Notes under the pieces: generated by a model | Database searches by the model: none | Told to the model about the DNA's origin: nothing | Seen by the model: the letters and a program-made list of their open reading frames with translations, nothing else | Translations under genes and position numbers: made by a program | NCBI GenBank assembly: GCA_934130405.1 | Contig: CAKOXX010000001.1 | Location: forward strand, 11,566 to 75,565 | Direction of reading: 5' to 3' | DNA: 64,000 nucleotides | Source: an uncultured Bacilli bacterium | Lineage (GTDB): Bacteria > Bacillota_I > Bacilli_A > RF39 > UBA660 | Shown here: positions 1-64,000 of the stretch, in pieces | Layout of the letters: the number at the start of each line of letters is the position of its first letter | Position numbering within the stretch: the stretch's first letter is position 1

Positions 1-372
1 GAAGATAGACATCTAAACAATTTTGGTATAATTAGAAATGTTAATACTCTGAAATGGCTAGATATTGCTCCTATCTTTGATAATGGGCAGTCATTAAATA
101 TCATTGATTATAACGACGATGAAGTAATTATAAATGGACAGGGTCGCTTTTTCTATAGTGTAATGGATTTTGATACAATTATTTCTAAAGTAAAAAGCAT
201 TAAAAGTTTTGATTTAGCAAAGTTAGACGGCATGGTAGAGGAGTTTTCTAATTTACTGCGTAAATATCAATCAGTAACAAAAATGACAGATAGAAGAATT
301 AATAAGCTATGTAATTTACTAGCAACTAGAATAGCTAGATTAGATAAAATTATAAATGAAAGTAATAACTAA
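1..372 (+). CDS. HipA-like Ser/Thr kinase, C-terminal part (5' end outside window)
   Basis: Frame 1 is open from base 1 to TAA 370-372. Translation begins EDRHLNNFGIIRNVNTLKWLDIAPIFDNGQS, a D-x-H-x-x-N catalytic-loop region typical of HipA_C kinases. It is paralogous to the gene at the other window edge (TDRHLKNFGVIRNVNTLEWVRTTPIFDTGQS). Confidence 0.6.
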   Translation, partial: EDRHLNNFGIIRNVNTLKWLDIAPIFDNGQSLNIIDYNDDEVIINGQGRFFYSVMDFDTIISKVKSIKSFDLAKLDGMVEEFSNLLRKYQSVTKMTDRRINKLCNLLATRIARLDKIINESNN

Positions 373-473
373 TAAGAGTGTTATGAATTAAATTTCAGGC
401 ACTTTTTTATTTGACATAATCATCTGTTAATTTACATAAATTATTTTCTTTTTAAAAAAATGTTAAAAAGAGG

Positions 474-502
474 TTGACAGTTTCATATGATATTAATATA
501 AT
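474..502 (+). promoter_or_regulatory. Consensus sigma-A promoter of the NAD operon
   Basis: TTGACA (474-479), a 17-nt spacer, then TATAAT (497-502), about 75 nt upstream of the pncA start. The leader contains inverted repeats (ACAAGT-gaagag-ACTTGT; GTTAATAAC...GTTATTAAC). Confidence 0.6.
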
Positions 503-579
503 GTTAATAACAAGTGAAGAGACTTGTAAAAATTTTTAACTATAGTTATTAACAAATTATTAATAAGAGGAGAAAAATT

Positions 580-1185
580 ATGAATAAAATAGACAACTTA
601 AAACTATATAAAGATTGCTTAATTATTGTAGATATGCTTAATGGTTTTGTAAGAGAAGGAGTATTACACGATGAAGAAATTAGTAAAATAATACCTAAAC
701 AAATAAAACTAATAAAAGAAGCAAAAGAAACCAAACAATTAATTATTTTTATCAAAGATAATCATACTAAAGAATCAACAGAATTCGAAAGATTTGGAAA
801 TACAACCCACTGTCTTAAAGGAACGAGTGAAAGTGAAGTAGTAGATGAATTAAAAATCTATGAACAAGAAAAAGATACCATTAGTATTGGAAAGAATTCA
901 ACTAGTTTTATGGAAGCACCGGATTTTAGAAAACTACTAGAAAGACAAACTGAACTAGAAAACTTCAACGTAGTAGGTTGTTGTACGGATATTTGTATTA
1001 CCAACGGTGTCTTAGGACTTGCTAATTATCTCGATGAAAATAATCGAAGACATAGCATAAACGTCTATTTAGATGCTATCGCAACTTACGATGAGGAAAA
1101 TCGTAGAGATTACGTAAATGCTAGTAAAATCTTATTAAAACAACAAGGTGTTAACTTAATTAACACTAAAAGAAAGGAAAAATAA
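580..1185 (+). CDS. pncA: Nicotinamidase / isochorismatase-family cysteine hydrolase
   Basis: 201-aa ORF with SD AGGAG 8 nt upstream. It has the isochorismatase-type motif VVGCCTDICI and sits directly upstream of pncB. Confidence 0.8.
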   Translation: MNKIDNLKLYKDCLIIVDMLNGFVREGVLHDEEISKIIPKQIKLIKEAKETKQLIIFIKDNHTKESTEFERFGNTTHCLKGTSESEVVDELKIYEQEKDTISIGKNSTSFMEAPDFRKLLERQTELENFNVVGCCTDICITNGVLGLANYLDENNRRHSINVYLDAIATYDEENRRDYVNASKILLKQQGVNLINTKRKEK

Positions 1186-1186
1186 T

Positions 1187-2647
1187 ATGGAAAATAAAAC
1201 ATTAATGACCGATTTTTATGAATTAACAATGAGTCAAACTTACTTTGATGAAGGAAAACAAGAGGAAGAAGCTTATTTTGATATCTTCTTTAGAAAGAAC
1301 CCCTTTGATGGTGGTTATACCATTAGTGGTGGTTTAGCTGAAACGATTGATTATATTAAAAACTTTAAATTTGAAAAAGAAGAAATTAATTACTTAAGAA
1401 GTTTAAAGCAATTCAGTGAAGAGTTTTTAAACTATCTAGAAAATCTAAGATTTAAAGGAGATATTTACGCAGTACCAGATGGAACTATTGTTTTTCCAAA
1501 TGAAACAGTATTAACCGTAAAAGCACCTATCATTACTGCTCAGCTATTAGAAACTGCTTTGTTAGCTAATTTCAATCACGCAGCACTTGTTACTACTGCT
1601 GCTAAAAGAATTACTAACGAAGCAGAAAATATACCTGTTATGGAGTTCGGTGCTAGACGTGCTAGAGGAATTGATTCTGCTATTGAAGCTAGTAAATATG
1701 CTTATATCGGTGGATGCAGTGGAACTTCCAACACCTTAGCTGGTATGAAATATCAAATACCTGTTCTTGGAACAATGGCTCATTCACTAGTAACAGAAAG
1801 TAGCGATGAATATGAAGCCTTCTTAAAATACGCCAAGAGTAATAAAGACAACTGTGTATTTTTAGTAGATACATATGACACTTTAAAAAGTGGGATACCA
1901 AATGCTATTAAAGTATCAGATGATTATCTAAAACCAAACGGTTTAGAGTTTAAAGGTATCAGAATAGATAGTGGTGACTTAGCATATTTGTCAAAAGAAG
2001 CGAGAAAATTATTAGATGAAGCTGGTTATACTAATACTGGTATCTGTCTATCAAATGGTTTAAATGAATTTACTATTAGAGATTTAAAACTTCAAGGAGC
2101 AATCATTAACTCTTTAGGAGTAGGTGATAATATAGCTGCTGCTAAAGAACGTGTTGGTGGTGTTTACAAACTAGTCGCAACTATTAAAGATAATAGAGAA
2201 ATACCTAAGATAAAAGTTAGTAACGATAGTGCTAAAACTATCAATCCTGGTCATAAAAAAGTATATCGTTTTTATGATAAGAAAAGTGGTTATGCTTTAG
2301 GTGATGTTTTAACATTAAGTGATGAAAAGATACCTGAAGATAAATATACTCTAGTGCATCTAGTTGAAACTTGGAAGCAGAAAGAGCTAAGTAATTATCA
2401 AGTAAGAGATTTATTAATACCAATCTTTAAAGATGGTGCATTAGTTTATCAAACACCTGATATAGAAGAAACTAAAAGTTATTGTAACAAGGAATTTAAT
2501 ACTTTATATGAAGAGATTAAAAGAATAGATAAACCACATGAATATTATGTTGATTTATCAGATAAACTAAGAACACTAAAACAAGAATTAATTAATACAC
2601 ATAGAATGCAAATAACAGAAAAAGAAAAAGTAAAGGTTAAAAGATGA
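1187..2647 (+). CDS. pncB: Nicotinate phosphoribosyltransferase
   Basis: 486 aa. The N-terminus LMTDFYELTMSQTYF and the motif EFGARRARG are typical of NAPRTase. Confidence 0.9.
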   Translation: MENKTLMTDFYELTMSQTYFDEGKQEEEAYFDIFFRKNPFDGGYTISGGLAETIDYIKNFKFEKEEINYLRSLKQFSEEFLNYLENLRFKGDIYAVPDGTIVFPNETVLTVKAPIITAQLLETALLANFNHAALVTTAAKRITNEAENIPVMEFGARRARGIDSAIEASKYAYIGGCSGTSNTLAGMKYQIPVLGTMAHSLVTESSDEYEAFLKYAKSNKDNCVFLVDTYDTLKSGIPNAIKVSDDYLKPNGLEFKGIRIDSGDLAYLSKEARKLLDEAGYTNTGICLSNGLNEFTIRDLKLQGAIINSLGVGDNIAAAKERVGGVYKLVATIKDNREIPKIKVSNDSAKTINPGHKKVYRFYDKKSGYALGDVLTLSDEKIPEDKYTLVHLVETWKQKELSNYQVRDLLIPIFKDGALVYQTPDIEETKSYCNKEFNTLYEEIKRIDKPHEYYVDLSDKLRTLKQELINTHRMQITEKEKVKVKR

Positions 2648-3276
2648 GAAGAGAAAAACTAGAAGAATTAAAAGATTATATTTCCGAATTAAAAACAATT
2701 AAAAAGGAAAAACTAAAGGAAGAATATATTTATCAAGATAACATTCCTGTAGGAAGAAAAGGTTTCTTAAATATCGAAAAATACAAATGTTATTTAAATA
2801 ATGGACAAGAGATGACTAGAGAAAAAATCAGAAAAGGTGGAACTGATAAAAGTGCTTGTATCATAATGCCAGTTACTCGTGATAATAAAACTATTTTAGT
2901 AGTTCAGCCAAGACTATCTACCATCGAAGGAGTAAGTGTTGAATTACCTGCTGGGTATATTGAAGAAGATGAATATAAAGAAACAGCTGCTTTAAGAGAA
3001 TTAGCTGAAGAAACTGGTTATATCAGTAATAATCTTATCTACTTAGACAAATTTTATCAAGACCAAGCTTGTGGAGTTTCTGCTTATAATTATGCTTTTC
3101 TTGCTAAGAATTGTGTCAAAGTCCAAGAGCAAAATTTAGATAAAGATGAATTTATTAAGTATTTTGAATGTGATGTAGCAGATGCTTACGAATTAATCGA
3201 TTTAGGTTACATCACAGATATTCAATCAAAATACACTATGGAAAAAGCAAAACAATATATAAAAATAATTAAATAG
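2644..3276 (+). CDS. Nudix hydrolase (ADP-ribose pyrophosphatase-like)
   Basis: ATGA overlap with the pncB stop. Nudix box: ELPAGYIEEDEYKETAALRELAEETGY. Confidence 0.75.
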   Translation: MRREKLEELKDYISELKTIKKEKLKEEYIYQDNIPVGRKGFLNIEKYKCYLNNGQEMTREKIRKGGTDKSACIIMPVTRDNKTILVVQPRLSTIEGVSVELPAGYIEEDEYKETAALRELAEETGYISNNLIYLDKFYQDQACGVSAYNYAFLAKNCVKVQEQNLDKDEFIKYFECDVADAYELIDLGYITDIQSKYTMEKAKQYIKIIK

Positions 3277-3287
3277 AGGTGAAATAT

Positions 3288-5231
3288 ATGCGAGATTATG
3301 GTTACGTTAGAGTAGGAGCAATAGTAAATAAATTAGCACTAGCTAATCCATTGGAAAATGCCAAAGAGTTAATAAAAAACATTAAAGAAGCTTATCAGAA
3401 AGATATAGCTATCGTTGTAACACCAGAGTTAGCCCTAACTGGATATACGTGTGCTGATTTATTTTTACAAGATAAGTTAATTAAAGATGCCCTAGAAGGT
3501 CTTAAAGAAATTTTAAAAGCTACCAAAACACTTGATATAATAGCTATCATTGGTATGCCATTAGCGACTAATAACACTCTTTATAATACCGCTGTAGTTA
3601 TTAATAAAGGGAAAATACTAGGAATAGTACCAAAGAGTTATATACCAAACTATAATGAGTTTTATGAAGATAGATGGTTTAGTTCTAGTCTTAATTTGAA
3701 AGATAACTATCTAGAACTTTTAGGACAGTTGGTACCATTCGGAACAGATTTATTGTTTCAAGATGAAAATACTAAAGAGATAACTTTTGCTATCGAAATA
3801 TGTGAAGATTTATGGTCAGTTGTTCCACCTAGCAGTAACTATGCTGTAAATGGTGCTACTATTATCTTTAATTTATCAAGTAGTAATGAACTAATTGGTA
3901 AAGACAGTTACCGTCAAAAATTAATTTCCAGTCAATCAGCAAGAACAGTTACTAGTTATATTTACACTTCAAGTGGCATAATGGAATCATCGTCAGATTT
4001 AATCTTTGGTGGAGCTAGTTATATATATGAAAATGGTAAATTATTAAAGAAAAATGAACGCTTTCAGTTAGAAAGTAACATCATCAGTTCTGATATAGAT
4101 ATTTTTCTTCTTACTAATGAACGCCGCCGTAATAGAAGTTTTATGCGAAAAAAAGATAATAAAGAATATCGTATAGTAAAGATTAAAACTAATTGTAACG
4201 CTAAAACCATTGATAGAATTTATGCAAAATATCCATTTGTTCCAAATAATAATCTAGAAATGGATGAACGTTGTTTAGAAATAATTAACATTCAAAGTAG
4301 TGCTTTAGCAAGACGTTTAATTCAACTTAACAATCCTAAATGCATTATTGGAATGAGTGGTGGTCTTGATTCTACATTAGCTTTCCTAGTAATTATTGAA
4401 GCTTTTAAAAAACTTGGACGTAACAATAAAGATATTATCGGTATAACCATGCCAGGATTTGGTACTACTAATAGAACTTATCAAAATGCTTTAGACTTAG
4501 TTAAAAGTTACAATGCTACTTTAAAAGAAATAAGCATTAAAGAAGCTTGTCTTCTTCATATGCAAGACATTACTTTAGATGAAAGTGATAGAAGTATAAC
4601 TTATGAAAATTTACAAGCTCGAGAAAGAACGCAAATATTAATGGATGTAGCTAATAAAGAAAAAGGAATTGTTATTGGTACAGGTGATTTATCAGAACTA
4701 GCTCTTGGTTGGTGTACTTATAATGGAGATCATATGAGCATGTATGCCGTAAATATTGGTATACCAAAGACATTGATTCGTCACTTAGTAAATTGGTATA
4801 TGGAAAAAGAAGATGAAAAGAAAAAACTAATATTAACTGATATCTTAGAAACACCTATCTCTCCTGAATTATTACCACCTGATAAAGACGGTAATATTGC
4901 TCAAAAGACAGAAAATTCCATTGGTAACTATATATTACATGACTTTTTCTTATATCACTTCTTACGATATGGAACTTCTCCTAAAAAGTTGTATTACCTA
5001 GCTAAACTAACCTTTCCTGAATATAATAAAGAAGAAATTATTAAATGCTTAAAAATCTTTATTAACAGATTCTTTACCCAACAATTTAAAAGAAATTGTT
5101 TACCAGACGGTGTCAAAGTAGGAAGCATTAGTCTATCACCAAGAGGCGATTTAAGACTACCTAGTGACCTTAATTATCAAAGCTATCTAGATGAAATAGA
5201 AAAAATAGAAAGCAGTGAGAAATATGAATAA
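3288..5231 (+). CDS. nadE: Glutamine-dependent NAD+ synthetase
   Basis: N-terminal CN-hydrolase domain (EICEDLW) plus a C-terminal PP-loop (MSGGLDS). The ATG at 3288 is preferred because SD GAGGTG lies 7 nt upstream; the ORF track starts at GTG 3279. Confidence 0.9.
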   Translation: MRDYGYVRVGAIVNKLALANPLENAKELIKNIKEAYQKDIAIVVTPELALTGYTCADLFLQDKLIKDALEGLKEILKATKTLDIIAIIGMPLATNNTLYNTAVVINKGKILGIVPKSYIPNYNEFYEDRWFSSSLNLKDNYLELLGQLVPFGTDLLFQDENTKEITFAIEICEDLWSVVPPSSNYAVNGATIIFNLSSSNELIGKDSYRQKLISSQSARTVTSYIYTSSGIMESSSDLIFGGASYIYENGKLLKKNERFQLESNIISSDIDIFLLTNERRRNRSFMRKKDNKEYRIVKIKTNCNAKTIDRIYAKYPFVPNNNLEMDERCLEIINIQSSALARRLIQLNNPKCIIGMSGGLDSTLAFLVIIEAFKKLGRNNKDIIGITMPGFGTTNRTYQNALDLVKSYNATLKEISIKEACLLHMQDITLDESDRSITYENLQARERTQILMDVANKEKGIVIGTGDLSELALGWCTYNGDHMSMYAVNIGIPKTLIRHLVNWYMEKEDEKKKLILTDILETPISPELLPPDKDGNIAQKTENSIGNYILHDFFLYHFLRYGTSPKKLYYLAKLTFPEYNKEEIIKCLKIFINRFFTQQFKRNCLPDGVKVGSISLSPRGDLRLPSDLNYQSYLDEIEKIESSEKYE

Positions 5232-6297
5232 CTTAAAAATAATAGCTCTTAAAAGCATAAATGAAATGGGAGAAAAAGTTAATTATGAACTAAAAAAATT
5301 AAATAAGAGTGATACTAATTATCTTTTACCAATCAAAGAAGATAGATTTTCTAATGGTGAAGGGAAAGTAAAGATTAGTGATACCATTAGAGATAAAGAT
5401 GTTTACCTTTTAGCTGATGTTGGTAATTATGGGGTAACTTATAAAATGCATGGGTTTACCAATCATATGGGGCCTGATGAACATTTTCAAGATATTAAAA
5501 GAACAATCTCTGCTCTTGCAGGTGGTCCAGAAAAAATTAACCTTATAATGCCTCTTCTATATCAAGCAAGACAACATAAAAGAAAAGGGAAAGAGTCACT
5601 TGATTGTGCCATTGCTCTTCAAGAATTAGAACACTTAGGAGTTGACCATATCATTACTTTTGATGCTCATGATCCAAATGTTTCTAATGCTATTCCTAAT
5701 CTTCAATTTACTAATTTTTATCCCACTAATACTATTTTAAAAGATTTATTAATTAATGAAGATATTCATAATCCACTAGTAATAAGCCCAGATATGGGGG
5801 CAATGGAACGGGCAAGATACTATGCGGAAATGTTAGATAGTGATGTTGGTGTTTTTTATAAAAGACGTGATTTACAGAATGTAGTAAATGGAAAAAATCC
5901 TATCATTGAACATATTTATATGGGAAATAATGTAGCGGATAGAGATGTTTTAGTAGTAGATGATATGATTGCTTCTGGTAATTCTATGTTAGAAGTAGCA
6001 GAAAAACTATATAATAAAGGAGCAAATAATATTTATTTCATAGCAACGTTTGCACTTTTCACTGAAGGAATTCAAGAATTCGATAAAGCTTATGAAAAAG
6101 GACATTTTACCAAACTTTATACTACCAATCTTTCTTATATACCAGAAGAATATCAAAATAAAGAATGGTGTCATGCTGTTGATAATTCTTACGATATTGC
6201 TAATATCATTAATACTCTACACAATAAAGAATCTTTAAAACCACTTTTAAATGGTAAAGAAAAAATCTTACAATTAAGAAAAGAGTTAAAGAAATGA
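5224..6297 (+). CDS. prs: Ribose-phosphate pyrophosphokinase (PRPP synthetase family)
   Basis: Contains the PRPP-binding loop VLVVDDMIASGNS and FSNGEG near the N-terminus. The ATG at 5224 overlaps the nadE 3' end. Confidence 0.85.
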   Translation: MNNLKIIALKSINEMGEKVNYELKKLNKSDTNYLLPIKEDRFSNGEGKVKISDTIRDKDVYLLADVGNYGVTYKMHGFTNHMGPDEHFQDIKRTISALAGGPEKINLIMPLLYQARQHKRKGKESLDCAIALQELEHLGVDHIITFDAHDPNVSNAIPNLQFTNFYPTNTILKDLLINEDIHNPLVISPDMGAMERARYYAEMLDSDVGVFYKRRDLQNVVNGKNPIIEHIYMGNNVADRDVLVVDDMIASGNSMLEVAEKLYNKGANNIYFIATFALFTEGIQEFDKAYEKGHFTKLYTTNLSYIPEEYQNKEWCHAVDNSYDIANIINTLHNKESLKPLLNGKEKILQLRKELKK

Positions 6298-6872
6298 AGA
6301 TAGGAATATTTGGTGGAAGTTTTAATCCACCTCACAAAATTCATCAAAAAATTGCTAATTATCTTGTTAAAAATAATTACTTAGATAAAGTTATTTTTGT
6401 TCCAACCGGTAGTAATTATGAAAAACCTTATCTTGCTAGTGAACAAGATAGATATAATATGTTAAAATTAATGATAGGTAATGTTTCTTATTTAGATATT
6501 TCTACTTATGAATTTGGTAAGTTAACTCATACTTATCAAACACTTGATTATTTTAAAGAGCACTATAAAGATGATGAAATTTACTTCATCTGTGGTTCTG
6601 ACAATTTAAAAGAAATAAAGACTTGGAAACGCTACCAATATATTCTTTCTAATTATAAGTTGCTAGTAATTAGAAGAAATGGTGAATCTATTACTGATAT
6701 TCTTTCAGAACTTAAGAGTTATCAAGATAATATTATCGTTATAGATGATATTAAAAGTTCTTTATCTTCTACTAGTATTAGAAAAAGATTTAAAGATGAT
6801 AAGAAGCTAGTAAAAGATGGAAATATAGATTCTAAAGTATTTGAATATATCAAAAATAATTTATATAGTTAG
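6294..6872 (+). CDS. nadD: Nicotinate-nucleotide adenylyltransferase
   Basis: GGSFNPPHKIH (the (H/T)xGH nucleotidyltransferase motif) and SSTSIR near the C-terminus. ATGA overlap with prs. Confidence 0.9.
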   Translation: MKIGIFGGSFNPPHKIHQKIANYLVKNNYLDKVIFVPTGSNYEKPYLASEQDRYNMLKLMIGNVSYLDISTYEFGKLTHTYQTLDYFKEHYKDDEIYFICGSDNLKEIKTWKRYQYILSNYKLLVIRRNGESITDILSELKSYQDNIIVIDDIKSSLSSTSIRKRFKDDKKLVKDGNIDSKVFEYIKNNLYS

Positions 6873-6881
6873 AGGTATGAT

Positions 6882-7679
6882 ATGAAAATTAAAAGAATAA
6901 AAATATTCGCAAATAATAATGATAAGTCACTTAGTCTTAAAGATGAAGTTGCTAATAAATTAATAGAAAATGACTTTGAAATAGTAGATAATAGTTTTGA
7001 TTTAGGTATAGCTATCGGAGGAGATGGTTCTTTCCTAAGAATGATTAAAGATAATAATTTTGATAGTGACACCTATTATATCGGTATTAATGCTGGTACT
7101 TTAGGATTTGCACAAGAAGTAGAAATTAATGATATCGAAGAATTTATTAATGACTTAAAAGAAGATCAGTTTTTAGTAGAAGAGATAGGAATCCAAGAAA
7201 GTACTATTTATAATGAAAATAGCAAAATGGATGAATTTTACTCTTTAAATGAAATAGTAGTACGTGAAAAAACTTTAAACACTTTAAAACTAGATGTTTA
7301 TATTGATAATTATTTATTAGAAAACTTTGCGGGAGATGGTATTTTAGTAGCTACTTCTTTTGGAACAACAGCATATAATCTTAGTTTTGGTGGTAGTATC
7401 ATTTATAATACTTTCCATGCTTTAGAATTAACTACTATTGCTCCTTTAAATAATAAAACTTATAAGACTATTTCTAATTCAATTGTTCTTCCACAAAATA
7501 AAAATATCACTCTTCTACCTACTAAAACTGATAATTTAATAGTAACAGTAGATGGAGTAAATAAAGTATATGATAATGTTATTAAAATAGAAACTATTAT
7601 GAAAGACAAAACTATTAAATGTCTTAGAAACAAAGATTATAATTTTATTAAAAAGATAAATGAAAAATTCATTAAATAG
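6882..7679 (+). CDS. nadK: NAD kinase
   Basis: GGDGSFL motif, length 265 aa, SD AGAGG upstream. Confidence 0.9.
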   Translation: MKIKRIKIFANNNDKSLSLKDEVANKLIENDFEIVDNSFDLGIAIGGDGSFLRMIKDNNFDSDTYYIGINAGTLGFAQEVEINDIEEFINDLKEDQFLVEEIGIQESTIYNENSKMDEFYSLNEIVVREKTLNTLKLDVYIDNYLLENFAGDGILVATSFGTTAYNLSFGGSIIYNTFHALELTTIAPLNNKTYKTISNSIVLPQNKNITLLPTKTDNLIVTVDGVNKVYDNVIKIETIMKDKTIKCLRNKDYNFIKKINEKFIK

Positions 7680-7695
7680 AAAAGGAGAGGGTAAT

Positions 7696-8178
7696 ATGGA
7701 TTTTAAAAACATTATTCATAAATTACAATTAAAACAATTAACTATTGCAACAATGGAATCTTGTACTGGTGGAGGTGTTGCTAATGCTATCACTAATATG
7801 GAAGGTGCTAGTGAAATCTTTAAATTTAGTGCTGTTACTTACTGTAACGAATATAAAATAAAGATGGGGGTAGATAAAGAAGTTATTGATAAATATACTG
7901 TTTATAGTATGGAAACAGCTATGTCTATGGCTAAAGCAATATCAACTTTTGCTGATAGTAATTATGGTGTTGGTATCACTGGTAAGCTTAATAGAAAAGA
8001 TGAAAATAATGATACTGGAAGTAATAATCTAGTTTATATAAGTATCTATTGTAAAGATGAAGATAAGTTCTATAATGAAGAAGTAACTGTTAATAAAATG
8101 GTTCGTTCTCTAAATAAAGAATTAGTAATTAATAAGATAATTGAGCTGATGGAAAATCTTTTAAAAGACATAAATTAA
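7696..8178 (+). CDS. pncC: Nicotinamide-nucleotide amidohydrolase (CinA C-terminal domain type)
   Basis: ATMESCTGGGVANAIT is typical of the CinA/PncC domain. The ATG at 7696 is preceded by AAAGGAGAGGG. Confidence 0.8.
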   Translation: MDFKNIIHKLQLKQLTIATMESCTGGGVANAITNMEGASEIFKFSAVTYCNEYKIKMGVDKEVIDKYTVYSMETAMSMAKAISTFADSNYGVGITGKLNRKDENNDTGSNNLVYISIYCKDEDKFYNEEVTVNKMVRSLNKELVINKIIELMENLLKDIN

Positions 8179-8204
8179 CTGTCAAGAGTTTACATAAAAT
8201 TTTC

Positions 8205-8233
8205 TTGACTATTTACGTAAACCTCGCTACAAT
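8205..8233 (+). promoter_or_regulatory. Promoter with a palindromic operator-like site
   Basis: TTGACT (8205-8210), 17 nt, TACAAT (8228-8233). The spacer holds the perfect palindrome TTTACGTAAA (8212-8221), and a near copy TTTACATAAA lies at 8189-8198. Confidence 0.55.
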
Positions 8234-8251
8234 GATAGTGGAGGGTAGACA

Positions 8252-9019
8252 ATGAAGAAGTTAGATGAATTATTATTGGAACTTGGAATTTCTAAGGTTA
8301 GATTAGCTAAATACTTAGGTGTTTCAAGACAAATGTTATATAATTACTTGGCACTTTCATCATTAGAAGAATGGCCAAAAGAAAAAGCTTTAAAACTATT
8401 AAGTTTATTAGATATAGATAATGAAGAAGAAATTAATTCTCTTAGTATTACTGGAGATTATATTATGAGAGTTGAGACTAGATTGAATGAAGGAGTTAGA
8501 GATAGTTCTAATAGGGAAGTCCTTGCTGATTTAAAAGGTTTAAATAAAAAAGACCAAGATATCCTATCAGATATTATTAATATATTAAAGGAAAAATTAT
8601 TAGAAGATAAAACTAAGAAAACGCAGCAAACATATATATACTTATATCACTATTTACAATCTATGGAAACTACTGAAGAGTTACGTTATATCTTAGCTTA
8701 TATGTCAAAATCAATGGGATTTACTGATCCTTTAAAATTTGATTTTGATCAAAGTAAGCAATTTATATTTGAAAGTATTATGTTTTCGGCGATGACCTTA
8801 TATCATAACGGTGGATCTTCTAAGAGTAAAATTGCTGAAGTTCACAAAAGATTTGTACAAGATATAGAGCAAAAAAATGAAGAAAAATTAAGTCGTACGC
8901 AAGAGTTAAATGCTGCTAAGGTTCAAGCTTTAAGAGAACTTGGCTATAATTCTATCAGTGAAGAAAATGCTAAAGAAGTATTAGAAAAAATAGCAGAAAT
9001 TCAATCAAGAAAAGTATAA
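8252..9019 (+). CDS. HTH-domain protein of unknown function
   Basis: 255 aa. The N-terminus LGISKVRLAKYLGVSRQMLYNYL looks like an XRE-type helix-turn-helix; the rest is unrecognised. Confidence 0.6.
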   Translation: MKKLDELLLELGISKVRLAKYLGVSRQMLYNYLALSSLEEWPKEKALKLLSLLDIDNEEEINSLSITGDYIMRVETRLNEGVRDSSNREVLADLKGLNKKDQDILSDIINILKEKLLEDKTKKTQQTYIYLYHYLQSMETTEELRYILAYMSKSMGFTDPLKFDFDQSKQFIFESIMFSAMTLYHNGGSSKSKIAEVHKRFVQDIEQKNEEKLSRTQELNAAKVQALRELGYNSISEENAKEVLEKIAEIQSRKV

Positions 9020-9027
9020 TTAAATAG

Positions 9028-9050
9028 AGTAGGGGTTACCCTACTTTTTA
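9028..9050 (+). terminator. Rho-independent terminator
   Basis: GTAGGG-gtta-CCCTAC followed by TTTTT. Confidence 0.6.
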
Positions 9051-9074
9051 GTATTATTTTTTACGAAAAATTAA

Positions 9075-9098
9075 AGTAGGGAACTACCCTATTTTTTT
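9075..9098 (+). terminator. Second tandem terminator-like hairpin
   Basis: TAGGG-aacta-CCCTA followed by T7. Confidence 0.5.
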
Positions 9099-9675
9099 AT
9101 CAGTTAATCTAATTATTAATGGATAAATGTTTAACTAAATATATCTATACTATTAGATAACAATGGTATACGAATATAACTATTTTCTAGGAATGATTAG
9201 TTAATATTAATATATATCAAAATATATTTTAGCTGATAATAAAAAATTAATTTAATATTATTCATAAATAATTTTAGTATATAAAATAACAAAAGGTTAA
9301 TAGTTAAAAAATATAGTATAATATTTGTTGAAAGCATGTTAGTTAACATAATATCAATTATATGAAGTAATAAATAACTTAATTTTACCTTAACAACTAA
9401 TCATTTAAATCTTTTTTAAATTTTACTTTTCGTAAGTTAATTTTATAAAAATCATTTTTGTCTTAATATTTATGTATTACATCAATTATATTATTAAGTT
9501 AATTATTTATACTAATACTAATACATAAATTCTAATAATATTATACTTAATTTAAAATAGTATTACCTTTTATTATTAATTACTTCTCCCCTTCTTTTCT
9601 TTTTATAAATTTTAAAGTAGGGGAATAAAATAGGGGAAAAGGGTACAAATTAATATTGAAGGAGGAAATAATACA

Positions 9676-9852
9676 ATGTTTAAAGAAAAGAAAAAACAGG
9701 TAATTCATTGTGACGTTAAATCTTGCAAGTATCATAATGAAGAAGATTGTAAATGCGATTTAGATGAGATAAAAGTTGATTCATCTTGCAACTGTGATAA
9801 TGTTAAAGATAAAGATGAAACAGTATGTTCTAATTTTAAAAAAGAAAAATAG
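9676..9852 (+). CDS. Small Cys-rich protein, DUF1540-like (58 aa; below the ORF-track length cutoff)
   Basis: SD GAAGGAGG lies 8 nt before the ATG at 9676. Translation: MFKEKKKQVIHCDVKSCKYHNEEDCKCDLDEIKVDSSCNCDNVKDKDETVCSNFKKEK. The C-x-V-x-x-C-x-Y-...-C-x-C-...-I-x-V pattern resembles DUF1540. A strong terminator follows. Confidence 0.65.
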   Translation: MFKEKKKQVIHCDVKSCKYHNEEDCKCDLDEIKVDSSCNCDNVKDKDETVCSNFKKEK

Positions 9853-9854
9853 AA

Positions 9855-9910
9855 AAATGAAATGACACTATTTATATTTAATATATAGAAGTAGTCATTT
9901 CATTTTTTTT
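9855..9910 (+). terminator. Rho-independent terminator
   Basis: AAATGAAATGAC ... GTCATTTCATTT followed by T8. Confidence 0.7.
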
Positions 9911-9944
9911 GCTCCCTACTCTACCCTTTTCTTATCGTTTTTTA

Positions 9945-9973
9945 TTGAAAAAATAATTAAATAATGATAATAT
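9945..9973 (+). promoter_or_regulatory. Sigma-A-type promoter
   Basis: TTGAAA (9945-9950), 17 nt, TAATAT (9968-9973), with a TG-extended -10 (TGATAATAT). Confidence 0.5.
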
Positions 9974-10001
9974 AAGTAACTAGTGAAGGGAGATTAATTC
10001 T

Positions 10002-10775
10002 ATGACTAAAAATTTAAATATTTTACGTTCTAAAGTAATTGCATTATCGTTAGCTGCTGGAATATCATTAGTGCCATGTTCAAATGCAAATGGTGCAGAT
10101 GTTAATTCAACATCAAGTAAAAATACTGAAACAAAATATTATAATACTGATGATTATAATATAATATACGTTGATGGGACGCCTCATCTAGTCTATCATA
10201 AATTTGAAAATTTTTTTGGCTTAGGTGTTGCATATTATTTTGATGTCAATACTGATGAAATAATTGCAAAATTTTCTAATTCATATGAAAATGAAAAAAA
10301 TACAGAATTTTCTAATGAGATTGGATCTAATTTAACTAGGTTTGCTATTATAAAATTAACTGATATAATAGATAATGATACATTCAGCGATGAAACTTAT
10401 CAATTTCTGGCTGAAGGCGGAGATAAGCTTGATGAATATTTAGAAGATAACTATGAATATGATGTTAATGTATTAACAAAGACACTGAATAAGGATGAAA
10501 CATATAAATCTGAGTTAGGTATTTATGAATTCGATGATGAATTAAAGAATGAAAAAACTTATCATATAGGATATAATGCCAATCGTATATACGAAAGTGA
10601 TGACATATATGATATAAAAGACGGTAAAGTTTATCATATGCCAGATATAGGAGCTTATACCTTTACATCAATTGACGAACTATATGATGATGAAACAATA
10701 ACTGTTAATCGAGCAGAAGATATAATGAATACTTATATTAATCAAGAAAAAGGTAAAATATTGCAAAAAAAATAA
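10002..10775 (+). CDS. Secreted protein of unknown function
   Basis: 257 aa with an N-terminal signal-like segment (LRSKVIALSLAAGISLVPCSNANG) and SD GAAGGGAG upstream. Confidence 0.6.
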   Translation: MTKNLNILRSKVIALSLAAGISLVPCSNANGADVNSTSSKNTETKYYNTDDYNIIYVDGTPHLVYHKFENFFGLGVAYYFDVNTDEIIAKFSNSYENEKNTEFSNEIGSNLTRFAIIKLTDIIDNDTFSDETYQFLAEGGDKLDEYLEDNYEYDVNVLTKTLNKDETYKSELGIYEFDDELKNEKTYHIGYNANRIYESDDIYDIKDGKVYHMPDIGAYTFTSIDELYDDETITVNRAEDIMNTYINQEKGKILQKK

Positions 10776-10802
10776 CTGTCATTGTGAAACAGTTGTTTTT
10801 TA
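10775..10802 (+). terminator. Terminator hairpin between convergent genes
   Basis: AACTGT-cattgtga-ACAGTT followed by GTTTTTT. Confidence 0.5.
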
Positions 10803-11969
10803 ATTCAAAAATTCCATTAAACTTGATCCAATCTCTGGAGTATCTAAGTCAAAATTATCAGCGATAGTTGCACCGATACAAGCAAAAGTTTCTTGAGGTT
10901 CTAAAAGATGAGGCGTTTTAAAATTACGACAATATAATATTACAGGAACATTCTCTCTAGTATGATCATTTCCCTTAAAAGTTGGATCATTACCATGATC
11001 AGCTGTTATAATTAATAAATCATCCATTTCTAGTTTATTAAGTAATAAAGGAATTTCCACATCTAAATCCTCTATCGCCTTACCATATCCTTCTACATCA
11101 CGAACATGTCCATACAAATTATCAAAATCTGATAGATTTACTATGCAAAGACCAGTAAAGCTTTTATCCATTATATTAGCAAATTTTGTTAGTGCTTCTT
11201 GATTATTGGAAGCCTTTAATACTTTGTTAATTCCTTGCTCTGCAAAGATATCATTGACTTTACCAATACCAATTACGTTATAACCATTATCATTCAAGTC
11301 ATCTAATATAGTTCGTTTTGGAGGTCTGATAGAGTAATCTTTTCTTCCAGCATTATTTAATTTGAATTTACCATTTTTACCGGTAAATGGTCTAGCAATA
11401 ACTCTTGATACTAAGAAATCTTCACGCATAGTTAATTCTCTTACTTTTTCACAATAAGAATATAATAATTCAGCCGAAATAATATCTTCATGTGCTGCTA
11501 TTTGTAAGTCAGAATCAGCAGATGTATAAACAATCAAAGAACCATAGTTTAATTGTCTTTCTCCTAACTCATTAATAATACTATTATCATGACTACACTT
11601 ATTACCAATGACACGTCTACCTGTTACTCTTTCAATCTCATCAATTAATTCAATAGGAAAACCATTTTCATTAAAAGTTTTAAAAGGCATATTTGATGTT
11701 ATACCAATCATTTCATAATGTCCAGATAAACTGTCTTTTCCAACATTATTTGGTTGAGCGATAGTGTAATAAGCATCATTAGTTTCTTTATCTTCAAGGG
11801 TTAAAGTATCAAAAAAACCAATTTTTGCAAGATTTGGAATAAATAAATCATAATTATCTTTGATGTGCCCTAAAGTATTACAGCCATTATCATCATAATT
11901 ACTAGCGTCCTTTGCTTCCCCTACTCCTAACGAGTCTAAAATCATTAAAAATACTCTTTTAAATTTCAT
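10800..11969 (-). CDS. deoB: Phosphopentomutase
   Basis: MKFKRVFLMILDSLGVGE... and ITADHGNDP are typical of DeoB. The start is placed at the MKFKRV methionine (11969), just after the xerD stop. Confidence 0.9.
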   Translation of the reverse strand: MKFKRVFLMILDSLGVGEAKDASNYDDNGCNTLGHIKDNYDLFIPNLAKIGFFDTLTLEDKETNDAYYTIAQPNNVGKDSLSGHYEMIGITSNMPFKTFNENGFPIELIDEIERVTGRRVIGNKCSHDNSIINELGERQLNYGSLIVYTSADSDLQIAAHEDIISAELLYSYCEKVRELTMREDFLVSRVIARPFTGKNGKFKLNNAGRKDYSIRPPKRTILDDLNDNGYNVIGIGKVNDIFAEQGINKVLKASNNQEALTKFANIMDKSFTGLCIVNLSDFDNLYGHVRDVEGYGKAIEDLDVEIPLLLNKLEMDDLLIITADHGNDPTFKGNDHTRENVPVILYCRNFKTPHLLEPQETFACIGATIADNFDLDTPEIGSSLMEFLN

Positions 11970-11973
11970 AAAT

Positions 11974-12876
11974 TCACTCTTCTTTCTTTGCTCTTGGATG
12001 ATTATGTAAGTAATCATTTCTAACTTTTTCGTTAGTTATATGTGTATATATTTTAGTTGTTGTAATATCAGAGTGTCCCAACATAGTTTGAACACTTCTA
12101 AAATCTGCCCCATTTTCAATTAAGTGGGTTGCAAAAGAATGCCTTAGACTATGAGGAGAGATATTAGTTGGCATATTTTTTTCAGCTAACAGTTTTTTAA
12201 GATTTTTAAAAAAACCTTGCCTTGAAATGCCTTCCCCTCTAGAATTTAAAAATAATTGTTCTGAGTTTTTCTTTTTTAACATAGCAGGTCTATATTCCAA
12301 ATAAAGTTTTAAATATTTAATTGAATTGCTATTAATAGGAACAATTCTTTCCTTACTACCTTTTCCTTTAACCATTAAGAAAGCATTATAAAAATCAATA
12401 TCATAAACAGTAAGACCTATTAATTCTGAAACCCTAAGGCCTGTGCCGTACATCAATTCTAACATAGCCTTATCACGATAGTCAAATGGACTCTTAAGTT
12501 CTATATCAAGTAACTTATCAACCTGACTAGTACTTAAAGTGTAAGGTAAGTGTTTAGCTAACTTTGGTCTATCAATAAATTCTGCTTCATTTTCTTTTAC
12601 GACTTTTTCTCTTAAAAGATACTTATGAAAATTATAGATAGTAGTTATTTTATGAGAAACAGTTTTACTATCTTCATCTAATGAATAACAATATTTCAAA
12701 TAACTTTCAATGTGTTCTTTTTTTATATCTTCTACATCCATTATACCCAATTTATCTTCTAAATAATTCTGATAAGCATTTAACTCATAATTATATGACT
12801 TTAAGGTATTAGTAGCTAATCCCTTTTCATACTCACAGCAGTTAATAAAATCTTCTTTTTTTACTTGAAACCTCAT
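11974..12876 (-). CDS. xerD: Tyrosine recombinase XerD
   Basis: Conserved ARG...HSLRHSFATHL...LGHSDITTTKIYTH tyrosine-recombinase motifs. The xerD-deoB adjacency matches the ripX-drm arrangement in Bacillus. Confidence 0.8.
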   Translation of the reverse strand: MRFQVKKEDFINCCEYEKGLATNTLKSYNYELNAYQNYLEDKLGIMDVEDIKKEHIESYLKYCYSLDEDSKTVSHKITTIYNFHKYLLREKVVKENEAEFIDRPKLAKHLPYTLSTSQVDKLLDIELKSPFDYRDKAMLELMYGTGLRVSELIGLTVYDIDFYNAFLMVKGKGSKERIVPINSNSIKYLKLYLEYRPAMLKKKNSEQLFLNSRGEGISRQGFFKNLKKLLAEKNMPTNISPHSLRHSFATHLIENGADFRSVQTMLGHSDITTTKIYTHITNEKVRNDYLHNHPRAKKEE

Positions 12877-12955
12877 AGCATAATTCCTTCCTATAACAGT
12901 ATACCATAAAGCTTAAAAACGTGTTATAATAAGTTAACTAAAAAGGAGGAAACTT

Positions 12956-14113
12956 ATGAAAGTAGTTGGAATCGTCGCAGAATTTAATCCATTTCATAAT
13001 GGACACTTATATTTACTAAATAAAGCTAAAGAAATGTTTGATAATGCCATCTATATACTTATAATGAGTGGAAATTTTACACAAAGAGCAGAGCCTTCTA
13101 TTCTTGATAAAAAAAGCAAAACAGAAATAGCTCTTACTGCTGGTTTTGATTTAGTAGTAGAATTACCTTTTCCATTTGCTACTGCTTCTAGTGAAATATT
13201 TGCTACTGGTGCTACTTGTTTAGCTAACTCTTTAGGAGTTACTGATTTAATCTTCGGTAGTGAATCAAATGATTTAACTTATCTTTTAAAAATGGTTGAT
13301 ATTGAACTAAATAATAGCAATTTTGACCCATTAGTTAGAGTTTATTTAGCAAGTGGAATGAATTATCCATCTGCTAGAAATGCTGCTTTTTTAGACCTTA
13401 CTAATGAGAGTATAAAACTACCAAATGATATTTTAGCTAGTTCTTACATCAAAGCAATAAAGAAGAATAATTATAAAATAAATGTTCATGCTATTAAAAG
13501 AACTAACGATTATAATAGTAATGTCTTAGAAAGTGATATTTCAAGTGCTAGTAGTATCAGAAAAGCCTTAGCAAAGAATGAAAATATCGAAGATCAAGTA
13601 CCTAGCTATGTTTTACCATATCTAGAAAAAATAAAAGATAAAGTTTTAACCAATGAAGACTATTTTAAATATATTAAATACAAGTTGTTAACGGAAGATA
13701 ATGAAAAAGAATATCCATCACTAGATAGAAGTCTTATCAATAAATTAAAGAAAAATATCAATAATGTTTCTTCCTATGATGAGTTAATTAATAGTGTTAA
13801 AACTAAAAATCTTACTTACCGAAAAGTAGCAAGAGGACTTTTATACTATTTATGTAATTATACTAAAGAAAAGCGTGACATGATGGAAAATATTAATTAT
13901 ATAAGAATTTTAGGTCTTAATAAAAAAGGACAAAACTATTTAAATAAAATAAAGAAAGATTGTTCTTTACCATTAATTAGTAAGTTTACACGTGAAAAAG
14001 ATGAAATGTTAGAACTTGAATATAAAGTATCACTTATCTACTGTTTAGAACATATAAATGGTAATAATATTATAAATGATGAGTTTAAAGCTTTTCCAAT
14101 AAGAAAGGAATGA
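12956..14113 (+). CDS. tmcAL: tRNA(Met) cytidine acetate ligase (YlbM/TmcAL nucleotidyltransferase family)
   Basis: N-terminus GIVAEFNPFHNGHLYLL; length 385 aa. Confidence 0.75.
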   Translation: MKVVGIVAEFNPFHNGHLYLLNKAKEMFDNAIYILIMSGNFTQRAEPSILDKKSKTEIALTAGFDLVVELPFPFATASSEIFATGATCLANSLGVTDLIFGSESNDLTYLLKMVDIELNNSNFDPLVRVYLASGMNYPSARNAAFLDLTNESIKLPNDILASSYIKAIKKNNYKINVHAIKRTNDYNSNVLESDISSASSIRKALAKNENIEDQVPSYVLPYLEKIKDKVLTNEDYFKYIKYKLLTEDNEKEYPSLDRSLINKLKKNINNVSSYDELINSVKTKNLTYRKVARGLLYYLCNYTKEKRDMMENINYIRILGLNKKGQNYLNKIKKDCSLPLISKFTREKDEMLELEYKVSLIYCLEHINGNNIINDEFKAFPIRKE

Positions 14114-14119
14114 TAAAAT

Positions 14120-14806
14120 ATGGAATCAATGCTAAAAACAAAAAAACAAGGATTATTAGTTGTCCTATCAGGACCTTCTGGTTGTGGTAAAAATACTATT
14201 ATTAATAAAGTTATGGAAAATAACAAAAATATTTGGTTATCTATTTCTTGTACTAGTAGAGCTCCTCGTGGAGAAGAAAAAAATGGTGTAAACTATTACT
14301 TTTTATCAAGAGATGAGTTTGAGCAAGAAATTGCAAATGATGAATTTTTAGAGTACGCTGAGTACTCTAAAAACTACTATGGAACTCCCAAAAAATACAT
14401 TAAAGAGCATTTAGATAATGGTGAAGATGTTATTTTAGAGATAGAAATTCAAGGAGCTTTAAAAGTAAAAGAAAAGATTAAAGAAGCGGTATTTATCTTT
14501 ATTCTACCACCTAGTATGCAAGAATTAAAAAGAAGATTAGAAGCTAGAAAAACCGAAGATCAAGAAAAAATCGATATGCGTTTCAAAAGAGCGTATGAAG
14601 AAATAAATGAAGTTAGTAAATACAACTACGTTGTTGTTAATGATGAAGTTGATCAGGCAGCTAGTAAAGTTCAAGCAATACTTGATGCAGAAAGATGTAG
14701 GGTTGATCGTATTGAAGAAGTTTATCTAAATACTGAAGAAGAACGTCTACACGAAAAATTATTAGAAGATAAAAAAGAATTTAATAATGAGGAAATATCT
14801 CTATGA
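14120..14806 (+). CDS. gmk: Guanylate kinase
   Basis: GPSGCGKNT P-loop, TSRAPRGEEKNGVNYYF, EIEIQGA. Confidence 0.9.
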   Translation: MESMLKTKKQGLLVVLSGPSGCGKNTIINKVMENNKNIWLSISCTSRAPRGEEKNGVNYYFLSRDEFEQEIANDEFLEYAEYSKNYYGTPKKYIKEHLDNGEDVILEIEIQGALKVKEKIKEAVFIFILPPSMQELKRRLEARKTEDQEKIDMRFKRAYEEINEVSKYNYVVVNDEVDQAASKVQAILDAERCRVDRIEEVYLNTEEERLHEKLLEDKKEFNNEEISL

Positions 14807-15132
14807 AAGATTTAATAAAGATTTATCAGAAACAAGTTGATGACAATCTTAAGAATAAAAGTTTTACTAAACAAGACTTAGAAGATTTTAAAGTAATAAT
14901 CAGTTATTTTCAACATGAAAGACTTATTCATTTACTAGTTACTATAACCGTCATCTTTGTTACTTGTTTCTTCTTTTATTTATTAACTATCAAACCATCT
15001 ATTATATTATTTATATTAGTTGTTATTCTTCTAATTTTGCTTGGGTTTTATTTTTATCATTATTATTTTTTAGAAAATAATATTCAAAAATTAGAAGAAA
15101 AATATTTACAAATCAAAAAAGCCCTTAAATGA
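14803..15132 (+). CDS. Small membrane protein (two predicted TM helices)
   Basis: ATGA overlap with gmk. The central part is hydrophobic (LIHLLVTITVIFVTCFFFYLL...ILFILVVILLILLGFYF). It occupies the position after gmk. Confidence 0.5.
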   Translation: MKDLIKIYQKQVDDNLKNKSFTKQDLEDFKVIISYFQHERLIHLLVTITVIFVTCFFFYLLTIKPSIILFILVVILLILLGFYFYHYYFLENNIQKLEEKYLQIKKALK

Positions 15133-15151
15133 GCTTTTTATTTTGTCTTAA

Positions 15152-16564
15152 TTAATCAATAACCTCAATCTTCATTAAGTTAGTTGTTCTAGATACTGCA
15201 TTATTAGGGAAACCTCCAGTAGTAACTACGATATCTCCACTTACTAATTCAGTATAATCTTTAGCACAAGCAACACTCTTTGTAAGAACTTCATCAGTTG
15301 AATTACAAACTGGTAATAATGCTGGATAAACACCCCAGTTTAAAGCTAAACGGCGTCCTGTTTTTTCATCAGGTACTAAAGCAAGAACAGTTGCTTTTGG
15401 TTTTAAATTACTAATTACTCTAGCTGTTGAACCACTAATTGTAGCAGCACAGATTAATTTAGCATTAAGTCTTTTTGTTGTATCAACTACAGCATCAGCA
15501 ATAGCAGATTGAGCATCAACGACACGTTCATTTTCATCTGAATAATTAAATTCAGCATATTTTTCAGCAGTTTCACAGATGTTTGCCATAGCAGCTACTG
15601 TTTCAACTGGATGTTTACCAATAGTAGTTTCACCACTTAACATAACAGCATCAGTACCATCAAATACAGCATTAGCAATATCACTAGTTTCTGCTCTTTT
15701 TGGACGGTTATTTTCCATCATTGTTTCAAGCATTTCTGTAGCAACAATAGCAATCTTTCCAAGTCTTCTACAAGTTTTTATCATTTGTTTTTGAACGATA
15801 GGTAACATTTCACTAGGAATTTCTGTACCTAAATCTCCTCTAGCTACCATAACACCGTCTGATACTTCTAGAATTGATTCTAAGTTTTTAATACCTAAAT
15901 CACTTTCAATCTTACAAATTATTTGTAAGTCTTCTCTATTGTGTTGTTTTAAAATTTCCTTAATTTCTAGAACATCTTCTTTACAAGATACAAATGATAA
16001 TGCTAGGTATTCTCCACCATTTGCACAAGCATATTCGATATCTTTTCTATCTAATTCACTTACATAAGGAATATTTAACTTAACACCAGGAACACTCATA
16101 CTTTTTCTGTTTCCTAAAGTTCCACCGGCGATAACTTTACAAGTAACACCGTCTTCTTCTTTGCTGATAACTTCAAGTTTCATCTTAGCATTCTCAAGTA
16201 AAATAAAGTCACCAACAGATAAACTATCAATAGCTTCTGGATGGTTAACTGAAAATCTCTCAGTAGTTCCAAGTACTTCTTCTTTAACAATACGAATAAT
16301 ATTTCCGTTAACTAATTCGATAGAATCATTTTCTAACATACCACTTCTGAATTCAGGACCTTTAGTATCCCATAATATTGCTACAGACTTACCAGTTCTT
16401 TTTCTAACTTCACGAACTGAAGTAATAGCTTTATCTCTTTCTTCGATTGTTGCATGGGTAAAGTTAATTCTAGCAACATTCATACCTGCTAAAACCATTT
16501 GTTCCATTACATCAGCTTCATTAGATGTAGGTCCAATACTACAAACTATTTTTGTCTTTTTCAT
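15152..16564 (-). CDS. pyk: Pyruvate kinase
   Basis: MKKTKIVCSIGP...NVARINFTHAT...MVARGDLGTEIP. Confidence 0.95.
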   Translation of the reverse strand: MKKTKIVCSIGPTSNEADVMEQMVLAGMNVARINFTHATIEERDKAITSVREVRKRTGKSVAILWDTKGPEFRSGMLENDSIELVNGNIIRIVKEEVLGTTERFSVNHPEAIDSLSVGDFILLENAKMKLEVISKEEDGVTCKVIAGGTLGNRKSMSVPGVKLNIPYVSELDRKDIEYACANGGEYLALSFVSCKEDVLEIKEILKQHNREDLQIICKIESDLGIKNLESILEVSDGVMVARGDLGTEIPSEMLPIVQKQMIKTCRRLGKIAIVATEMLETMMENNRPKRAETSDIANAVFDGTDAVMLSGETTIGKHPVETVAAMANICETAEKYAEFNYSDENERVVDAQSAIADAVVDTTKRLNAKLICAATISGSTARVISNLKPKATVLALVPDEKTGRRLALNWGVYPALLPVCNSTDEVLTKSVACAKDYTELVSGDIVVTTGGFPNNAVSRTTNLMKIEVID

Positions 16565-16634
16565 TTACTACTCACTCCTCTTTCAAACAGTAATAATTAT
16601 ACTATAAATTTATCATTTTGTATAGAATTTTTTG

Positions 16635-17453
16635 CTATTTTTGGCAATTTGGACAGTAATAAGTTCCTCGTCCACCAACTCTTGTGAAAATGATTTCACT
16701 GTTACAATTTTTACAAGTCTCATTCTTTCTACCATGAACTATTAATTCATTTTGAAAATGACCATGAACTCCCTCACTAGATTCAAAGCTTTTAATAGTT
16801 GTACCACCCATTTTAATGGCTTTTTTAAGGACAATTCTTGTATTTTGAATTATTTGTTCAGCTTCCTCACTATTAACCGTTTTAGCAGGTCTTAATGGAC
16901 TTATATGACTTAGATATAATATTTCATCATCATAAATATTACCAATTCCAGCAATAATACTTTGATCTAATAAAACAGTCTTTATTGGTGTAGTTTTACT
17001 TTTAAATCTATCTAATAGATACTCTTTAGTTAATCTTTCATCATCAAATTCATAACCCAAATCACTAAGTGGTTTTTGTTCATTAATCTTATACTTAGGA
17101 AGAAGCATCATTCTACCAAATTTTCTAACATCATGAAAGCGCATTTCAATATCATTATCTAATAATAAAGCAACGTGTTCATGTTTTGATACAACTTCAT
17201 TTTTATGTCTAAAATAAAATCTTCCTTCCATTCTAAGATGTACTAATAAAGCATAATTCGTTAGATAAATAACTATCCATTTACCTCTCGTTGTAACACT
17301 TTCTATTTTTTCATTCTTTATCTTTTCTAAAAATTCATTCTTATCACCAACTATTACATTATCATAATAAACATAAGCTTTAGTAATAGTATGTCCAACT
17401 ATTCTTTTTTCTAACATTTTGGCAACTGTAATTACTTCTGGTTTTTCTGGCAT
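16635..17453 (-). CDS. mutM: Formamidopyrimidine-DNA glycosylase
   Basis: N-terminal MPEKPEV and a C-terminal zinc finger CKNC...YYCPNCQ. Confidence 0.9.
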   Translation of the reverse strand: MPEKPEVITVAKMLEKRIVGHTITKAYVYYDNVIVGDKNEFLEKIKNEKIESVTTRGKWIVIYLTNYALLVHLRMEGRFYFRHKNEVVSKHEHVALLLDNDIEMRFHDVRKFGRMMLLPKYKINEQKPLSDLGYEFDDERLTKEYLLDRFKSKTTPIKTVLLDQSIIAGIGNIYDDEILYLSHISPLRPAKTVNSEEAEQIIQNTRIVLKKAIKMGGTTIKSFESSEGVHGHFQNELIVHGRKNETCKNCNSEIIFTRVGGRGTYYCPNCQK

Positions 17454-17475
17454 ATTTTATCACTTTCCTTTACTA

Positions 17476-20115
17476 CTATTTAGCTTCATACCAATCGCTA
17501 CCAAGTTCTATATCTACTTTTAACGGTACACTAAGTTTAACTACTTGTTCCATCTTCTCACGTACTAACTCTTTCATTATGTCAAGTTCATCTTTATAAA
17601 CATTAAATACCAATTCATCGTGAACTTGAATTAACATTTTACTCTTTAAGTTCCTATCTTTCATTGCTTGATATAATTCAACCATTGCTTTCTTTAAAAT
17701 ATCAGCAGCGCTTCCTTGAATTGGCGTATTTAAGGCCATACGCTCACCACTACTCCGTACCATATAGTTACTACTCTTCAACTCATCTATTTTTCTTCTG
17801 CGATTCATTATTGTAGTAACAAAACCATTTTTATAAGCTTCGCTTTTTTCTTGCTCCATATATTCCTTAATACCAGGATAAGTATTTAAGTAGTTTGATA
17901 AAAACTCCTTTGCACTAGCAACATCTATTTTTAAGTCTTCACTAAGACCAAAGCTACTTATTCCATACAAGATACCAAAGTTGACGGTTTTAGCAATTCG
18001 ACGCATTTTTTTATCAACTTCATTTATTGGTACCTTGAATATATCTGAAGCAGTTTTTGAATGAATGTCTTTATCTTCAATAAAAGCTTCTTGTAAGTTT
18101 GTAGCATTAGCCATATGTGCAAATACTCTTAACTCTATCTGACTATAATCAGAACTCATTAAAAGGCTATCTTCTTCTGGAATAAAAGCTTTACGAACAA
18201 GTTTAGAGTAATCACTTCTAATCGGAATATTCTGTAAGTTTGGTTTACTACTAGATAAACGACCAGTTCTTGTTAAACATTGATTAAAAATAGTATGAAT
18301 TTTTCCATCTTCTCTTATTTCATCTATTAAACCAATTGAATAATTAGCATATAATTTATAAAGATTTCGATACTCTAACACTTTTTCAACAATAGGGTGT
18401 TTATCACTTATTTTATCTAATATATCTTTACTAGTAGAATAACTAGTATCATCTTTTTTTCGTTTTTTAGGATATTCTATCTCCAACTTTTCAAATAAAA
18501 CTTCTCCTAACTGTTTAGGTGATAAAATGTTAAATTCACAACCAGCATCTTCATATATTTCATCTTGCATAAGTTTCATTTTTGCTTCTAGTTCTTCTTT
18601 TTGCTTTAATAAGTAGTTTTTATCAGCCCTTATACCTGTTAACTCCATATCAGCTAATACAAAAGCAAGGGGCATTTCTATTTCCTCAAACAATTTTGTT
18701 TCATTATAAGCAGCTATTTCTTCAAGAATTTGTTCTCTACTGTCGTAAGTAAACTCACTTTTCATTATAGATTGTTTCTTTGTCGTCTCAAGTGAAGCTT
18801 CTCTTTTTTTTCTTTCTGTTCCATAAGTTTCTTCATAGCTTGGACAGTCATAGTTAAATTGTCCCATTAAAACAGTAATATCATCATCTAATTTATAATC
18901 TAATAGATAAGCACCAATCATTGCATCATAGTTACAATTATTTATGGTTATATCATACTGATTTAAAAGAATAATCATTCTCTTGACATCATATGTATAT
19001 TTAGTTACATCATTATTAAATATTTCTTTATGCTTAATAATTTCTTCAATAGTCATAAAACAAGAACTATTTTTATTAGTAAATGCTCCACCAATAATTT
19101 TACTTTTACTATAGGTATGTCCATCCATTTCTAAGTAAAAGGAAAAAGGTATAGTAAAATCAAAGTCATTATAAGACACAAATGTTTTATTAACTGGTTT
19201 TTCTTCTAATAATTCAAAGCTTTGTTGACCTGTCAAAACAGTATTATCTATACCAACACTTATTTTCTTTAGGAGTGATTTAAATTCTAATTCCCTTAAA
19301 ATAGCAATATATTCTTCAGTATTAAGTCCTTGATAAATACAATCTTCTAGGGTAAAAGAAATAGGTACTTCCCGGTAAATAGTAGCTAAGTCAAAGCTTG
19401 TATAAGCATCTTCTTTTCCTGTTTCTAATTTTTCAGCTGTCTTACCACCAATATTTTCTAGATTATTATAAATTTCATCAAGACTACCATATTTTTTCAA
19501 AAGAGTAATTGCTGTTTTCTCTCCAATTCCTTTAACTCCCGATATATTGTCGCTAGCATCTCCCATTAGAGCTTTTAAATCTATCATATGAATTGGTGTT
19601 GTTCCATAATATTCTTTAAAAGTTTCTTCATCAAATCTAATTGAACCTTTTGTTTTTAAAAGTTTAACTTCTACTTCATTACTTATTAGTTGTAATAAGT
19701 CTTTATCACTAGATATAATCGTCGCAATAAATTCATCTGCTTCATCAACTATTTTAGCAAGCGTACCAATTATATCATCAGCTTCATAATTATCTATTTC
19801 AAAATGCTTTATTCCCATAGTATCAAGAATTTCTTTGGCTTTTGGAAATTGTAGTTTTAACTCTTCTGGCATTTCTCTACGGCCAGCTTTATAGTCTTTA
19901 TACTTTTCGTGTCTGAAAGTTTTTCCTTTATCAAAAGCCACCAAAATATAGTTTGGTTTTTCTTCTTCAATTATTTTATTCATCATATTAATAAAGCCAT
20001 AAAGAGCATTAGTAGGAAATCCCTTACTATTTCGCATAATAACTCCACTATAACTTGTTGCATAATAACTTCTAAATAGCAAATTGTTTCCATCTACTAA
20101 TATTATTTTTTTCAT
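17476..20115 (-). CDS. polA: DNA polymerase I
   Basis: 879 aa with a 5'-nuclease N-terminus and the polymerase motifs DYSQIELR and QVHDE. Confidence 0.95.
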   Translation of the reverse strand: MKKIILVDGNNLLFRSYYATSYSGVIMRNSKGFPTNALYGFINMMNKIIEEEKPNYILVAFDKGKTFRHEKYKDYKAGRREMPEELKLQFPKAKEILDTMGIKHFEIDNYEADDIIGTLAKIVDEADEFIATIISSDKDLLQLISNEVEVKLLKTKGSIRFDEETFKEYYGTTPIHMIDLKALMGDASDNISGVKGIGEKTAITLLKKYGSLDEIYNNLENIGGKTAEKLETGKEDAYTSFDLATIYREVPISFTLEDCIYQGLNTEEYIAILRELEFKSLLKKISVGIDNTVLTGQQSFELLEEKPVNKTFVSYNDFDFTIPFSFYLEMDGHTYSKSKIIGGAFTNKNSSCFMTIEEIIKHKEIFNNDVTKYTYDVKRMIILLNQYDITINNCNYDAMIGAYLLDYKLDDDITVLMGQFNYDCPSYEETYGTERKKREASLETTKKQSIMKSEFTYDSREQILEEIAAYNETKLFEEIEMPLAFVLADMELTGIRADKNYLLKQKEELEAKMKLMQDEIYEDAGCEFNILSPKQLGEVLFEKLEIEYPKKRKKDDTSYSTSKDILDKISDKHPIVEKVLEYRNLYKLYANYSIGLIDEIREDGKIHTIFNQCLTRTGRLSSSKPNLQNIPIRSDYSKLVRKAFIPEEDSLLMSSDYSQIELRVFAHMANATNLQEAFIEDKDIHSKTASDIFKVPINEVDKKMRRIAKTVNFGILYGISSFGLSEDLKIDVASAKEFLSNYLNTYPGIKEYMEQEKSEAYKNGFVTTIMNRRRKIDELKSSNYMVRSSGERMALNTPIQGSAADILKKAMVELYQAMKDRNLKSKMLIQVHDELVFNVYKDELDIMKELVREKMEQVVKLSVPLKVDIELGSDWYEAK

Positions 20116-20153
20116 AATGCACCTTCTTTTCTCTAATTATTATAGCAATCTTT

Positions 20154-20267
20154 CTAAATTTTCGAAAGCAAATTAGCACATATTATTAAACTAAGTATGA
20201 TTGCTATCACATATAAACCTATTATTAATATGATTGTTTTTATAATTTCTATGATGTTATTTTTCAT
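20154..20267 (-). CDS. 37-aa single-pass membrane peptide, divergent from lexA (not in the ORF track)
   Basis: GGAGGAATTA precedes the ATG (20267..20265). Translation: MKNNIIEIIKTIILIIGLYVIAIILSLIICANLLSKI, stop TAG at 20154-20156. It lies 38 nt upstream of polA on the same strand. Confidence 0.4.
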   Translation of the reverse strand: MKNNIIEIIKTIILIIGLYVIAIILSLIICANLLSKI

Positions 20268-20299
20268 TAATTCCTCCATCTCTTCTTCCGATTTTATTA

Positions 20300-20342
20300 G
20301 CAAACATAAGTTTTGTCAATATATTTTCGAAATTTTGTTTGA
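20300..20342. promoter_or_regulatory. Two candidate LexA (Cheo-type) boxes in the lexA divergent promoter region
   Basis: AAACATAAGTTT (about 20302-20313) and CGAAATTTTGTTTG (20328-20341) resemble CGAAC-N4-GTTCG with symmetric C-to-A/T changes. The second overlaps a TTGACT -35 (20339-20344), which pairs with TAATAT (20363-20368). Confidence 0.4.
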
Positions 20343-20388
20343 CTTTTTCCTATTAGACGTGTTAATATTGAGAAAAGGAGGAAAAAAG

Positions 20389-21009
20389 ATGGAGAAATTA
20401 ACAGATAGACAGTATGATATTTTACAAATAATTAAGAAATTAACAGCGAAAAAAGGTTATCCACCTACAGTTAGAGAAATCGGTGAGGCAGCTAACCTTC
20501 ATTCCCCTGCTACTATTCATTTTCATTTAATGCAATTAGTTAAGAAAGGTTATATTTCTAAAGAAGATGGTTCTAATAGAACAATAGAAATACTAGTACC
20601 AAACGAGTTTTTAAAAGAAAAAGAAGATGTAATTAAAGTACCTCTTCTTGGTAAGGTTACAGCTGGTACACCGATTGAAGCAATTGAACGTCCCAACGAA
20701 ACATTTGCACTTCCTGTTGAGATAGTTGGTAATAAAAAGGAAGTATTTACTTTACGAGTAAGTGGTGAATCAATGATTAATGTTGGTATCTATGATGGTG
20801 ATATCATAATCGTTGAAAGACAAGAAACTGCAAAAAATGGTGATACTGTAGTAGCAATGAATGAAAATAACGAAGCGACTGTTAAAACTTTTTATAAAGA
20901 AGATAAGCATTTCAGACTACAACCTGAAAATGATACAATGGAACCAATCATTCTTGATAAAGTTACAATTCTTGGCAAAGTTATTGGTTTATATCGAAAA
21001 TTCAACTAA
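20389..21009 (+). CDS. lexA: LexA repressor
   Basis: MEKLTDRQYDILQII... winged HTH, an AG cleavage site (VTAGTPI), and an S24 peptidase domain (VSGESM...K). The ATG at 20389 has SD AAAGGAGG; the ORF-track N-terminal extension is rejected. Confidence 0.9.
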   Translation: MEKLTDRQYDILQIIKKLTAKKGYPPTVREIGEAANLHSPATIHFHLMQLVKKGYISKEDGSNRTIEILVPNEFLKEKEDVIKVPLLGKVTAGTPIEAIERPNETFALPVEIVGNKKEVFTLRVSGESMINVGIYDGDIIIVERQETAKNGDTVVAMNENNEATVKTFYKEDKHFRLQPENDTMEPIILDKVTILGKVIGLYRKFN

Positions 21010-21028
21010 AAAGAACAAGCTAGATATC

Positions 21029-21724
21029 TTATCTATTCTTGTTCTTTTCTATTGTATCTTTAACTACTTCACTAGCTATTACCATTCCTGCTGTTGCGGG
21101 AACAAAAGCACAAGAAGCAATTATATTACTATCTAATTTAACTGGTAATTCGCTTGAAAAACACACTTTTGTTTTTAATGATAATCTATTTTGTTTTATA
21201 AAATAACGTAATTTTCTTGCTAAAGGATCATTATAAGTCTTTTCAATAGTAGTTATTTCTATTTTTGTTGGATCTAATCTTTTTCCCATACCCATACAAG
21301 ATATGATTGGTATTCTTTTCTTGTTACAGTAAATTAATAATAGCTCTTTAGCTTTTATGTCATCACACGCATCTATTACATAGGTGTAATCGTTTAAAAA
21401 TAATTTTTCTATATTATCCATAGAAACTTTAATCTTAAGAGCTGTAATGTTTGCTTCTGGATTAATATCTATAGCTCGTTTTTTTATTAATTCAACCTTA
21501 TCTTGATTAATTGTGCTAGATAAAGCGATGATTTGTCTATTACAATTAGTAATATCTACTTTATCGTAATCAACTATAGTTAAATCCAAAAAGCCGCTTC
21601 TTACTAATCCTTCGATAACATAACCACCAACGCCACCACAACCAACTACTAGTATCTTTTCTTTTCGAAAACTAGCAACCATTTCCGTTCCTAATAAACA
21701 ATTTATTCTTTCTAGTCTTTCCAT
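21029..21724 (-). CDS. tcdA: tRNA threonylcarbamoyladenosine dehydratase (ThiF/E1-like)
   Basis: VVGCGGVGG Rossmann motif; 231 aa; ThiF-family layout. Confidence 0.75.
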   Translation of the reverse strand: MERLERINCLLGTEMVASFRKEKILVVGCGGVGGYVIEGLVRSGFLDLTIVDYDKVDITNCNRQIIALSSTINQDKVELIKKRAIDINPEANITALKIKVSMDNIEKLFLNDYTYVIDACDDIKAKELLLIYCNKKRIPIISCMGMGKRLDPTKIEITTIEKTYNDPLARKLRYFIKQNRLSLKTKVCFSSELPVKLDSNIIASCAFVPATAGMVIASEVVKDTIEKNKNR

Positions 21725-21725
21725 A

Positions 21726-22514
21726 CTAAGCGACTTTCTCTTTAACGTATTGTTTTTGTGGTAATTTAAATTCCATATATTGTCTATTATTAAGTAATTG
21801 ATAATAATAACTATAGATTAAATAATTTTCTTCTCCTGTTTTTAAGTAATTAAACATATTCTTCTTCATCTTAGTTTCAGTATTAGCAAACGATTCTAAT
21901 ATTTGATCATAACTATCTCTTTGTTTAACACTACCATCAACTGGAGTAAATTCTAATGTATCTAAAAATTCTAACCATTCAACTTGGGCAGTAAGCCCTG
22001 TTGCTGATAACTGATAGAAATAGTCTACCTTTGTAAGTGATTTTTGTCTCAATTTTAGCATTTCTATCTGGTCATGTTCATTTAACTTAGAAACAATTCC
22101 AATGTCGTTAAGAGAAATAGTTCTATCATTTCGTTTAGCATCATTATTAAATCTTAGGTCATTTACTAGTATTCCATATAATGTATCAACATATATATTT
22201 GGTCTTTCTGGAGGTAGAGGTATTGAATATTGATCACAAAAGTCACCATCTCCATATTTTTTACTAGTAACTTTAATAACGGATGCATAATTGTTGTACT
22301 GATGAACTGCATTTCTAATATCATTAGTTAATTTAATAGGTTGATCTTTATAATATCTAGCATCTACACTATCATTTAAAGAAACTTTTCCAATTAGTAC
22401 ATCACTTTCACTACCCTTTTCTGATTGTAATTGCATTTCTTCTTTATAAAGATTACGAAATGACACTTCTAGTTCTGACATATATTCATTTGTTGCTATT
22501 GGTAAAATTGTCAT
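21726..22514 (-). CDS. Hypothetical protein
   Basis: Start placed at MTILPIATNE (22514), preceded by AAGGAGGTGG. No recognisable motif. Confidence 0.55.
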   Translation of the reverse strand: MTILPIATNEYMSELEVSFRNLYKEEMQLQSEKGSESDVLIGKVSLNDSVDARYYKDQPIKLTNDIRNAVHQYNNYASVIKVTSKKYGDGDFCDQYSIPLPPERPNIYVDTLYGILVNDLRFNNDAKRNDRTISLNDIGIVSKLNEHDQIEMLKLRQKSLTKVDYFYQLSATGLTAQVEWLEFLDTLEFTPVDGSVKQRDSYDQILESFANTETKMKKNMFNYLKTGEENYLIYSYYYQLLNNRQYMEFKLPQKQYVKEKVA

Positions 22515-22581
22515 AACTACCACCTCCTTGGTTAAGATTAATATTATATCATATTGATGTTTTAAAAGCAAACATTTTTAG

Positions 22582-22610
22582 AAAAAAAGAGAACTTTTTT
22601 TAGTTCTCCT
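22582..22610 (-). terminator. Rho-independent terminator after the tRNA
   Basis: Minus strand GGAGAAC-taaaaaaa-GTTCTC followed by T7. Confidence 0.7.
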
Positions 22611-22620
22611 ATAAACTATC

Positions 22621-22697
22621 TGGTAGCCTGTACGGGGTTCGAACCCGTGAATACGAGCTTGAGAGGCGCGCGTGTTAAACCACTTCACCAACAGGCC
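22621..22697 (-). tRNA. tRNA-Glu (anticodon CUC), CCA encoded
   Basis: Minus strand GGCCTGTTGGTGAAGTGGTTTAACACGCGCGCCTCTCAAGCTCGTATTCACGGGTTCGAACCCCGTACAGGCTACCA. The acceptor, D and T arms (ACGGG-TTCGAAC-CCCGT) closely resemble Bacillus tRNA-Glu. Anticodon loop is C-T-CTC-A-A. Confidence 0.8.
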
Positions 22698-22729
22698 ATA
22701 ATAAAATCTTCAAAGAAGATATTATTATT

Positions 22730-23974
22730 CTAACATACTTGAAAAGGTTTGACAATCGATTTAGTGATTTTTTTACTATTTTGTTTTTCTGTTAATTTTT
22801 GAACTATTAATCCTTTACTCATTGGTAAATTTTCTTCTTCTAGTTCATTAATAACTTTTACAAAATTAGCTGGTTCATAATTGACTGTTTGATTTTCAAA
22901 AGTAAGTATAGAGTTTTTACTATACATAGCTATTTCTTTTGCATCATAACAAGTAAACGCATTAGGGTGCATTACAACATACTTTCTAAATTTTTCAGCA
23001 ATATTATCCAGTTTTATGGCTCTTAAAAATTGAAAGACTTCATCTTTATTTAGCTTTTGTTTATAAAAATAATGGTAATCAATCGTATCGATATCAGTAT
23101 TTTCATCAAAAGCATCAACTAACTGAGCAGCTAATGGTTTAACTTTATCTACTTCATCAAGTTTTACTAGTGAAAGTTGTTCTACTTGTTTAGCTAAATC
23201 AAGTTTAAAGAAATCAGAATTCTTTGCTTTTTGTAACCTGCAATATCTTCTAACCATACTTGTAGGTAAGTCATTTTGTTCACAAAATGCTACAAAGTTT
23301 TTATGATTTTTTGGTAAATAGTAATCTTCATCAAGTGATGCTACTTCGGTTATAATTTGTCTAGTATAGCCATTACCTTTAAACTCTTTTGGTTCCTTCA
23401 TAAAATCATCTTTATTTAATGAATCATAAAATTCATAAGCATTGCTTCTTAAAAATTTATATGAATCAATTATTTCATCCATTTGAATTCCATACATTTT
23501 TTTCAAATCTGTTGGTGACGGACAATCTGCTTCTAAATATATATTAATTTTTGCTTTAGCTTCTTCAATTCTATGTGCTAATTGTCTTTCTTTTAAATCA
23601 TTTTGTGGATAAACCTTTAAAGTATACGCAAGGAAAGCTTCATCTATTTCATCTTTATTTTGTTTCTTTAGTAAAATTTCTCTTATTTCCCACCAAGCAA
23701 GTTTGGTATCAATTGCTGTCAAATCAACTACATTTCCTTGGACTTGTTTAACAAAGTTTAATAATAAACTATTACGAACTTCTTGTTCCCTTTTTTGGAT
23801 TTGTTCATAATAAAATTCATCTTTTTTGTTTTTCATTAGGTCTAAATAGTCATCTTGTTTTAAAGTGTTACCGCATTTTTCTAATTGCCAACCAGTTGCG
23901 ATAATTTCTTCAAGAGTATTAGCTTTCGCTAATTTTGCTAGTAAAGTATCTCTCTTTTCAATCATATTCATCAT
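22730..23974 (-). CDS. Hypothetical protein
   Basis: About 414 aa with no recognisable motif. The ATG at 23974 is preferred because GGGAG lies 7 nt upstream. Confidence 0.55.
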   Translation of the reverse strand: MMNMIEKRDTLLAKLAKANTLEEIIATGWQLEKCGNTLKQDDYLDLMKNKKDEFYYEQIQKREQEVRNSLLLNFVKQVQGNVVDLTAIDTKLAWWEIREILLKKQNKDEIDEAFLAYTLKVYPQNDLKERQLAHRIEEAKAKINIYLEADCPSPTDLKKMYGIQMDEIIDSYKFLRSNAYEFYDSLNKDDFMKEPKEFKGNGYTRQIITEVASLDEDYYLPKNHKNFVAFCEQNDLPTSMVRRYCRLQKAKNSDFFKLDLAKQVEQLSLVKLDEVDKVKPLAAQLVDAFDENTDIDTIDYHYFYKQKLNKDEVFQFLRAIKLDNIAEKFRKYVVMHPNAFTCYDAKEIAMYSKNSILTFENQTVNYEPANFVKVINELEEENLPMSKGLIVQKLTEKQNSKKITKSIVKPFQVC

Positions 23975-24052
23975 AATCACACTCCCAAATCGTTCTTTAT
24001 TATACCAAAATATCAGTTATAATGCAACGAAAAAAAGCAGATGATTCTGCCC

Positions 24053-25000
24053 TTAGTCACTATTAATTATTAATAATTCCATTGCTAGTTCTTTATCAAC
24101 TTGACCACTTTTTAATTTCAAATCAAGGTCAGCTAACTTTAGTAAAAAGTTTTTTATTTCTTTAATAGTAGTAGTTCTTCCTAGTTCTAATATTTTCTTA
24201 GCACGATAAGGATGAATTGCTAATTCTTTAGCTATTTCCCCTTCTCTATAACCACGATTATTTAAAAGTTTAACTTGATATAACACTCTATACTGACTCT
24301 CTAAAAGACCCATCAATGCAAATATTTCAATATTAAATTTCTTTAGTTTCTCATATAGTTTTAAAGCTTCTCTTTTATCTTTAAGACCAATCGCTCTTAT
24401 TAAATCAAAAGTTAATTGATCTTGTTTTTCTAAAGGAGCTGGTAACATATTTTCTACATCACTATTTGTTATTTCTTTACTATCAACTTTATAAAGTTTA
24501 AGTTTATCACTTTCTTGATAAATCTTGTCATAATCATCTTCAACTCTAGAAAGAATATTAGAAATTACACCTTTTTCTAATTTATAATCTGCTAGTAAAC
24601 TCTTAAGATATTCTTCCTTATCTGGACTAATATTTAGAAAAGTCATTTTCTTCTTTAATTCTTTACCGATTTTTTTTCGCTCATCCATCTTATCAACTGT
24701 TAAAAAGAATAAAGTCGTCTCAATATTTTGGTCCAAATATTTTAATAAATGATTAAGACTTGCCTCTTCTTCACTAGCTCCCGCTGTCAAAAAATTAGCA
24801 TGATTAGCAATTACTACTTTCAAAGGAGTCAAGAAAGAAACAGTATCTAACTCTTCTAAAACATCAACTAAAGTTACTTCTTCTAAATCATAAGTTATAA
24901 TACTTGCTTCTTCAAATTTTTTCTCTTCAATAATTTTTTCTATTTCTTTATCTAGTAATATACTAGAGGAAGAAAGAAGCAAATAATTATTCTGCTTCAT
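24053..25000 (-). CDS. holA: DNA polymerase III delta subunit
   Basis: 315 aa with a typical HolA N-terminus (YLLLSSSSILLDKEI...). It overlaps the alaS 3' end. Confidence 0.75.
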   Translation of the reverse strand: MKQNNYLLLSSSSILLDKEIEKIIEEKKFEEASIITYDLEEVTLVDVLEELDTVSFLTPLKVVIANHANFLTAGASEEEASLNHLLKYLDQNIETTLFFLTVDKMDERKKIGKELKKKMTFLNISPDKEEYLKSLLADYKLEKGVISNILSRVEDDYDKIYQESDKLKLYKVDSKEITNSDVENMLPAPLEKQDQLTFDLIRAIGLKDKREALKLYEKLKKFNIEIFALMGLLESQYRVLYQVKLLNNRGYREGEIAKELAIHPYRAKKILELGRTTTIKEIKNFLLKLADLDLKLKSGQVDKELAMELLIINSD

Positions 25001-27674
25001 TTATTTGCTCCACTAAATATTTATATATTTCTTCAAGATTAGCACTAGTCTTTCCACCACCTTGAGCGAAACTAGTACTTCCACCACCATTTCCGTTTGA
25101 AATAGCAGCGATTTGTTTGATTAAATATCCAGCACTTAGACTAGCCACCTTATTACGGCATAAGAAATTAACACTATTATCTTCTTTAATATTAACAATA
25201 AACACTAATGAATTATCAAGTTTGTTAGCTACAGCATCCATTATAGCTTTTAAAATTTCCATCTCTTCATGTTCGAAAGTTAAATATAAGAATTTCTTAC
25301 CATTTATATCTTTTAGATTAGTTAGATATTCATCTACTTTGCCTAGACTTTGTTTTTCTTTTTCTTCTTGAAATTTTCTCTCTAATGTTTTAACTTCGCC
25401 TTGAACATAAGAAAGTTCATTACGATTAAACACTATATCACGGTAGCTCTTTGGAGCACTATTATCAATAGTAACATCAAAAGTAAGATTGATTCCTAAC
25501 CTTCTTGCTTGTTCAAGTATTTCCTTAGATTTCATTAATAATTTAACCATCTCATCATTATAAGGTTTGATAATATCAAATAAGGTTGTTTCTATCTTTT
25601 TATTAGTACAAGCTTCTATACGATAAGTATTACTTCCTTTAGATTCAAATGAAGAAATAGCAAATCTGTTAACATCTTTAGTATTAGCAATATGTGTACC
25701 ACCACATAATTCAATGGACTTATCAATTTTAACAACTCTTACAGTTTCTCCGTATTTTTCTCCAAATAAAGCCATTGCTCCCAATTCTTTAGCTTTATCA
25801 AGTGGCATTACTTCTGTAGAAGTGATTATTCCACGATTAATCATATCATTAACCATATCTTCTACTTTATATAAATCCTCATCAAAAATCTTACCAGTAT
25901 AAGTAAAATCAAAACGAAGTTTACTATCATCAACATAACTACCAGCTTGCATAATCTTAGGACTTATAACTGTTTGTAGAGCATATTGTAACATATGAAC
26001 ACTACTATGATTAGCTTCAATATTATGACGACGTTCTTTATCAATAATTACTTCACATTCATCACCAGTAGTGATTTTACCTGATAATAGTTTAACTTTA
26101 TGAATATGTTGACCATTAGGACCTTTGAAAACATCAACAACTCTAGCCGTAAAATTCTTACCCGTAATCATACCAGTATCAGCTACTTGTCCACCACTTT
26201 CCGCATAAAAACAAGTTCTCTTTAAAACAATATAACCATCATGATCAAGTGTCTTTTCAAGTGCATCTTTACTAATAATTGCTAAAACACTACTTTTCAA
26301 ACGATATAAGCCATAAACAAAAGTTGAAGGCTTCTTAAAATCCATTAAAACTTGTTTTTGTTTAGCCATTGATGTTTTATTACGATTACTCTTCTTAGCA
26401 GCTTCTTTTTGTTTATTCATATAATCAACAAAACCTTCAGAATCAACTCTATAACCCTTCTCAGTAGCAATTTCTTCAGTTAATTCAAGTGGAAAACCAT
26501 AAGTATCATATAGTTTAAAAGCATCATAACCAGAAATAACGCCATCAGTAACAGTTTCTAAGATATCATCAAGTTTTGACATACCTTGTTCAAGTGTTTT
26601 TAAGAATAATTTTTCTTCTTCTAATATTAGTGCTTCTACTTCACCGCGTTTTTCGTATAGTTCTTTATAGAAGTCTCCCATTGTCTCACAAACAGTACCT
26701 ACTAATTTATAAAGGAATGGCTCATTGAAACCTAATTGTTTACCAAATCGAGAACTTCTTCTTAAAAGACGTCTTAAAACATAATCACGTCCTGTATTTC
26801 CAAAACTAGCACCATCTGATAAAGCAAAGGTAATGGCCTTAATATGATCAGCAATTACTTTAAAAGCCGTTTGACCATTATAAAGAATTCCTGACATTTC
26901 TTCTATCTTCGCTAAGATTGGTGTAAATAAATCCGTCTCAAAACTAGAATCTACATCTTGGAATATTGTACACCATCTCTCAAGTCCTGCCCCAGTATCA
27001 ATATTTTTATGAGGAAGTTCCTTATATTTTTCACGAGGTTTCCCTTCTTCTGATTGAAACTGACTAAAAACGTTATTCCAAATTTCAATATATCTTTCTT
27101 GCTCATCATCATTTTTAAACTTCTCAAATGCATCGTGGTTAGGATCATATTTTTCACCGCGATCAAAAAATATCTCACTATCAGGTCCACAAGGTCCACT
27201 ACCAATCTCCCAGAAATTCTCATCTAGTTTAATCATATGAGAAGGGTCCATTCCAAGTTCTACCCATTTATTTAAAGCATCTGTATCATTAGTATAAACA
27301 GTTACATAAAGTCTATCTTTTGGAATAGCAAACCATTCTTCACCAGTTAACAATTCATAAGCAAAAGTAATCGCTTCATTCTTAAAATAATCACCAATTG
27401 AAAAGTTCCCCATCATTTCAAAGAAAGTATGGTGACGTCTTGTTACACCAACATTCTCAATATCATTTGTACGAATGCACTTTTGAATATTAACAATTCT
27501 TCTATTTTCAGGAATAACGGTTCCATCAAAATATTTTTTTAGTGGAGTTACTCCTGCATTTATCCATAATAATGAATCATCATCACGGGGAATCAAGGGA
27601 GCACTTTCTACATATTTATGTCCATGTTCTTCAAAGTATTTTATCCATAATGATCTAATTTCATTACTAGTCAT
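24987..27674 (-). CDS. alaS: Alanine--tRNA ligase
   Basis: MTSNEIRSLWIKYFEEHGH..., a class II core, an HxxxH editing domain (HSSVHMLQ), and a C-terminal DHHA1-like GGGS motif. Confidence 0.95.
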   Translation of the reverse strand: MTSNEIRSLWIKYFEEHGHKYVESAPLIPRDDDSLLWINAGVTPLKKYFDGTVIPENRRIVNIQKCIRTNDIENVGVTRRHHTFFEMMGNFSIGDYFKNEAITFAYELLTGEEWFAIPKDRLYVTVYTNDTDALNKWVELGMDPSHMIKLDENFWEIGSGPCGPDSEIFFDRGEKYDPNHDAFEKFKNDDEQERYIEIWNNVFSQFQSEEGKPREKYKELPHKNIDTGAGLERWCTIFQDVDSSFETDLFTPILAKIEEMSGILYNGQTAFKVIADHIKAITFALSDGASFGNTGRDYVLRRLLRRSSRFGKQLGFNEPFLYKLVGTVCETMGDFYKELYEKRGEVEALILEEEKLFLKTLEQGMSKLDDILETVTDGVISGYDAFKLYDTYGFPLELTEEIATEKGYRVDSEGFVDYMNKQKEAAKKSNRNKTSMAKQKQVLMDFKKPSTFVYGLYRLKSSVLAIISKDALEKTLDHDGYIVLKRTCFYAESGGQVADTGMITGKNFTARVVDVFKGPNGQHIHKVKLLSGKITTGDECEVIIDKERRHNIEANHSSVHMLQYALQTVISPKIMQAGSYVDDSKLRFDFTYTGKIFDEDLYKVEDMVNDMINRGIITSTEVMPLDKAKELGAMALFGEKYGETVRVVKIDKSIELCGGTHIANTKDVNRFAISSFESKGSNTYRIEACTNKKIETTLFDIIKPYNDEMVKLLMKSKEILEQARRLGINLTFDVTIDNSAPKSYRDIVFNRNELSYVQGEVKTLERKFQEEKEKQSLGKVDEYLTNLKDINGKKFLYLTFEHEEMEILKAIMDAVANKLDNSLVFIVNIKEDNSVNFLCRNKVASLSAGYLIKQIAAISNGNGGGSTSFAQGGGKTSANLEEIYKYLVEQINEAE

Positions 27675-28236
27675 CTTCCTCATTTTCATCTACTCCTTCT
27701 ATTAAACTCTTAATTCTTGTTAAGTCTTTTAAATATTGTTCCATACCACTATTATTTAAAATGTAATAATCAGCATAAGCGATAGGTCCCCCTTTAGCAG
27801 AATTTTCTATCTCCGCTACATCACGAGCAATAATTTCTTTTTCATTAAATGCTCGTTCCTTTCGCTTCGATATTCTATCATACCTTAATTTTTTATCACA
27901 GACAATAGCAATTACTACTAAATCTTTAAATTCTTCCTTTAATATTTTATATTCATCCCAAGAATACAAGCCATCTAAAATGACATTTCCTTCTTGATAA
28001 AGTTTTTTAATCTTTGGAAGTAATAGTTTAGCAACTACTCCCATACCATGTTCTTTTCTAATTTTTTCTCTATATTCTTTTTGACTTTCCGGCGTTATTT
28101 CGATATTTTCTTCTTTCATTTTTTCGTAAATAACTCCCCCAAAATAGACTAAGTTATAACCATTCTCTTCAAAATAAGAAGAGGCGATACTCTTCCCACT
28201 TCCAGCCATTCCAACAATTGCTACTATTTTATTCAT
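27667..28236 (-). CDS. P-loop nucleotide kinase-like protein (dephospho-CoA kinase/dNMP kinase-like)
   Basis: Walker A VGMAGSGKS; 189 aa. Confidence 0.55.
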   Translation of the reverse strand: MNKIVAIVGMAGSGKSIASSYFEENGYNLVYFGGVIYEKMKEENIEITPESQKEYREKIRKEHGMGVVAKLLLPKIKKLYQEGNVILDGLYSWDEYKILKEEFKDLVVIAIVCDKKLRYDRISKRKERAFNEKEIIARDVAEIENSAKGGPIAYADYYILNNSGMEQYLKDLTRIKSLIEGVDENEEDD

Positions 28237-28766
28237 TTTCTTCCTCCTACTATCTCTTCTGCTTTTAATAAAAGATTATCTATACCTTTATTCTCGACAA
28301 TGTAATCAAAGTCTTTATAACTATCTAAATCTGTTTCTGTCTTATGTTTCTTTTCCTTTTCAGTCAACAAATTATCTTTTTCATTAGTTAATAGAATAGT
28401 TTTAATTGAAGGATATTTAGCTTTTAACACTTCTATTTCGTGAACTAAACGTCCATCAGTAATAATTCCTACATCATAAAAATTATCAAGTATTTCAATA
28501 GTAGTAATCAAATAATCTAAAAGGAAATCTTTCTTTTTAAGCTTTGTCTGAAGTAAGTCAAAACCTATTGTTTGTAACAATTCTCTTGGTTTCTCATCTT
28601 TCGTACTATCATAATCAAAGTAGTCTTCTAACCATCTATATAAAGGAGCAGTTAATTTCAAAATACAAACTTTTTTATTATTTTTTTCTTCTTCTTTTTT
28701 TAGAGTTCTACCAAATGTATCTTTACCACTTCTTGCTTTTCCACATATTAAATAAAGTTTCATCAT
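28233..28766 (-). CDS. Second P-loop kinase-like protein
   Basis: Walker A CGKARSGKDT; 177 aa. Its 3' end overlaps the start of the next P-loop gene by 4 nt (28233-28236). Confidence 0.5.
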   Translation of the reverse strand: MMKLYLICGKARSGKDTFGRTLKKEEEKNNKKVCILKLTAPLYRWLEDYFDYDSTKDEKPRELLQTIGFDLLQTKLKKKDFLLDYLITTIEILDNFYDVGIITDGRLVHEIEVLKAKYPSIKTILLTNEKDNLLTEKEKKHKTETDLDSYKDFDYIVENKGIDNLLLKAEEIVGGRK

Positions 28767-28777
28767 GTCACCTCAAC

Positions 28778-29926
28778 TTAGTCTATCACTTCTTTTTTAT
28801 TTAGAGAATGGAACTTCTCACCAAGGCCAGTTTTCTCATCGATAAACTCAAAAATTATCTTTAAACTAGCAATAACTGGCGTCGCCACTATCATTCCTAT
28901 CATACCAAAGAAGTAGTTAAAAATCAATAGTCCAAGCATGATAGTAACGGGGTGTAATTTCATTGTTTTACCCATAATTAAAGGCTGATAGAAGTTATTT
29001 TCTAAAGTCTGACAGACCATTATAGAGATGATTGTTAAAATACCAACCCGTGGATTCATTGAAAAACCAACTAAGACAGCGGGTAAGGCGCCAATCCAGG
29101 GACCAATATAAGGAATAACATCCGTCACTGCACAAAATAAAGCAAATAGTAATGGTGCTTTTATACCAGATAAGGTAAGCCCTATCGCCTGGGTTAAAAA
29201 GACAAAGAACATAACAATCAAAACACCTTGAACATAATTTCTTAACTTACCATTAATTCGGCGCATTAAGTCTTTAGCATTGTCGTGATAAATATCCGGT
29301 ATAAATGATAAAGTATGTTTCTCAACTTTTTTAAAATCAAACAAGATATAAAAGCCAATCATGAATCCTAGAAGAATAGTTGCTCCGCCACTTATCACTT
29401 TACTAATAGTTTTAATTAATAAAGTTGGTAAAGTCTCCGTTGCATTTTTACCAATTGTTTCAATTTTTGTAATAATATCCGCTTCATAACCAGCTATTAA
29501 AGAGTTATGACTAGCAGCAAAGAAATTATCTACAGTCTTCTTAACTTTGTCAATCAAACTAGGTAAAGCATTAACAAGGTCAGTTACTCCCGTAGCAAAA
29601 GATGGTATTACAAAATAACAAAGTAAAACGCACATAATGATTAGGATAAGATAGGTCAAAATGCACGCAACTACTCTATTCATTTTTTTCTCCATTTTAG
29701 TAACTAACGGATCTAAAAGCCAAGCAACAACAAGGCCAATAAAAACAGGAGAAATTACTTTTATTATATTAAAGATGAAATCTAAGACTTTCCATTCTTT
29801 AATAACATAGGTAACTAAGAGAACTACTAAAACAAAAACTAAAATATAAATTAGTTGTAAGACTTTATTAGAAGTCTTTATAAATTTATTAAGTTCTTTT
29901 TTATCAACTTTTTCACGGAACATCAT
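28778..29926 (-). CDS. AI-2E family (PerM/UPF0118) transporter
   Basis: Multi-TM protein containing VTDVIPYIGPWIGALP, typical of AI-2E transporters. Start placed at MMFREK with SD GAAGGTGA. Confidence 0.8.
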   Translation of the reverse strand: MMFREKVDKKELNKFIKTSNKVLQLIYILVFVLVVLLVTYVIKEWKVLDFIFNIIKVISPVFIGLVVAWLLDPLVTKMEKKMNRVVACILTYLILIIMCVLLCYFVIPSFATGVTDLVNALPSLIDKVKKTVDNFFAASHNSLIAGYEADIITKIETIGKNATETLPTLLIKTISKVISGGATILLGFMIGFYILFDFKKVEKHTLSFIPDIYHDNAKDLMRRINGKLRNYVQGVLIVMFFVFLTQAIGLTLSGIKAPLLFALFCAVTDVIPYIGPWIGALPAVLVGFSMNPRVGILTIISIMVCQTLENNFYQPLIMGKTMKLHPVTIMLGLLIFNYFFGMIGMIVATPVIASLKIIFEFIDEKTGLGEKFHSLNKKEVID

Positions 29927-30008
29927 ATCACCTTCATTTCTATTTCCTAGTATACCACTTATCTTTACATTTAAAAAGAAATTTAATAAAATATAGATGG
30001 TGAAGTAA

Positions 30009-30593
30009 ATGCAAACAATTAAGGAAAATGTCATTTATCAAGAAGAGATAAAACATTCAAAGTTTATCACGCTTTTATATAAAGTTAATAGTAATGAAGA
30101 AGTTAATTTCTATCTAAAAAAGGTTAGAGAAGATTATAAAGGAGCTACTCATTACTGCTATGCTTTTAATCTTTTAAATACTAGTGGTTATAGTGATGAT
30201 AGAGAGCCCAAAAATACAGCTGGTCGTCCAATGCTTTTTACCTTAACCTCTCTTAATATTGTTAATGTATTAGTAATATCTGTTCGTTATTTTGGGGGCA
30301 TAAAGCTAGGAACAGGTGGACTTTTAAAAGCTTATACGGGTGGACTTACTTCTGTTCTTACTAAAGCTACTCTTGAAGAAGTAACAAACGGTTACTTAAT
30401 CACCTGTGAGTTCAGTTATAATAATGAAAAAAAATATTCCTATCTTTTTAAGAATAAGAATATTATAGCTAAAAGTTATCAAGAAAAGTGTATTTATCAA
30501 GTAGAAGTAGATGATACTTTTCTTAATGAAATACAAGCTCTTCAAGATTTAACTATTACTGCTAAAGTTAAACAATTAATCGTAAAGAAATAA
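30009..30593 (+). CDS. yigZ: YigZ/IMPACT-family protein (UPF0029)
   Basis: IKHSKFI...ATHYCYAF...DDREPKNTAG.P pattern. Confidence 0.75.
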   Translation: MQTIKENVIYQEEIKHSKFITLLYKVNSNEEVNFYLKKVREDYKGATHYCYAFNLLNTSGYSDDREPKNTAGRPMLFTLTSLNIVNVLVISVRYFGGIKLGTGGLLKAYTGGLTSVLTKATLEEVTNGYLITCEFSYNNEKKYSYLFKNKNIIAKSYQEKCIYQVEVDDTFLNEIQALQDLTITAKVKQLIVKK

Positions 30594-30896
30594 TTATTTA
30601 ATAAACCAAGAAGCAATTGTATCATAATCACGATACCCTACTTCTTTTTTTATTAGTTTACCATCACGATACACTTCTAAAGTAGGAATACTCATTACGC
30701 CATGACTTTTAGCAATACTTTCAAACTCATCAACATCAATCTTAACGATTTTTACATTTTCAAAGTGTTCATCTAATTCTTCTAACACTTCGCCTACCAT
30801 CTTACAAGGTCCACACCAAGTAGCATAAAAGTCTACTAAAACATCTCCTTTAGAAACAAGTGATTCAAATTTACTTTCATCTTCTAAATATATCAT
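30594..30896 (-). CDS. trxA: Thioredoxin
   Basis: WCGPC active site; 100 aa. Confidence 0.9.
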   Translation of the reverse strand: MIYLEDESKFESLVSKGDVLVDFYATWCGPCKMVGEVLEELDEHFENVKIVKIDVDEFESIAKSHGVMSIPTLEVYRDGKLIKKEVGYRDYDTIASWFIK

Positions 30897-30911
30897 TTTA
30901 TCAAGTCCTTT

Positions 30912-31610
30912 CTAATATTTATTAATTACCGTATCAAGTCCATCAACATTAACTATCTTTCCATTAGTAGCTAACTCTTGTACTTCATCTTTTGTAATAA
31001 TTTTATTCTTTAATAGTATGTCAATTACTTTTAAATTTAAACTATTTTCAGTATCATTCTTGTCAAGTTGTAGTACTTCTTCTAAGCTAGTATTAAGTCC
31101 ACCAAAGCTATCTTTCAAAATTGGTGTTTCTTCCACAATATATTTTCTAACTCCTGAATCCATAAAAGTTGTATTACTACTTAACGGTATCATTAAAACG
31201 TTTAAAACAATAAACATCAAGACATAGCCTTCAACTATTCCTAAAAGAAAACCAATTATTCTATTCGGTAGTAGTAAAATTACTGTAACATCCATTATTT
31301 TTCCTAACAAACCAGATAAGTTGATAATTATTCTTAATAAGAAATGAAATACTATTAATAGGGCTAGAAAAGCAATCAATTTGTAGAAAATAATAGTTAA
31401 AGAACTAAGCGGTCCCAACACTGAATTAATTTTATAAGTTGGTAAGGTGTTCATCAAATAGCTTGCTAACATATCTTTAAAGAAATAAGCAATAGCTATT
31501 ACCAAGATATTTCCGAAAACAATTACTGCTTCTTTCAAAGCTCCTCGTTTAAGTCCTAAAAGACCAAAACTTATAATTATTAAAACAATCGCTATACTAA
31601 TATTATTCAT
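30912..31610 (-). CDS. CvpA-family membrane protein
   Basis: Four hydrophobic helices and an N-terminus (IAIVLIIISFGLLGLKRG) typical of CvpA. Start placed at MNNISIA. Confidence 0.65.
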   Translation of the reverse strand: MNNISIAIVLIIISFGLLGLKRGALKEAVIVFGNILVIAIAYFFKDMLASYLMNTLPTYKINSVLGPLSSLTIIFYKLIAFLALLIVFHFLLRIIINLSGLLGKIMDVTVILLLPNRIIGFLLGIVEGYVLMFIVLNVLMIPLSSNTTFMDSGVRKYIVEETPILKDSFGGLNTSLEEVLQLDKNDTENSLNLKVIDILLKNKIITKDEVQELATNGKIVNVDGLDTVINKY

Positions 31611-31686
31611 AACAACAATCCTTTCCAATTTTATTATAACGATATTTTTGAAAATATGCTATACTAAATTGAAAGAGGTGAAAGAT

Positions 31687-32592
31687 GTGAACGAAGTAAT
31701 TAAAGTTAGTGATAAAACTAAAGCGAAAATGATTGAATATTATAAAGATAAAGTTAAAGATAAAAAGATACCTTATGTTGTATTCCAAGCTGTTGATATG
31801 GATACTACTATCACAATGTATGAGTCAGGAAAAGTTATGTTTCAAGGAAAAAGTGCTGATGTCGATGCTGCTATGTGGAAAGAAATGGATGGTGTAGAAA
31901 CAACTACTAAGGAAAGAATTGATGATAGTAAATATCACAATTGTTCCTCAGTTGGTAGTGACGAAGTGGGAACTGGTGATTATTTCGGACCTATAGTAGT
32001 AACTGCTACTTATGTTAGGAAAGAAGATATTAAATTTTTAGAAGATTTAGGTATCAGAGATAGCAAAAAATTAACAGATGACTTTATTTTAAAAACTGCT
32101 CCTACGCTTGCTAAAAAATTAACTTATCGCAGCATTATTTTAAATAATGTTGATTATAATAAAAACTATACTAAAGATTTCAATATGAATAAGATTAAAG
32201 CTATAATGCATAACAAGGTCTTATATCAAATAATGCATGAAGTTAATCCTGAAGTTGACTATATTATTGTTGATGAATTTGCAAGAGAAAAAAGATATTA
32301 TGAATATATCAGTGATGCCAAAGAAATTCAACGTGGTATTACTTTTATGACTAAAGCTGAAGATAAAAACTTGGCAGTAGCAGCTTCTTCCATTATTAGC
32401 AGATATATATTTTTAAAAGAGTTTGATAAACTAGCTGATAGTGTTCATCTTCCCTTACCAAAAGGTGCCTCAAAAGAAGTTGATAAAATTGGCGAAGAAA
32501 TAGTAGCAAAATATGGCGAAGAAAAATTAAAAGAAATTGCTAAATACAATTTCAAAAATACAGAAAGAATATTAAAGACGGTCATTTTCTGA
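31687..32592 (+). CDS. rnhC: Ribonuclease HIII
   Basis: GSDEVGTGDYFGP catalytic motif and an N-terminal TBP-like domain. GTG at 31687 is preferred because AGAGGTGA lies upstream. Confidence 0.85.
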   Translation: MNEVIKVSDKTKAKMIEYYKDKVKDKKIPYVVFQAVDMDTTITMYESGKVMFQGKSADVDAAMWKEMDGVETTTKERIDDSKYHNCSSVGSDEVGTGDYFGPIVVTATYVRKEDIKFLEDLGIRDSKKLTDDFILKTAPTLAKKLTYRSIILNNVDYNKNYTKDFNMNKIKAIMHNKVLYQIMHEVNPEVDYIIVDEFAREKRYYEYISDAKEIQRGITFMTKAEDKNLAVAASSIISRYIFLKEFDKLADSVHLPLPKGASKEVDKIGEEIVAKYGEEKLKEIAKYNFKNTERILKTVIF

Positions 32593-32607
32593 TCGTCTTT
32601 ATTTTTT

Positions 32608-33543
32608 TTATCTAGTACGTACTAGTCTTTTACTTACGCTGATATTATCTTTATAAGTTTCATCATTAGTAAGTTCTACTGTTTCCATTTGCATTGGACA
32701 TAAGTAATTTAATGGTTGCATTATCTTTGGACAACTATTACCCATTTTTACGATACCACCACTAATTAGTAAATCTGTTCCACTGCTAAGAGTTCTAACG
32801 CCACGAACATCTTTCGGAAACAACTCTTTCTTAGGACTAATTAATCCTCTTTTGGTGTTGAAAAGTCCGAATGGTACACAACCATCATGATCATGACCAC
32901 CAAGCAATAAGTTATATTCTTTCATCAATTCAACATTTTTCTCATCTTTAGCAAATTCTGGTGAGTGAATTAAACCAACTGTTGGAACATCTTTAGGAAG
33001 ATTTTTATATAAGTTTTCTTTTGTAACCATATCTTCATAAAAAGCTTCTAAATCTTCAATATGTGTTTTCTCAATATTATTGTAATAGTATTTAAGAGTT
33101 TGAACATATCCCATAAAAAACATTTTTTCATCTTGATATGTTCTATCTAATAAAATATGAACATCTTTTATATCATCTAGTTCTTGCCAGAATTCACCAT
33201 TAGCAACAACGGCATTGCCACTTTTACTTTCAAGAACAAAGTCGTGACTTCCAAGTATAACGATGGTTGGTGCTATAGTAGCTGATCTTTTGATTGTATT
33301 AGTTAACAATCTTCTACTATCAGCGTTATCTAAATCTTTTGGACTATCAATTAAATCTCCCAAGAAAATATTATAGTCAGCTTCTTCTTTTTCTATCTGA
33401 TTAATAACTGGTTCTAACTTTCGTTCACTAACTAATGGACTAATATGCAAATCTCCTAAAGTAGTTAATTTAATATTTTCTTTTACCCTAGGATTATAGA
33501 CTTTTAAATCTTTTATTTCAATTACTTTTTCTGTTTTAAGCAT
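32608..33543 (-). CDS. Calcineurin-like metallophosphoesterase
   Basis: GDLHIS...GDLID...GSHD...GGHDHDG motifs. Confidence 0.75.
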   Translation of the reverse strand: MLKTEKVIEIKDLKVYNPRVKENIKLTTLGDLHISPLVSERKLEPVINQIEKEEADYNIFLGDLIDSPKDLDNADSRRLLTNTIKRSATIAPTIVILGSHDFVLESKSGNAVVANGEFWQELDDIKDVHILLDRTYQDEKMFFMGYVQTLKYYYNNIEKTHIEDLEAFYEDMVTKENLYKNLPKDVPTVGLIHSPEFAKDEKNVELMKEYNLLLGGHDHDGCVPFGLFNTKRGLISPKKELFPKDVRGVRTLSSGTDLLISGGIVKMGNSCPKIMQPLNYLCPMQMETVELTNDETYKDNISVSKRLVRTR

Positions 33544-33571
33544 TTGATTTACCCCAATCTAACGCAAACAA

Positions 33572-34411
33572 TTATCTTTTCTTATAATAAGCACCGGTAA
33601 ATTGTCTACCTGCTTTATCCTTGTTATTTCTAGCTGCACTATTTGAATAATAATTATTATTAGTTATAGTATCGTCATTATTTACAATGTATGACTCAAA
33701 TTTTTCAGGATTTAGTTGATATAATAAAGATTTTCTTAAATCAATTTTGTAGTTTCCATCCTTAGTTTGTTTAATAGCTCCAGTCTCTTCCCAAAAACTT
33801 TCTTTAGCGAAAGGCGGCATACAATCATATGTCCAACTATCACCAGCATGACTACCTATATAGATATAAATATCATCTAATTTACTATCATATTTACTTT
33901 GAAGTGCTTCTACAGTCATTTGTGGTAAATATCTATCAATCATTTCAGCACCACAATGAGCAGTTGCTGTTACACCATTTTTCAAGTCACTTGCTATTAG
34001 AACAGGACAGTCAGCAACAGGATATCCTGCTACAACACCTGGTGTTTTATCTGTTACAATTAAAATGTCTGATTTGATATCTAAATCCCAACCATCTTGA
34101 TAAGCATCAACCATTTCTTGTGTTAAAACAGTAGCTGAACCGTCTTTTGTTTGTGATGGCATATAAAATTTATATGGATCAAACTCACCATTATTTGCTA
34201 AGCTTACTAATTGACGATGTTCTAAAAATAAAGCTTTCCTCTCTTCTTTAGTAAGTCCTTCTTCATAAAATCTTTCTGCAGTATTCATGCATCCAAATTG
34301 TTTAGTAGTATCAATCATTCTAACGCTATTTACTGGCATTGTTCCTGCCTTATAAATTGCATACTTGCCAACTTTCATATAATTATTTCTTCTTACATCT
34401 AAATTTTTCAT
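33572..34411 (-). CDS. Laccase-domain (DUF152/PgeF-like) protein
   Basis: YPVADCPVLIA ... ATAHCG resembles the ADC-P/H-G motifs of the DUF152 family. The start is ambiguous (34426 or 34411). Confidence 0.5.
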   Translation of the reverse strand: MKNLDVRRNNYMKVGKYAIYKAGTMPVNSVRMIDTTKQFGCMNTAERFYEEGLTKEERKALFLEHRQLVSLANNGEFDPYKFYMPSQTKDGSATVLTQEMVDAYQDGWDLDIKSDILIVTDKTPGVVAGYPVADCPVLIASDLKNGVTATAHCGAEMIDRYLPQMTVEALQSKYDSKLDDIYIYIGSHAGDSWTYDCMPPFAKESFWEETGAIKQTKDGNYKIDLRKSLLYQLNPEKFESYIVNNDDTITNNNYYSNSAARNNKDKAGRQFTGAYYKKR

Positions 34412-34435
34412 TTTTATTTCCCCCATATTTCTAAA

Positions 34436-34858
34436 TTATCTTTTATTCATCATATTAAGTAGATTAATCTTAAACATATCTCTTTCTGGATCTGTCTTAG
34501 ATATCATTACACCTTTATATGTAGAAAGTTCTGCTCTATGTCCTTCATCTAGGATACCTTCTGGTGTTATATTTGTTAACAATACAACTTTCTTATCAAG
34601 ATATACTGTATAGTGAACAATAATTTCACCATGTACCTTAGCGAAAGATTCATCAGTAGGTAATTTTAATTCATAACTTTCTGTGTTATTATTTTTATCT
34701 TCCCCTACTAATTTTCCTAAGAATTTTCCTGCACGAATAGTTGGATAATATTCAAATGTTAATTTTTTATAAGCTAGCATATTATATTTTCTAACGGAAC
34801 GTTCTCTTTTCTTGAAATTGTTCTCATCCAAATATTCAAATATGTATGACTTCTCCAT
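34436..34858 (-). CDS. Hypothetical protein
   Basis: 140-aa ORF with no recognised motif. Confidence 0.5.
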   Translation of the reverse strand: MEKSYIFEYLDENNFKKRERSVRKYNMLAYKKLTFEYYPTIRAGKFLGKLVGEDKNNNTESYELKLPTDESFAKVHGEIIVHYTVYLDKKVVLLTNITPEGILDEGHRAELSTYKGVMISKTDPERDMFKINLLNMMNKR

Positions 34859-34995
34859 AGCCGTTACCCCCTTTTATTAACCCCTATCTCTGAAGTTGCT
34901 AATATTATACTACATAATGATTATTTTGTCAAACTTTTTTTCGAATAAATTTTATACAGCAAAAAAACTAAGCAATAAATATCACTTCTTTATCA

Positions 34996-36027
34996 CTACT
35001 CAGTAGTTTTTTTTACCTTCGTTTTTTCACTATCTTTTTTATCACTCATAAACATCTTATCAAGAATATTCAAACATTTTCGATGACCAAAATCATTTTC
35101 ATCTATGTTCAATTTCTTATCACCATACATATTAGCTTGAAAGGTATTAAACAATTTTTGAAACACTGTTTTCTTTTCTTTCTCCGATAATTCAAATGAT
35201 TCAAGGGAACTATTTCTTTTAAGTAGATAGTAATAACACAATTCTTCTGCCTGCAAATCTACATTCAACTGTTTGGCTATAGAATTAATTTGGCGTTTTA
35301 TTTCTGGACTGATAAGTTTAGAATACTGTTTTAGTAATTTAGCTTCTTCCATAAATATTTCTACACTAGAATCGTAAATGAATTTAAGCTTAGTATTTTC
35401 AATATAATCTTTAGAATTATATGCCTCATCGACATTTATTTTCTTAGAGCAAATATCTAATAGTTTTTGATTAGCAGTTACATAATTAACTAACTCTCTA
35501 TCATACATCCCAATATATTCAATCATGCATCTTTTTATTCCATAAGAATCTAATTTAGCTTTTTGTGGAAATCTCTTTACAACATTTTCTAAGAAACCAC
35601 TCTTATCAATTATAAATAAATTAGCTAAAAAATGCCTAGCAAAATATTCTAAAACTGATGGTTCAGTAAACTTGTGAGTAAAATATACAAATCCTAGTCC
35701 AAAATTTTCAATGCCATCCTCTTCGCAATAACTAGAAATTTGTTTCAATGCCAAAGTATAATTTTTCAAAATATAAACTTGCATATCATTGTACTTCTGA
35801 TATCTTTCTTCAGGAATTAGTGATTTTGTTCCTAATCTATTTAAGAGCATAAAGATAATAGTCATTGTTGGTTCTTTAACCAAATCAATATATTCCATAA
35901 AATTATTTTGATAATTTTCTAAGAACTTTTGATCATTATTTTTTAAATACTTATCTACTTCATCACAAATCAAGCCATAATCAAAACTAGTCCTAATAAG
36001 TTTTTTTAATTTATTATATTCATCCAT
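34996..36027 (-). CDS. Hypothetical protein
   Basis: 343-aa ORF with no recognised motif. Confidence 0.5.
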   Translation of the reverse strand: MDEYNKLKKLIRTSFDYGLICDEVDKYLKNNDQKFLENYQNNFMEYIDLVKEPTMTIIFMLLNRLGTKSLIPEERYQKYNDMQVYILKNYTLALKQISSYCEEDGIENFGLGFVYFTHKFTEPSVLEYFARHFLANLFIIDKSGFLENVVKRFPQKAKLDSYGIKRCMIEYIGMYDRELVNYVTANQKLLDICSKKINVDEAYNSKDYIENTKLKFIYDSSVEIFMEEAKLLKQYSKLISPEIKRQINSIAKQLNVDLQAEELCYYYLLKRNSSLESFELSEKEKKTVFQKLFNTFQANMYGDKKLNIDENDFGHRKCLNILDKMFMSDKKDSEKTKVKKTTE

Positions 36028-36048
36028 AGTTTATCCCTTATGCACTAC

Positions 36049-36819
36049 TTATTTTTTGACTTTTACCTTTTCTTTAATCATAGAATCCAAACATTCATTT
36101 AAAGATTCTTTGCATTTTTGAATTTTAGTATTATTAATAGCAGTAACATGAGCATCGATATCTGACCCTTCTATAAGTTCAAATTTCCCATTATATTCAA
36201 TGCTACCACTATTTATTATTACCTTACCATGAGCTCTTACATCTGCGCCCTTAACATCACTAGCAAATTTATAATTATACTCCAAATCTCCACTATCTAT
36301 TATCACCTTACCATGTGCTCTTACATTTGCTCTTTTTACATCTCTAGCAAATATGTAATTATATTCCAAATTTTTACTATCTAGTATTACTTGTTCATGC
36401 GCCCATGTATCCGCTCCTTTAGCATCTCTAGCAAATATGTAATTATATTCCAAATTTTTACTATCTAGTATTACTTGTTCATGCGCCCATGTATCCGCTC
36501 CTTTAGCATCTCTAGCAAATTTATAATTATACAGTAAATTTCCACTATTTGCTATAACCATACCATGTGCTTTTACATCTGCTCCCTTAACATGAGTAGC
36601 AAATTCATAATTTCCCTCTAAATCTTCACTATCTATTATGACCTGTCCATGAGCTTTTACATCTGCTCCTTTAATGTTTACAGGAAAAAATTGTGATAGT
36701 TTTAAATTATGGAGTTTTAATAACTTAGTTTCAAAATCTTCTACAATTTTCTCATCTGGATAACCAAGCTTTTTCATTTCCAAAATCATATCAATAATCT
36801 CTTGTTCCTTATTTTTCAT
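36049..36819 (-). CDS. Protein made of about 6.5 tandem 28-aa repeats (KGADVxAHGxVIxDSxxLEYNYxFAxDV)
   Basis: The translation shows the repeat directly. The N-terminal 50 aa are non-repetitive. Confidence 0.6.
   Translation of the reverse strand: MKNKEQEIIDMILEMKKLGYPDEKIVEDFETKLLKLHNLKLSQFFPVNIKGADVKAHGQVIIDSEDLEGNYEFATHVKGADVKAHGMVIANSGNLLYNYKFARDAKGADTWAHEQVILDSKNLEYNYIFARDAKGADTWAHEQVILDSKNLEYNYIFARDVKRANVRAHGKVIIDSGDLEYNYKFASDVKGADVRAHGKVIINSGSIEYNGKFELIEGSDIDAHVTAINNTKIQKCKESLNECLDSMIKEKVKVKK
36124..36672 (-). repeat. 84-nt tandem coding repeat array; two units plus 14 nt are perfectly identical (36349..36530)
   Basis: The unit catctctagcaaatatgtaattatattccaaatttttactatctagtattacttgttcatgcgcccatgtatccgctcctttag occurs back-to-back at 36349 and 36433. 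Confidence 0.9.
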
Positions 36820-36934
36820 ACAAATTTCACATCTCCTCTAATAGTGCTATTTATTATACACTTTCTATATTAATTAAGCAACAAAATTAATTCAGTAAAA
36901 CAATTCAAAAAAGATGACTATTGCCATCTTCTTA

Positions 36935-38680
36935 CTAATCTCTTACTTTAATATGAACTTCTCTTAACTGTTCTTCTGTAACATTACTTGGTGCATTCAT
37001 TAAAATATCACTTCCAGAAGCACTCATTGGGAAAGCAATTGTTTCTCTAATTGAATCTTCATCTAAAAGCATCATTAGAATACGATCAAGTCCAGGAGCC
37101 ATACCAGCATGAGGTGGAGCACCATATTGAAAGGCCTCATATAAAGCTTTAAATCTTTTCTTGATTTCATCTTCTTCATAACCTGCAATAGCAAAAACTT
37201 TCTTCATAATTTCTAAGTCATGATTTCTAACAGCACCACTAGATAGTTCAACACCATTACAGACAAAATCAAATTGATAAGCTAAAATATCCTCTATCTT
37301 TTGATCAAGTGCTTCCATTCCACCTTTCGGCATACTAAATGGATTATGCATAAAAGTATATTTTTCTGCTTCTTCATCCCACTCAAACATTGGAAAATCA
37401 TGAATAATAGCAAAAACATATTTATTAGGATCCATAAGATTTAACTTTCTACCAAGTTCCATTCTAATAGAACCGGCTAATTCCAAGGATTTCTTTCTAT
37501 CAGCTATAAAGAATAAAACATCATCTTTTTGTAACCCAGCTTTAAGAATTAAAGCTTCACGTTCATCTTCTGTTAAAAACTTATCAATTGGACCAGCAAA
37601 AGATAAATCCTCATTTACTTTCAAATAACCAATTCCAGGCATTCCAATACTCTTAGCATAATCAACTACTTCATTAAACCAAGAATTACTCTTACTAGCT
37701 AAATTTTCAACCTTTATTCCTTTAACAGGTACTCCTCTAAAAGGACGAAACTCAGTTTCTTCAAACTCTTCCGTTAAATCAATTATTATTAAAGGGTTTC
37801 TTAAGTCTGGTTTATCAGAACCATACTTTTCCATAGCATCTTTATAGGTTAATCTAATAAATGGTGGTTCTGATATATCTTTATCTTTAGAAAATTTCTT
37901 AAATGTCTCATAGAAAACTTTCTCACCCATTTGTAAGACATCCTCCTCAGTAGCAAAAGCCATTTCAAAGTCTAATTGATAAAACTCACCATAAACACGG
38001 TCACTTCTAGCATCTTCATCACGGAAACATGGAGCTATTTGATAGTATTTATCAAAACCAGCACACATTAATAATTGTTTAAATTGTTGAGGAGCTTGGG
38101 GTAAGGCATAAAACTTTCCTTTATATTTTCTACTAGGTACTAGAAAGTCTCTAGCACCTTCTGGAGAAGATGAAGTTAAAATAGGAGTTTGTAGTTCAAT
38201 AAAATCGTCTTCTTCCATTAAGTTTCTTAAAAAGTGAATTACTTTATTACGGAAAAGAATAGATGATTTAACTTTCGGATTTCTTAAGTCTAAGTAACGA
38301 TATTTAAGTCTTACATCTTCTGCCACTTCTTTACTAGTCATTATTTCAAAAGGTAAAACATTCTTACTTTTACCAAGTATTTCTATTGAACTAACTAATA
38401 ACTCAATAGTACCTGTTTCAATTCGGTCATTATAATCATCTTCATCTCTTTTACGAACAATTCCTTTAACAGTAACAGATGACTCTCTTGTTAAATCATC
38501 AAACATCTTATCATCATTACTAACTAATTGTAGTGTTCCATAAAAGTCTCTTAAATCAACAAAGATTACTCCACCATGATCTCTTATATTTTCAATGAAC
38601 CCTACTACCACTACTTCTTTATCTATATCTTTTTCTCTTAAGCTACCAGCATAGCAATCACGATATTTATTTTTAATCAT
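36935..38680 (-). CDS. aspS: Aspartate--tRNA ligase (probably non-discriminating, from context)
   Basis: 581 aa with class IIb motifs (FRDED, GLDR). It is the last gene of the gatCAB operon. Confidence 0.9.
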   Translation of the reverse strand: MIKNKYRDCYAGSLREKDIDKEVVVVGFIENIRDHGGVIFVDLRDFYGTLQLVSNDDKMFDDLTRESSVTVKGIVRKRDEDDYNDRIETGTIELLVSSIEILGKSKNVLPFEIMTSKEVAEDVRLKYRYLDLRNPKVKSSILFRNKVIHFLRNLMEEDDFIELQTPILTSSSPEGARDFLVPSRKYKGKFYALPQAPQQFKQLLMCAGFDKYYQIAPCFRDEDARSDRVYGEFYQLDFEMAFATEEDVLQMGEKVFYETFKKFSKDKDISEPPFIRLTYKDAMEKYGSDKPDLRNPLIIIDLTEEFEETEFRPFRGVPVKGIKVENLASKSNSWFNEVVDYAKSIGMPGIGYLKVNEDLSFAGPIDKFLTEDEREALILKAGLQKDDVLFFIADRKKSLELAGSIRMELGRKLNLMDPNKYVFAIIHDFPMFEWDEEAEKYTFMHNPFSMPKGGMEALDQKIEDILAYQFDFVCNGVELSSGAVRNHDLEIMKKVFAIAGYEEDEIKKRFKALYEAFQYGAPPHAGMAPGLDRILMMLLDEDSIRETIAFPMSASGSDILMNAPSNVTEEQLREVHIKVRD

Positions 38681-40109
38681 TTTTCTTCATCCTCTCTAAT
38701 TCTTCTTTAATTAATTCTCTAGTAAGGTTAGGATTAGCTTGTCTTTTAGTAGCTACCATTACTTTTCCCATAAAGAAATTAATTACTGACATATTATCTT
38801 CTTTAATATATTGTTCAACTTGTAAATTATACTTAGTAAATTCATCTTTTATATATTTAACTAGTTCTTCTTTATCATTAATTTGCGATAAGTTTTCTTT
38901 CTCAATTAATTTAACTGGATCTATCTTCTCTTCGATTGCTTTATAAAGTATTTTCTTAGCATGATCTAGCGACAATTTATCAGCACTTACTAAGTTTATT
39001 AAACTACTTAACATTGAAGGAGTAATATAAAACTCATCTAAAGTTATTTCTAATTTATTTAAGGTTGATAAAATACTAGTTGTTACAAAGTTAACTACTA
39101 AAGATATATCTTTGACATTCTTAACTACTTCTTCAAAGTAATCAGCTAATTTACGATTTTTAGCAATAACACTAGCGTCATAATAATCTAGTCCTAAATC
39201 ATTTTGATAAGTCATTATTCTATCTAATTTTAAGACTGGAATTGACTCTTTCAATTCTTGTTTCTTTGCATCTGTTATTTTAACAGGCGGTAAATTAGCA
39301 TCAACAAAGTATTTATAATCAATAGCATCAACTTTCTCTCGCATTGAGTGTGTTTTTCCCATTTCATCTATACGTCTTGTCTCTTGAATTATTTTTTCAC
39401 CATTTGCTAAGGCTTCACTTTGTCTTTTAATTTCGTATTCAATCGCTTGTTTAACACTACTAAAGGAGTTAATATTCTTCATTTCTACTTTAGTACCTAG
39501 CCTGTCACTACCTTTTTCTTTTAAAGAAATGTTTACATCACAGCGCATTTGTCCTTTATCTGTCTTAGCTTCACTCACCCCAAGATATAAAAATACATCT
39601 TTTAAATCTTCTAAGAATGTAACTGCTTCTAGACTACTAGTAAGACAAGGCTCTGTTACTATTTCAATCAAAGGAACACCACTACGGTTATAATCTATTA
39701 ATGAATAATTCTTATCATGCTCTAAACTAGCCGTATCTTCTTCTAGATGTAACTGATGAATTAGTATCCTTTTAACTTTTCCCTCTACCATAATATCAAG
39801 ATAACCATTTCTTCCCATTGGTTTGGTAACTTGCGTTAATTGATATCCTTTAGGAAGGTCAGGATAAAAATAGTTTTTACGATCAAACATTATAACATCA
39901 GGGTTTTCACAGTGAAGAGCCATGGCGGTTCGTAAAGCATTATAACAAGCTTTTTCATTAACAACTGGTAAAATTCCTGGAAGTCCTAAATCAACAGGTG
40001 AAACATGAATATTAGGAATTTTAGTGTAACTATTCTCACTACTAGAGAAGTTCTTAGAATTTGTTTCTAACTCACAATGTACTTCTAGTCCAATAACAAC
40101 ATCATACAT
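38673..40109 (-). CDS. gatB: Asp/Glu-tRNA amidotransferase subunit B
   Basis: VIGLEVHCEL... N-terminus; 478 aa. Confidence 0.95.
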   Translation of the reverse strand: MYDVVIGLEVHCELETNSKNFSSSENSYTKIPNIHVSPVDLGLPGILPVVNEKACYNALRTAMALHCENPDVIMFDRKNYFYPDLPKGYQLTQVTKPMGRNGYLDIMVEGKVKRILIHQLHLEEDTASLEHDKNYSLIDYNRSGVPLIEIVTEPCLTSSLEAVTFLEDLKDVFLYLGVSEAKTDKGQMRCDVNISLKEKGSDRLGTKVEMKNINSFSSVKQAIEYEIKRQSEALANGEKIIQETRRIDEMGKTHSMREKVDAIDYKYFVDANLPPVKITDAKKQELKESIPVLKLDRIMTYQNDLGLDYYDASVIAKNRKLADYFEEVVKNVKDISLVVNFVTTSILSTLNKLEITLDEFYITPSMLSSLINLVSADKLSLDHAKKILYKAIEEKIDPVKLIEKENLSQINDKEELVKYIKDEFTKYNLQVEQYIKEDNMSVINFFMGKVMVATKRQANPNLTRELIKEELERMKKND

Positions 40110-41560
40110 TATTCTTCACCTCCAATTTGCCCTTTAAGCCCTGTTAATTTTTCTATTTCATTAGCAATATTTAATACTTTCTTGTCTTCTTTTATACCAC
40201 TAGTAATATTAATACCAATCGGACAATCACTGACAAAACCAGATGGAATAGTAATTGATGGAAAACCACCAAAGTTTCCTAAAGCCATATGATTTTCTAG
40301 TAATAAATATTTATCACTTAATTTATCGGTAGCATCAGAAAACTTTGGAGCAGCTCCACCACTACAAGGTAAGATAAGACCATCATAAGTAGTGAATAAT
40401 TCTGTTAATTTTTCTACTAACAGTCTTCTAACACGACAAGCATTTAGATAAAGTTTTTCTTGATTTTCTTTTTGTAAAATATAACTTCCTAATACAAAAC
40501 GACGTTTAATAAGTTCTGAGAAGCCTTCTGTTCTAGTAGCAATTATTAAGGAATTAACGTCATCTTTATTAACTCTATTTCCAAAAGCTATACCAGTTAA
40601 GTTAGAATTATTACTAGTAGCTTCCGCACAAGAGATGGTCATATAAGTTGGATATATCGCTTCTAATAAGGCTTTATCAATTGATACTTCAACAACTTCT
40701 ACTCCTCTAGTTTTTAATCTTTCTAATAAAGAATAAAAATTATCTAAAACTTCCATTAGTTCTTTATCATCAGTATCATATAAGCTTCGATCAACTATTT
40801 CTTTAATATAGAATAGTTTTTTACCAGCAAGTGGTTCATCAATATTTTCTAATAAATCACTATCATCTTGATAAGTTGTCATATCATGAATGTCATAACC
40901 TTTAATAGTGTTAATAACAGTTGCTACATCTTTAACACTTCTTGCAAAACAACCAACATGGTCAAGACTTGATGCAAAAGCAAATAAACCATAACGTGAT
41001 ACCAAACCATAAGTCGGTTTAAAACCAACAACGCCACCGAAAGCAGCTGGCTTTCTAATAGAGTCCCCCGTATCGCTTCCAAGTGCAAAAGGAACTATTC
41101 CTAAAGATACAGCAGCAGCACTTCCAGCACTAGAACCACCGATTTCTCTTGTTACGTCATAAGGATTTCTAACAATACCAGTATGTCCAGTAGTACCAGT
41201 TCCTCCCATCGCTAATTCATCAAGGACTGTTTTCCCAACTAAGACTGCTCCAGCATTTTTTAATTTTTTATAAACGGTTGCATCATAAACTGGAACATAG
41301 TTCTTTAAGATGTTACTAGAAGCAGTTGTTAAGATATTGCTAGTAGAAATATTATCTTTCAAAGCATATGGTATTCCTGCTAACGGACTAGTTCTTTTCT
41401 TTATCTTGCATTTATCACAGATAGTAACAAAAGAATTATAAGTAGCTTGATATTTATGGGCAAGTTGATTTGCTTCATTAAATAACTCCTCACTAGTAAC
41501 ATTTCCATTATCAAGTTCATATCTTAAATCGCTAATTAAACTTTTTCTATAATTCATCAC
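40109..41560 (-). CDS. gatA: Asp/Glu-tRNA amidotransferase subunit A
   Basis: Amidase signature GGSSAGSAAAV; 483 aa. Confidence 0.95.
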   Translation of the reverse strand: MMNYRKSLISDLRYELDNGNVTSEELFNEANQLAHKYQATYNSFVTICDKCKIKKRTSPLAGIPYALKDNISTSNILTTASSNILKNYVPVYDATVYKKLKNAGAVLVGKTVLDELAMGGTGTTGHTGIVRNPYDVTREIGGSSAGSAAAVSLGIVPFALGSDTGDSIRKPAAFGGVVGFKPTYGLVSRYGLFAFASSLDHVGCFARSVKDVATVINTIKGYDIHDMTTYQDDSDLLENIDEPLAGKKLFYIKEIVDRSLYDTDDKELMEVLDNFYSLLERLKTRGVEVVEVSIDKALLEAIYPTYMTISCAEATSNNSNLTGIAFGNRVNKDDVNSLIIATRTEGFSELIKRRFVLGSYILQKENQEKLYLNACRVRRLLVEKLTELFTTYDGLILPCSGGAAPKFSDATDKLSDKYLLLENHMALGNFGGFPSITIPSGFVSDCPIGINITSGIKEDKKVLNIANEIEKLTGLKGQIGGEE

Positions 41561-41855
41561 TATCCACCACCCTTGGTACTTTTACTTGATCTCTTACTTG
41601 ATGATCTGTATTAGCTAATACCTCACTGACAGAAAGCATTTCCATTTCATTTACTTCGTCATTTCTTAATTTTGCTTCGTTTGAAATGTACGGATAAAAT
41701 AATGGTTCTATCTCTTTAATGTTAGGTATATTTTCAATTAATTCCATCTGTTTAAGAATTGTTGCAAATTCATCTTGCAATGTTTCATATTCATTATCAT
41801 CCATATCAAACATTAGCTTTCTAGCATAATCTTTTAACATTTCTTTAGTTATCAC
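41547..41855 (-). CDS. gatC: Asp/Glu-tRNA amidotransferase subunit C
   Basis: A GTG start at 41855 (AAAGGA 8 nt upstream) gives (M)ITKEMLKDYARKL..., a typical GatC N-terminus of about 102 aa. The upstream part of the tracked ORF is the T-box leader. Confidence 0.8.
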   Translation of the reverse strand: MITKEMLKDYARKLMFDMDDNEYETLQDEFATILKQMELIENIPNIKEIEPLFYPYISNEAKLRNDEVNEMEMLSVSEVLANTDHQVRDQVKVPRVVDSDEL

Positions 41856-41877
41856 TTTATCAGTCCTTTCTTTTTTG

Positions 41878-42108
41878 AAAACGAAAAAGACTCTAAATCC
41901 CAGTAAAGGGACGAGTCTTTTACCCGCGGTACCACCCAATTTATTATCGGTTAGATAATCGCTTATCTTGTTAACGGGAACTACCCGGCTTAGTCTACTT
42001 TGTTCTTTAAGCACTCCGAAGTGTTATTCGTAAATACTTTATCTTAACTGTTTTCACCAACCACAGCTTCTCTTATAAGTAAAGTATTCCTACTCGTCTT
42101 CATCAACG
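41878..42108 (-). promoter_or_regulatory. T-box riboswitch leader, probable Asn (AAC) specifier
   Basis: On the minus strand: Stem I with GA/K-turn (TGATGA), AGTA, AGAGA and GGTGAAA elements. Specifier loop is ...CGAAT-AAC-A-CTTCGG (codon at 42025..42023). T-box sequence AATTGGGTGGTACCGCGGG lies at 41942..41924. Terminator is AAAGACTC...GAGTCTTTTTCGTTTTC. Confidence 0.85.
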
Positions 42109-42223
42109 TTTTCTAATAAATTTTACAATGATATTTTATAATTTGTCAATTATTTATATAAATTTTTTGAAAAATTTATTATTTTAGTTTTTACAATTTG
42201 TAGCTAATTATACATGTCATATG

Positions 42224-42484
42224 TTAGTTTTTATTATTAGAAATTTCTTCTAGTTCAATAATAGAAAGTCCTGTATACGTAGAAATTTTATCTAGACTTT
42301 CATTGTTACTTAACATCAGCTTAGCTATTTCTAGTTTTGTTTCTGTTTTTCCAATAATAACACCATTATCAACGCCTTCTGAATAAGCAGAATTTCGACA
42401 TTTTTCTTCTACCTTCTCAGCGTTATACCAAGCATTAAATTCATCATTTAGTTTCAATTTCTCAATCTCATCCATTATGACCAA
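42224..42484 (-). pseudogene. Stand-alone duplicate of the C-terminal ~85 aa of the upstream Rpn-like gene
   Basis: VIMDEIEKLKLNDEFNAWYNAEKVEEKCRNSAYSEG ... ELEEISNNKN matches residues ~190-283 of the 283-aa protein. Confidence 0.5.
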
Positions 42485-42511
42485 TCCTTTCTTGCTTTAT
42501 TTTTAATATCT

Positions 42512-43363
42512 TTAATTTTTATTGTTAGAAATCTCTTCTAGTTCATTAAGAGTAAGTCCAGTTGCATTTATAATTGTATCCTTGTCTATATTCAATGTTA
42601 GTAAATTCTTAACTATTTCTAACTGTTTATGCTTTTCTCCAATAGTAACACCATTATCAGCGCCTTTTGTATAGCCTTCTGAATAGCCCTCAGAATAAGC
42701 AGAATTTCGACATTTCTCTTCCACTTTCTCAGCATTATACCAAGCATTAAATTCATCATTAAGTTTCAATTTCTCAATCTCATCCATTATAACCAGTCCT
42801 TTCTTACTATTACCAGTTATCTTCTTTAACTCCTCATCAGTTTGTGCTGTTAACATTGATAATAGCATTTCGTCTTCGTTAGCTCCAGTATAACAAATGT
42901 CTTTGTAATTTACTAGGTATACATCATAAATTTTGATACCATTTTTTACTAAATTATATTTTCTATTCATTAATTCATACTCTAAAACGGTATCCTCATG
43001 CTCAAACTTATCATTATTTAAACTAATTTGAATTACTTCTTTGGTAGTATATTTTTCACCTTGTTCTAATCTGCTACCGGCTAGACGAAAAGCATAAGTA
43101 AGATTCTTTACTGTCGTATAATTCTCCATCGATTTATTGATTTCAACATTAACAATAATATCTCCTTCTTCTAGTAATAAGTCTAGACGATAATCTTTTC
43201 TTTTGTTACCGCTATTTAACTCATTATCAATAATCTTATAATTAGATAAATCAATCCCAATTATATGACTAAATAACTCAAGATAGATATTTCTTGTCCT
43301 TTCTTCTTTCATGAGATATTTCATAGTTGTATCTGATAAGATACTAATAAAATTATTATTCAT
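42512..43363 (-). CDS. Rpn-family / PD-(D/E)XK nuclease-family transposase-like protein
   Basis: N-terminal pattern ...KYLM...DYRLDLLLEEGDIIVNVEINK resembles PDDEXK_2 'putative transposase' proteins. Confidence 0.6.
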   Translation of the reverse strand: MNNNFISILSDTTMKYLMKEERTRNIYLELFSHIIGIDLSNYKIIDNELNSGNKRKDYRLDLLLEEGDIIVNVEINKSMENYTTVKNLTYAFRLAGSRLEQGEKYTTKEVIQISLNNDKFEHEDTVLEYELMNRKYNLVKNGIKIYDVYLVNYKDICYTGANEDEMLLSMLTAQTDEELKKITGNSKKGLVIMDEIEKLKLNDEFNAWYNAEKVEEKCRNSAYSEGYSEGYTKGADNGVTIGEKHKQLEIVKNLLTLNIDKDTIINATGLTLNELEEISNNKN

Positions 43364-43503
43364 ATTCGGTTCCTTTCATAAGATGATTATTTTTGCTTTT
43401 TCGAAAAAGTGGCACCATCTTAACAGGTTCAAAACTAAATAGCAAATCGGGAATTTTGCATTTTTCCCTAGTAGATACCCCTCAATTTACTAAATTCAGC
43501 CGG

Positions 43504-43541
43504 CAAAATGAAAAATTCAGGTCGAACAAGTACCTGAATTT
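43504..43541 (-). terminator. Rho-independent terminator after the 391-aa surface-protein gene
   Basis: Minus strand AATTCAGGT-acttgttcg-ACCTGAATT followed by TTTTCATTTT. Confidence 0.6.
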
Positions 43542-43580
43542 GTAAAATCTACCCTAAAAAAGTAAAATTTTAATTTTTTT

Positions 43581-44756
43581 TCAAGAAATATCAATTACAT
43601 CATAATAACTAGTCTTACCAGTATAGTTTACATCACTAATAGGAGTTTTAACTCCACTTTCACTATATTCTATATAATCAATTAAATGCTTATCACACCA
43701 CTCTTTACTTGGTTCATTACCTTCTCCAAACATTAAAGTTAAATCTATAATCATATAATCTTTAAAAGTAAACTCTGCCCAATCATATGATTCTATGTAA
43801 AAATGGTCATTTTCACTATTAGAAACGACAATTCCAGTATATATTCCTGTTGCATTAGGACTATAAATGAATTGAGTTTTTGGCCAATATTCTATTCCGT
43901 CTATTACTGTTTTGTGTGCAAATTCAAGTATTTTTTCCAAATTATGTCCCAACTTTTCAACTATAGATAATATATTAACATTATAATAATAATTGTGCCC
44001 AACACTTTTCATACTAGAAGCTGTCATCGCTATAGAATTACCCAAATAAGTAAGTCCATCAGTTGATAAAGTATAAGAGTCATCAGAATTCACTATTAAT
44101 TTTGCATATGTGCCTTTCCTAACAACTGCTATATTATTTTTTAATACATAATATTTTCTACATTCTCCATCTACGTAATAATTTCCTCCTGCATCTTGAC
44201 ACTTTTTATTTAAACTTTCTTCATTAGTTGATGCTCCTTCTATTCTAAGTTTTGCTTTAAAGACTTTATTTTCTTCTTCAGCTGTCATATCGCTTGAAAA
44301 CCATAATCTTAATTTATAGTTAATAGTTTGTCCACTATTAATTATTCCACTTTCTAGTTTTTGATTTCCTGTTAATGACTTAGCAACATTATTAGAACTA
44401 TCTCTTTCCAAACTATAATGAACATATTTCTGATCAATTCTAACATCACCTTCATCTAGTGGTTGATTATCTAAATAGATTGTATATGATGATGCTACTT
44501 TACCATTATTAGTTAATTTAAATGAATAGTAATTATTTAAATTAACACCTTCACTATCTGATAATGGTCCATCTGCTGATACTGTTATCGCATTACCATC
44601 TGATTCATCTAATACAAGTGATAAACTTCCAACTTTCAGAACACTATCTTTAGTTGCAAAGAAACTAGTTTGCAAAAATGCATATGATATTCCTAAAATA
44701 ATAAATATCAATATTACTAATAATATAACTAAAAATATATTTTGTCCCTTTTTCAT
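43581..44756 (-). CDS. SipW/TasA-type signal, TasA-like N-domain protein with a unique C-terminal domain (391 aa)
   Basis: N-terminus KKGQNIFLVILLVILIFIILGISYAFLQTS...VLKVGSLSLVLDES...FKLTNNGKVAS resembles the TasA/CalY signal plus first beta-strands (GGTWAAFND...GTLDLS...FENNGSL). Confidence 0.6.
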   Translation of the reverse strand: MKKGQNIFLVILLVILIFIILGISYAFLQTSFFATKDSVLKVGSLSLVLDESDGNAITVSADGPLSDSEGVNLNNYYSFKLTNNGKVASSYTIYLDNQPLDEGDVRIDQKYVHYSLERDSSNNVAKSLTGNQKLESGIINSGQTINYKLRLWFSSDMTAEEENKVFKAKLRIEGASTNEESLNKKCQDAGGNYYVDGECRKYYVLKNNIAVVRKGTYAKLIVNSDDSYTLSTDGLTYLGNSIAMTASSMKSVGHNYYYNVNILSIVEKLGHNLEKILEFAHKTVIDGIEYWPKTQFIYSPNATGIYTGIVVSNSENDHFYIESYDWAEFTFKDYMIIDLTLMFGEGNEPSKEWCDKHLIDYIEYSESGVKTPISDVNYTGKTSYYDVIDIS

Positions 44757-44787
44757 TTTTTACCTCTTTCTAATATTCAAACAGCAC

Positions 44788-44819
44788 AAAAAAACAGAAT
44801 AAGCTTTTTCCTATTCCAT
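44788..44819 (-). terminator. Leader terminator-like hairpin 1
   Basis: Minus strand ATGGAATAGG-aaaaag-CTTATTCTGT (with G-U pairs) followed by T7, about 30 nt upstream of the gene start. Confidence 0.5.
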
Positions 44820-44850
44820 TACTTTTACACTATTAAAGAAAGCAGGTTTA

Positions 44851-44940
44851 TTACTTAATAAGTACCCCCCCCCAAGTTAATTTTAAGTTAACTTTTCTAG
44901 ACTTAAAAAGTGAGCAACTATTTTTAAAACAACTTTTCAT
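44851..44940 (-). CDS. Leader uORF 1 (29 aa) containing the G9 tract
   Basis: AGGTGA lies 6 nt before the ATG at 44940. Translation: MKSCFKNSCSLFKSRKVNLKLTWGGVLIK*. Confidence 0.5.
   Translation of the reverse strand: MKSCFKNSCSLFKSRKVNLKLTWGGVLIK
44865..44873 (-). repeat. Homopolymeric tract, C9 on plus strand (G9 in the transcript)
   Basis: Counted directly: agta-ccccccccc-aagtt. Confidence 0.95.
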
Positions 44941-45014
44941 AATTACTCACCTACTTTCTTTACTTTTATAGTTTATCACAGTTATTTTTGTATCTCAATA
45001 TATTTATTGAAATA

Positions 45015-46652
45015 CTATCCAATGGTAACAGTTCCTTTTCCTCCCAACTTATCTTCTAACCAAGCTTTAGTAGTTGCATCCTTAGTAATAATATTTATAT
45101 CTGATGCTACTAACGTAAATGTATTATCATAATTTGAAACAGATGTAAATACAGCTTTTCTTAAATCCAACCTTTTCAAACTTTTACACCAATTAAAAGT
45201 ATGAAACATATCAGTTACATTTTCTGTATTAAAACTACTAAGATTTAATTCTTGCAGATTAATATTAAAAGCAAACATATCACTCATTGTAGTAACTTTA
45301 CTTGTATCAAAACTACTTAAATCTAATTCAGTTAAAGAACCATAACTAGAAGTACCAAGATTTGTATCCCACATATTAAACATTGATGACATATCTGTTA
45401 CTTTTGATGTATCAAAACTAGATAAATTGATTGAGAACAATTTTTTACAATTACAAAACATCCCACCCATATTAGTTACATTACTAGTATTAAAATTACT
45501 CAAGTCTAGTGTTGTTAAATTCTTATCTCCGTTAAACATATGAAACATATCTGTTACTTTTGAAGTATTAAGATTGTCAATATTTAATGTCTGTAAACTC
45601 GTATTGTATGCAAACATATCTCGCATTATTGTCACGTTTGAGGTATCAAAACTACTTAAGTCTAATAAAGTTAAGCTACCAGTACTAGCAGCATCATCCG
45701 TTTTATTCCACATATTAAACATTCCATACATATTTGTAACTTTAGACGTATCAAAGTTACTTAAATCGATATTTAATAAACTTTTACAATTACTAAACAT
45801 TTGTGACATATCTGTAACCTGCGAGGTATTTAACAAAGTTAAATTTTCTATTGTTTTTAGTTCAGTAAAATAGTTAAATAGGTAACTAGAATTACTATTA
45901 GCAAATATTTCACCATTACTTTGGATATATAAAGTATTGGTACTATCATCGTTAGATACTATTTTACCAATAACACTATTATTATCATTTGCTGATAAGT
46001 CATAACTCTTAGTAGTGTTTTCTATATCATTTATTTTATCTTGAAATACTATCTTAGTAACTGTTTGTTTTTCTTCATCGATAAGTTTAAGAGATGATGC
46101 CATAGTATTAATATTTTGGCTAGCTTCTATTCTAAGTTTTGCTTTAAATACTTTATTTTCTTCTTCAGCTGTCATATCACTTGAAAACCATAATCTTAGT
46201 TTATAGTTGATAGTTTGTTTACTATTTATTATTCCACTTTCTAGTTTTTGCTCTCCAGTTAAAGACTTAGCAACATTATTAGAATCATCTCTTTCTAAAC
46301 TATAATGGACATATTCTTGGTCAATTCTGACATCACCTTCATCTAATGGTTGATTATCTAAATAGATTGTATATGATGATGCTACTTTTCCATTATTAGT
46401 TAATTTAAATGAATAGTAATCATTTAAATTAACACCTTCACTATCTGACAATGGTCCATCTGCTGATACTGTTATCGCATTACCATCTGACTCATCTAAT
46501 ACAAGTGCTAAACTACCTACTTTTAAAACATTATCATTACTTGCAAAGAAACTTGTTTGTAAAAATGCATATGATATTCCTAGAATAATAAATATCAAGA
46601 TTATAAGTAATATAATTAAAAATATATTTTGTTTATTAATCTTAGATTTCAT
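45015..46652 (-). CDS. TasA-like N-domain fused to BspA-type (DUF285) leucine-rich repeats (545 aa)
   Basis: The N-terminal ~180 aa are nearly identical to the 391-aa protein. The C-terminal part repeats LDLSxFDTSxVTxMxxMFxxCxxL, the DUF285/BspA LRR pattern. Confidence 0.7.
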   Translation of the reverse strand: MKSKINKQNIFLIILLIILIFIILGISYAFLQTSFFASNDNVLKVGSLALVLDESDGNAITVSADGPLSDSEGVNLNDYYSFKLTNNGKVASSYTIYLDNQPLDEGDVRIDQEYVHYSLERDDSNNVAKSLTGEQKLESGIINSKQTINYKLRLWFSSDMTAEEENKVFKAKLRIEASQNINTMASSLKLIDEEKQTVTKIVFQDKINDIENTTKSYDLSANDNNSVIGKIVSNDDSTNTLYIQSNGEIFANSNSSYLFNYFTELKTIENLTLLNTSQVTDMSQMFSNCKSLLNIDLSNFDTSKVTNMYGMFNMWNKTDDAASTGSLTLLDLSSFDTSNVTIMRDMFAYNTSLQTLNIDNLNTSKVTDMFHMFNGDKNLTTLDLSNFNTSNVTNMGGMFCNCKKLFSINLSSFDTSKVTDMSSMFNMWDTNLGTSSYGSLTELDLSSFDTSKVTTMSDMFAFNINLQELNLSSFNTENVTDMFHTFNWCKSLKRLDLRKAVFTSVSNYDNTFTLVASDINIITKDATTKAWLEDKLGGKGTVTIG

Positions 46653-46684
46653 ATTTAAATCATCTCTTTTCTCACTTGTATTAT

Positions 46685-48544
46685 TTATATCGCAAATGGA
46701 TTTAGAGCAGTTCCATCTCCCTTAATTATTTGAATATCTGCACGAAGACTTATAACTGGACGAACACTGTAGAGATTTGAGACATAACCCCAAGGATTCA
46801 GACTGCCCGAAGGAAGCACTCTCCAAACTTGTGCAACAGAGCTGTAAGACTCAAAGTTAGCCGGAGAGAGTGTCCAAAAATATTGTCCATTATATAGATA
46901 ATAATTACTGTTTGCTGTGTTATATATTCCGCCGGCCATTCCTACTTCATCTGCTGTAATAAGTGAAATTGGATAATCTAATTTAGCACTTTCATTTGAC
47001 ACTTTAAATTTATCATTATCTTGTGCACATTTTAAACTTGGTGCTTTCTTTTCATATAAACGTTCATATGTTCCATAAGTAGTAGTTGGTGGCGTTAAAT
47101 AACCATTACCCCAATTTATACTTCGATCATTACAGAATGTTTCATCTGCTAAATATGATGTATAACTTGTTAAATTGTTTTTATACCATGTATCTAGTGT
47201 ATTCTTCATTGTATTGTTTGTATTATTTGTTACTGCATCGGCATAACTATCACTGCTATAAGAAATTGGTTGGACTATCATTGTTGTATCATTTGAATAT
47301 CCTGTGATTTTATATACTACATTACAACTTGTATTTAAACAACTATATAGTTTTCCTGATACAATTTCATCCGAATTATCTTTCCAAGTTAATTGTTTGG
47401 TAGTTCCGGTTAATGTGAATTTTTTTGTTGTTTCATCAAAAGTGTATCCTGTTCCAAAGTTATATTTTGAGGTATTAGCAAACCAATTGTAACCTGTTGT
47501 TCCATTATTTTCATGTAGAGAAAACTTTTCATTATATTTATATCCGACATAAGTTGGATCCCAATATTTTTCATTAAACACTGAATTACCTATGTTTGTA
47601 GCAGTTCCTGTATCTGACGTTGTTTTTCCTGAATAAATCATTCTGATACTTCCATCTCCATTACGACGGATAATTCTCCAAGTATATCCTGCAAATGATA
47701 CATAGTTATTTTTCACTGCTCCTCTATAATAGTAGCTGTCTCCCTCATCATCCTCTGCCATGAATAAACCCTCATCGGTAGTAGCAGTTTTAGAAAAGTC
47801 TGGGGTTCCTTTGGCATTTATATTAGTCTTGGCACTTTCTACTGATATTTCATGATTGTTCATTACTAACATACAATCTGATAAAGTATTAAATCCATTA
47901 TCTTTGCAATAGGTATCTTCTACTTCTGCTACGGTATCTGAGGTTTGTCCGTAAACATTTACTTTTACTTTATATACTAATCCACCGTTATCACTTTGTG
48001 GATTATAACTTTCATCTACCCATAGTCTTAATCGATATTTGATTTCTGTATCTCCTTGTTGATTTAAATTTCCTACAAATAAACTCATCATATCTGATGG
48101 GCGACCAGTATAAACATTTCCAGTTGGGTCTTCTGAATAAGTTTTTGGTGGCATTGCTTCTTCTTCAGTACCATCGGAATTAACTTTCGTAAGATATAGT
48201 TTGATATTCTTTCCATCAAAGGTGTTTCCATTCTCTTCTTTCACTGCTATCTCATAGTTAATATCTGTATTCCCTGCTATTGATGATTTAATGGTAAAAT
48301 CAAAATATTCTCCAGAATTAAGTCTTTTCTTTCCAGTCGTATCGGTCGTCGGAAGAGCATTACTCATAGATATAATATTAGTACTTTCTGTATAATTCAT
48401 CGTTATTGCTCCAGTAGTTATGGTATTCAACTTTTGACCTATTCCTGAATAGTTAAATGCTGCATAACTGATACCAATAACAGCAATTAGTAAGATAAAA
48501 GTTGTTCCGATAGTTAATATATTTTTAAACTTTTGTTTATTCAT
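46685..48544 (-). CDS. SipW/TasA-type signal surface protein (619 aa)
   Basis: GISYAAFNYSG...ITTGAITMNY closely resembles TasA GGTWAAFND...ASGTLDLS. The C-terminal end ...VRPVISLRADIQIIKGDGTALNPFAI is shared with the 503- and 495-aa paralogs. Confidence 0.65.
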   Translation of the reverse strand: MNKQKFKNILTIGTTFILLIAVIGISYAAFNYSGIGQKLNTITTGAITMNYTESTNIISMSNALPTTDTTGKKRLNSGEYFDFTIKSSIAGNTDINYEIAVKEENGNTFDGKNIKLYLTKVNSDGTEEEAMPPKTYSEDPTGNVYTGRPSDMMSLFVGNLNQQGDTEIKYRLRLWVDESYNPQSDNGGLVYKVKVNVYGQTSDTVAEVEDTYCKDNGFNTLSDCMLVMNNHEISVESAKTNINAKGTPDFSKTATTDEGLFMAEDDEGDSYYYRGAVKNNYVSFAGYTWRIIRRNGDGSIRMIYSGKTTSDTGTATNIGNSVFNEKYWDPTYVGYKYNEKFSLHENNGTTGYNWFANTSKYNFGTGYTFDETTKKFTLTGTTKQLTWKDNSDEIVSGKLYSCLNTSCNVVYKITGYSNDTTMIVQPISYSSDSYADAVTNNTNNTMKNTLDTWYKNNLTSYTSYLADETFCNDRSINWGNGYLTPPTTTYGTYERLYEKKAPSLKCAQDNDKFKVSNESAKLDYPISLITADEVGMAGGIYNTANSNYYLYNGQYFWTLSPANFESYSSVAQVWRVLPSGSLNPWGYVSNLYSVRPVISLRADIQIIKGDGTALNPFAI

Positions 48545-48575
48545 AAAGACTTATTCCTTTCATTTTGGTATACAC

Positions 48576-48618
48576 AAAAAAGATAGATTTATATTATCAG
48601 TGATATTAATCTATCTTT
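48576..48618 (-). terminator. Leader terminator-like hairpin 2
   Basis: Minus strand AAAGATAGATT-(18-nt loop)-AATCTATCTTT followed by TTTTGTG. Confidence 0.5.
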
Positions 48619-48654
48619 ATTCCACGATAAAAGAAAGTAAGTCTTTTTCTTAAA

Positions 48655-48711
48655 TTAGTAAGTACCCCCCCCCCACGTTAATTTCTGGTTAACTTGAGTC
48701 AATCGATACAT
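48655..48711 (-). CDS. Leader uORF 2 (18 aa) containing the G10 tract
   Basis: AGGTGA lies 5 nt before the ATG at 48711. Translation: MYRLTQVNQKLTWGGGTY*. Confidence 0.5.
   Translation of the reverse strand: MYRLTQVNQKLTWGGGTY
48665..48674 (-). repeat. Homopolymeric tract, C10 on plus strand (G10 in the transcript)
   Basis: Counted directly: agta-cccccccccc-acgtt. Confidence 0.95.
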
Positions 48712-48794
48712 ACTAATCACCTACTTCCTATTTTTTATTATCAGTATTCTTGACATCTTAATAATATCATAATCTTTGAAATTTTACAATTAAT

Positions 48795-49226
48795 TTATCT
48801 TGATAAAGTTTCATTATAATTTTCTAAGAAAAAATAGTCTTGGTTTTTAAAGTCACAGATAAAATAATTATTATTTAAACTATTAAGTATCTTTAGAAAA
48901 AAAGAATTATAGTAATTAGTCTTTAATCTCATATAACTTCTCTTCACAATTAAAGACCCAATCTCATCATGACCTGGTTCGTTATAGTAATGCACCCCTT
49001 TTCTCTTACTATAAGGAATAGATTGATGATACTTAATAAAGATATGTTGGTCGATTTTCTCCTTATCAATCTTTTTAGTCAACTGATGAAATAAACTATA
49101 ACCATACTTAGCATTTTCTTCTCCTAAAAAATAAATTTGTTCTAATATCTGATACAGAATAGATGGCTTATCTTGATACAAACTTTTAAACTCATCCTTA
49201 ATCTCAAAAATAAAAAACTCTCTCAT
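48795..49226 (-). CDS. Hypothetical protein (weak resemblance to SirA/DUF2522)
   Basis: 143 aa. The overall pattern (FIFEIKDEF... ...FICDFKNQDYFFL) is reminiscent of Bacillus SirA, but this is only an impression. Confidence 0.35.
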   Translation of the reverse strand: MREFFIFEIKDEFKSLYQDKPSILYQILEQIYFLGEENAKYGYSLFHQLTKKIDKEKIDQHIFIKYHQSIPYSKRKGVHYYNEPGHDEIGSLIVKRSYMRLKTNYYNSFFLKILNSLNNNYFICDFKNQDYFFLENYNETLSR

Positions 49227-49275
49227 ATAATCACCACTGTAATCATATCAAGAGAGTCATAAGAACTTTGTCGAA

Positions 49276-51234
49276 TTATTTTAACAAAGCTTCTATCTTT
49301 AAAGAAATTTCTTCTTTCGTAAAACCATAGAAAGAATCAACTTCTTCTTTAGTTCCACTAGTACCAAATTTATCTAGTGTAAATAAATAACTATCTTTAT
49401 AAACAAAGGAATACCAAGAATAACTTGAACCTTTCTCAATAACAAACTTCTTCGCTCCAACTGGGAACAATTCTTCTTTTTCTTCTGCTGTTAATAAATT
49501 ATATCTTTCGATTGAAGGCATACTTATTACTCTTAAGTCATAGCCTTTTTCTTTAAGTAACTTCATAACACTTAAAGCAAGTGTCACTTCTTCCCCGGTA
49601 GCAATAATAATTCCGTCTAGTTTACGCTCTTCATTATGAACAATATAAGCTCCTTTACTAGTAGCAGAAATTGAAGTTGTTTCTAATATTTTAATCTTAT
49701 CTCTACCAAGTATTAAACAACTAGGTTTATTATTTTCAAAAATTGTTTTAAAAGAACCAATTACTTCGTTAGAATCAGCTGGACGAAATACTTCTAAATT
49801 AGGAGTTGCTCTTAAACTAACTAATTGTTCTACTGGTTGATGTGTTGGTCCGTCCTGACCGATAGAAATAGAGTCATGCGTAAAGATGTAAGTAACTGCT
49901 AGATTCATCAAAACTGAAAGACGAAGAGCTGGTTTTAAGTAATCACTAAAACTTAGAAAGGTTGAGACAAAAGGACGATAACCAGCAAGAGCTAGTCCAT
50001 TAGCAATCGCTGCCATTGCGTGTTCTCTAACACCAAAGTTAATATTTCTTCCCTTATAGTTATCCTTAGAAAATGGTGATAACTCATTTAAATACATTTT
50101 AGTAGAAGATGAAACATCAGCATTTCCTCCAATAATTAATGGACTAATAGTGGCATAAGAATTAAGGACTTTCTTAGCACTAATTCTTAGTAATTCTTCA
50201 TTATCATCAGGTTTATTATAATCAAGTGAGGTAAGTTTAATAGATTTATCTTTATCCATCAACTTATTCAAAAGACTAACTTCATCACTTTCTAAAGTTT
50301 CTAATTTAGTATCAAAATCTACTGTTAAGTCTTTATTTCTTTCCTTAATATAATTTCTAAACTCTTCTACTGCTTCATTACTAATCGTAAAAGGAATATC
50401 ACGAACACCAAGACTAGTTTTAATCTTCGAAATTTCTTCTTCACCTAAAGGACCAGAATGAACTTTATTACTACCTGCTAGCAGTGAACCTTTACCAATC
50501 GTTGTTATAACTTCAATAAGAGTTGGTTTATCGGCAGACTTCGCTTTAATAAGAGCATTATTAATATCTTCTACACTATCAGATGTAAATAATACATTCC
50601 AGTTCATACTTTCAAATCTAGCAGCAATATCTTCATCAAAAACATTTTCCGTTTTACCATCTAAAGTTACTTTATTAGAGTCATATAACACAATTAAATT
50701 ATTAAGTTTTAAACTACCCGCAAGAGAAGCTGCTTCATAGCTAACGCCTTCCATTAAGTCCCCATCACCACATAAACAATAAATATTATAATCAATTACT
50801 TTCTCTTTATTATTAATTAAAGAAGCGGTATGTTTTTCAGCAATGGCACACCCAACTGCTGTTGCAAAACCTTGTCCTAAAGGACCAGTCGTCATCTCTA
50901 CTCCTGGTGTTTTCATATATTCAGGATGACCTGGTGTCTTTGAATTAAGTCTTCTAAAAGATCTTAAATCATCAAGAGATATATCATAACCAGCAAAGTA
51001 TAATACTGAATACAAAAGACTTGAACCATGCCCTGCACTCATAATAAATCTATCTCTATTGTAAAAGTCTGGAACTTCTGGAGCAAATCTTAAATGTTCT
51101 AAAAACAAAGTATAAAGTATAGGAGCAGCTCCTAAAACAATACCTGGATGACCACTTCCTGCTTCTTCAATCATATCAAGACCAAGTGACTTTATCTCTC
51201 CGATTATTTTCTCTTCTAATTTCTTTGGTAACAT
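49276..51234 (-). CDS. tkt: Transketolase
   Basis: GSGHPG, CGDGDLMEG, and the ThDP/pyrimidine-binding domains; 652 aa. Confidence 0.95.
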   Translation of the reverse strand: MLPKKLEEKIIGEIKSLGLDMIEEAGSGHPGIVLGAAPILYTLFLEHLRFAPEVPDFYNRDRFIMSAGHGSSLLYSVLYFAGYDISLDDLRSFRRLNSKTPGHPEYMKTPGVEMTTGPLGQGFATAVGCAIAEKHTASLINNKEKVIDYNIYCLCGDGDLMEGVSYEAASLAGSLKLNNLIVLYDSNKVTLDGKTENVFDEDIAARFESMNWNVLFTSDSVEDINNALIKAKSADKPTLIEVITTIGKGSLLAGSNKVHSGPLGEEEISKIKTSLGVRDIPFTISNEAVEEFRNYIKERNKDLTVDFDTKLETLESDEVSLLNKLMDKDKSIKLTSLDYNKPDDNEELLRISAKKVLNSYATISPLIIGGNADVSSSTKMYLNELSPFSKDNYKGRNINFGVREHAMAAIANGLALAGYRPFVSTFLSFSDYLKPALRLSVLMNLAVTYIFTHDSISIGQDGPTHQPVEQLVSLRATPNLEVFRPADSNEVIGSFKTIFENNKPSCLILGRDKIKILETTSISATSKGAYIVHNEERKLDGIIIATGEEVTLALSVMKLLKEKGYDLRVISMPSIERYNLLTAEEKEELFPVGAKKFVIEKGSSYSWYSFVYKDSYLFTLDKFGTSGTKEEVDSFYGFTKEEISLKIEALLK

Positions 51235-51236
51235 TA

Positions 51237-51974
51237 CTATTCATCCTTCTTTCCTTTAAGTAAGCCTAAGAGAAGATGTTTTTTCTCTCTAGACATTTTT
51301 TCTAAATACTTGCCATTATCAAATTTGATAATATCTTTTTTAAAATCAACTGATGTTACTCTATCTAGATTAATTATACAATTTCTATATACTTGAAAAA
51401 ATCTATTATCTAACTGTTCTTTTATCTGAATTAAACTAAGCGGAACAGTATATTCGCCGTGAGAGGCATAAACCGTTGATGTTTTACTATCAGGGTCTCT
51501 TATGATGTAATAAATATGTTTAAGTTCAATTCTTGAGTAAACACGGTTCCGTTGATAAGTTAAACATCTATCCTTTCCACGATAACTTTTTAATACTATG
51601 TCTAAAACTTCATCCATCTTTTTAGTGCAACTATCGAGCTTATTAATAAAGTCTAAAACAAATAAGCGATTAGTAATTATTTCATAGCGATATTCACTAA
51701 AAGACGAAACTATTATGATGATAGAATTCCAATCTTCAATCATTTCTCTTATAAATCTAGCAGCATCTATTCCTGAACCATAGTTAGTTTTGATATCTAG
51801 AAAGTAGACTTTAAAGCCAATTTCTTTACCTGCTAATTTTTCAAAATCTTGATTATATCCCGCAAAAGTGTAAATCTTATACTCCATATCAGTTCTCATC
51901 ATATAGTTATCAATTTGATTTTTCATTCCTTGTCTAAAAAACTGATCATCATCACATATAATAAAATTTAACAT
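51237..51974 (-). CDS. LytTR-family response regulator (no adjacent histidine kinase)
   Basis: Receiver domain (ICDDD...FLDI) plus a C-terminal LytTR domain (...IYYIIRD...FFQVYRNCIINLDRV). Confidence 0.8.
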   Translation of the reverse strand: MLNFIICDDDQFFRQGMKNQIDNYMMRTDMEYKIYTFAGYNQDFEKLAGKEIGFKVYFLDIKTNYGSGIDAARFIREMIEDWNSIIIIVSSFSEYRYEIITNRLFVLDFINKLDSCTKKMDEVLDIVLKSYRGKDRCLTYQRNRVYSRIELKHIYYIIRDPDSKTSTVYASHGEYTVPLSLIQIKEQLDNRFFQVYRNCIINLDRVTSVDFKKDIIKFDNGKYLEKMSREKKHLLLGLLKGKKDE

Positions 51975-52043
51975 AGTGCCCCCTCCTATAGATTATTCTA
52001 ACACACTTGAAAAGGCAAAGTCTATATGCTCCAAAACCAGCAG

Positions 52044-53219
52044 TTATTTATATAAAATATCTAAATCTGTTAAGTTATTTATTCCATCTACTACTCCTCT
52101 ATCAGTCTTCTGCCAGATATTATATTCCTTCTGATAAGTAGTATTATTAGTATAATGTGCTAACCAAACAGGATAAGTATTATTAGTAAAAACATTTTCT
52201 AAATAGTATTTACTACCATAAAGCATTCCTTGATAACCTTCTTTCTCTACTGTTTCTAAGAAAGTATCAGCTATTTCTCCTAAATGGTAAAATGATAAGT
52301 TAAATTCTTGATAGAAAGAGAAGTTTTCCCAGTCAAAGACGATTGGCAGTTTAATGTCATAACCTTTAAGTTCTTTTAAAACCCAAAGAGCTTCCTTCTT
52401 CGCATCTTTTTTATCTTTAGCATAAGAATAGAAGTAAACGCCGGTCTTAATTCCTACTTTATTAAAGCCTTCAATATTTTCTTTAAACTTAGGGTCTAAG
52501 ACAAAGTCTTTATCAATTCCTTTTCTAGTACCAATTCTAATAAAAACGAACTCAACTCCAGCTTCTTTAACTTTTTCATAATCAATATCTTGTTGCCATT
52601 TAGAAACATCTATCCCAATTAAGGTATTAGCAGTTTTATTTTCTTGATAAAAATCTTTAAAAGCTATTTTTTCTTTCTCGCTACTAGGCACTTGGTAATC
52701 TTTCTTTTCTCTTACAGAGATGGTAAAGTCCTTTCTAGTAACATTTCCACTAGAATCAAGGGCTTCGTAAACTAACGGATAATCACCAACCGTATTAAAG
52801 TCATAATTACCAACTACTTGACAAGTCGGTTTATCATCATAGTTATCACCACAAAATACTTCTTTAGCAAAGTCTTCATCAGAACCTAAATCAACATAGT
52901 ATAAACTACTAAGGGAAATGACAGGAGGAATATCATCTACTACTTCATAAGTAAAAGTATAACTAGCAAGACGATTATCATCATTTTTATAAGTAAGAGT
53001 ATACTCATTCTTTCCGACCTTCTTGGTATTTAACTTTTCATTTTTATAAGTACCATTAATTGATTTAATAATATCATCTAGACTAGTATCACTATAAACT
53101 TGAAAAGTTAAGTCATCTGTTAAACTGACACTTACTGTTACTTCTCTTGTATTTAAATAGATAATACTTGCTATTAATAAACTAATAACTAGAAAGATAG
53201 CTAGTAAAGATTTTTTCAT
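52044..53219 (-). CDS. Membrane-anchored GH25 muramidase (lysozyme)
   Basis: N-terminal TM segment. GIDVSKWQQDIDYEKVKEAGVEFVFIRIG is typical of GH25. The start overlaps the mutS stop (ATGA). Confidence 0.8.
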   Translation of the reverse strand: MKKSLLAIFLVISLLIASIIYLNTREVTVSVSLTDDLTFQVYSDTSLDDIIKSINGTYKNEKLNTKKVGKNEYTLTYKNDDNRLASYTFTYEVVDDIPPVISLSSLYYVDLGSDEDFAKEVFCGDNYDDKPTCQVVGNYDFNTVGDYPLVYEALDSSGNVTRKDFTISVREKKDYQVPSSEKEKIAFKDFYQENKTANTLIGIDVSKWQQDIDYEKVKEAGVEFVFIRIGTRKGIDKDFVLDPKFKENIEGFNKVGIKTGVYFYSYAKDKKDAKKEALWVLKELKGYDIKLPIVFDWENFSFYQEFNLSFYHLGEIADTFLETVEKEGYQGMLYGSKYYLENVFTNNTYPVWLAHYTNNTTYQKEYNIWQKTDRGVVDGINNLTDLDILYK

Positions 53220-55777
53220 TCGTCTTTCTTCATCTCCTCTTTCAAACGATATAAAAAGTTTAAAGCGTCCATTGGACTCATTTCTAAAGGGTTAATTTCT
53301 TTAATTTTCTCAAGATACTTATTTTCTTTTTCTTCTTGCTCTTCTACTTCTTGGTCAAACAAGCTAGTCTGTGTATAAATAGTTTCTCTTTTTTCTTGAT
53401 TTTCATACACATTTAAGATTTCTTCTGCTCTTTTAATTAAAGATTTAGGTAAATCAGCTAAACTAGCAACATTAATACCATAACTCTTATCAACAGAACC
53501 ATTTTTAATCTTATGAAGAAATGTTAGTTTTCCATCTTCTTCGACAGCTGAAACGTGAACATTCTTTAGATGAGCTAAACTACTTGCAAGTTCTGTTAAT
53601 TCGTGATAGTGCGTAGAAAATAAAGTCTTAGCACCAATATTATCATGAATATATTCTAATATCGCTTGTGCCAAACTCATTCCATCATAAGTAGCAGTAC
53701 CACGACCTAACTCATCAAATAAAATTAAACTATTCTTAGTTGCACGTGATATCGCTAAGTTAGCTTCTTTCATTTCCACCATAAAGGTACTTTCACCACT
53801 AACTAAATCATCACTTGCTCCTATTCTTGTAAATATCTTATCAAAAACAGGAATAGTACAACTCTTAGCTGGTACAAAAGAACCTATCTGGGCCATAATA
53901 ACAGTAATAGCAAGTTGACGCATATAAGTAGATTTACCAGCCATATTTGGTCCAGTAATAAGTAAAATAGACGTATCTTTATCCATTATTATATCATTAG
54001 CAACATACTTTTCATTCTTCTTAGCCATTACTTCTTCTACTACCGGATGACGACTTTCAATTATCTTTACTTCATTCTTATCATTTAAGACTGGTTTTAC
54101 AAAGTGATAATTATCTGCTACAAAAGAAAGTGCTGATAACATATCAATCTCTGCTAGAATATTAGCACATTTCTGTAACGGTAAAATATATCTTTTAACA
54201 ACTTCTCTAATTTGCATAAACAGTTGATATTCTAAGTTAATTATCTTCTCTTCTGCTCCTAGAATAATACTTTCTTTTTCTTTTAATTCCTTAGTAGTAA
54301 ATCTTTCACAATTAGATAGAGTCTGTCTTCTATCATACCCAAACTCTTCTTTTACTAAATCACATTGTCCTTTACTAATTTCAATATAATAACCAAAGAC
54401 TTTGTTATAACCAACCTTTAAGTTCTTAATACCAGTTCTTTCTTTTTCTTTCTGTTCTAGTTCTAATAAGAAGTCTTTACTACCACTTGATAAGTCTCTT
54501 AACTCATCTAGTTCTTCATTATAACCTTTCTTGATTAAGTTTCCTTCTTTTAGAGAAATCGGTGGTTCTTCATTCAAACTATTATCAAATAAAGATACTA
54601 AATCATCAAAAGTTTCTATTTTTTTATCATATTTTATTTCTTCTAGTATTTTCTTAATAGTAGGTAGAGCTTTCAAACTAGAATTTAATTGTAATAAGTC
54701 TCTCGCATTTAAGTTACCATAACAAACTCTGCCGATAAGTCTTTCAATGTCATAGACTTGATTTAAGCTTTTCTTTAAGTCATCTCTTAAGATAAACTCC
54801 GTTTGTAATACTTCGATATAATGATAACGACGTTCTAGTTCTTTTCTATCTATTAAAGGAAACTCTAAGTTCTTTCTAAGTAATCTACTTCCCATTGCTG
54901 TTTGATTTTTATCAAGTAACCATAACAAACTATAAGTCTTTTCTCTAAGTCTAAGTGTTTCTGTTAACTCAAGATTACGTTTAGTATGTTCATCTAGTAA
55001 TAAATGTGCATTAATTAGTTCCACTTTTGCAGCTTGTAAATGCGATAAATCACCTTTTTTAGTATTAACAGTATAAGCAAGTAAGTGTTTAATTCCTCTT
55101 TCTTTTCGTAAGTCATTTAGCTCTTTATAAATATAACTATACTGTTCATCATCATTATAATCATTATAAATCGTAACATTTAACTGATAAGTCTTACGAA
55201 GAGTATTAATAAAGTTACGGTCAATTTCATCACTGACAATTATCTCCTCAAAACCATGACGAATAATCTCTTGTAATAATTCTTGTAAACTATCATCTAG
55301 AATTGTGACATAAACTTCTCCCGTAGAAATATCAGCATAACTTAATGCATACGAGTTGGCGGTATAAGTAACCGATGCTAAAAAGTTATTCTTAGTGTCA
55401 TCAATCGAACCATCTAGTCTTGTTCCACTAGTAACGATTTGAATTACTTCCCTCTTAACCATTTCTTTAGTAAGTTTAGGGTCTTCAACTTGCTCAACGA
55501 TTGCTACTTTATATCCCATTTCTACTAATTTATCTAAATATGCTTCATAAGCTTTAAAAGGAATACCACACATTGGTACTTTTTCTTCTAAACCAGCTTG
55601 CTTCCCTGTTAAAGTTAATTCTAATATCTTAGATGCCACAATAGCATCATCAAAGAACATTTCATAAAAGTCTCCTAAGCGAAAAAAAATAATCGCATCT
55701 GGATTTTCGTCTTTTATCTTCATCCACTGTAACATAACAGGGCTTAATTTAGTTCTATCTACTTCGTTTCTTAACAT
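53216..55777 (-). CDS. mutS: DNA mismatch repair protein MutS
   Basis: TPVMLQW-like N-terminus (SPVMLQWMKIK), Walker A TGPNMAGKST, and STFMVEM. Confidence 0.95.
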   Translation of the reverse strand: MLRNEVDRTKLSPVMLQWMKIKDENPDAIIFFRLGDFYEMFFDDAIVASKILELTLTGKQAGLEEKVPMCGIPFKAYEAYLDKLVEMGYKVAIVEQVEDPKLTKEMVKREVIQIVTSGTRLDGSIDDTKNNFLASVTYTANSYALSYADISTGEVYVTILDDSLQELLQEIIRHGFEEIIVSDEIDRNFINTLRKTYQLNVTIYNDYNDDEQYSYIYKELNDLRKERGIKHLLAYTVNTKKGDLSHLQAAKVELINAHLLLDEHTKRNLELTETLRLREKTYSLLWLLDKNQTAMGSRLLRKNLEFPLIDRKELERRYHYIEVLQTEFILRDDLKKSLNQVYDIERLIGRVCYGNLNARDLLQLNSSLKALPTIKKILEEIKYDKKIETFDDLVSLFDNSLNEEPPISLKEGNLIKKGYNEELDELRDLSSGSKDFLLELEQKEKERTGIKNLKVGYNKVFGYYIEISKGQCDLVKEEFGYDRRQTLSNCERFTTKELKEKESIILGAEEKIINLEYQLFMQIREVVKRYILPLQKCANILAEIDMLSALSFVADNYHFVKPVLNDKNEVKIIESRHPVVEEVMAKKNEKYVANDIIMDKDTSILLITGPNMAGKSTYMRQLAITVIMAQIGSFVPAKSCTIPVFDKIFTRIGASDDLVSGESTFMVEMKEANLAISRATKNSLILFDELGRGTATYDGMSLAQAILEYIHDNIGAKTLFSTHYHELTELASSLAHLKNVHVSAVEEDGKLTFLHKIKNGSVDKSYGINVASLADLPKSLIKRAEEILNVYENQEKRETIYTQTSLFDQEVEEQEEKENKYLEKIKEINPLEMSPMDALNFLYRLKEEMKKDE

Positions 55778-55871
55778 AAATTCACTTCCAATTTCTATTA
55801 CCTATTATAGCTAAGTTTTTGTTTTGAAACAAGAAATTTCGTGATAAAATAAGTACCGGGAGGTATTATCT

Positions 55872-57098
55872 ATGAATAGAGAACCATTAGCAAAAAAATT
55901 AGAACCAAAGTCTTTAGATGATGTTTTAGGACAAAAGCATTTAATTGGAAAAGGTGCTATTTTAAGGAATTTAGTGGAAAAGAAGAAATTAGTTTCAATG
56001 ATTTTGTATGGAAAACCAGGTATTGGAAAGACTTCTATTGCTAAAGCAATTGTTAATGATTTAGATATGCCCTATCGTTTTTTAAATGCAACTATTAATA
56101 ATAAGAAAGATTTTGATATGGTTGTAGAAGAAGCAAAGATTTATAACGGAATGATTTTAATTATGGATGAAATTCACCGTCTTAATAAAGATAAGCAAGA
56201 CCTACTTCTTCCGCAATTAGAAAGTGGTTTAATAACACTTATCGGTATGACAACTTCTAATCCTTATCATGCTATTAATCCGGCTATTAGAAGTAGATGT
56301 CAATTATTTGAACTTAAAGAGTTAGAAACAACTGATATTATTGAAGGTTTAAATAACGCAGTTAAGTCTAGTTATCTTGAAGGAATTAAGATTGATGATG
56401 ATACTATATCTTATATTGCTAATCTAGCAGGAAGTGATCTTCGTTATGCTTATAATTTATTAGAAATTGCGTTCTTTGCTAGTAATAACCAAAGGGTTGA
56501 TATTAAACTAGTTAAACAAATCAATTCTAAACCAGTCTTTTTTAGTGATAAAAATGGTGATGGGCACTATGACGTTTTATCGGCTTTTCAAAAGTCCATC
56601 AGAGGAAGTGATGTTGATGCTAGTTTATATTACTTAGCAAGACTTATCGTAGAAGAAGACTTAGATAGTATTTACAGGAGAATGAGTGTTATCGCTTATG
56701 AAGATATCGGTCTTGCTAATCCTAGTATTGGTCCAAGAGTAATGGCAGCAATAGCAGCAGCTGAGAGAATCGGTTTACCGGAAGCAAGAATTCCGCTTGG
56801 AACTATTGTTGTAGAAATGGCTTTATCGCCTAAGAGCAACAGTGCACATTTGGCACTTGATGAAGCAATTAACGATATAAGAAGCGGCAACACTGGGAAT
56901 GTACCTAATAATATAAAAACTGATTCTAAGGACTATTTATATCCACACGATTATCCTGGGGCTTATGTTTATCAAGAGTATTTACCAAAGAAGCTTAAAG
57001 GGAAAAAATATTATCACCCTAAAACGATTGGATATGAAAAAAATATCAAGAGTTATTATGACTTTATCGAAAATATGAAAAAGAAGGCTAATCACTAG
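55872..57098 (+). CDS. rarA: Replication-associated recombination protein A
   Basis: GKPGIGKTS Walker A, MDEIHR, and a MgsA C-terminal domain (HYDVLSAFQKSIRGSD). Confidence 0.9.
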   Translation: MNREPLAKKLEPKSLDDVLGQKHLIGKGAILRNLVEKKKLVSMILYGKPGIGKTSIAKAIVNDLDMPYRFLNATINNKKDFDMVVEEAKIYNGMILIMDEIHRLNKDKQDLLLPQLESGLITLIGMTTSNPYHAINPAIRSRCQLFELKELETTDIIEGLNNAVKSSYLEGIKIDDDTISYIANLAGSDLRYAYNLLEIAFFASNNQRVDIKLVKQINSKPVFFSDKNGDGHYDVLSAFQKSIRGSDVDASLYYLARLIVEEDLDSIYRRMSVIAYEDIGLANPSIGPRVMAAIAAAERIGLPEARIPLGTIVVEMALSPKSNSAHLALDEAINDIRSGNTGNVPNNIKTDSKDYLYPHDYPGAYVYQEYLPKKLKGKKYYHPKTIGYEKNIKSYYDFIENMKKKANH

Positions 57099-57111
57099 TC
57101 TTCTTTATTTA

Positions 57112-58623
57112 TTATTCTGCTAAAATGAATGGATCAGTTGATGAACCTGTTCCAGAGGTTATATTTATTGTTGACTTTAGATAGACGACTGGACGTTCCT
57201 CAAGAGCAGCATAGGCATAAGTATTGTGAACAGCTCCATAAGCATAAACATCGAAAACATAAGCAGAATCAGTAGCAAACGAGCTCATTGTCCATTGTAT
57301 TTTTGATGATTTATAAAGCCAGTCATTATCTCTACAATTAATATAGCTACTATCATCCCAACTATATAATTCTACTGTCATACAACTCATTCTATTTGTA
57401 CTACTTCCGCCACTTGTTGCATATCCATAGTCACTTGGGTACATTAATCCTACTTTTCCTATCCAATTGGTACTGCGTCCACTATACACTGCTGTTCCTC
57501 TTTCATTTTTATAAAAATCTGATGTTGATAATCCATTTGTTGAACTAAAATAATCTGCAGGACTACCTAGATACCACTTTGCATCTCCTATCATTAGTTT
57601 TGCTGTATCTGTTAGACCAGTAGAAGTAAAATTACATGATGTTGTACCATTATATTGTCCATAGTAACAGGTCCCACTCTTTCTATTCCAATATAAACTA
57701 CCTCCATAAGTTTCACTTTCATGTCCTGGATTTAGTAAATAGTTTAGTCTTGCTTCTGGCCAGCTATTCTTTCCCCAATGATTTTCTGCTCCAGTTGATA
57801 AATCTTTATTATCCCATGAGTAAGCCCCTATTGATTCATTTCTTATTATCTTTAGTCTCTTTTCTTTTTTTCCTGTTCCATCATCGACATCAAATACTCC
57901 GATTATTCGCCATAATTCATCACTAAATTTAACATAATTATTTGGATTTGCTCCGATATAGCGATAATCAGTGGTTACTTCTAACTGTTCAGTTTCTTCA
58001 TGGGAAAATGTCCACATTTGATTTTTTTGATCATCCGTTGCTGTATTATAGTCTAAATCTTCTGGATTAGCATTTGCTACCAAAGTTTCTGTTGCTGGTG
58101 GATTACTTAATAATAAGAATACTGTTGTTCCACTTGGTAATGTTAAGTTAGAATTATTTAAGCCCATTGAGAAACCTATTTTAATTTGCTTGCCAGTTGC
58201 TCCCTTAATTTTTATCTTATAAGTTAATGTCTTTCCAGCTTCTACTGATACTCCTTCAACCGTTGGAATAGTTGGGCTATCAGATGTATAACCTATCTCA
58301 ATTGAACTATCTGATAGATTGTAGTAATAGATTGAATTTTTTACTGTTCTATCGCTTGTATTAGTTACTGTTAAAGTAATAGTATCATTATCTGTTGATG
58401 GTGTATAAGTAATTACGCCAGTTCCATTAATTGTTACGGAGTTACTTCCTATCGCTACTGTTCCATTTAAAGTACCTGTTACTACGCTATATTGCTGTAC
58501 TCCTTGAACAGTAAACCACGCATAAGAAAAGTATCCCATCAGCATTAAGCCACTTACTCCAAATAAAATAAACATATAACTTGTTGATATTTTTGTATCC
58601 AATAATTTCTTAAATATTTTCAT
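57112..58623 (-). CDS. SipW/TasA-type signal surface protein (503 aa)
   Basis: N-terminus ...LMLMGYFSYAWFTVQG...VVTGTLNGTV. C-terminus ERPVVYLKSTINITSGTGSSTDPFILAE. Paralog of the 495-aa and 619-aa proteins. Confidence 0.65.
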   Translation of the reverse strand: MKIFKKLLDTKISTSYMFILFGVSGLMLMGYFSYAWFTVQGVQQYSVVTGTLNGTVAIGSNSVTINGTGVITYTPSTDNDTITLTVTNTSDRTVKNSIYYYNLSDSSIEIGYTSDSPTIPTVEGVSVEAGKTLTYKIKIKGATGKQIKIGFSMGLNNSNLTLPSGTTVFLLLSNPPATETLVANANPEDLDYNTATDDQKNQMWTFSHEETEQLEVTTDYRYIGANPNNYVKFSDELWRIIGVFDVDDGTGKKEKRLKIIRNESIGAYSWDNKDLSTGAENHWGKNSWPEARLNYLLNPGHESETYGGSLYWNRKSGTCYYGQYNGTTSCNFTSTGLTDTAKLMIGDAKWYLGSPADYFSSTNGLSTSDFYKNERGTAVYSGRSTNWIGKVGLMYPSDYGYATSGGSSTNRMSCMTVELYSWDDSSYINCRDNDWLYKSSKIQWTMSSFATDSAYVFDVYAYGAVHNTYAYAALEERPVVYLKSTINITSGTGSSTDPFILAE

Positions 58624-58644
58624 AAACTACCTCTTTCTACGCAC

Positions 58645-58677
58645 AAAAAACAGAATAAGATTAGATTCCTATCCTGT
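58645..58677 (-). terminator. Leader terminator-like hairpin 3
   Basis: Minus strand ACAGGATAGG-aatctaat-CTTATTCTGT (two G-U pairs) followed by TTTTTTGTG. Confidence 0.5.
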
Positions 58678-58714
58678 TTTTTTTACACTATTAAAGAAAG
58701 TAGTTTTCTCTACC

Positions 58715-58777
58715 TTATATAAGTACCCCCCCCCAAGTTAATTTCTGGTTAACTTGAGTTCCTAAGATATTTATCAT
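58715..58777 (-). CDS. Leader uORF 3 (20 aa) containing the G9 tract
   Basis: ATG at 58777. Translation: MINILGTQVNQKLTWGGVLI*. Confidence 0.5.
   Translation of the reverse strand: MINILGTQVNQKLTWGGVLI
58726..58734 (-). repeat. Homopolymeric tract, C9 on plus strand (G9 in the transcript)
   Basis: Counted directly: aagta-ccccccccc-aagtt. Confidence 0.95.
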
Positions 58778-58860
58778 ATTACCATCTACTTTCTTTTTAT
58801 TGTTCACTTAAATTTTATCATTTTTTTATCATCTATACAATATGTTTATTTTCTAAATTA

Positions 58861-60348
58861 TTATTCATCAGATAAAACATAAGGATTTGATTTTTCACCT
58901 GTTCCTGATGCTATTTTCACAGAAGATTTCAAATAAACTGTTGGTCTTGCAGTATGATTACTATAGCTATTAGCTGTACTAAGATAACTTTGTTGTACAC
59001 GAAATGTAGAATAAGAAATATCTGATCTAGAATTTATAGTCCATTGCATAGCTGATGATTTATAAAGCCAGTCATTATTATAACAATCAGAATAGTTATT
59101 CCAACTGGCAAGCGAAGTTTGTAAACATGTATTTCTATTAGTTGTACTTCCTCCACTTGTGGCATAACCATAATCAGAAGGATAAATTAGTCCTACTTTT
59201 CCTATCCAAGATGTATCTCTTCCACTAAATACAGTATTTCCCCTTTCATAAGAGTAAAAATTTGAGACTAGTCCTGTTGCACTTGTTGTCCCTCCCAAAT
59301 ACCACTTTGCATTATCTATAGCAGCCTTTGCTTCCATCGTTAAACCAGTAGATGTAAAATCACATGATGAAGTTGAATTACCACTTCCCTTGTAACAATT
59401 TCCACTCTTTCTATTCCAATATAAGCTTCCACCATAACTTTCACTTTCGTGTCCTTCATTCAATAAATAATTAAGTCTTGCATCAGTCCAGTTATTTTTA
59501 CCATTTGCACTTTCTGCACCAGTTGATGTATTCTTATTGTCCCAACTATAACTTCCGATAGCATTGTTTCTTATTATTTTTATTCTCTTTTCTACTTTAC
59601 CGGTTCCATCATCAACATCAAATACCCCAATTATTCGCCATACCTCATCATTAAATGTTACATAATTATTAGGACTGCTTCCTATATATCTATAATCAGT
59701 TAATGCCTCTGTTTGGTCTGTTTTATCATGAGAAAATTTCCACATTTGATTCTTTTGATCATCGGTTGCTGTATTGTAATCCAAATCTTCTTTATTAGCA
59801 TTTGTTATTAAGTTTTCCACTCCAGTTGGTTCTAACTTTTCAAAAGCATTGGTTCCAACTGGTAATGTCAAATTGGAATTATTTAAGCCCATTGATGAGC
59901 CTATTTTTATTTGTTTACCAGTTGCTCCTGTTATCTTTATATAGTAGGTTAGTATACCTCCTTTTTCTACTGATACTCCAGTAACTTCAGGAATAGTTGG
60001 ACTATCTACAGTATAACCAATTTTAATTGAGCTATCTGATAAATCATAGTAACAAATAGAGTTTTTTGCTGTTCTATCATTTGTGTTAGTTACTGTTAAA
60101 GTAATAGTGTCACTATCTGTCGATGGTGTATAAGTAATTACGCCAGTTCCATTAATTGTTACGGAGTTACTTCCTATCGCTACTGTTCCATTTAAAGTAC
60201 CTGTTACTACGCTATATTGCTGTACTCCTTGAACAGTAAACCACGCATAAGAAAAGTATCCCATCAGCATTAAGCCACTTACTCCAAATAAAATAAACAT
60301 ATAACTTGTTGATACTTTTGTATCAAATAACTTTCTAAATATTTTCAT
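58861..60348 (-). CDS. SipW/TasA-type signal surface protein (495 aa)
   Basis: Paralog of the 503-aa protein. Shares a 193-nt perfectly identical 5' segment (60122..60314 vs 58397..58589). Confidence 0.65.
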   Translation of the reverse strand: MKIFRKLFDTKVSTSYMFILFGVSGLMLMGYFSYAWFTVQGVQQYSVVTGTLNGTVAIGSNSVTINGTGVITYTPSTDSDTITLTVTNTNDRTAKNSICYYDLSDSSIKIGYTVDSPTIPEVTGVSVEKGGILTYYIKITGATGKQIKIGSSMGLNNSNLTLPVGTNAFEKLEPTGVENLITNANKEDLDYNTATDDQKNQMWKFSHDKTDQTEALTDYRYIGSSPNNYVTFNDEVWRIIGVFDVDDGTGKVEKRIKIIRNNAIGSYSWDNKNTSTGAESANGKNNWTDARLNYLLNEGHESESYGGSLYWNRKSGNCYKGSGNSTSSCDFTSTGLTMEAKAAIDNAKWYLGGTTSATGLVSNFYSYERGNTVFSGRDTSWIGKVGLIYPSDYGYATSGGSTTNRNTCLQTSLASWNNYSDCYNNDWLYKSSAMQWTINSRSDISYSTFRVQQSYLSTANSYSNHTARPTVYLKSSVKIASGTGEKSNPYVLSDE

Positions 60349-60369
60349 AAACTACCTCTTTCTACACAC

Positions 60370-60402
60370 AAAAAACAGAATAAGATTAAATTCCTATCCT
60401 GT
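60370..60402 (-). terminator. Leader terminator-like hairpin 4
   Basis: Minus strand ACAGGATAGG-aatttaat-CTTATTCTGT followed by TTTTTTGTG. Confidence 0.5.
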
Positions 60403-60437
60403 TTTTTACACTATTAAAGAAAGTAGTTTTTTCTACC

Positions 60438-60500
60438 TTATATAAGTACCCCCCCCCAGGTTAATTTCTGGTTAACTTGAGCTTCTAAGATATTCATCAT
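60438..60500 (-). CDS. Leader uORF 4 (20 aa) containing the G9 tract
   Basis: GAGGG lies 4-7 nt before ATGATG at 60500. Translation: MMNILEAQVNQKLTWGGVLI*. Confidence 0.5.
   Translation of the reverse strand: MMNILEAQVNQKLTWGGVLI
60449..60457 (-). repeat. Homopolymeric tract, C9 on plus strand (G9 in the transcript)
   Basis: Counted directly: aagta-ccccccccc-aggtt. Confidence 0.95.
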
Positions 60501-60559
60501 ATTACCCTCTACTTTCTTTTTATTGTTCACCTAAATTTTACCAAATATCATATAAATAT

Positions 60560-60913
60560 TCAACAATATTTATTTTCTATAATATATGCTATTTCCCTTC
60601 CATTTCTGCCAATCTCAATACCGTTATTCTTCTGAATTATTCTTTGCATTTTAATATTATCAAATGAAACTGAACATATAACTGATTTATTAACTTTGGA
60701 TAATAGCAATTTAAATACAGCACTTCCATATCCCTTATTTTGATATTTTTGAGCAATAATTATAAATAGTTCATCTCTTACTTTTTTACGTATAATTGCA
60801 TAACCAATTTTAATATTGCTTAAATAACATTCATATAGTTGATCACCTTTTGATAATTCAAACTTTTGAATTAAATCATCAGTTATTTTAGTCACTTCAT
60901 TTAAACTTATCAT
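60560..60913 (-). CDS. GNAT-family N-acetyltransferase
   Basis: 117 aa with Q-x-x-G-x-G/A-like motif QNKGYGSAVFKLLL. Overlaps the upstream gene by 4 nt. Confidence 0.65.
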   Translation of the reverse strand: MISLNEVTKITDDLIQKFELSKGDQLYECYLSNIKIGYAIIRKKVRDELFIIIAQKYQNKGYGSAVFKLLLSKVNKSVICSVSFDNIKMQRIIQKNNGIEIGRNGREIAYIIENKYC

Positions 60914-63120
60914 AATTTAGTTCCTCCCTTACTAGGTGCATCAAGTTCGTCAGAAAAATTAGGTACACACCTATCCATAAAGTTATGAAATGATTCAATA
61001 TTATCATAAAAGTGTTGAACTTCTGATAAAGAATCAGAATCTAACGTATCAACAGATTTTCTTGCTAAATCTAATAATTCTTCTTCATCAATGGTATTTC
61101 TTTCATTTCTTGAATCATAATGAATTGTCGCTGTATCATTATCCCAATCAAATGATATGAATGAAATATCAGGATTAGCTTTTTGAATCAAATAGTTACA
61201 ATATGTTTTCTTGAAATTTGTTTTTGAAGTAAGAGTAACAGGAATCTTATACATTTCTCTAAGTTTTTCCTCGCTTTTCTCTTTTTTCATACAATCTAAT
61301 AAATAATGAAAACGTAGAACAGTAAATCTATGTAAACCATTGCTTGAAATAATATATTTTCCATCTTCTATTTCCCTTACACACATATCGATAGTATCCC
61401 TATTTCTTCTTTCCAATCCTTTTAGTAGTTGTTCTCCAGACTCATATTCCAATAATTCTAATGATCTTGAACGATAACAATCTTCACCTTCTTCAAAAAA
61501 GTTTTCAAAAGTACGCAATATATTCATCCCATTACCACTGTTAACTTTTGGTGCAGCATCATGTCCTACCAAATCTGCAACACTAATAGTAACTTCTTCA
61601 TAGAAACTATCATATATACCATATTTACTAACTATTGGATTAATATCAAAAGAATTTTTATAATCATTATTTGCATTGGACATAAATTCTTTAACATCAA
61701 AACCAAGTGATCTAACAAATTTCATAGTTGTAGGAGATAATCTTGTAGATAGTAAATATATAAACTGTTTTAATTGTGGTTCATCTAATTTATCTGATAT
61801 GTTTAATTTTTCTAATACTCTAGGTTCTTGCAAAATACTTACTTTTAAGTCATCCGGTAATTGATTAATATGATAAATCAAATTACTTATAGACATATTA
61901 TCAAAGTCCTTAAAATTTTCATCTATATAAAATTTTGTATTAAATGCTGGTTTCTCAATTAATTTTTCTCTATACTCTTCAATATCAAGATTGAATTCAT
62001 TAGTTAATTTTTCAATCTCTTCAATATCCAACCCTTCCAAAAAAGGAAGAATTTTTTCTTTTACTTCAAAATCGGAAAATATATTACCATCTGAATATAT
62101 ATTTTTAATTTGATATACTAGTTTTTCTTTCATTTCACTATTAAGTGAAGATTTTTCAGTCACATAAATAAGATGATTATATTTTACTAATTCATAATCA
62201 ACTTCATATTGAGTATATTCATCAATATTATTTTCTTTAGTATATTTATCAATATTATTTTGTAATTCTTTTGAAGAAAGTACTATTTTACAATTGGAAA
62301 TCTTATCAATAATAGCTTCATCTAAATCATAAAAAGAACTATAAAGCATTTGAACAATAAATTCTTCGTTTAACTCGATATTCCCAGCAATAAATTTTTC
62401 AAAGTCATGATATACTATCTTATTTTTTGTTTTTGGAAAATACAATTTAGTATTAGAAAACATTGATGTTTTTGTTAATTTTTCACTACCTAGATTAATT
62501 TTAATATTAGGAATCAATGAATCAATTACATTTTGAAATTCTACCGGTTCAAGCTCCTTTAAATCAACATAACATCCTTGATAATCACTACTAATAGAAT
62601 CATAATCAATTTCATTTTTTAATAAAGAAACCAGCTTTTTAGTTTTCTCATCTAACTCAAAAAATTCAATAAATCTTAAACCTTCCTCATTAAATGGAAG
62701 AGAAGTTAGTTTTTCTTCATAACTTAGTAACAAAATAATATCTTGCGGTATATTACCCTCTAACAATAAATTAACTAATTTTGGATACTTTTCAATTTTT
62801 TCAGCCATAATATCACTAATATATTCAATATTATTTATTTCTGCTATTTTTTCAAAAACCTCATTGGGAACAGTAGCTGAATAATTATTTTTTGTAGTTA
62901 ATTCATCACTATTATCACTCACATTTCCTTGAAAATCATCGATATTTGAATAATTATTTTCAGTAATTAGTTCTTCACTATTATCACTGATATTCTCTAC
63001 AACATCACCAATGTTTGAACTAATGTCAACTGGTGTTAGAGTTTCCTCAACAAACGTAAAATTATTATCTTCACCTTTTGGTTGGGTTTTCTTCTTTCTA
63101 AATAAATCAAATAATCCCAT
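60910..63120 (-). CDS. Large hypothetical protein with a possible ParB/Srx-like C-terminal region
   Basis: Start placed at MGLFDLFRKKK (63120) with AGGAAGTGA upstream. The N-terminal part has an internal duplication (NISDNSEELITENNYSN / NVSDNSDELTTKNNYS). ...VREIEDGKYIISSNGLHRFTVLRFHYL resembles the ParB-N 'DGxHR' region. Confidence 0.5.
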   Translation of the reverse strand: MGLFDLFRKKKTQPKGEDNNFTFVEETLTPVDISSNIGDVVENISDNSEELITENNYSNIDDFQGNVSDNSDELTTKNNYSATVPNEVFEKIAEINNIEYISDIMAEKIEKYPKLVNLLLEGNIPQDIILLLSYEEKLTSLPFNEEGLRFIEFFELDEKTKKLVSLLKNEIDYDSISSDYQGCYVDLKELEPVEFQNVIDSLIPNIKINLGSEKLTKTSMFSNTKLYFPKTKNKIVYHDFEKFIAGNIELNEEFIVQMLYSSFYDLDEAIIDKISNCKIVLSSKELQNNIDKYTKENNIDEYTQYEVDYELVKYNHLIYVTEKSSLNSEMKEKLVYQIKNIYSDGNIFSDFEVKEKILPFLEGLDIEEIEKLTNEFNLDIEEYREKLIEKPAFNTKFYIDENFKDFDNMSISNLIYHINQLPDDLKVSILQEPRVLEKLNISDKLDEPQLKQFIYLLSTRLSPTTMKFVRSLGFDVKEFMSNANNDYKNSFDINPIVSKYGIYDSFYEEVTISVADLVGHDAAPKVNSGNGMNILRTFENFFEEGEDCYRSRSLELLEYESGEQLLKGLERRNRDTIDMCVREIEDGKYIISSNGLHRFTVLRFHYLLDCMKKEKSEEKLREMYKIPVTLTSKTNFKKTYCNYLIQKANPDISFISFDWDNDTATIHYDSRNERNTIDEEELLDLARKSVDTLDSDSLSEVQHFYDNIESFHNFMDRCVPNFSDELDAPSKGGTKL

Positions 63121-63202
63121 AACTATCACTTCCTATATAATATAGATTATAGCATACAATTTACTTTTAACGAAAAGGTTATTGTTCTACTAACAAAATC
63201 GA

Positions 63203-63241
63203 ACAAACAAAAACTCAGGATGTTTAAATTACTATCCTGAA
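63203..63241 (-). terminator. Rho-independent terminator after the hipA-like gene
   Basis: Minus strand TCAGGAT-agtaatttaaac-ATCCTGA followed by GTTTTTGTTTG. Confidence 0.5.
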
Positions 63242-63259
63242 TTAATAAATACTCAATAG

Positions 63260-64000
63260 TTAATTGTTGTTCTTAAATTTCTCTATGTGATTTTCTAATT
63301 TTCTTATCCTCTCTTGTAAACCATTAACTAACTTTTCAATTCGTTTATCAGACATATCCAATTTATCTTTATACTTTTCTAGTAAAGACTGATACTCATC
63401 GCAAAGTACATCTAAACGTTTAATATCTATATTAACTATATCTTTTCCAATTACTTTTAAAATATCTTCATAATTTTTATTAGTATTAGTAAAGAACTTT
63501 CCAGTACCATAAGAAAAGTTAATTTCATCAAGATATTTATCACATTCCATACTTTGACCAGTATCAAATATTGGAGTAGTTCTTACCCATTCTAATGTAT
63601 TAACATTTCTAATAACTCCAAAATTTTTCAAGTGTCTATCTGTATTAAGCATTAAATAATCTAAAATAAACATATCTTCCACATTCTTACGAGCATTTGG
63701 AACGTTATGCTTTTCTAATGTTTGGATATAAAATTCATAATCGTTTATGTTATTAGGTTTTTTCTCAGATTTAAAAACATCATAAGCAGAAATAATTTCT
63801 TCATCTGCACTAACAAAATTTTCACACTTAGAAATAAATTTCGTTTTATCAGTCCAGCGAACAAAATAATTACAATAGTTAAAACCTAATCTTTTACTTA
63901 TTTGAGAAGCAAGCCATTCATTAAAAGGTTCTTCTCTACTTGATGTATATGTTCCTTTTACTAAAATTCTTTTACCATTCTCAATAATCCAACCTTTTTG
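63260..64000 (-). CDS. HipA-like Ser/Thr kinase (5' end outside window)
   Basis: The minus-strand frame is open from 64000 down to the stop at 63260; I translated it by hand (QKGWIIENGKRILVKGTYTSSREEPFNEWLASQISKRLGF...LMLNTDRHLKNFGVIRN...). The ORF track shows only the part after an internal GTG at 63682. Confidence 0.65.
   Translation of the reverse strand, partial: QKGWIIENGKRILVKGTYTSSREEPFNEWLASQISKRLGFNYCNYFVRWTDKTKFISKCENFVSADEEIISAYDVFKSEKKPNNINDYEFYIQTLEKHNVPNARKNVEDMFILDYLMLNTDRHLKNFGVIRNVNTLEWVRTTPIFDTGQSMECDKYLDEINFSYGTGKFFTNTNKNYEDILKVIGKDIVNIDIKRLDVLCDEYQSLLEKYKDKLDMSDKRIEKLVNGLQERIRKLENHIEKFKNNN

Follow-up and report, generated by a model that had tools for sequence, protein, structure and literature searches.

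A probable phase-variable leader-peptide attenuator with a poly-G tract upstream of surface-protein genes in uncultured gut Bacilli

Four surface-protein genes in DNA from an uncultured Bacilli bacterium are preceded by leaders that combine a promoter, an upstream open reading frame (uORF) carrying a poly-G tract, and a terminator-like hairpin. We regard each leader as a phase-variable leader-peptide attenuator of transcription, with a probability of about 0.7. The analysis started from a stretch of 64,000 nucleotides (the window; contig CAKOXX010000001.1 of GenBank assembly GCA_934130405.1) and was extended to related loci. An earlier note on the window had claimed a composite cis-regulatory leader in front of one of these genes, and we found that the uORF, the G-tract, and the terminator of this leader are all real and conserved and that they are functionally linked.

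Parts of the leader and its copies in the window

The leader at 58.7 kb lies on the minus strand (as do all features below) upstream of a putatively controlled gene for a 503-aa secreted or surface protein (57112..58623) whose N-terminus is K-rich and contains a TM segment and the motif FSYAWF. Its putative promoter (58812..58840) consists of TTGTAT (58840-58835), a 17-nt spacer, and TGaTAAAAT with the –10 box at 58817-58812; TG-extended –10 boxes occupy the equal relative position in the other leader copies. Next comes element A (AAAGAAAGTAG, 58786..58796), which comprises the Shine-Dalgarno (SD) region of the uORF and the 5' strand of a closing helix. As assembled, with nine Gs, the uORF is in a short frame and encodes MINILGTQVNQKLTWGGVLI* (58715..58777, ATG at 58777-58775). 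It contains a GTTAAC-N6-TTAAC hairpin (58737..58753) that abuts the 5' side of the G9 tract (58726..58734), which supplies the codons W-G-G-V and is the proposed slipped-strand switch. Element C (CTACTTTCTTT, 58693..58703) is the complement of the uORF SD and, in part, of the main-gene SD; the segment that the earlier note had termed an anti-SD (AACTACTTTCT) spans 58705-58695. The intrinsic-terminator-like hairpin (58645..58680, core ACAGGATAGGA/TCTTATTCTGT) is preceded by an A-tract, has arms ACAGGATAGG..CTTATTCTGT at 58677-58651, and ends in T6 (58650-58645). The main-gene SD region and start codon follow at 58621..58638 (AGAAAGAGGTAGTT at 58638-58625, ATG at 58623-58621). Promoter, uORF, G9 tract, anti-SD segment, hairpin, and main SD were each found where the earlier note had placed them.

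The same order of parts recurs, as the note had also claimed, at 60349..60563, 48545..48789, and 44757..44998, such that all four window copies have a promoter, an SD-preceded uORF with G9 or G10, CTTTCTTT, a terminator hairpin with its T-run, and a main SD. The second copy (60349..60563; uORF MMNILEAQVNQKLTWGGVLI*, G9 at 60449-60457, short frame) precedes a 495-aa paralogue at 58861-60348. The third (48545..48789; uORF MYRLTQVNQKLTWGGGTY*, G10 at 48665-48674, short frame) precedes a 619-aa gene (46685-48544) that is followed by a 545-aa PARCEL-repeat gene (45015-46652), and the fourth (44757..44998; uORF MKSCFKNSCSLFKSRKVNLKLTWGGVLIK*, G9 at 44865-44873, short frame) precedes a 391-aa gene at 43581-44756. 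The third copy is the one with G10, unlike the G9 of the other three. Five window genes have a common N-terminal signature. Leaders precede four of them, and the remaining one follows the 619-aa gene at a distance of 32 nt. The claim that these leaders stand always and only before such genes holds within the window but not in relatives, where homologues occur without the G-tract or without the whole leader.

The sequence TTAACNTGGGGGGG occurs four times in the window against an expectation of 0.00, the four leader tracts are the sole G/C runs of at least 6 in DNA of 28.9% G+C, and the fold of the 198-nt leader has an energy of –45.5 kcal/mol (z = –4.3 versus shuffles). Thus, by motif counts, G/C-run scan, and fold, the leader copies do not reflect chance. 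A simple consensus promoter scan did not flag the leader promoter (3/6 matches in the –35 box), nor did a simple terminator scan flag the hairpin. Rfam 15 at gathering thresholds yielded no leader match in the window, only an unrelated T-box and tRNA, and extending the search to E 10 across the leader gave noise only. We rejected a candidate reading in which the G-tract would be a promoter spacer (TTAACT-16-TATAAG), because the would-be –10 box is not kept in other subfamilies and the uORF evidence accounts better for the tract.

Every controlled gene encodes a signal- or TM-bearing protein of one multigene family. None of the more than 7,700 homologues of the protein is named, and Pfam, NCBIfam, a PDB sequence search, AlphaFold2 (AF2), and Foldseek identified only an Ig-like/β-sandwich N-terminal domain. 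In the AF2 model of the 503-aa protein, which is poor (pLDDT 47), only this N-terminal β-sandwich was folded with any confidence. The earlier description of the genes as TasA-like was not borne out: the N-terminal domains gave no TasA/camelysin match (Peptidase_M73, SipW-dependent) in Pfam or NCBIfam at E up to 10, Foldseek returned generic β-sandwiches only (from the pLDDT-47 model), and the PDB sequence search gave no match. The N-terminal motif xSYA(A/L/F/W)(F/L) is one that we take to resemble that of TasA.

Frame, tract length, and structure across the leader family

More than 100 leaders form a family in uncultured Bacilli of the human gut, each genome carrying about 14-17 copies. Because these members are close relatives, they amount to far fewer independent observations than copies, and many instances sit at contig ends, often with low coverage. 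Essentially all of the roughly 44 genome-derived copies have an in-frame ATG uORF, with unrelated N-terminal parts of 3-29 codons. An nhmmer search of the fetched loci for diverged leaders added eight matches: three complete near-canonical variants, one decayed copy that lacks the Gs, and otherwise leader pieces truncated at locus ends plus one chance match. Mosaic leaders were also seen and are suggestive of frequent gene conversion.

The frame design downstream of the tract is common to the family. In 40/40 genome copies and 90/90 unique downstream sequences, one frame, and only one, is open through CTTTCTTT and stops within the terminator hairpin. This long frame is open to +46..+72, and its stop lies a median of 10 nt past the 5' base of the hairpin (range 10-28 nt inside), while the two short frames stop 6-20 nt past the tract, that is, 24-40 nt upstream of the hairpin. 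Across the unique downstream sequences the long frame runs open through 1,633 codons; over the same stretch, stop codons make up 280/1576 and 185/1590 of the codons in the two short frames (12-18%). The length of the G-tract sets the frame of the uORF, a key design feature that the earlier note had overlooked. For the 58.7-kb leader, three-frame analysis showed that a G8 tract would extend the uORF to 58669..58777, ending in ...WGGYLYKVEKTTFFNSVKKTG* with a TAG stop (58671-58669) within the terminator 5' arm and with element C read as T-F-F; at 48545..48789, G9 would yield the long frame. In diverged leaders (L130-133, GTTAACAC-G10), element C is read as N-Y-F-L instead of T-F-F, and these sequences indicate that the frame design is kept by a different route. 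Each of the four window copies has its uORF in a short frame and is predicted to be OFF. Among unique leaders, 21/103 are in the long frame, a proportion that fits "mostly OFF" and proves nothing.

Tract length is polymorphic, ranging from G6 to G11 across the family. Clusters with near-identical flanks differ in the tract (G7-G10 in cluster 1, G7-G10 in cluster 2, and G8/G9 in cluster 4), and the 48.6-kb locus has G10 in the window, G8 in a second assembly (L065), and G9 in a third (L107) with flanks 94-99% identical, although some such differences could be homopolymer assembly errors in low-coverage metagenome contigs. Strain comparison of the 58.7-kb and 60.4-kb leaders revealed no length change; the related assemblies have G9, with one G-to-T substitution. 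In 887 kb of related loci, all 132 of the 132 runs of G8 or longer are leader tracts. From these sequences, we infer that the leader tract probably gains and loses Gs by high-frequency slippage within the population.

Natural variants bear on the role of the leader. Two loci encode homologous proteins with the attenuator deleted or absent (L128 and L129), and in a third (L127), the leader lacks the G-tract and a 2-nt deletion in an A-run places the uORF in the long frame. To judge by their sequences, these variants fit a negative cis-element.

Structure is conserved as well. Family hairpins range from –8 to –18.7 kcal/mol and are followed by T5-T8, compensatory changes occur at 4 of 11 pairs (one pair, for example, is AU in 10 and GC in 10), and distinct hairpin sequence classes occupy one shared leader position. 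Given the compensatory pairs and the different hairpin classes at the same place, we conclude that the predicted leader terminator is real. The GTTAAC hairpin sequence is invariant in the four window copies and retains 5/5 pairs in 22/22 sequences, for which covariation is unavailable because the search pattern had required that sequence.

Element A is fully complementary to element C in the 58.7-kb leader, and the two are paired in its minimum free energy (MFE) fold. Pairing of the uORF SD with CTTTCTTT appears in the MFE folds of 23/25 representative leaders, and 84.5% of cells in this helix are paired versus 35-60% when the register is slid. Compensatory change in the helix was not above that in shuffles. 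In an RNAduplex permutation test, cognate uORF SD:CTTTCTTT pairs were stronger than non-cognate pairs (–14.2 versus –11.9 kcal/mol), a difference for which relatedness is a confounder and which stems from flanking extensions such as the AAATGGTAGGTGTTACT:AGTAACACTACCATTT pairing of the Clostridium sp. CAG:451-like subfamily (a leader type first seen in FR901083). By these folds, CTTTCTTT would pair most consistently with the uORF's own SD; its pairing with the main SD is weakly supported. An RNAalifold consensus of 13 leaders was weak (–5.8 kcal/mol) and odd; in it, CUUUCUUU is the partner of the G-tract, and the terminator 3' arm that of the SD. We distrust it because the terminator classes align poorly.

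Proposed mechanism and competing readings

In the mechanism that we propose, transcription would begin at the TG-extended promoter and a ribosome would load on the uORF during leader synthesis; later, CTTTCTTT would pair with the uORF SD and close the leader into a long hairpin. Poly-G length would shift by slipped-strand mispairing in replication and so set the downstream frame of the uORF. In the two OFF frames, the ribosome would stop 24-40 nt before the hairpin, the terminator would form, and transcription would end at the T-run. In the third, ON frame, the ribosome would pass CTTTCTTT, stop 10-28 nt inside the hairpin, and cover its 5' arm, leaving the terminator unable to fold and RNA polymerase free to proceed into the surface-protein gene; passage in the long frame would also hold CTTTCTTT off the main SD. 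Because the proposed slippage and frame-dependent termination act on each leader separately, each gene would switch stochastically and independently of the others, giving a variable surface coat.

The assignment of the long frame to the ON state is what the sequence suggests, and ribosome–polymerase coupling is presumably tight enough for an attenuator of this kind. Against the reading, RNA polymerase in Bacillus subtilis generally runs ahead of the ribosome, so tight coupling would need a pause. In its favor, E. coli data show that a nearby stop codon represses a terminator, which attains full efficiency once the distance exceeds about 30 bp. The GTTAAC hairpin is a possible RNA polymerase pause hairpin, and element C includes a TTNTTT motif, which could be read as a NusG pause by analogy with the motif described in PMC9963633. 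More tentatively, and we think it rather doubtful, the leaders of this small-genome gut lineage might form a "phasome" of some 15 or more independent poly-G attenuators, one per surface-protein cassette, with dedicated timing features. The GTTAAC hairpin and TTNTTT element would then pause RNA polymerase while the pioneer ribosome catches up, and, with the uORF SD sequestered, no ribosome but the co-transcriptional one would count. Slippage on G9, in transcription or on the ribosome, might contribute graded leakiness, and the conserved leader core might double as a joint at which recombination shuffles promoters and genes.

Much of the same anatomy could serve translational control, in which CTTTCTTT sequesters the main SD, uORF translation relieves or imposes the block, and the hairpin is mainly a structural spacer. 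The complementarity on which the earlier note had based its anti-SD claim does exist in the window copies (–8.5 to –22.6 kcal/mol), most strongly at 48.6 kb, where it covers the start-codon region; at 58.7 kb, the duplex of element C with the main SD amounts to –14.3 kcal/mol (computed from the L043 copy, whose C and SD segments match the window). A long-frame ribosome would melt this pairing too, which could make it a second lock. Cognate main-SD pairing, however, was no better than non-cognate, both being –10.4 kcal/mol (–10.44 versus –10.41, permutation p = 0.45), and exceeded that of shuffles (–7.9 to –8.8) by little. As the complement of the uORF SD, CTTTCTTT is automatically complementary to any SD, and it pairs with the uORF SD in 23/25 MFE folds; the hairpin, with its T-run and compensatory changes, also looks like a terminator rather than a spacer. 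We therefore consider translational control through the main SD unlikely. A physiological attenuator that senses Gly- or Trp-tRNA, or translation or secretion stress, through a stall at rare GGG-GGG/UGG codons or at a VNxxLTWGG peptide would operate as classical attenuators do. At 28.9% G+C, GGG codons should be rare, and the VNxxLTWGG core is conserved while the wobble base of its Thr codon is T, C, G, or A. This core was imposed by the search pattern itself, though, and pattern-free relatives lack W or LTW (T-P-G-G in L030, V-N-T-G-G-G in L130) or lack the tract. Neither MFE nor centroid folds contain an antiterminator hairpin that rivals the terminator, and sensing would leave the one-long/two-short frame design and the length polymorphism unexplained, so we regard it as improbable.

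A translation-independent switch is conceivable in which the G-tract pairs with a C/U-rich partner, be it CTTTCTTT, the terminator 3' arm, or a trans-acting small RNA (sRNA) like RepG of Helicobacter pylori with tlpB, and its length tunes the outcome. RNAalifold does pair the tract with CUUUCUUU by G-U and G-C, single-sequence folds pair it with pyrimidines upstream of the hairpin, and there is precedent for an sRNA that targets a variable G-repeat (PMC8295292). Such G-U-rich pairing is weak, with a consensus energy of only –5.8 kcal/mol, and an RNA switch of this sort would explain neither the SD, ATG, and frame that are conserved across unrelated uORF N-termini nor the frame-specific placement of stops; we hold it to be very improbable. 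Least of all do we credit the reading that the leader has no dedicated function and is the conserved 5' portion of a gene cassette amplified not long ago, with the G-tract as a neutral hotspot or assembly artifact. The close relatedness of copies, contig-end instances with low coverage, and mosaic leaders that suggest gene conversion would be expected from it. Against it stand signs of purifying selection: a frame that is kept across many uORF length classes, a long frame open over 1,633 codons versus 12-18% stop codons in the others, compensatory changes in the hairpin, a diverged lineage that retains the design in another register, and the absence of other G-runs in 887 kb of 29%-GC DNA. The phase-variable attenuator remains our preferred reading.

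If leaders of this kind are such attenuators, they would leave a signature that can be sought in metagenomes, namely, an SD-preceded uORF with a homopolymer, of which one frame ends inside a downstream terminator and two end about 30 nt before it. The ON/OFF states of surface genes could then be read directly from assemblies or reads, and the leader would offer a compact, mutation-programmable attenuator that is potentially reusable in synthetic biology. With no Rfam family to cover it and every protein annotated as hypothetical, this layer will escape gene callers and RNA-motif searches.

Comparison with known attenuators and contingency loci

In the E. coli trp/his and pyrBI attenuators, the position of the leading ribosome relative to a hairpin decides the outcome, and the pyrBI ORF spans the attenuator. 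The present leaders likewise combine a leader peptide with an intrinsic terminator and, as proposed, would depend on ribosome position; their uORF SD:CTTTCTTT helix resembles the classical 1:2 helix, with its default that no translation gives termination. Unlike trp/his, they seem to have no regulatory codon run read through tRNA charging (the W-G-G codons found in leaders are not conserved in pattern-free relatives) and no 2:3 antiterminator hairpin in MFE or centroid folds. The proposed input also differs, being a heritable change in DNA length in place of a metabolite.

Poly-G/C contingency loci are known from Neisseria, Campylobacter, and Haemophilus, where they lie in ORFs or promoters, and from Moraxella uspA1, which has a poly-G in its 5' UTR; surface proteins are the usual target class. 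The leaders share with these loci a poly-G of 8-10, surface-protein targets, and length polymorphism among strains. They differ in that the tract lies outside both the structural gene and the promoter spacer and would act via the frame of a terminator-coupled leader ORF. In the phase-variable leader of Clostridioides difficile cwpV, one orientation of an invertible element is an intrinsic terminator. That system resembles the present one as a heritable ON/OFF surface-protein switch by conditional termination in the 5' leader, although it operates by site-specific DNA inversion, with neither a uORF nor a ribosome.

The closest parallel is Streptococcus gallolyticus pil1/pil3, the only experimentally described case of a repeat-in-leader-ORF terminator switch that we found in the literature. 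The earlier note's statement that it knew of no described attenuator with its combination of parts needs correction, since pil1/pil3 joins a repeat-bearing leader ORF (GCAGA repeats) with a leader terminator and does so with experimental support (PMC3894217). In the OFF frame of pil1/pil3, the leader stop lies at least about 28-39 nt ahead of the hairpin; the longer peptide made after an out-of-frame change in the repeats has its stop inside or beyond the hairpin, and termination is then blocked by the ribosome (PMC3894217). Like pil1/pil3, the present leaders have a promoter-proximal leader ORF with a hypermutable repeat (here polymorphic, G6-G11), an intrinsic terminator between this ORF and the surface genes, and a frame-dependent stop either far upstream of the hairpin or inside it (here in 90/90 unique sequences), and the targets are again surface proteins, in pil1/pil3 those of a gut-associated organism of the class Bacilli. 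Comparison with the pil1 leader revealed no sequence similarity and no GCAGA array. With a G homopolymer and no such array, the present leader is, on sequence, an analogue of pil1 and not a homologue.

The differences are also instructive. The pil1/pil3 leaders carry 13-23 GCAGA pentamers in place of a G6-G11 homopolymer; both out-of-frame states of pil1 are long, whereas one frame of three is long here; and pil1/pil3 control one or two operons, whereas the present leaders form a multi-copy regulon (4 in the window, about 14-17 per genome) over a paralogous family. Only the present leaders have a conserved helix that sequesters the SD and start region of the uORF itself, as well as a GTTAAC hairpin that abuts the tract. 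pil1/pil3 have been tested experimentally, and the present leaders are known from their sequence. New relative to pil1/pil3 are a homopolymer as the repeat, a large regulon of many copies, and the helix that sequesters the uORF's own SD. To judge by the leader family, the principle may have arisen a second time, independently and with a homopolymer tract, and can be scaled to a many-gene switchboard that diversifies the surface of abundant uncultured gut bacteria.

Leader anatomy, copies and relatives

Every part that the earlier note described in the leader before the 503-aa surface-protein gene was recovered on the minus strand. As read from the sequence, these are a putative promoter (TTGTAT at 58840-58835, 17 nt, TGaTAAAAT), a uORF encoding MINILGTQVNQKLTWGGVLI* (ATG at 58777, stop ending at 58715), a G9 tract (58734-58726), the AACTACTTTCT segment (58705-58695), a hairpin (58677-58651) followed by T6 (58650-58645), and the main Shine-Dalgarno (SD) region (58638-58625) before the ATG of the gene at 58623. 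The claimed recurrence of these parts in the same order was likewise found on the minus strand at 60349-60563, 48545-48789 (where the tract is G10) and 44757-44998. The core TTAACNTG7 occurs four times in the window versus 0.00 expected, and the only G/C runs of at least 6 in this DNA of 28.9% G+C are the four leader tracts. The leader's folding energy is -45.5 kcal/mol (z = -4.3), and an Rfam search with it returned no family match. We conclude that it is a real, well-defined cis-regulatory element.

A genome scan with the pattern GTTAAC-N6-TTAAC-N-TG7 gave 42 loci, two of them chance matches in Alphaproteobacteria and the remainder in uncultured 'Bacilli' MAGs, about seven in number and Clostridium sp. 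CAG:451 among them, where a single genome can have roughly 14-17 leader copies. Another 78 loci (4 by chance) came from a metagenome scan, predominantly in human gut samples. The 887 kb collected contain 132 runs of G8 or longer, and every one of them is a leader tract.

Homologues of the 503-aa protein number more than 7,700, all unnamed; for six of them, the window's own protein included, we compared the upstream regions. Loci of P0050 carry canonical leaders. At P0063 loci the leader has diverged (GTTAACAC-G10), lacking the second TTAAC and the Trp codon; its long frame, the uORF frame that runs into the terminator hairpin, reads the C element in another register (N-Y-F-L), and the stop still falls in the hairpin loop. 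P0040 loci have a leader that has lost the G-tract, with the uORF in a short frame in three assemblies; a fourth assembly lacks 2 nt of an A-run, which shifts the uORF to the long frame, and a gene caller called the resulting 32-aa ORF. Two genes, at P0117 and P0033 loci, have no attenuator. Thus the design is conserved where the element exists, and the claim that it stands always and only before these genes fails outside the window.

Other features were observed in passing. A conserved block, TAAGATGTCAAGAATACTGATAA, lies downstream of the extended -10 (TGATATTAT) and upstream of the uORF SD in many leaders, including 48740-48789 in the window and most L48-type leaders (e.g. L007, L009, L013 and L124); a relative that has lost uORF and terminator (L128) still keeps it, and it may serve as an operator or belong to the 5'-end structure. 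Locus L070 (713-898, minus) holds a decayed leader with recognisable promoter-like region, C element and terminator, a degenerate G-tract and GTTAAC core, and no evident gene behind.

Stop design and G-tract length

An SD and ATG stand in frame with the core in essentially all leader copies. The uORF stretch before the core is unrelated between copies and spans 3 to 29 codons, and the frame is nonetheless kept; judged from these comparisons, the uORF is maintained. We read each of the three frames onward from the G-tract in copies with enough downstream sequence. Exactly one frame is open after the tract in 40/40 genome copies and 90/90 unique downstream sequences. This long frame passes through the CTTTCTTT element (the C element), which it mostly reads as T-F-F, and its stop, at +46 to +72 nt from the tract, lies within the terminator hairpin by 10-28 nt (median 10); the T-run begins a further 7-28 nt on. 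Both short frames have their stops at +6 to +20, leaving 24-40 nt to the hairpin base. Over the stretch in which the long frame is open (1,633 codons), the other two contain 280/1576 and 185/1590 stop codons.

With G9, the leader under study encodes a short peptide; with G8 it would read ...WGGYLYKVEKTTFFNSVKKTG*, stopping at a TAG (58671-58669) within the hairpin's 5' arm. Each of the four window copies has a short-frame uORF; three would reach the long frame with G8 and the G10 copy with G9. Among 103 unique leaders, 21 are long and 82 short. Two loci, L046 (core GTTAACCAATAGTTAAC) and L118 (GTTAACTAACAGTTAAC), have an in-frame stop in the uORF hairpin loop upstream of the G-tract and look like null alleles.

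Among leaders grouped by a flank identity of at least 92%, tract length varies within groups: one with 21 members has G7/8/9/10, a second G7-G10 and a third G8/G9, with short and long states inside a single group; some groups contain paralogues as well as orthologues, and some length calls may be errors, many contigs being low-coverage metagenome assemblies. The 48.6-kb locus has G10 in the window, G8 in L065 and G9 (long frame) in L107, with flanks 94-99% identical to the window locus on both sides. The 58.7-kb and 60.4-kb leaders keep the same G9 in three other assemblies compared, though in one of these a G-to-T substitution makes the run shorter and leaves the frame unchanged.

Many contigs begin or end within a few bases of the tract (L015, ending in G8; L093, ending in G6; L139 and L140, starting 5 nt before G9; L054, at 14289-14313; L084, L103, L089 and others), which could reflect length heterogeneity in reads, poor quality after poly-G, or collapse of repeated leaders. 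Before the identical 502-aa protein P0050, L134-L140 and L137 are identical downstream of the tract, and the upstream half of L137 differs, resembling the 60.4-kb copy, with G10 rather than G9. Because L137 differs only from the tract upward, the conserved core appears to be a joint at which recombination or gene conversion swaps promoter/uORF halves between cassettes.

Controlled proteins and their neighbours

Every downstream protein shares an N-terminus with a K-rich start, one hydrophobic helix and xSYA(A/L/F/W)(F/L). Five window genes have this signature and four are preceded by a leader; the fifth, encoding 545 aa with PARCEL/DUF285 repeats, follows the 619-aa gene at a distance of 32 nt. 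The label 'TasA-like', based on an N-terminal motif, found no support: Pfam and NCBIfam gave no TasA/camelysin or SipW-signal match at E up to 10, and Foldseek found generic beta-sandwiches. A PDB sequence search gave no relative, and the AF2 model was poor (pLDDT 47), the N-terminal beta-sandwich alone folding with any confidence.

The 545-aa (45015-46652) and 391-aa (43581-44756) proteins, both on the minus strand, are nearly identical over an N-terminal region of ~180 aa and unrelated in their C-terminal parts; the family seems to combine a constant N-terminal module with variable C-terminal modules. PARCEL/DUF285 repeats also occur in surface proteins of Mycoplasma and Listeria. Directly adjoining the cluster (42224-43363, minus) are a 283-aa Rpn-family (PD-(D/E)XK) recombination-promoting nuclease/transposase-like gene and, following it, an 86-aa ORF with a repeat of that gene's C-terminal part, apparently a partial duplication. 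A T-box leader (41904-42115, minus; 135.9 bits, E = 4e-30) overlaps in part with a 155-aa GTG ORF from a mechanical ORF listing and lies upstream of 483-aa and 478-aa ORFs (38673-41560). Immediately upstream of the 48.6-kb leader is a gene (48795-49226, minus) whose 143-aa product resembles SirA, the sporulation inhibitor of replication (PF10747, E = 1.7e-10), unexpected in a lineage whose genome is apparently small (~1.5 Mb contig on record for a homologue).

Candidate mechanisms and precedent

The terminator hairpin has compensatory changes at 4/11 pairs, one pair being AU in 10 and GC in 10, and its position is filled by differing sequence classes. The C element had been called an anti-SD for the main SD, and sequestration of that SD is one candidate for the main control. 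Complementarity does exist (-8.5 to -22.6 kcal/mol in window copies), but cognate duplexes are no better than non-cognate ones (both -10.4 kcal/mol); we therefore regard sequestration as a possible second lock, not the core mechanism. In the MFE fold of 23/25 representative leaders, CTTTCTTT pairs with the uORF's own SD, and this pairing is kept in 84.5% of cells versus 35-60% with a slid register. With both strands conserved, covariation in this helix was no greater than in shuffles. Codon- or peptide-dependent stalling, a G-tract acting purely as an RNA or sRNA target, and a functionless repeat share with SD sequestration one failing: none jointly explains the maintained uORF frame, the one-long/two-short stops and the tract polymorphism.

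An E. coli terminator is almost fully repressed by a nearby stop codon and reaches maximal efficiency beyond ~30 bp (PMC4824070). Because the short and long stop distances straddle this threshold, we propose that G-tract slippage would set the uORF frame, the long frame being ON and the short frames OFF. The ON/OFF assignment, frequent switching within populations and ribosome-polymerase coupling are what we infer; if the model is right, L046 and L118 would be locked-OFF alleles. The pause needed for coupling might come from two conserved features, the GTTAAC hairpin beside the tract and TTNTTT, a NusG-dependent pause motif (PMC9963633), in the CTTTCTTT element, a role that is speculative given the low information content of TTNTTT in AT-rich DNA.

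Most likely, then, the leader is a poly-G, leader-peptide, phase-variable attenuator. It would be an independent homopolymer-based version of a mechanism that one streptococcal system already shows, expanded in uncultured gut Bacilli to a multi-copy regulon that serves a surface-protein family. The note named no described attenuator with its combination of parts, but a repeat-bearing leader ORF joined to a leader terminator has a precedent in S. gallolyticus pil1/pil3, where GCAGA repeats alter the frame of a leader ORF: short peptides ending at least 28-39 nt before the terminator give low expression, and longer ones ending in or after it give high expression as the ribosome blocks the hairpin, a logic confirmed by start-codon, stop-codon and terminator-deletion mutants (PMC3894217). 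The leader anatomy here matches that experimentally established logic and differs in having a homopolymer tract and in its expansion to a multi-copy regulon.

Follow-up and report, generated by a model that had tools for sequence, protein, structure and literature searches.

Polymorphic G tracts in leader ORFs of surface-protein genes from an uncultured gut Bacilli lineage: candidate phase-variable attenuators

Described leader switches and the loci of the window

To our knowledge, experiments have established phase variation by way of leader-ORF length and a terminator for no loci other than pil1 and pil3, two pilus loci of S. gallolyticus. Their switch was described as attenuation-like by Danne et al. 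2014 (PMC3894217): in pil1, the OFF stop lies 39 bp (at least 28 nt) upstream of the hairpin, the ON stop lies within or after the hairpin, and hairpin deletion locks the operon ON. The window studied here (i.e., the whole 64,000-nt stretch of DNA that was analysed) contains four minus-strand loci, denoted k44, k48, k58 and k60, which share several traits with that system. A simple-sequence repeat is located within a leader-peptide ORF, an intrinsic terminator (predicted here) stands between this ORF and genes for surface structures, the OFF frame ends tens of nucleotides before the hairpin (25-40 nt here) and the ON frame within or after it, the repeat number varies between isolates, and the host is a Gram-positive gut commensal.

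The two systems also differ in several respects. The pil1/pil3 repeat consists of 13-22 GCAGA units, whereas here it is a G9 or G10 homopolymer; pil1 has two long registers, both of the out-of-frame ones, against a single one out of three here; and, unlike pil1, the window leaders carry an additional block that mimics the 16S 3' end (an anti-SD block) and can pair with both Shine-Dalgarno (SD) sequences. At least 15 loci are found in one MAG, in contrast with two in S. gallolyticus, and the targets are an uncharacterised TM-anchored protein family instead of sortase pili. Finally, pil1 is experimentally proven, whereas the window loci are known from sequence alone. Given that no GCAGA repeat occurs in the window and that the four downstream (cargo) proteins lack pilin and LPXTG Pfam matches, the window leaders are regarded as an analogue, not a homologue, of pil1, to whose leader no sequence similarity was found. 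They would represent a homopolymer version of the pil1/pil3-type switch, unrelated in sequence, and the same logic appears to have arisen independently. No homopolymer version of a leader-ORF/terminator switch was found in the literature searched.

The polyG/C contingency genes of C. jejuni, Neisseria and Haemophilus (PMC3401435) resemble the window loci in having G/C tracts of 8-11 nt, with mode 9, that are polymorphic between populations, in occurring at many loci per small AT-rich genome, and in targeting surface structures. In those genes, the tract either is part of the regulated coding sequence, so that the protein is truncated, or occupies a promoter spacer, whereas in the window it lies in a separate upstream ORF and would act via termination and SD access, the protein itself never being frameshifted. 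An in-gene contingency locus of the C. jejuni type was therefore rejected, the tract being outside the structural CDS. Scans for contingency genes, aimed at in-gene or promoter-spacer tracts, would miss such loci or class them as intergenic.

Invertible-DNA switches (C. difficile cwpV and flgB, E. coli fim; PMC12360218) are similar in that a stochastic, heritable change in the 5' leader gates termination before a surface operon. They rely, however, on site-specific recombination, involve no leader translation and in some cases act via Rho, whereas replication slippage read by a ribosome would be at work here. In the E. coli pyrBI and trp attenuators, termination is prevented when a ribosome that translates the leader peptide comes to lie within or beside the attenuator hairpin. 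The signal in these attenuators is physiological (NTP or charged-tRNA supply), while here it would be genotype, i.e., the reading frame. An amino-acid-sensing attenuator of the trp/his kind was rejected, given that the cargo consists of surface proteins and that the minimum-energy folds contain no alternative helix with the terminator arms.

Anatomy of the four leaders

A run scan of the window found G runs of at least 8 at four sites only, all on the minus strand, and the nine overlapping G8 matches compare with 0.06 expected from shuffles. These tracts are the sole G/C runs of at least 6 in the window, where the longest A/T run does not exceed 8. As the earlier note had stated, they are G9, G10, G9 and G9 (44865-44873, 48665-48674, 58726-58734 and 60449-60457, respectively) and lie inside leader ORFs. 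All four leaders share the same order, namely a leader ORF with the tract, a 16S-like anti-SD block, a hairpin followed by a T run, and a surface-protein gene. The features are as follows.

58812..58840, minus strand: k58 promoter, by consensus match only; -35 TTGTAT at 58840..58835, 17-nt spacer, extended -10 TGaTAAAAT (-10 at 58817..58812)
58783..58798, minus strand: k58 block A, the extended SD of the leader ORF, AAAAAGAAAGTAGATG
58715..58777, minus strand: k58 leader ORF in the sequenced G9 state, MINILGTQVNQKLTWGGVLI and stop
58735..58753, minus strand: k58 conserved block 5' of the tract, GTTAACnnnAAATTAACnT, coding for VN-x-KLT-W; a small hairpin with the first G's is possible
58726..58734, minus strand: k58 G9 tract, codons TGG GGG GGG G..
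58693..58704, minus strand: k58 block D, anti-SD, ACTACTTTCTTT; mimic of the 16S 3' end, complementary to the leader SD and the main-gene SD
58645..58676, minus strand: k58 predicted leader terminator; hairpin core 58676..58651 with the long-register stop TAG in its 5' arm, T run 58650..58645
57112..58639, minus strand: k58 main SD (58639..58627, TAGAAAGAGGTAG) and gene (ATG 58623; 503-aa surface/secreted protein)
60370..60563, minus strand: k60 leader; promoter 60563..60535, leader ORF 60500..60438 (MMNILEAQVNQKLTWGGVLI and stop), G9 60457..60449
k60, 3' parts, minus strand: block D 60427..60416, hairpin 60401..60376, T run 60375..60370, 495-aa gene 60348..58861
48576..48789, minus strand: k48 leader; promoter 48789..48761, leader ORF 48711..48655 (MYRLTQVNQKLTWGGGTY and stop), G10 48674..48665
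k48, 3' parts, minus strand: block D 48641..48630, hairpin 48618..48579, T run 48581..48576, 619-aa gene 48544..46685
46652..45015, minus strand: PARCEL-repeat gene, 32 nt behind the k48 619-aa gene
44788..44998, minus strand: k44 leader; promoter 44998..44970, leader ORF 44940..44851 (MKSCFKNSCSLFKSRKVNLKLTWGGVLIK and stop), G9 44873..44865
k44, 3' parts, minus strand: block D 44846..44835, hairpin ~44820..44793, T run 44794..44788, 391-aa gene 44756..43581

The tract is separated from the structural ATG by ~100-130 nt and belongs to a separate upstream ORF. Each of the four window leaders is preceded by a consensus match to TTGnnn-17-TGnTAnnnT, the k60 copy being also caught by a consensus scan. 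This placement bears on the idea that the tract is a promoter-spacer repeat, in the style of Bordetella fim, Neisseria opc/porA or Mycoplasma vlp, tuning the -35/-10 spacing of an internal promoter. A TTAACT-16 nt-TATAAG arrangement does flank the tract in k58 and k60 only; its -10-like hexamer, however, lacks the final T, and other families have TTAGTA or CTAATT. The conserved promoter of each of the four leaders is found 60-125 nt farther upstream, ahead of the leader SD, and a transcript begun past the tract would still meet the terminator. This reading was rejected, and its probability is considered close to nil.

Translation of the leader ORF is suggested by the sequences upstream of the tract. 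In 45 of the 47 unique upstream regions, an SD and an ATG are in frame with the TGG codon, and none was found in either of the other two frames. This frame is kept though the N-terminal parts vary from 9 to 31 codons among copies. At the Thr codon that precedes TGG, the third position differs among copies (ACT/ACC/ACG/ACA), and distant copies encode Lys by either AAA or AAG. VN-x-KLTWGG and the GTTAAC..AAATTAAC block are conserved among copies, yet the conservation of the GTTAACnnnAAATTAACnT block is partly due to ascertainment, as the scan pattern demanded it.

Translation of the three registers agreed with what had been proposed from the window alone. The long register is reached at G8 in k58 (MINILGTQVNQKLTWGGYLYKVEKTTFFNSVKKTG, stop TAG 58671..58669), k60 (stop TAA 60388..60386) and k44 (stop TAG 44813..44811), and at G9 in k48 (stop TAA 48608..48606). 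Its stop falls within the hairpin, in the 5' arm in k58, k44 and k48 and in the loop in k60. In the window, the two other registers end 2-5 codons past the tract, after VLI, TYIR, VLIK, TY or YLLI. The same geometry holds for the 44 unique copies collected from MAGs of related gut Bacilli and from metagenomes: each has its long-register stop within the hairpin (5' arm in 31, loop in nine, 3' arm in four), and the short-register stops precede the hairpin by 25-40 nt.

Tract length and reading register among related copies

Tract length is polymorphic at the DNA level. Among the 44 unique copies, 35 have G9, seven have G10 and two have G8, and orthologous loci with near-identical flanks include G8, G9 and G10, the aligned orthologs differing solely in G count and a few SNPs. 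With flank identity of at least 95%, the k48 locus is found as G8, G9 and G10, and lengths differ between L016 and L026/L034 and between L015 and L044; with flank identity of at least 90%, they differ between L011 and L027 and between L033 and the k58/k60 group. Elsewhere, the k48 locus has G9, its long register, in L051, L043, L057-L060 and L062, G10 in L061 and G8 in L028, while the k44 locus has G8 (long) in L050/P0002, G10 in L058, and G9 in L057, L059 and L060. Contigs of the same strain comprise five G9 and one G10 for k48, and three G9 and one G10 for k44. The close k60 relative L033 has G10, and one k58 contig carries T+G8, a substitution that keeps the frame. In contrast, all sampled contigs of the same strain have G9 at k58, at k60 and at a fifth locus lying just outside the window, so switching is not visible at every locus.

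Because these lengths come from assembly consensus, in part at 2-15x coverage, some of the differences may be homopolymer errors. In the same contigs, however, control A/T runs of 7-8 nt differ in one of 76 comparisons, versus eight of 16 for the G tracts, and G8 to G12 alleles recur across independent assemblies, including some at 9-15x coverage. Samples of higher coverage include ERZ4560598 (14.8x), ERZ4560649 (12.6x) and ERZ4560453 (9x). Called long-register ORFs matching G8, G9, G11 and G12 were present in public assemblies, as obtained with a profile of 12 hypothetical long-register peptides. Gene callers label the leader ORF "hypothetical protein" only in the ON register; given that the long-register ORF is called only when ON, public assemblies would already record ON/OFF states.

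These observations bear on a reading in which there is no switch: G9 would be invariant within a signal-sensing leader, either a cis-regulatory RNA or one encoding an arrest peptide (..KLTWGG..), and the length differences would be assembly errors. G9 is strongly modal, the conserved VN-x-KLTWGG and GTTAAC..AAATTAAC block is left without explanation, and four contigs end precisely at the tract, as might result from sequencing trouble. The recurrence of alleles in independent assemblies and the stability of the other homopolymers nevertheless argue against assembly error, no Rfam match was obtained over the leaders at the gathering score in the whole window (two leaders searched at E up to 10 gave nothing above noise), the folds show no conserved pairing partner for the G run, and the cargo consists of surface proteins, not of a pathway with an obvious ligand. 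We regard this reading as highly improbable.

The earlier note had placed all four loci exactly one G above the long register, and offered slipped-strand variation, with all four genes OFF, or else programmed +1 ribosomal slippage or RNA polymerase slippage, as explanations. The count holds for the four window loci, but not as a rule: among the 44 unique copies, eight are in the long register, 29 at +1 and seven at +2. In the k48-type family, where G9 is the long frame, the long register is found in most cases. Together, these figures remove the main argument for ribosomal or RNA polymerase slippage as the designed route, whereas slipped-strand variation is supported by the length polymorphism among orthologs and by the long-register alleles in public assemblies.

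RNA recoding as the designed route would make the modal G9 functional, with +1 frameshifting or polymerase slippage giving graded expression, and G8 and G10 as mutational noise. Consistent with this, the four window loci and 29 of the 44 copies are at long+1, the tract is always G9 at k58, k60 and the fifth locus, GGG is as rare as the earlier note expected (5.8% of Gly codons), and frameshifting on G runs is documented, e.g., in HSV thymidine kinase. In the prfB (RF2) +1 site, CUU follows an SD-like G run after a 3-nt spacer, and the A site holds a slow stop codon. The GGGGG-GUA-CUU-A of G9 type-1 leaders, which occurs in many G9 copies, appears similar in its SD-like G run, short spacer and CUU. 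The leaders appear to differ from prfB in that the A-site codon is the sense codon AUA or AUU, and neither a slow codon nor a stop; some families have another codon in place of CUU (UUU in the L007 type, UUA in L052), and the register that requires a shift is not conserved. Moreover, 5-6 G's would be enough for an SD-like stimulator, versus the 9-10 present here, the register varies among copies and between orthologs, and the k48-type family needs no shift at G9 yet keeps the tract, TACTTA, block D and the terminator. Recoding as the designed route is thus considered distinctly unlikely.

A combined reading, in which the tract is both a contingency switch and an RNA recoding site, is held as a tentative and rather unlikely extension. 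The prfB-like GGGGG-GUA-CUU-A, polymerase slippage, or both, would cause a leak at G9, giving three settings (high, leaky and tight) under a double lock of terminator and anti-SD, with VN-x-KLTW / GTTAAC..AAATTAAC as a stimulator or pause element. If so, a small, tunable fraction of ribosomes would enter the long frame in the modal G9 state of most leaders, and the anti-SD block in the double lock could close the leader SD or the gene SD.

The reading that we consider probable is that each locus is a phase-variable leader-ORF attenuator, i.e., a DNA-level contingency switch that sets the length of the leader ORF and hence antitermination and SD unmasking. A sigma-70-type promoter would give a leader RNA of ~190-240 nt, on which the strong extended SD would load ribosomes onto a short leader ORF with a hypermutable G9/G10 tract, and replication slippage would shift this tract by one G. 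In two registers, the ribosome would stop 2-9 codons past the tract, 25-40 nt short of the hairpin. In this OFF state, the pyrimidine block D (CUACUUUCUUU, the 16S 3'-end mimic) would be available for pairing with the SD of either the leader ORF or the main gene, and the hairpin and U-run would end transcription. In the third register, the ribosome would cross D and stop within the hairpin, its footprint blocking the hairpin and leaving D unpaired, so that in the ON state RNA polymerase would pass through and the main SD would be open.

The earlier note had likewise proposed that the anti-SD block and the left hairpin arm would be covered once a ribosome follows the long register. Both the anatomy and the ON/OFF logic of this proposal fit as far as can be read from the DNA; antitermination, SD unmasking and the ON/OFF assignment we infer from the stop geometry and the S. 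gallolyticus pil1 precedent, and the four window loci would accordingly all be in the OFF register in the sequenced genome. Low-level RNA slippage may add leak. Coupling of ribosome and RNA polymerase is reportedly loose in at least some Firmicutes, e.g., the "runaway transcription" of B. subtilis, which counts against the attenuator model. G9 is dominant (35 of 44 unique copies) whether it means ON, as in the k48 type, or OFF, and this too counts against the model, as it could reflect a G9-specific function. Proven phase-variable polyG tracts of C. jejuni also have mode G9, which was put down to mutational pattern. The strongly conserved GTTAACnnnAAATTAAC block is given no role in the attenuator model.

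Block D, terminators and downstream proteins

Within block D, CTTTCTTT is invariant, without synonymous TTC/TTT exchange, which suggests a constraint on nucleotides and not on the peptide. Blocks A and D are complementary, with a mean duplex energy of ~-13.5 kcal/mol, and permuting the partners makes D pair less well (0/2000 for the main SD, D:E; 5/2000 for A:D). Pairing of D with the main SD is extended in a family-dependent way, by GACUUA:UAAGUC in the k48 type and by CUAC:GUAG in the k58 type. When covariation in the A:D helix was inspected by eye, most variants gave G-U pairs or mismatches, and the helix is proposed from complementarity. In the minimum-energy folds, D pairs with the leader SD in three of the four window leaders, and with the main SD in k48.

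A simple terminator scan of the window did not flag the leader hairpins, because they are AU-rich, with stems running into A and U runs. The terminators were assessed instead by ViennaRNA folds and alignment covariation. The core stems have energies of -6 to -17 kcal/mol, and the k58 fold reaches -19.2 kcal/mol when flanking A/U pairs are included (z = -7.2), the z-scores of the leader terminators ranging from -2.8 to -7.2. All 44 unique copies have a hairpin followed by a T5-8 run, and compensatory changes are found across families at three of the eight consensus hairpin pairs.

Given the complementarity of D to the main SD, a translation-only switch may also be envisaged, in which the hairpin would be a constitutive leaky terminator or a stabiliser, and the register would matter solely because a ribosome that crosses D would keep it from sequestering the main-gene SD. 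The family-specific extensions, the superiority of own pairing over all permutations and the k48 fold agree with it. Such D-only control, however, needs no stop inside the hairpin, a position kept in all 44 copies across six different hairpin sequences; a U-run lies directly 3' of every hairpin, and D prefers the leader SD in most window folds. A purely translational switch is therefore deemed very unlikely, and the leader-ORF attenuator remains the preferred reading.

A signal-anchor N-terminus is common to the 52 downstream ORFs that were examined, suggesting that they encode surface proteins. The 503-aa k58 protein has an N-terminal TM helix followed by a FSYAWF motif; it has no Pfam relative, a PDB sequence profile search returned no match, and its homologs fall into more than 7,700 metagenome clusters at 90% identity. 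Searches of the four cargo proteins against Pfam and NCBIfam gave a sole, sub-threshold match to the Ig-like Peptidase_C25_C (21 bits versus a cutoff of 25), and NCBIfam returned no SipW-type or pilin signal-peptide model on their N-termini. A likeness to the T. ramosa IgA peptidase 9qa6 (Foldseek E 4e-5, TM 0.32) was set aside, as it is a single match from a poor AlphaFold2 model (pLDDT 56).

The element thus heads a very large, fast-diverging and unannotated surface-protein family. Copies occur at no fewer than 15 loci in the related MAG CAKPDM01, and at least 15 switches heading such a family would, if they switch independently, give combinatorial surface variation. This would make antigenic variation accessible to study in an uncultured lineage of the human gut, and the combination of switch, anti-SD lock and terminator is compact enough for reuse as a synthetic stochastic switch. 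One contig of the lineage reaches 1.55 Mb.

LytTR boxes have a repeat period of ~21 nt. A LytTR-box reading of AAGTTAAC..AAATTAAC was set aside, as the period is 11 nt and the block lies inside the transcribed leader. A LytTR regulator is encoded nearby, at 51237-51974.

G-tract leaders of the window

The window has a G+C content of 29%, and exactly four runs of at least eight G occur in it, all on the minus strand, against 0.06 expected from shuffles. No further G or C run of at least 6 nt was found there, and the longest A/T runs are 8 nt. Each tract belongs to a leader, named after its approximate position in kb (k44, k48, k58 and k60), upstream of a cargo gene encoding a protein of 391-619 aa with a basic and hydrophobic N-terminus.

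G tracts and cargo genes of the four leaders
44865-44873, minus: k44 tract, G9; cargo gene 43581-44756, minus
48665-48674, minus: k48 tract, G10; cargo gene 46685-48544, minus
58726-58734, minus: k58 tract, G9; cargo gene 57112-58623, minus
60449-60457, minus: k60 tract, G9; cargo gene 58861-60348, minus

The four leaders align as one common series of blocks. No Rfam family matching them was found, and their hairpins fold far better than shuffles (z = -2.8 to -7.2).

Blocks of the leaders, 5' to 3'
Promoter: TTGnnn-17-TGnTAnnnT, first block in all four leaders
Block A: extended SD (AAAGAAAGTAGGTG)
Leader ORF: ATG start, variable N-terminal part
Conserved block: GTT AAC nnn AAA TTA ACn TGG (V N x K L T W), leading into the G tract
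TACTTA: between the G tract and block D
Block D: pyrimidine block (CTACTTTCTTT) with likeness to the 16S rRNA 3' end
Hairpin: AU-rich, followed by T6-7
Block E: second extended SD, followed by the cargo-gene ATG

Block D is compared here with the general 16S rRNA tail of Bacilli; the window carries no 16S gene.

The minus strand was read and every register of the four leaders was translated. This reproduced to the base the long register (i.e., the tract length that lets the leader ORF enter the hairpin) of the earlier note: G8 in k44, k58 and k60 and G9 in k48, with stops at TAG 44813..44811, TAG 58671..58669, TAA 60388..60386 and TAA 48608..48606, respectively. The remaining two registers end 2-5 codons past the tract, and the sequenced state is one G above the long register (long+1) at 4/4 loci. 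A fifth copy (G9, long+1) lies upstream of a 506-aa gene just past window position 64000, at L063:4115 in same-strain contigs, separated from the k60 region by a HipA-like gene; the window's four copies are therefore only a subset.

Tract length across related loci

A pattern scan covering one genome per species gave 23 copies, spread over three MAGs of uncultured "Bacilli bacterium", with 18 in a single MAG; a further match in Rhodoferax, with G5, was rejected as a chance hit. A metagenome scan added 25 loci, and more distant copies (L052 and L053) were gained through look-ups of called proteins. Among 44 unique copies, 8 are in the long register, 29 at long+1 and 7 at +2, with tracts of G9 (35), G10 (7) and G8 (2), so that the relation of exactly one G above the long register, proposed for the four loci, fails as a general rule.

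Tract length also differs between orthologous loci. At a flank identity of at least 95%, the k48 locus is G8 (L028), G9 (L043) or G10 (window), and four more orthologous groups vary, two at ≥95% and two at ≥90% flank identity. In L051, which shares the window's transketolase-SirA neighbourhood, k48 is G9, and in L050 k44 is G8; both are long registers one G off the window, in alignments that elsewhere show just a few SNPs. In contigs encoding an identical 619-aa protein, k48 is G9 five times and G10 once, and k44 is G9 three times and G10 once. As for k58, k60 and the fifth locus, G9 was present in every same-strain contig sampled.

Searching with a profile of hypothetical long-register peptides retrieved more than 60 called ORFs from public assemblies, including long forms equivalent to G8, G9, G11 and G12. 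In our tally, limited to families with both forms callable, short-register (G9) forms stand on about 76 contigs, a lower bound for the presumed OFF state, versus about 5 for long forms. The k48-type family is mostly in the long register. The strong mode at G9, ON or OFF alike, has precedent, because proven phase-variable polyG tracts in C. jejuni also have a modal length of nine, which is attributed to a length-dependent insertion/deletion bias (PMC3401435).

If G9 were instead a fixed part of an RNA or arrest-peptide element and the length differences were assembly errors, the conserved block on the 5' side of the tract, otherwise unexplained, would be accounted for. Against this reading stand length alleles that recur at up to 15x coverage and the stability of control homopolymers: in the same contigs, 1/76 comparisons of 7-8 nt A/T runs show a difference, versus 8/16 for the G tracts. 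The same variation at orthologous loci beside stable controls supports the phase variation put forward in the earlier note, and a contingency switch at the DNA level, with the leader ORF as its probable readout, is consistent with the data.

In the alternative explanation of the earlier note, the long frame is reached through programmed +1 frameshifting or slippage by RNA polymerase. As a designed route this is disfavoured, given that the register is not conserved among copies and that the k48-type family has retained the full set of elements although it requires no shift. RNA-level shifting may still contribute some leak: GGG is a rare codon, frameshifting on G runs is documented in the literature, and in our comparison GGGGG-GUA-CUU-A of the G9 leaders resembles the prfB +1 site. 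A role of the tract in a promoter spacer finds a match in no more than two copies, and the motif there is weak.

Several alleles depart from a plain tract. In a k58 ortholog (L002/L063, equivalent of window 58734), TTTGGGGGGGG replaces TTGGGGGGGGG; this G-to-T substitution changes Trp to Leu and keeps total length and frame. Some public alleles (P0006, P0028, P0040) read ..KLTGGG.. rather than ..KLTWGG.., the pre-tract T being replaced or lost and the G run thereby longer or shifted, and in others the tract is interrupted (WGVC, WVG, WGD); sequencing error or a "locked" allele may explain such forms. Four contigs (L009, L026:14289, L034:9553, L038) terminate exactly in or just after the tract, which fits either mixed tract lengths within a sample or difficulty in sequencing past polyG. 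The leader L012:1428 is a mosaic when compared with window 48665-48760 and 44788-44865: its 5' half (promoter, SD, N-terminal leader ORF, MYQLTQ..) is k48-type, its 3' half and cargo gene are k44-type, and the two meet in the stretch formed by the conserved block and the G tract, suggesting that leaders recombine at this core.

In Firmicutes, mutL usually comes directly after mutS. The window has a full-length MutS gene with domains I-V at 53216-55777 (minus), and the gene directly after it is GH25 lysozyme-like (52044-53219, minus), not mutL. Presence or absence of MutL elsewhere in the genome, and with it of intact mismatch repair, would matter for how unstable homopolymers are.

Leader ORF, hairpin and proposed switch

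An SD and ATG ORF entering the tract in the TGG frame is found in 45 of 47 unique upstream regions, and in either other frame in 0/47. There is good evidence that this ORF is translated, because the TGG frame is kept despite N-terminal parts of 9 to 31 codons and despite synonymous variation: all four third bases are used in the Thr codon preceding TGG, and the Lys codon of the conserved block is AAA or AAG among distant copies. In block D, CTTTCTTT is invariant; the long frame reads it as TTC TTT, a synonymous exchange was never seen, and first codon positions vary around it. By this pattern, the constraint on block D acts on the nucleic acid and not on the peptide.

The hairpin and a T5-8 run are present in 44/44 unique copies. 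Hairpin sequence varies from family to family, with compensatory changes at 3 of 8 consensus pairs (GC/AU 12:11, AU/UA 12:7). The long-register stop lies within the hairpin in all 44 copies (5' arm 31, loop 9, 3' arm 4), and the stop codons of the short registers precede its base by 25-40 nt. In the minimum-energy fold, block D pairs with the leader SD in three of the four window leaders and with the cargo-gene SD in k48. Pairing with its own partner beats pairing with other copies' partners (D:E, 0/2000 permutations; A:D, 5/2000), by about 1 kcal/mol and among few independent families.

The G tract with its length polymorphism, the conserved translated frame, the conserved hairpin and U-run, and the stop positions are observed; antitermination, SD unmasking and the identity of the ON state we infer as follows. 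In the long register, a ribosome would cross block D and halt within the hairpin, preventing termination and keeping block D off the cargo-gene SD. In the short registers it would leave 25-40 nt upstream of the hairpin, upon which block D would close on an SD and the terminator would form. A purely translational switch acting via block D would leave the invariable in-hairpin position of the long stop unexplained.

The proposed logic is that of the S. gallolyticus pil1/pil3 attenuator, where genetic work showed that the number of GCAGA repeats determines how long the leader peptide is. The OFF frame stops 39 bp (at least 28 nt) ahead of the terminator and the ON frames inside or beyond it; mutation of the leader ATG abolishes the effect, and terminator deletion locks the pil operon ON (PMC3894217). 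The poly-G leaders, read here from sequence, are not homologous to it; they differ in repeat type, copy number and cargo, and have a single long register and an anti-SD lock, unlike pil1/pil3. No description of a homopolymer version of such a leader-ORF/terminator switch was found in the literature searched.

Cargo proteins and neighbouring genes

The four cargo genes of the window, and those at every related locus, share an N-terminal module: 52/52 downstream ORFs examined have a basic, hydrophobic start followed by [GS]-x-[ST]-Y-A-[LAFW]-[LF]. It spans unrelated-looking size classes (about 390, 410, 500 and 600 aa), with examples such as GISYAAF, FSYAWF and GVSYALL after basic residues and a hydrophobic helix. 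The module has the look of a dedicated motif, for processing or as a signal peptide; NCBIfam signal-peptide models gave no match to the cargo N-termini.

The 503-aa protein (57112-58623) has more than 7,700 homologous 90% clusters, with no Pfam domain among them, and the few source-named homologues are labelled "hypothetical protein". No PDB relative was found by sequence, and the AlphaFold2 model is poor (pLDDT 56). Foldseek with this model gave a single match, the Thomasclavelia ramosa IgA peptidase (9qa6, E 4e-5, TM 0.32), too weak for use and at most a lead on what this very large family of gut proteins does.

A PARCEL/DUF285-repeat surface protein gene (45015-46652, minus) starts 32 nt past the k48 cargo gene. 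It lacks its own leader, probably shares a transcript with that gene and would switch along with it. Between the leader loci lies an orphan LytTR-type response regulator (51237-51974, minus), with no kinase gene adjacent. A LytTR half-site was considered for the loosely similar AAGTTAAC..AAATTAAC block and rejected, as the 11-nt period misfits.

The host is known from MAGs alone; one of the contigs with family members spans 1.55 Mb. A T-box leader (Rfam RF00230, 135.9 bits) lies at 41904-42115 (minus), upstream of a gatC-gatA-gatB-aspS-like gene cluster.

Follow-up and report, generated by a model that had tools for sequence, protein, structure and literature searches.

The 64-kb stretch of DNA analysed here, referred to as the window, contains four copies of a short leader upstream of genes for putative surface proteins. 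The copy at 60 kb precedes a gene encoding a 495-aa protein with an N-terminal transmembrane or signal segment and a beta-sandwich domain. As read from the letters, the order within the leader is a predicted promoter, a strong Shine-Dalgarno (SD) sequence, a small upstream open reading frame (uORF) containing a run of seven to ten G residues (G7-G10), an anti-SD arm, an intrinsic terminator, and the gene. The parts of the 60-kb copy are as follows.

60535-60563, minus strand: sigma-70-type promoter from the promoter scan (TTGAAT, a 17-nt spacer, and the extended -10 TGgTAAAAT)
60509-60519, minus strand: 5' arm of helix P1, AAAGAAAGTAG, part of the extended SD of the uORF and a perfect reverse complement of 60416-60426
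60438-60500, minus strand: uORF of 20 codons, MMNILEAQVNQKLTWGGVLI and a stop, in the short state with G9
60460-60478, minus strand: tandem 8-mers, AAGTTAAC-CAG-AAATTAAC, with an 11-nt period, invariant including synonymous sites
60459, minus strand: variable base (C here), the third position of a Thr codon ACN
60449-60457, minus strand: G9 homopolymer within the uORF (C9 on the plus strand), presumed hypermutable
60416-60426, minus strand: 3' arm of P1, CTACTTTCTTT, an anti-SD mimic predicted to pair with the uORF SD region
60386-60388, minus strand: stop of the single long frame (G8 or G11), in the terminator hairpin and 63 nt past the run
60370-60407, minus strand: intrinsic terminator, a hairpin (A-tract, CAGGATAGGAAT / ATCTTATTCTG) followed by T6 (60370-60375), -15.8 kcal/mol
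58861-60348, minus strand: regulated gene for the 495-aa protein

The other leaders and the genes of the region are these.

58645-58820, minus strand: second (58-kb) leader, with extended -10 58812-58820, P1 5' arm 58786-58796, uORF 58715-58777, G9 58726-58734, anti-SD arm 58693-58703, and terminator 58645-58682
57112-58623: gene for a 503-aa protein, below the second leader
53216-55777: MutS gene
48579-48769, minus strand: third (48-kb) leader, type IV, with extended -10 48761-48769, P1 5' arm 48721-48731, uORF 48655-48711, G10 48665-48674 (short state), anti-SD arm 48630-48640, and terminator 48579-48618
46685-48544: gene for a 619-aa protein, below the third leader
45015-46652: gene for a 545-aa PARCEL surface protein, below the third leader together with the 619-aa gene
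44788-44978, minus strand: fourth (44-kb) leader, type II, with extended -10 44970-44978, P1 5' arm 44951-44961, uORF 44851-44940, G9 44865-44873, anti-SD arm 44835-44845, and terminator 44788-44825
43581-44756: gene for a 391-aa protein, below the fourth leader

The regulated products have N-terminal signal or transmembrane segments and one of them is a PARCEL-repeat surface protein. Searches with the 495-, 503-, 619-, and 391-aa proteins found no sequence matches in Pfam, NCBIfam, or the PDB, and the AlphaFold model of the regulated protein was poor (pLDDT 42.6). The regulated secreted-protein family numbers in the thousands, with 6969 homologues at E <= 1e-5 among 8000 candidates scored. 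An orphan AgrA-like LytTR regulator is encoded nearby, at 51237-51974. Gut metagenomes in which this genome is present include ERZ27287248 and ERZ4560453. To collect related leaders, reference genomes were scanned by protein, which yielded only 7 loci, and metagenomes were scanned with a DNA pattern, which yielded 27 loci, 5 of them unrelated chance matches. Covariance models of Rfam 15 gave nothing at the gathering threshold, and over the leaders only chance-level matches (E >= 5.8).

The leader parts recur well beyond the 60-kb copy. An extended -10 is present at the equivalent position in about 26 of 31 related leaders and, since it lies upstream of the SD, the uORF is expected to fall within the transcript. 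In the 60-kb copy, the P1 5' arm, which we take to resemble the complement of the 3' end of Firmicute 16S rRNA, is followed by AGGG, with the ATG 8 nt further on. Within the inner seven pairs of P1, all 16 cells that differ among the related leaders still pair, as G.U on the sense strand; there were no double compensatory changes, and covariation did not rise above the shuffle control. A terminator hairpin with a T run is found in every copy (-7 to -16 kcal/mol), the stem sequences varying by type. These terminators were missed by a simple terminator scan because their stems have fewer than three G-C pairs by the rule of that scan. Sequestration of the main gene's ribosome-binding site by the anti-SD arm was also considered. 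It is plausible in types I-IV, where the predicted pairing is -9 to -13 kcal/mol versus -6 ± 2 kcal/mol for shuffled arms; it is absent from type V and from three further leaders (L013, L023, and L037) and is therefore not a defining feature.

The four copies share a motif, AAATTAAC-N-TGGGGGGGG, which has exactly four matches in the 64-kb window, all on the minus strand (44866-44883, 48667-48684, 58727-58744, and 60450-60467, with N = T, G, T, and C, respectively), compared with none expected in shuffled sequence. Translation of the uORFs gives MKSCFKNSCSLFKSRKVNLKLTWGGVLIK, MYRLTQVNQKLTWGGGTY, MINILGTQVNQKLTWGGVLI, and MMNILEAQVNQKLTWGGVLI, each followed by a stop. A preliminary description of this DNA had reported the last of these peptides at 60438-60500, a Thr codon before TGG that reads ACT, ACG, ACT, and ACC at the 44-, 48-, 58-, and 60-kb copies, invariant flanks around that codon, and a purine-rich SD before each of the four ATGs, and all of this was reproduced. 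It had overlooked that the run of the 48-kb copy is G10 rather than G9, as a result of which the frame after WGG differs and reads GTY-stop instead of VLI-stop.

From the four copies, the preliminary description had argued that copy-to-copy substitutions are synonymous, that the variable base behaves as a wobble position, and that the leader peptide is thus translated. The conclusion stands, on other grounds, and the argument does not. Because ACN is four-fold degenerate, any change at the variable base is synonymous by definition, and a lone variable site has a one-in-three chance of being at a third codon position. The other differences among the four copies change the peptide, being Q/K, Q/L, and wholly unlike N-termini. 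When the codon-periodic substitution test was carried out on 28 distinct related leaders, there was no third-position excess (8, 15, and 12 variable columns at the first, second, and third positions), and only 2 variable codons had synonymous changes alone versus 17 with amino acid changes. The base at N in related leaders is C in 10, T in 10, G in 3, and A in one, and does not follow the Thr codon usage of the genome (ACT.48, ACA.37, ACC.09, ACG.07).

Translation of the uORF is nevertheless well supported by the layout of the leaders. In 27 of 28 distinct leaders, a strong SD is followed 7-9 nt later by an ATG that is in frame with the core. Upstream of the core, frame 0 is open for 11-30 codons, compared with 0-18 and 0-2 codons for the other two frames. 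The N-terminal parts cannot be aligned and fall into eight length classes (9, 18, 24, 39, 42, 45, 48, and 51 nt), all of which are multiples of 3, and gene callers annotate the long uORF alleles as genes of 32-34 aa. The peptide sequence itself behaves differently. Synonymous sites in the core are frozen against codon bias (AAC is used where AAT is preferred 84:16, alongside GGG at 6% usage and CTT at 18%), and leaders of the divergent type V lineage keep the architecture and the G run but encode ...LVNMGGG... instead of ...KLTWGG.... Given the frozen core sites, the non-synonymous changes, and the loss of the peptide in type V, what is selected appears to be an open frame of the right phase together with nucleotide-level elements. 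To judge from these patterns, a conserved leader peptide sequence is not what selection keeps.

The G run is the most distinctive element of the leaders. In the window, which has a GC content of 28.9%, the only G/C runs of at least 6 nt are the four in the leaders, and in the related loci 51 G runs of at least 7 nt lie in leaders and 2 elsewhere. Every distinct leader (28/28) has exactly one long frame, which crosses the anti-SD arm and reaches its stop within the hairpin, 54-66 nt past the run, compared with stops at 10-20 nt for the other two; pooled over all the leader comparisons, the ranges are 54-68 and 10-22 nt. Type V leaders likewise have one long frame, in another phase relative to the anti-SD arm. 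The spacers of types I-III differ by multiples of 3 (19, 22, and 25 nt, or 22, 25, and 28 nt when measured to CTTTC). It should be noted that, when one leader is shuffled with its composition kept, 14-22% of the shuffles have two short frames and one long and that, because the leader types are homologous, the joint significance of the pattern is modest.

Run length varies among relatives from G7 to G10, with G9 in about 80% of instances, and contigs with otherwise identical flanks differ as G9 or G10. At the 619-aa locus, two leaders (L053 and L054) have G9, with a 34-aa uORF, and the window and two others (L056 and L057) have G10; each length is present on both SNP haplotypes. With G9, the window copy of this leader would have the long frame, whose stop is at 48606-48608. 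The leader of the 391-aa locus has G9 in the window and in four contigs from other samples, and G10 in two more. The predicted ON allele (G8 or G11) is the assembly consensus in none of about 50 instances of types I-III and V, G10 being seen at least six times, and the type IV locus alone often carries the long allele (5/9). Part of these length differences among metagenome assemblies could be homopolymer assembly error. The same short and long alternatives also occur in leaders that have no G run, where a 2-nt indel separates L037 (15 aa) from L040 and L042 (32 aa), all three of which precede an identical protein (P0013).

Based on these observations, our current view is that the leaders probably mediate phase variation, in which slipped-strand changes in the G run alter the length of the leader ORF and, through transcription attenuation, set the surface-protein gene ON or OFF. 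The transcript would begin at the sigma-70-type promoter, and a ribosome would load at the strong SD and translate the short uORF with its hypermutable G run. With most run lengths, the uORF would end 10-20 nt past the run, ahead of the anti-SD arm. The arm could then pair with the uORF's own SD to give helix P1, the terminator would form, and the surface-protein gene would be OFF or low. If slipped-strand mispairing added or removed one G, the ribosome would be placed in the single long frame, which would take it through the anti-SD arm to a stop inside the terminator hairpin. There, the ribosome would physically block the hairpin, allowing transcription to read through and the gene to be ON. 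In silico support comes from the architecture, the conservation of frame, the run-length polymorphism on identical backgrounds, and the positions of the stops. By analogy with the experimentally established pil1/pil3 system of Streptococcus gallolyticus, we infer that the long frame corresponds to ON, that mutation of the run is frequent in a population, and that P1 has a role. Since MutS is present, mismatch repair may limit the rate of switching.

The closest known system is that of the pil1 and pil3 loci of S. gallolyticus. Danne et al. (2014, PMC3894217) showed there that, when the repeat changes out of frame, the leader peptide is extended into the terminator and transcription of the pilus genes increases. 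Both systems have a promoter, a leader ORF containing a simple sequence repeat, an intrinsic terminator, and surface-structure genes in the same order. The leaders described here have a leader ORF with SD and ATG, a length-variable repeat, a terminator, and a frame change predicted to relocate the stop into the hairpin, as the repeat in pil1/pil3 moves it from well upstream of the terminator into the terminator. That the ribosome blocks the hairpin and permits read-through is an experimentally supported model for pil1/pil3 and is proposed here by analogy; the majority state is OFF or low there and is predicted to be so here. The repeat is a G7-G10 homopolymer in our case, compared with 13-22 copies of GCAGA in pil1/pil3, and one of three frames is long, whereas a long peptide results in pil1 whether the repeat changes by +1 or by -1. 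Features not shared with pil1/pil3 are the anti-SD arm, predicted to pair with the SD of the same leader, the invariant tandem 8-mers before the run, and the large number of paralogues in a genome (four within 20 kb here); the host, too, is an uncultured spore-forming gut Bacilli lineage rather than S. gallolyticus. Neither GCAGA repeats nor sequence homology to the pil1 leader was found in these leaders, and the relation is one of analogous mechanism and not of a homologous element.

Two further classes share some of these features. The poly-G/C contingency loci of Campylobacter, Neisseria, Haemophilus, and Helicobacter have the tract in the structural gene or between the -35 and -10. They resemble our leaders in having G/C homopolymers of 8-11 in low-GC, host-associated genomes, surface-protein genes, and tracts that are polymorphic between near-identical strains; however, our leaders carry the tract in a distinct ORF ahead of the gene, where it is predicted to act on the terminator. 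In attenuation of the E. coli pyrBI type, a leader ORF overlaps the attenuator and a translating ribosome stops the hairpin from forming, the outcome being set by UTP-dependent polymerase pausing. By prediction, the leaders have in common with pyrBI a ribosome on an overlapping leader ORF that prevents the hairpin, but pyrBI has no mutable tract and no ON/OFF genetic states. An amino-acid-sensing attenuator of the trp/his type was rejected, there being a single Trp codon that is absent in type V and regulated genes that are not biosynthetic. Neither folding nor inspection of the leaders found a segment complementary to a terminator arm that could act as an antiterminator.

The invariant tandem 8-mers shortly before the run are not accounted for by the attenuation model. 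A hairpin formed from them was too weak to convince, and the pair is found nowhere in the 64-kb window beyond the leaders, hence no regulon there. One speculative possibility, which we would count as unlikely, is that the 8-mers and G9 form a dedicated module that sets switching, through a pause or slip of RNA polymerase or the ribosome or through a trans-acting protein such as the LytTR regulator, and so co-ordinates the paralogous loci or tunes them to conditions. If so, this would be a regulated stochastic switch and not plain, independent slipped-strand phase variation.

Programmed recoding would use the run differently, with RNA polymerase slippage or ribosomal +1/-1 frameshifting on G9 sending a set or regulated fraction of ribosomes into the long frame, so that each leader would act as a rheostat and not through heritable ON/OFF states. 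The run is remarkably uniform in length, its 9 nt equal the length of the RNA:DNA hybrid, and G GGG GGG is a slippery sequence. Recoding would also fit the lack of fixation of the predicted ON allele in types I-III and a conserved element, able to form a hairpin, that ends 2 nt ahead of the run; help might come from this hairpin or the 8-mers just upstream and from the SD-like G run. Yet run length varies between otherwise identical DNA sequences, the long frame is encoded in the DNA itself at the type IV locus, and the hairpin ahead of the run has little predicted stability (-0.4 to -4.6 kcal/mol). We consider recoding decidedly unlikely.

Nearest to the idea of the preliminary description is a sensory or arrest peptide, in which a ligand or the supply of Trp- or Gly-tRNA would be the signal for K/Q-V-N-x-K-L-T-W-G-G to stall the ribosome and thereby remodel the leader RNA. 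Conservation lies at the C-terminal end and the N-terminus varies in both sequence and length, as is usual for arrest peptides; a Trp codon is followed by two rare GGG codons (6% of Gly codons), and inspection suggests alternative pairings past the run (TACTTA / TAAGTAG / CTACTT). The frozen synonymous sites of the core, against codon bias, point instead to constraint on nucleotides. In addition, the G run, anti-SD arm, terminator, and single long frame persist in type V around a different peptide that has no Trp, and changes in run length alter the residues after GG while the locus is retained. With no antiterminator overlapping the terminator found and regulated genes that are not biosynthetic, a stalling peptide seems quite improbable. 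The SecM, MifM, TnaC, and Erm kind of leader was rejected on the same two points, the invariance of the core at synonymous sites and the loss of the peptide in type V.

Nucleotide-level conservation of the 8-mers and G run, with the long-range helix P1 enclosing the element, could also reflect RNA structure or a trans factor that binds the G-repeat, this factor being either an sRNA with a C/U-rich loop or an RNA- or DNA-binding protein that recognises the 8-mers, with the uORF incidental. An orphan AgrA-like LytTR regulator lies nearby and AAGTTAAC presumably resembles an AgrA box; LytTR sites are spaced 21-22 nt apart, however, and the 8-mers 11 nt. The tlpB mRNA of H. pylori sets a precedent, in that the RepG sRNA targets a length-variable G homopolymer in its 5' leader and expression of the downstream gene is modulated (PMC8295292). 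The tlpB repeat is an untranslated sRNA target, whereas the run here is inside a frame-conserved uORF. Other G/C runs of at least 6 nt number zero in the 64-kb window, and a C/U-rich partner may be encoded elsewhere in the genome. No partner sRNA was identified, the 8-mer pair is nowhere else in the window, and Rfam gave no match even at E <= 10 beyond chance level. Such a factor would leave unaccounted for both the strict conservation of frame over eight N-terminal length classes and the one-long-frame rule, and we find it very doubtful.

We regard control at the DNA level as extremely improbable, whether by a promoter that has the poly-G tract as its spacer (as in Bordetella fim or Neisseria porA) or by inversion of the segment that the 11-nt inverted repeats flank: inspection finds TTAACN, like a -35 hexamer, and TAYWAR past the run, like a weak -10, but the spacer would be only 14 nt with G9, the -10 candidates lack the final T, a good extended -10 lies upstream instead, and the terminator would still lie ahead of any transcript begun past the run; the two arms of P1 form a perfect inverted repeat, but their mismatches in relatives are all G.U on the sense strand only and 0/51 instances are inverted relative to the gene. 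Apparent inverted instances were reverse complements of the same loci.

In the literature searched, a phase-variable leader ORF that acts through attenuation was found only for the S. gallolyticus pili, with a pentanucleotide repeat. If the slipped-strand attenuation model is correct, the same logic would have arisen independently on the basis of a homopolymer, and an abundant, uncultured, spore-forming Bacilli lineage of the human gut would use it repeatedly in each genome. For annotators, tiny uORFs with G runs upstream of terminators would then be functional parts and not noise. The ON or OFF state of variable surface proteins could be called from metagenomes by comparing run length modulo 3 with the positions of the stops.

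The motif AAATTAAC-N-TGGGGGGGG occurs four times in the window, each time on the minus strand with T, G, T, and C as the variable base N, and has zero matches in shuffled sequence. This bears out the four-copy motif of the preliminary description, which is also correct in that 60438-60500 (minus strand) encodes MMNILEAQVNQKLTWGGVLI*. The copies lie in leaders, named by window position (44-, 48-, 58-, and 60-kb), upstream of genes for proteins of 391 aa, 619 aa (followed by 545 aa), 503 aa, and 495 aa, and each leader carries a short reading frame (uORF) containing a G run. Two points had been missed. The four leader runs are the only G/C runs of at least six in the 64-kb window (28.9% GC), and G10 in the 48-kb copy gives a uORF peptide ending in GTY*, not VLI*. 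The parts of the 60-kb leader are listed below; their set and order are common to the remaining three copies, and the leaders have no matching family in Rfam.

Parts of the 60-kb leader (window positions)
60563-60535, minus strand: promoter, TTGAAT, 17-nt spacer, TGgTAAAAT
60519-60509, minus strand: extended SD, AAAGAAAGTAG, the 5' arm of helix P1
60500-60438, minus strand: uORF of 20 codons, peptide MMNILEAQVNQKLTWGGVLI*
60478-60460, minus strand: tandem 8-mers, AAGTTAAC-CAG-AAATTAAC
60459, minus strand: variable base, C
60457-60449, minus strand: G run, G9
60426-60416, minus strand: anti-SD arm, CTACTTTCTTT, the 3' arm of P1 and exact reverse complement of the SD arm
60407-60370, minus strand: terminator, hairpin plus T6, -15.8 kcal/mol
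60348, minus strand: start codon of the main gene, preceded by the RBS AGAAAGAGG

Leaders were collected by scanning metagenomes with a DNA pattern and by looking up homologous proteins; an initial set of 28 distinct leaders was later enlarged to 60 parsed instances (51 plus 9 more). The window organism is an uncultured human-gut bacterium and its relatives are MAGs labelled Bacilli, plus Candidatus Ventrenecus. The sample includes a divergent lineage (type V) and leaders without a G run. Comparison of L010-L036 with the window leaders shows mosaics: modules for the uORF N-terminus, the spacer after the run, the terminator, and the RBS recur in varied combinations, with different gene families downstream, which suggests that leader copies recombine frequently.

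An ATG in frame with the core, the conserved segment before and at the run, lies 7-9 nt past a strong SD in 27 of the 28 leaders; the lone exception (L006:5896) carries a 1-nt deletion as well as a TGA in frame, and is apparently a decayed copy. Upstream of the core, its frame runs without a stop for 11-30 codons, and the other two frames do so for 0-18 and 0-2 codons. No alignment of the uORF N-terminal parts is possible between families, and their eight lengths (9, 18, 24, 39, 42, 45, 48, and 51 nt) are all divisible by 3. Long uORF alleles are annotated as genes by gene callers. From these sequence patterns we conclude that the uORF is probably translated, with its phase and extent under selection. 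Translation had been proposed earlier because copy-to-copy substitutions were synonymous; the conclusion holds in that the reading frame is conserved, but the argument fails, since ACN is four-fold degenerate and the sole variable core base is thus synonymous by construction. The base at N (C in 10, T in 10, G in 3, and A in one) does not match Thr codon usage. Within alignable leader groups, variable columns number 8, 15, and 12 at codon positions 1, 2, and 3, and 17 of 19 variable codons alter the amino acid. The remaining synonymous core sites do not vary, contrary to codon bias, with AAC used though AAT is favoured 84:16, two GGG codons (6% usage), and CTT (18%). Type V keeps the architecture with the peptide ...SLHLVNMGGG.... 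Because of the amino acid-changing variation, the frozen synonymous sites, and the type V peptide, the peptide sequence is not the conserved thing.

Past the run, all 28 leaders have a single long frame, which crosses the anti-SD arm and has its stop codon within the terminator hairpin, 54-66 nt downstream of the run; the T run begins 69-87 nt after the G run. Both short frames stop 10-20 nt after the run, ahead of the anti-SD arm. The run length that gives the long frame (predicted ON; short, OFF) is set by leader type, being G8 or G11 in types I-III, whose spacer lengths differ by multiples of 3, and G9 in type IV (the 48-kb copy). The one-long-frame rule also holds for type V, in a different phase relative to the anti-SD arm. 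As one long and two short frames arise in 14-22% of shuffles of a single leader, this result draws its strength, which we regard as moderate, from repetition among diverged types.

Run lengths across all leaders are 7, 8, 9, and 10. Upstream of an identical 619-aa protein, the run is G9 in two related loci (L053 and L054, 34-aa uORF) and G10 in the window, L056, and L057. Flanks at this locus differ by 0-2 mismatches and each allele of a linked A/G SNP is found with G9 and with G10, which argues for recurrent length change. Upstream of an identical 391-aa protein, contigs from other samples have G9 four times and G10 twice, and the window has G9. Run-less leaders upstream of an identical protein (P0013) show this alternative too and differ by a 2-nt indel, with a 15-aa uORF (short) in L037 versus 32 aa (long) in L040 and L042. 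The short state is found in 45 of 51 instances, the type IV G9 allele making up five of the six long ones, and in all nine additional instances. Among these 51 + 9 parsed instances, no type I-III or type V leader has the predicted ON allele as its assembly consensus. This is compatible with a mostly OFF family and would also allow slippage on G9, in transcription or in translation.

Three side observations come from related loci. In L001:4616 and L059, which correspond to the window locus 58726-58734, TTTG8 replaces TTG9 by a change of the first G to T, giving Trp to Leu in the uORF with the frame unchanged. About 170 nt upstream of a 508-aa gene in L043-L048 (L043:9831-10000), a leader belonging to this family has TAGTGAAAG in place of the G run; its uORF crosses the anti-SD arm and stops immediately past it, and it may be a locked variant. 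At L037:20626 and L039:20626, G7 lies within an RBS-like AAAAAGGGGGGGAATAAATATG directly upstream of a helix-turn-helix gene, perhaps as a tract-dependent site of another kind.

At the RNA level, the SD and anti-SD arms are complementary in all leaders. Among the inner seven pairs of P1 there are 16 changed cells, every one a G.U on the sense strand and none of them unpaired; P1 had no double compensatory changes and did not exceed the shuffle control. Terminator stems vary in sequence by type and fold in all cases, and pairing of the anti-SD arm with the main RBS is possible in types I-IV, not in every leader. The tandem 8-mers, invariant with an 11-nt period, are left unexplained by the switch model; their type V counterpart is TAGTTTAC-ATC-TAGTTAAC, and none occur in the rest of the window. 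AAGTTAAC resembles the AgrA box, but the spacing does not fit. The two pairs of leaders flank an orphan LytTR-type response regulator gene (51237-51974, minus strand), which gives a weak AgrA-like match and lacks a neighbouring histidine kinase.

The surroundings also contain a T-box leader (Rfam RF00230, 135.9 bits; 41904-42115, minus strand) that precedes a small gatC-like ORF followed by amidotransferase-size ORFs, and a tRNA-Glu with anticodon CTC (22621-22697, minus strand). Spore genes, namely a SirA-like protein at 48795-49226 (minus strand) and SpoVA/SpoIID at related loci (e.g., L043:11609-13395), indicate a spore-forming lineage.

Proteins encoded downstream of the leaders, the presumed targets of regulation, combine an N-terminal TM/signal segment with a beta-sandwich domain, and a PARCEL-repeat surface protein is one of the operon partners. 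Twenty-three metagenome contigs carry the exact 495-aa protein, which has 6969 homologues at E <= 1e-5 among 8000 candidates scored. P0001, an 812-aa database protein 96% identical to the entire 495-aa query, may be a fusion or read-through form. In another MAG, a related C-terminal domain is joined to a type IV pilin-like N-terminus; L009:4540-5673 encodes such a homologue of the 495-aa C-terminal domain (pilin-like N-terminus MKKRGFTLTEVLGV...) without a poly-G leader. The 391-aa (43581-44756) and 545-aa PARCEL/DUF285 (45015-46652) proteins, both on the minus strand, share ∼170 nearly identical N-terminal residues and differ in their C-terminal domains, which suggests modular, cassette-like surface proteins.

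In Streptococcus gallolyticus, GCAGA repeats within a leader-peptide ORF shift the frame (Danne et al. 2014, PMC3894217), lengthened leader peptides end within or after a terminator, and the ribosome blocks the hairpin, raising pil1/pil3 transcription, as mutants of the ATG, stop codons, and terminator showed. The leaders described here have all sequence-level features of this mechanism. They are not homologous to pil1/pil3. Their repeat is a homopolymer, not GCAGA, a single frame is long rather than two, and the anti-SD helix and tandem 8-mers are extra. A literature search found no paper on a homopolymer version of the leader-ORF switch. Taken together, our analysis makes it reasonably likely that these genes are controlled by a phase-variable leader uORF coupled to transcription attenuation, as in pil1/pil3.
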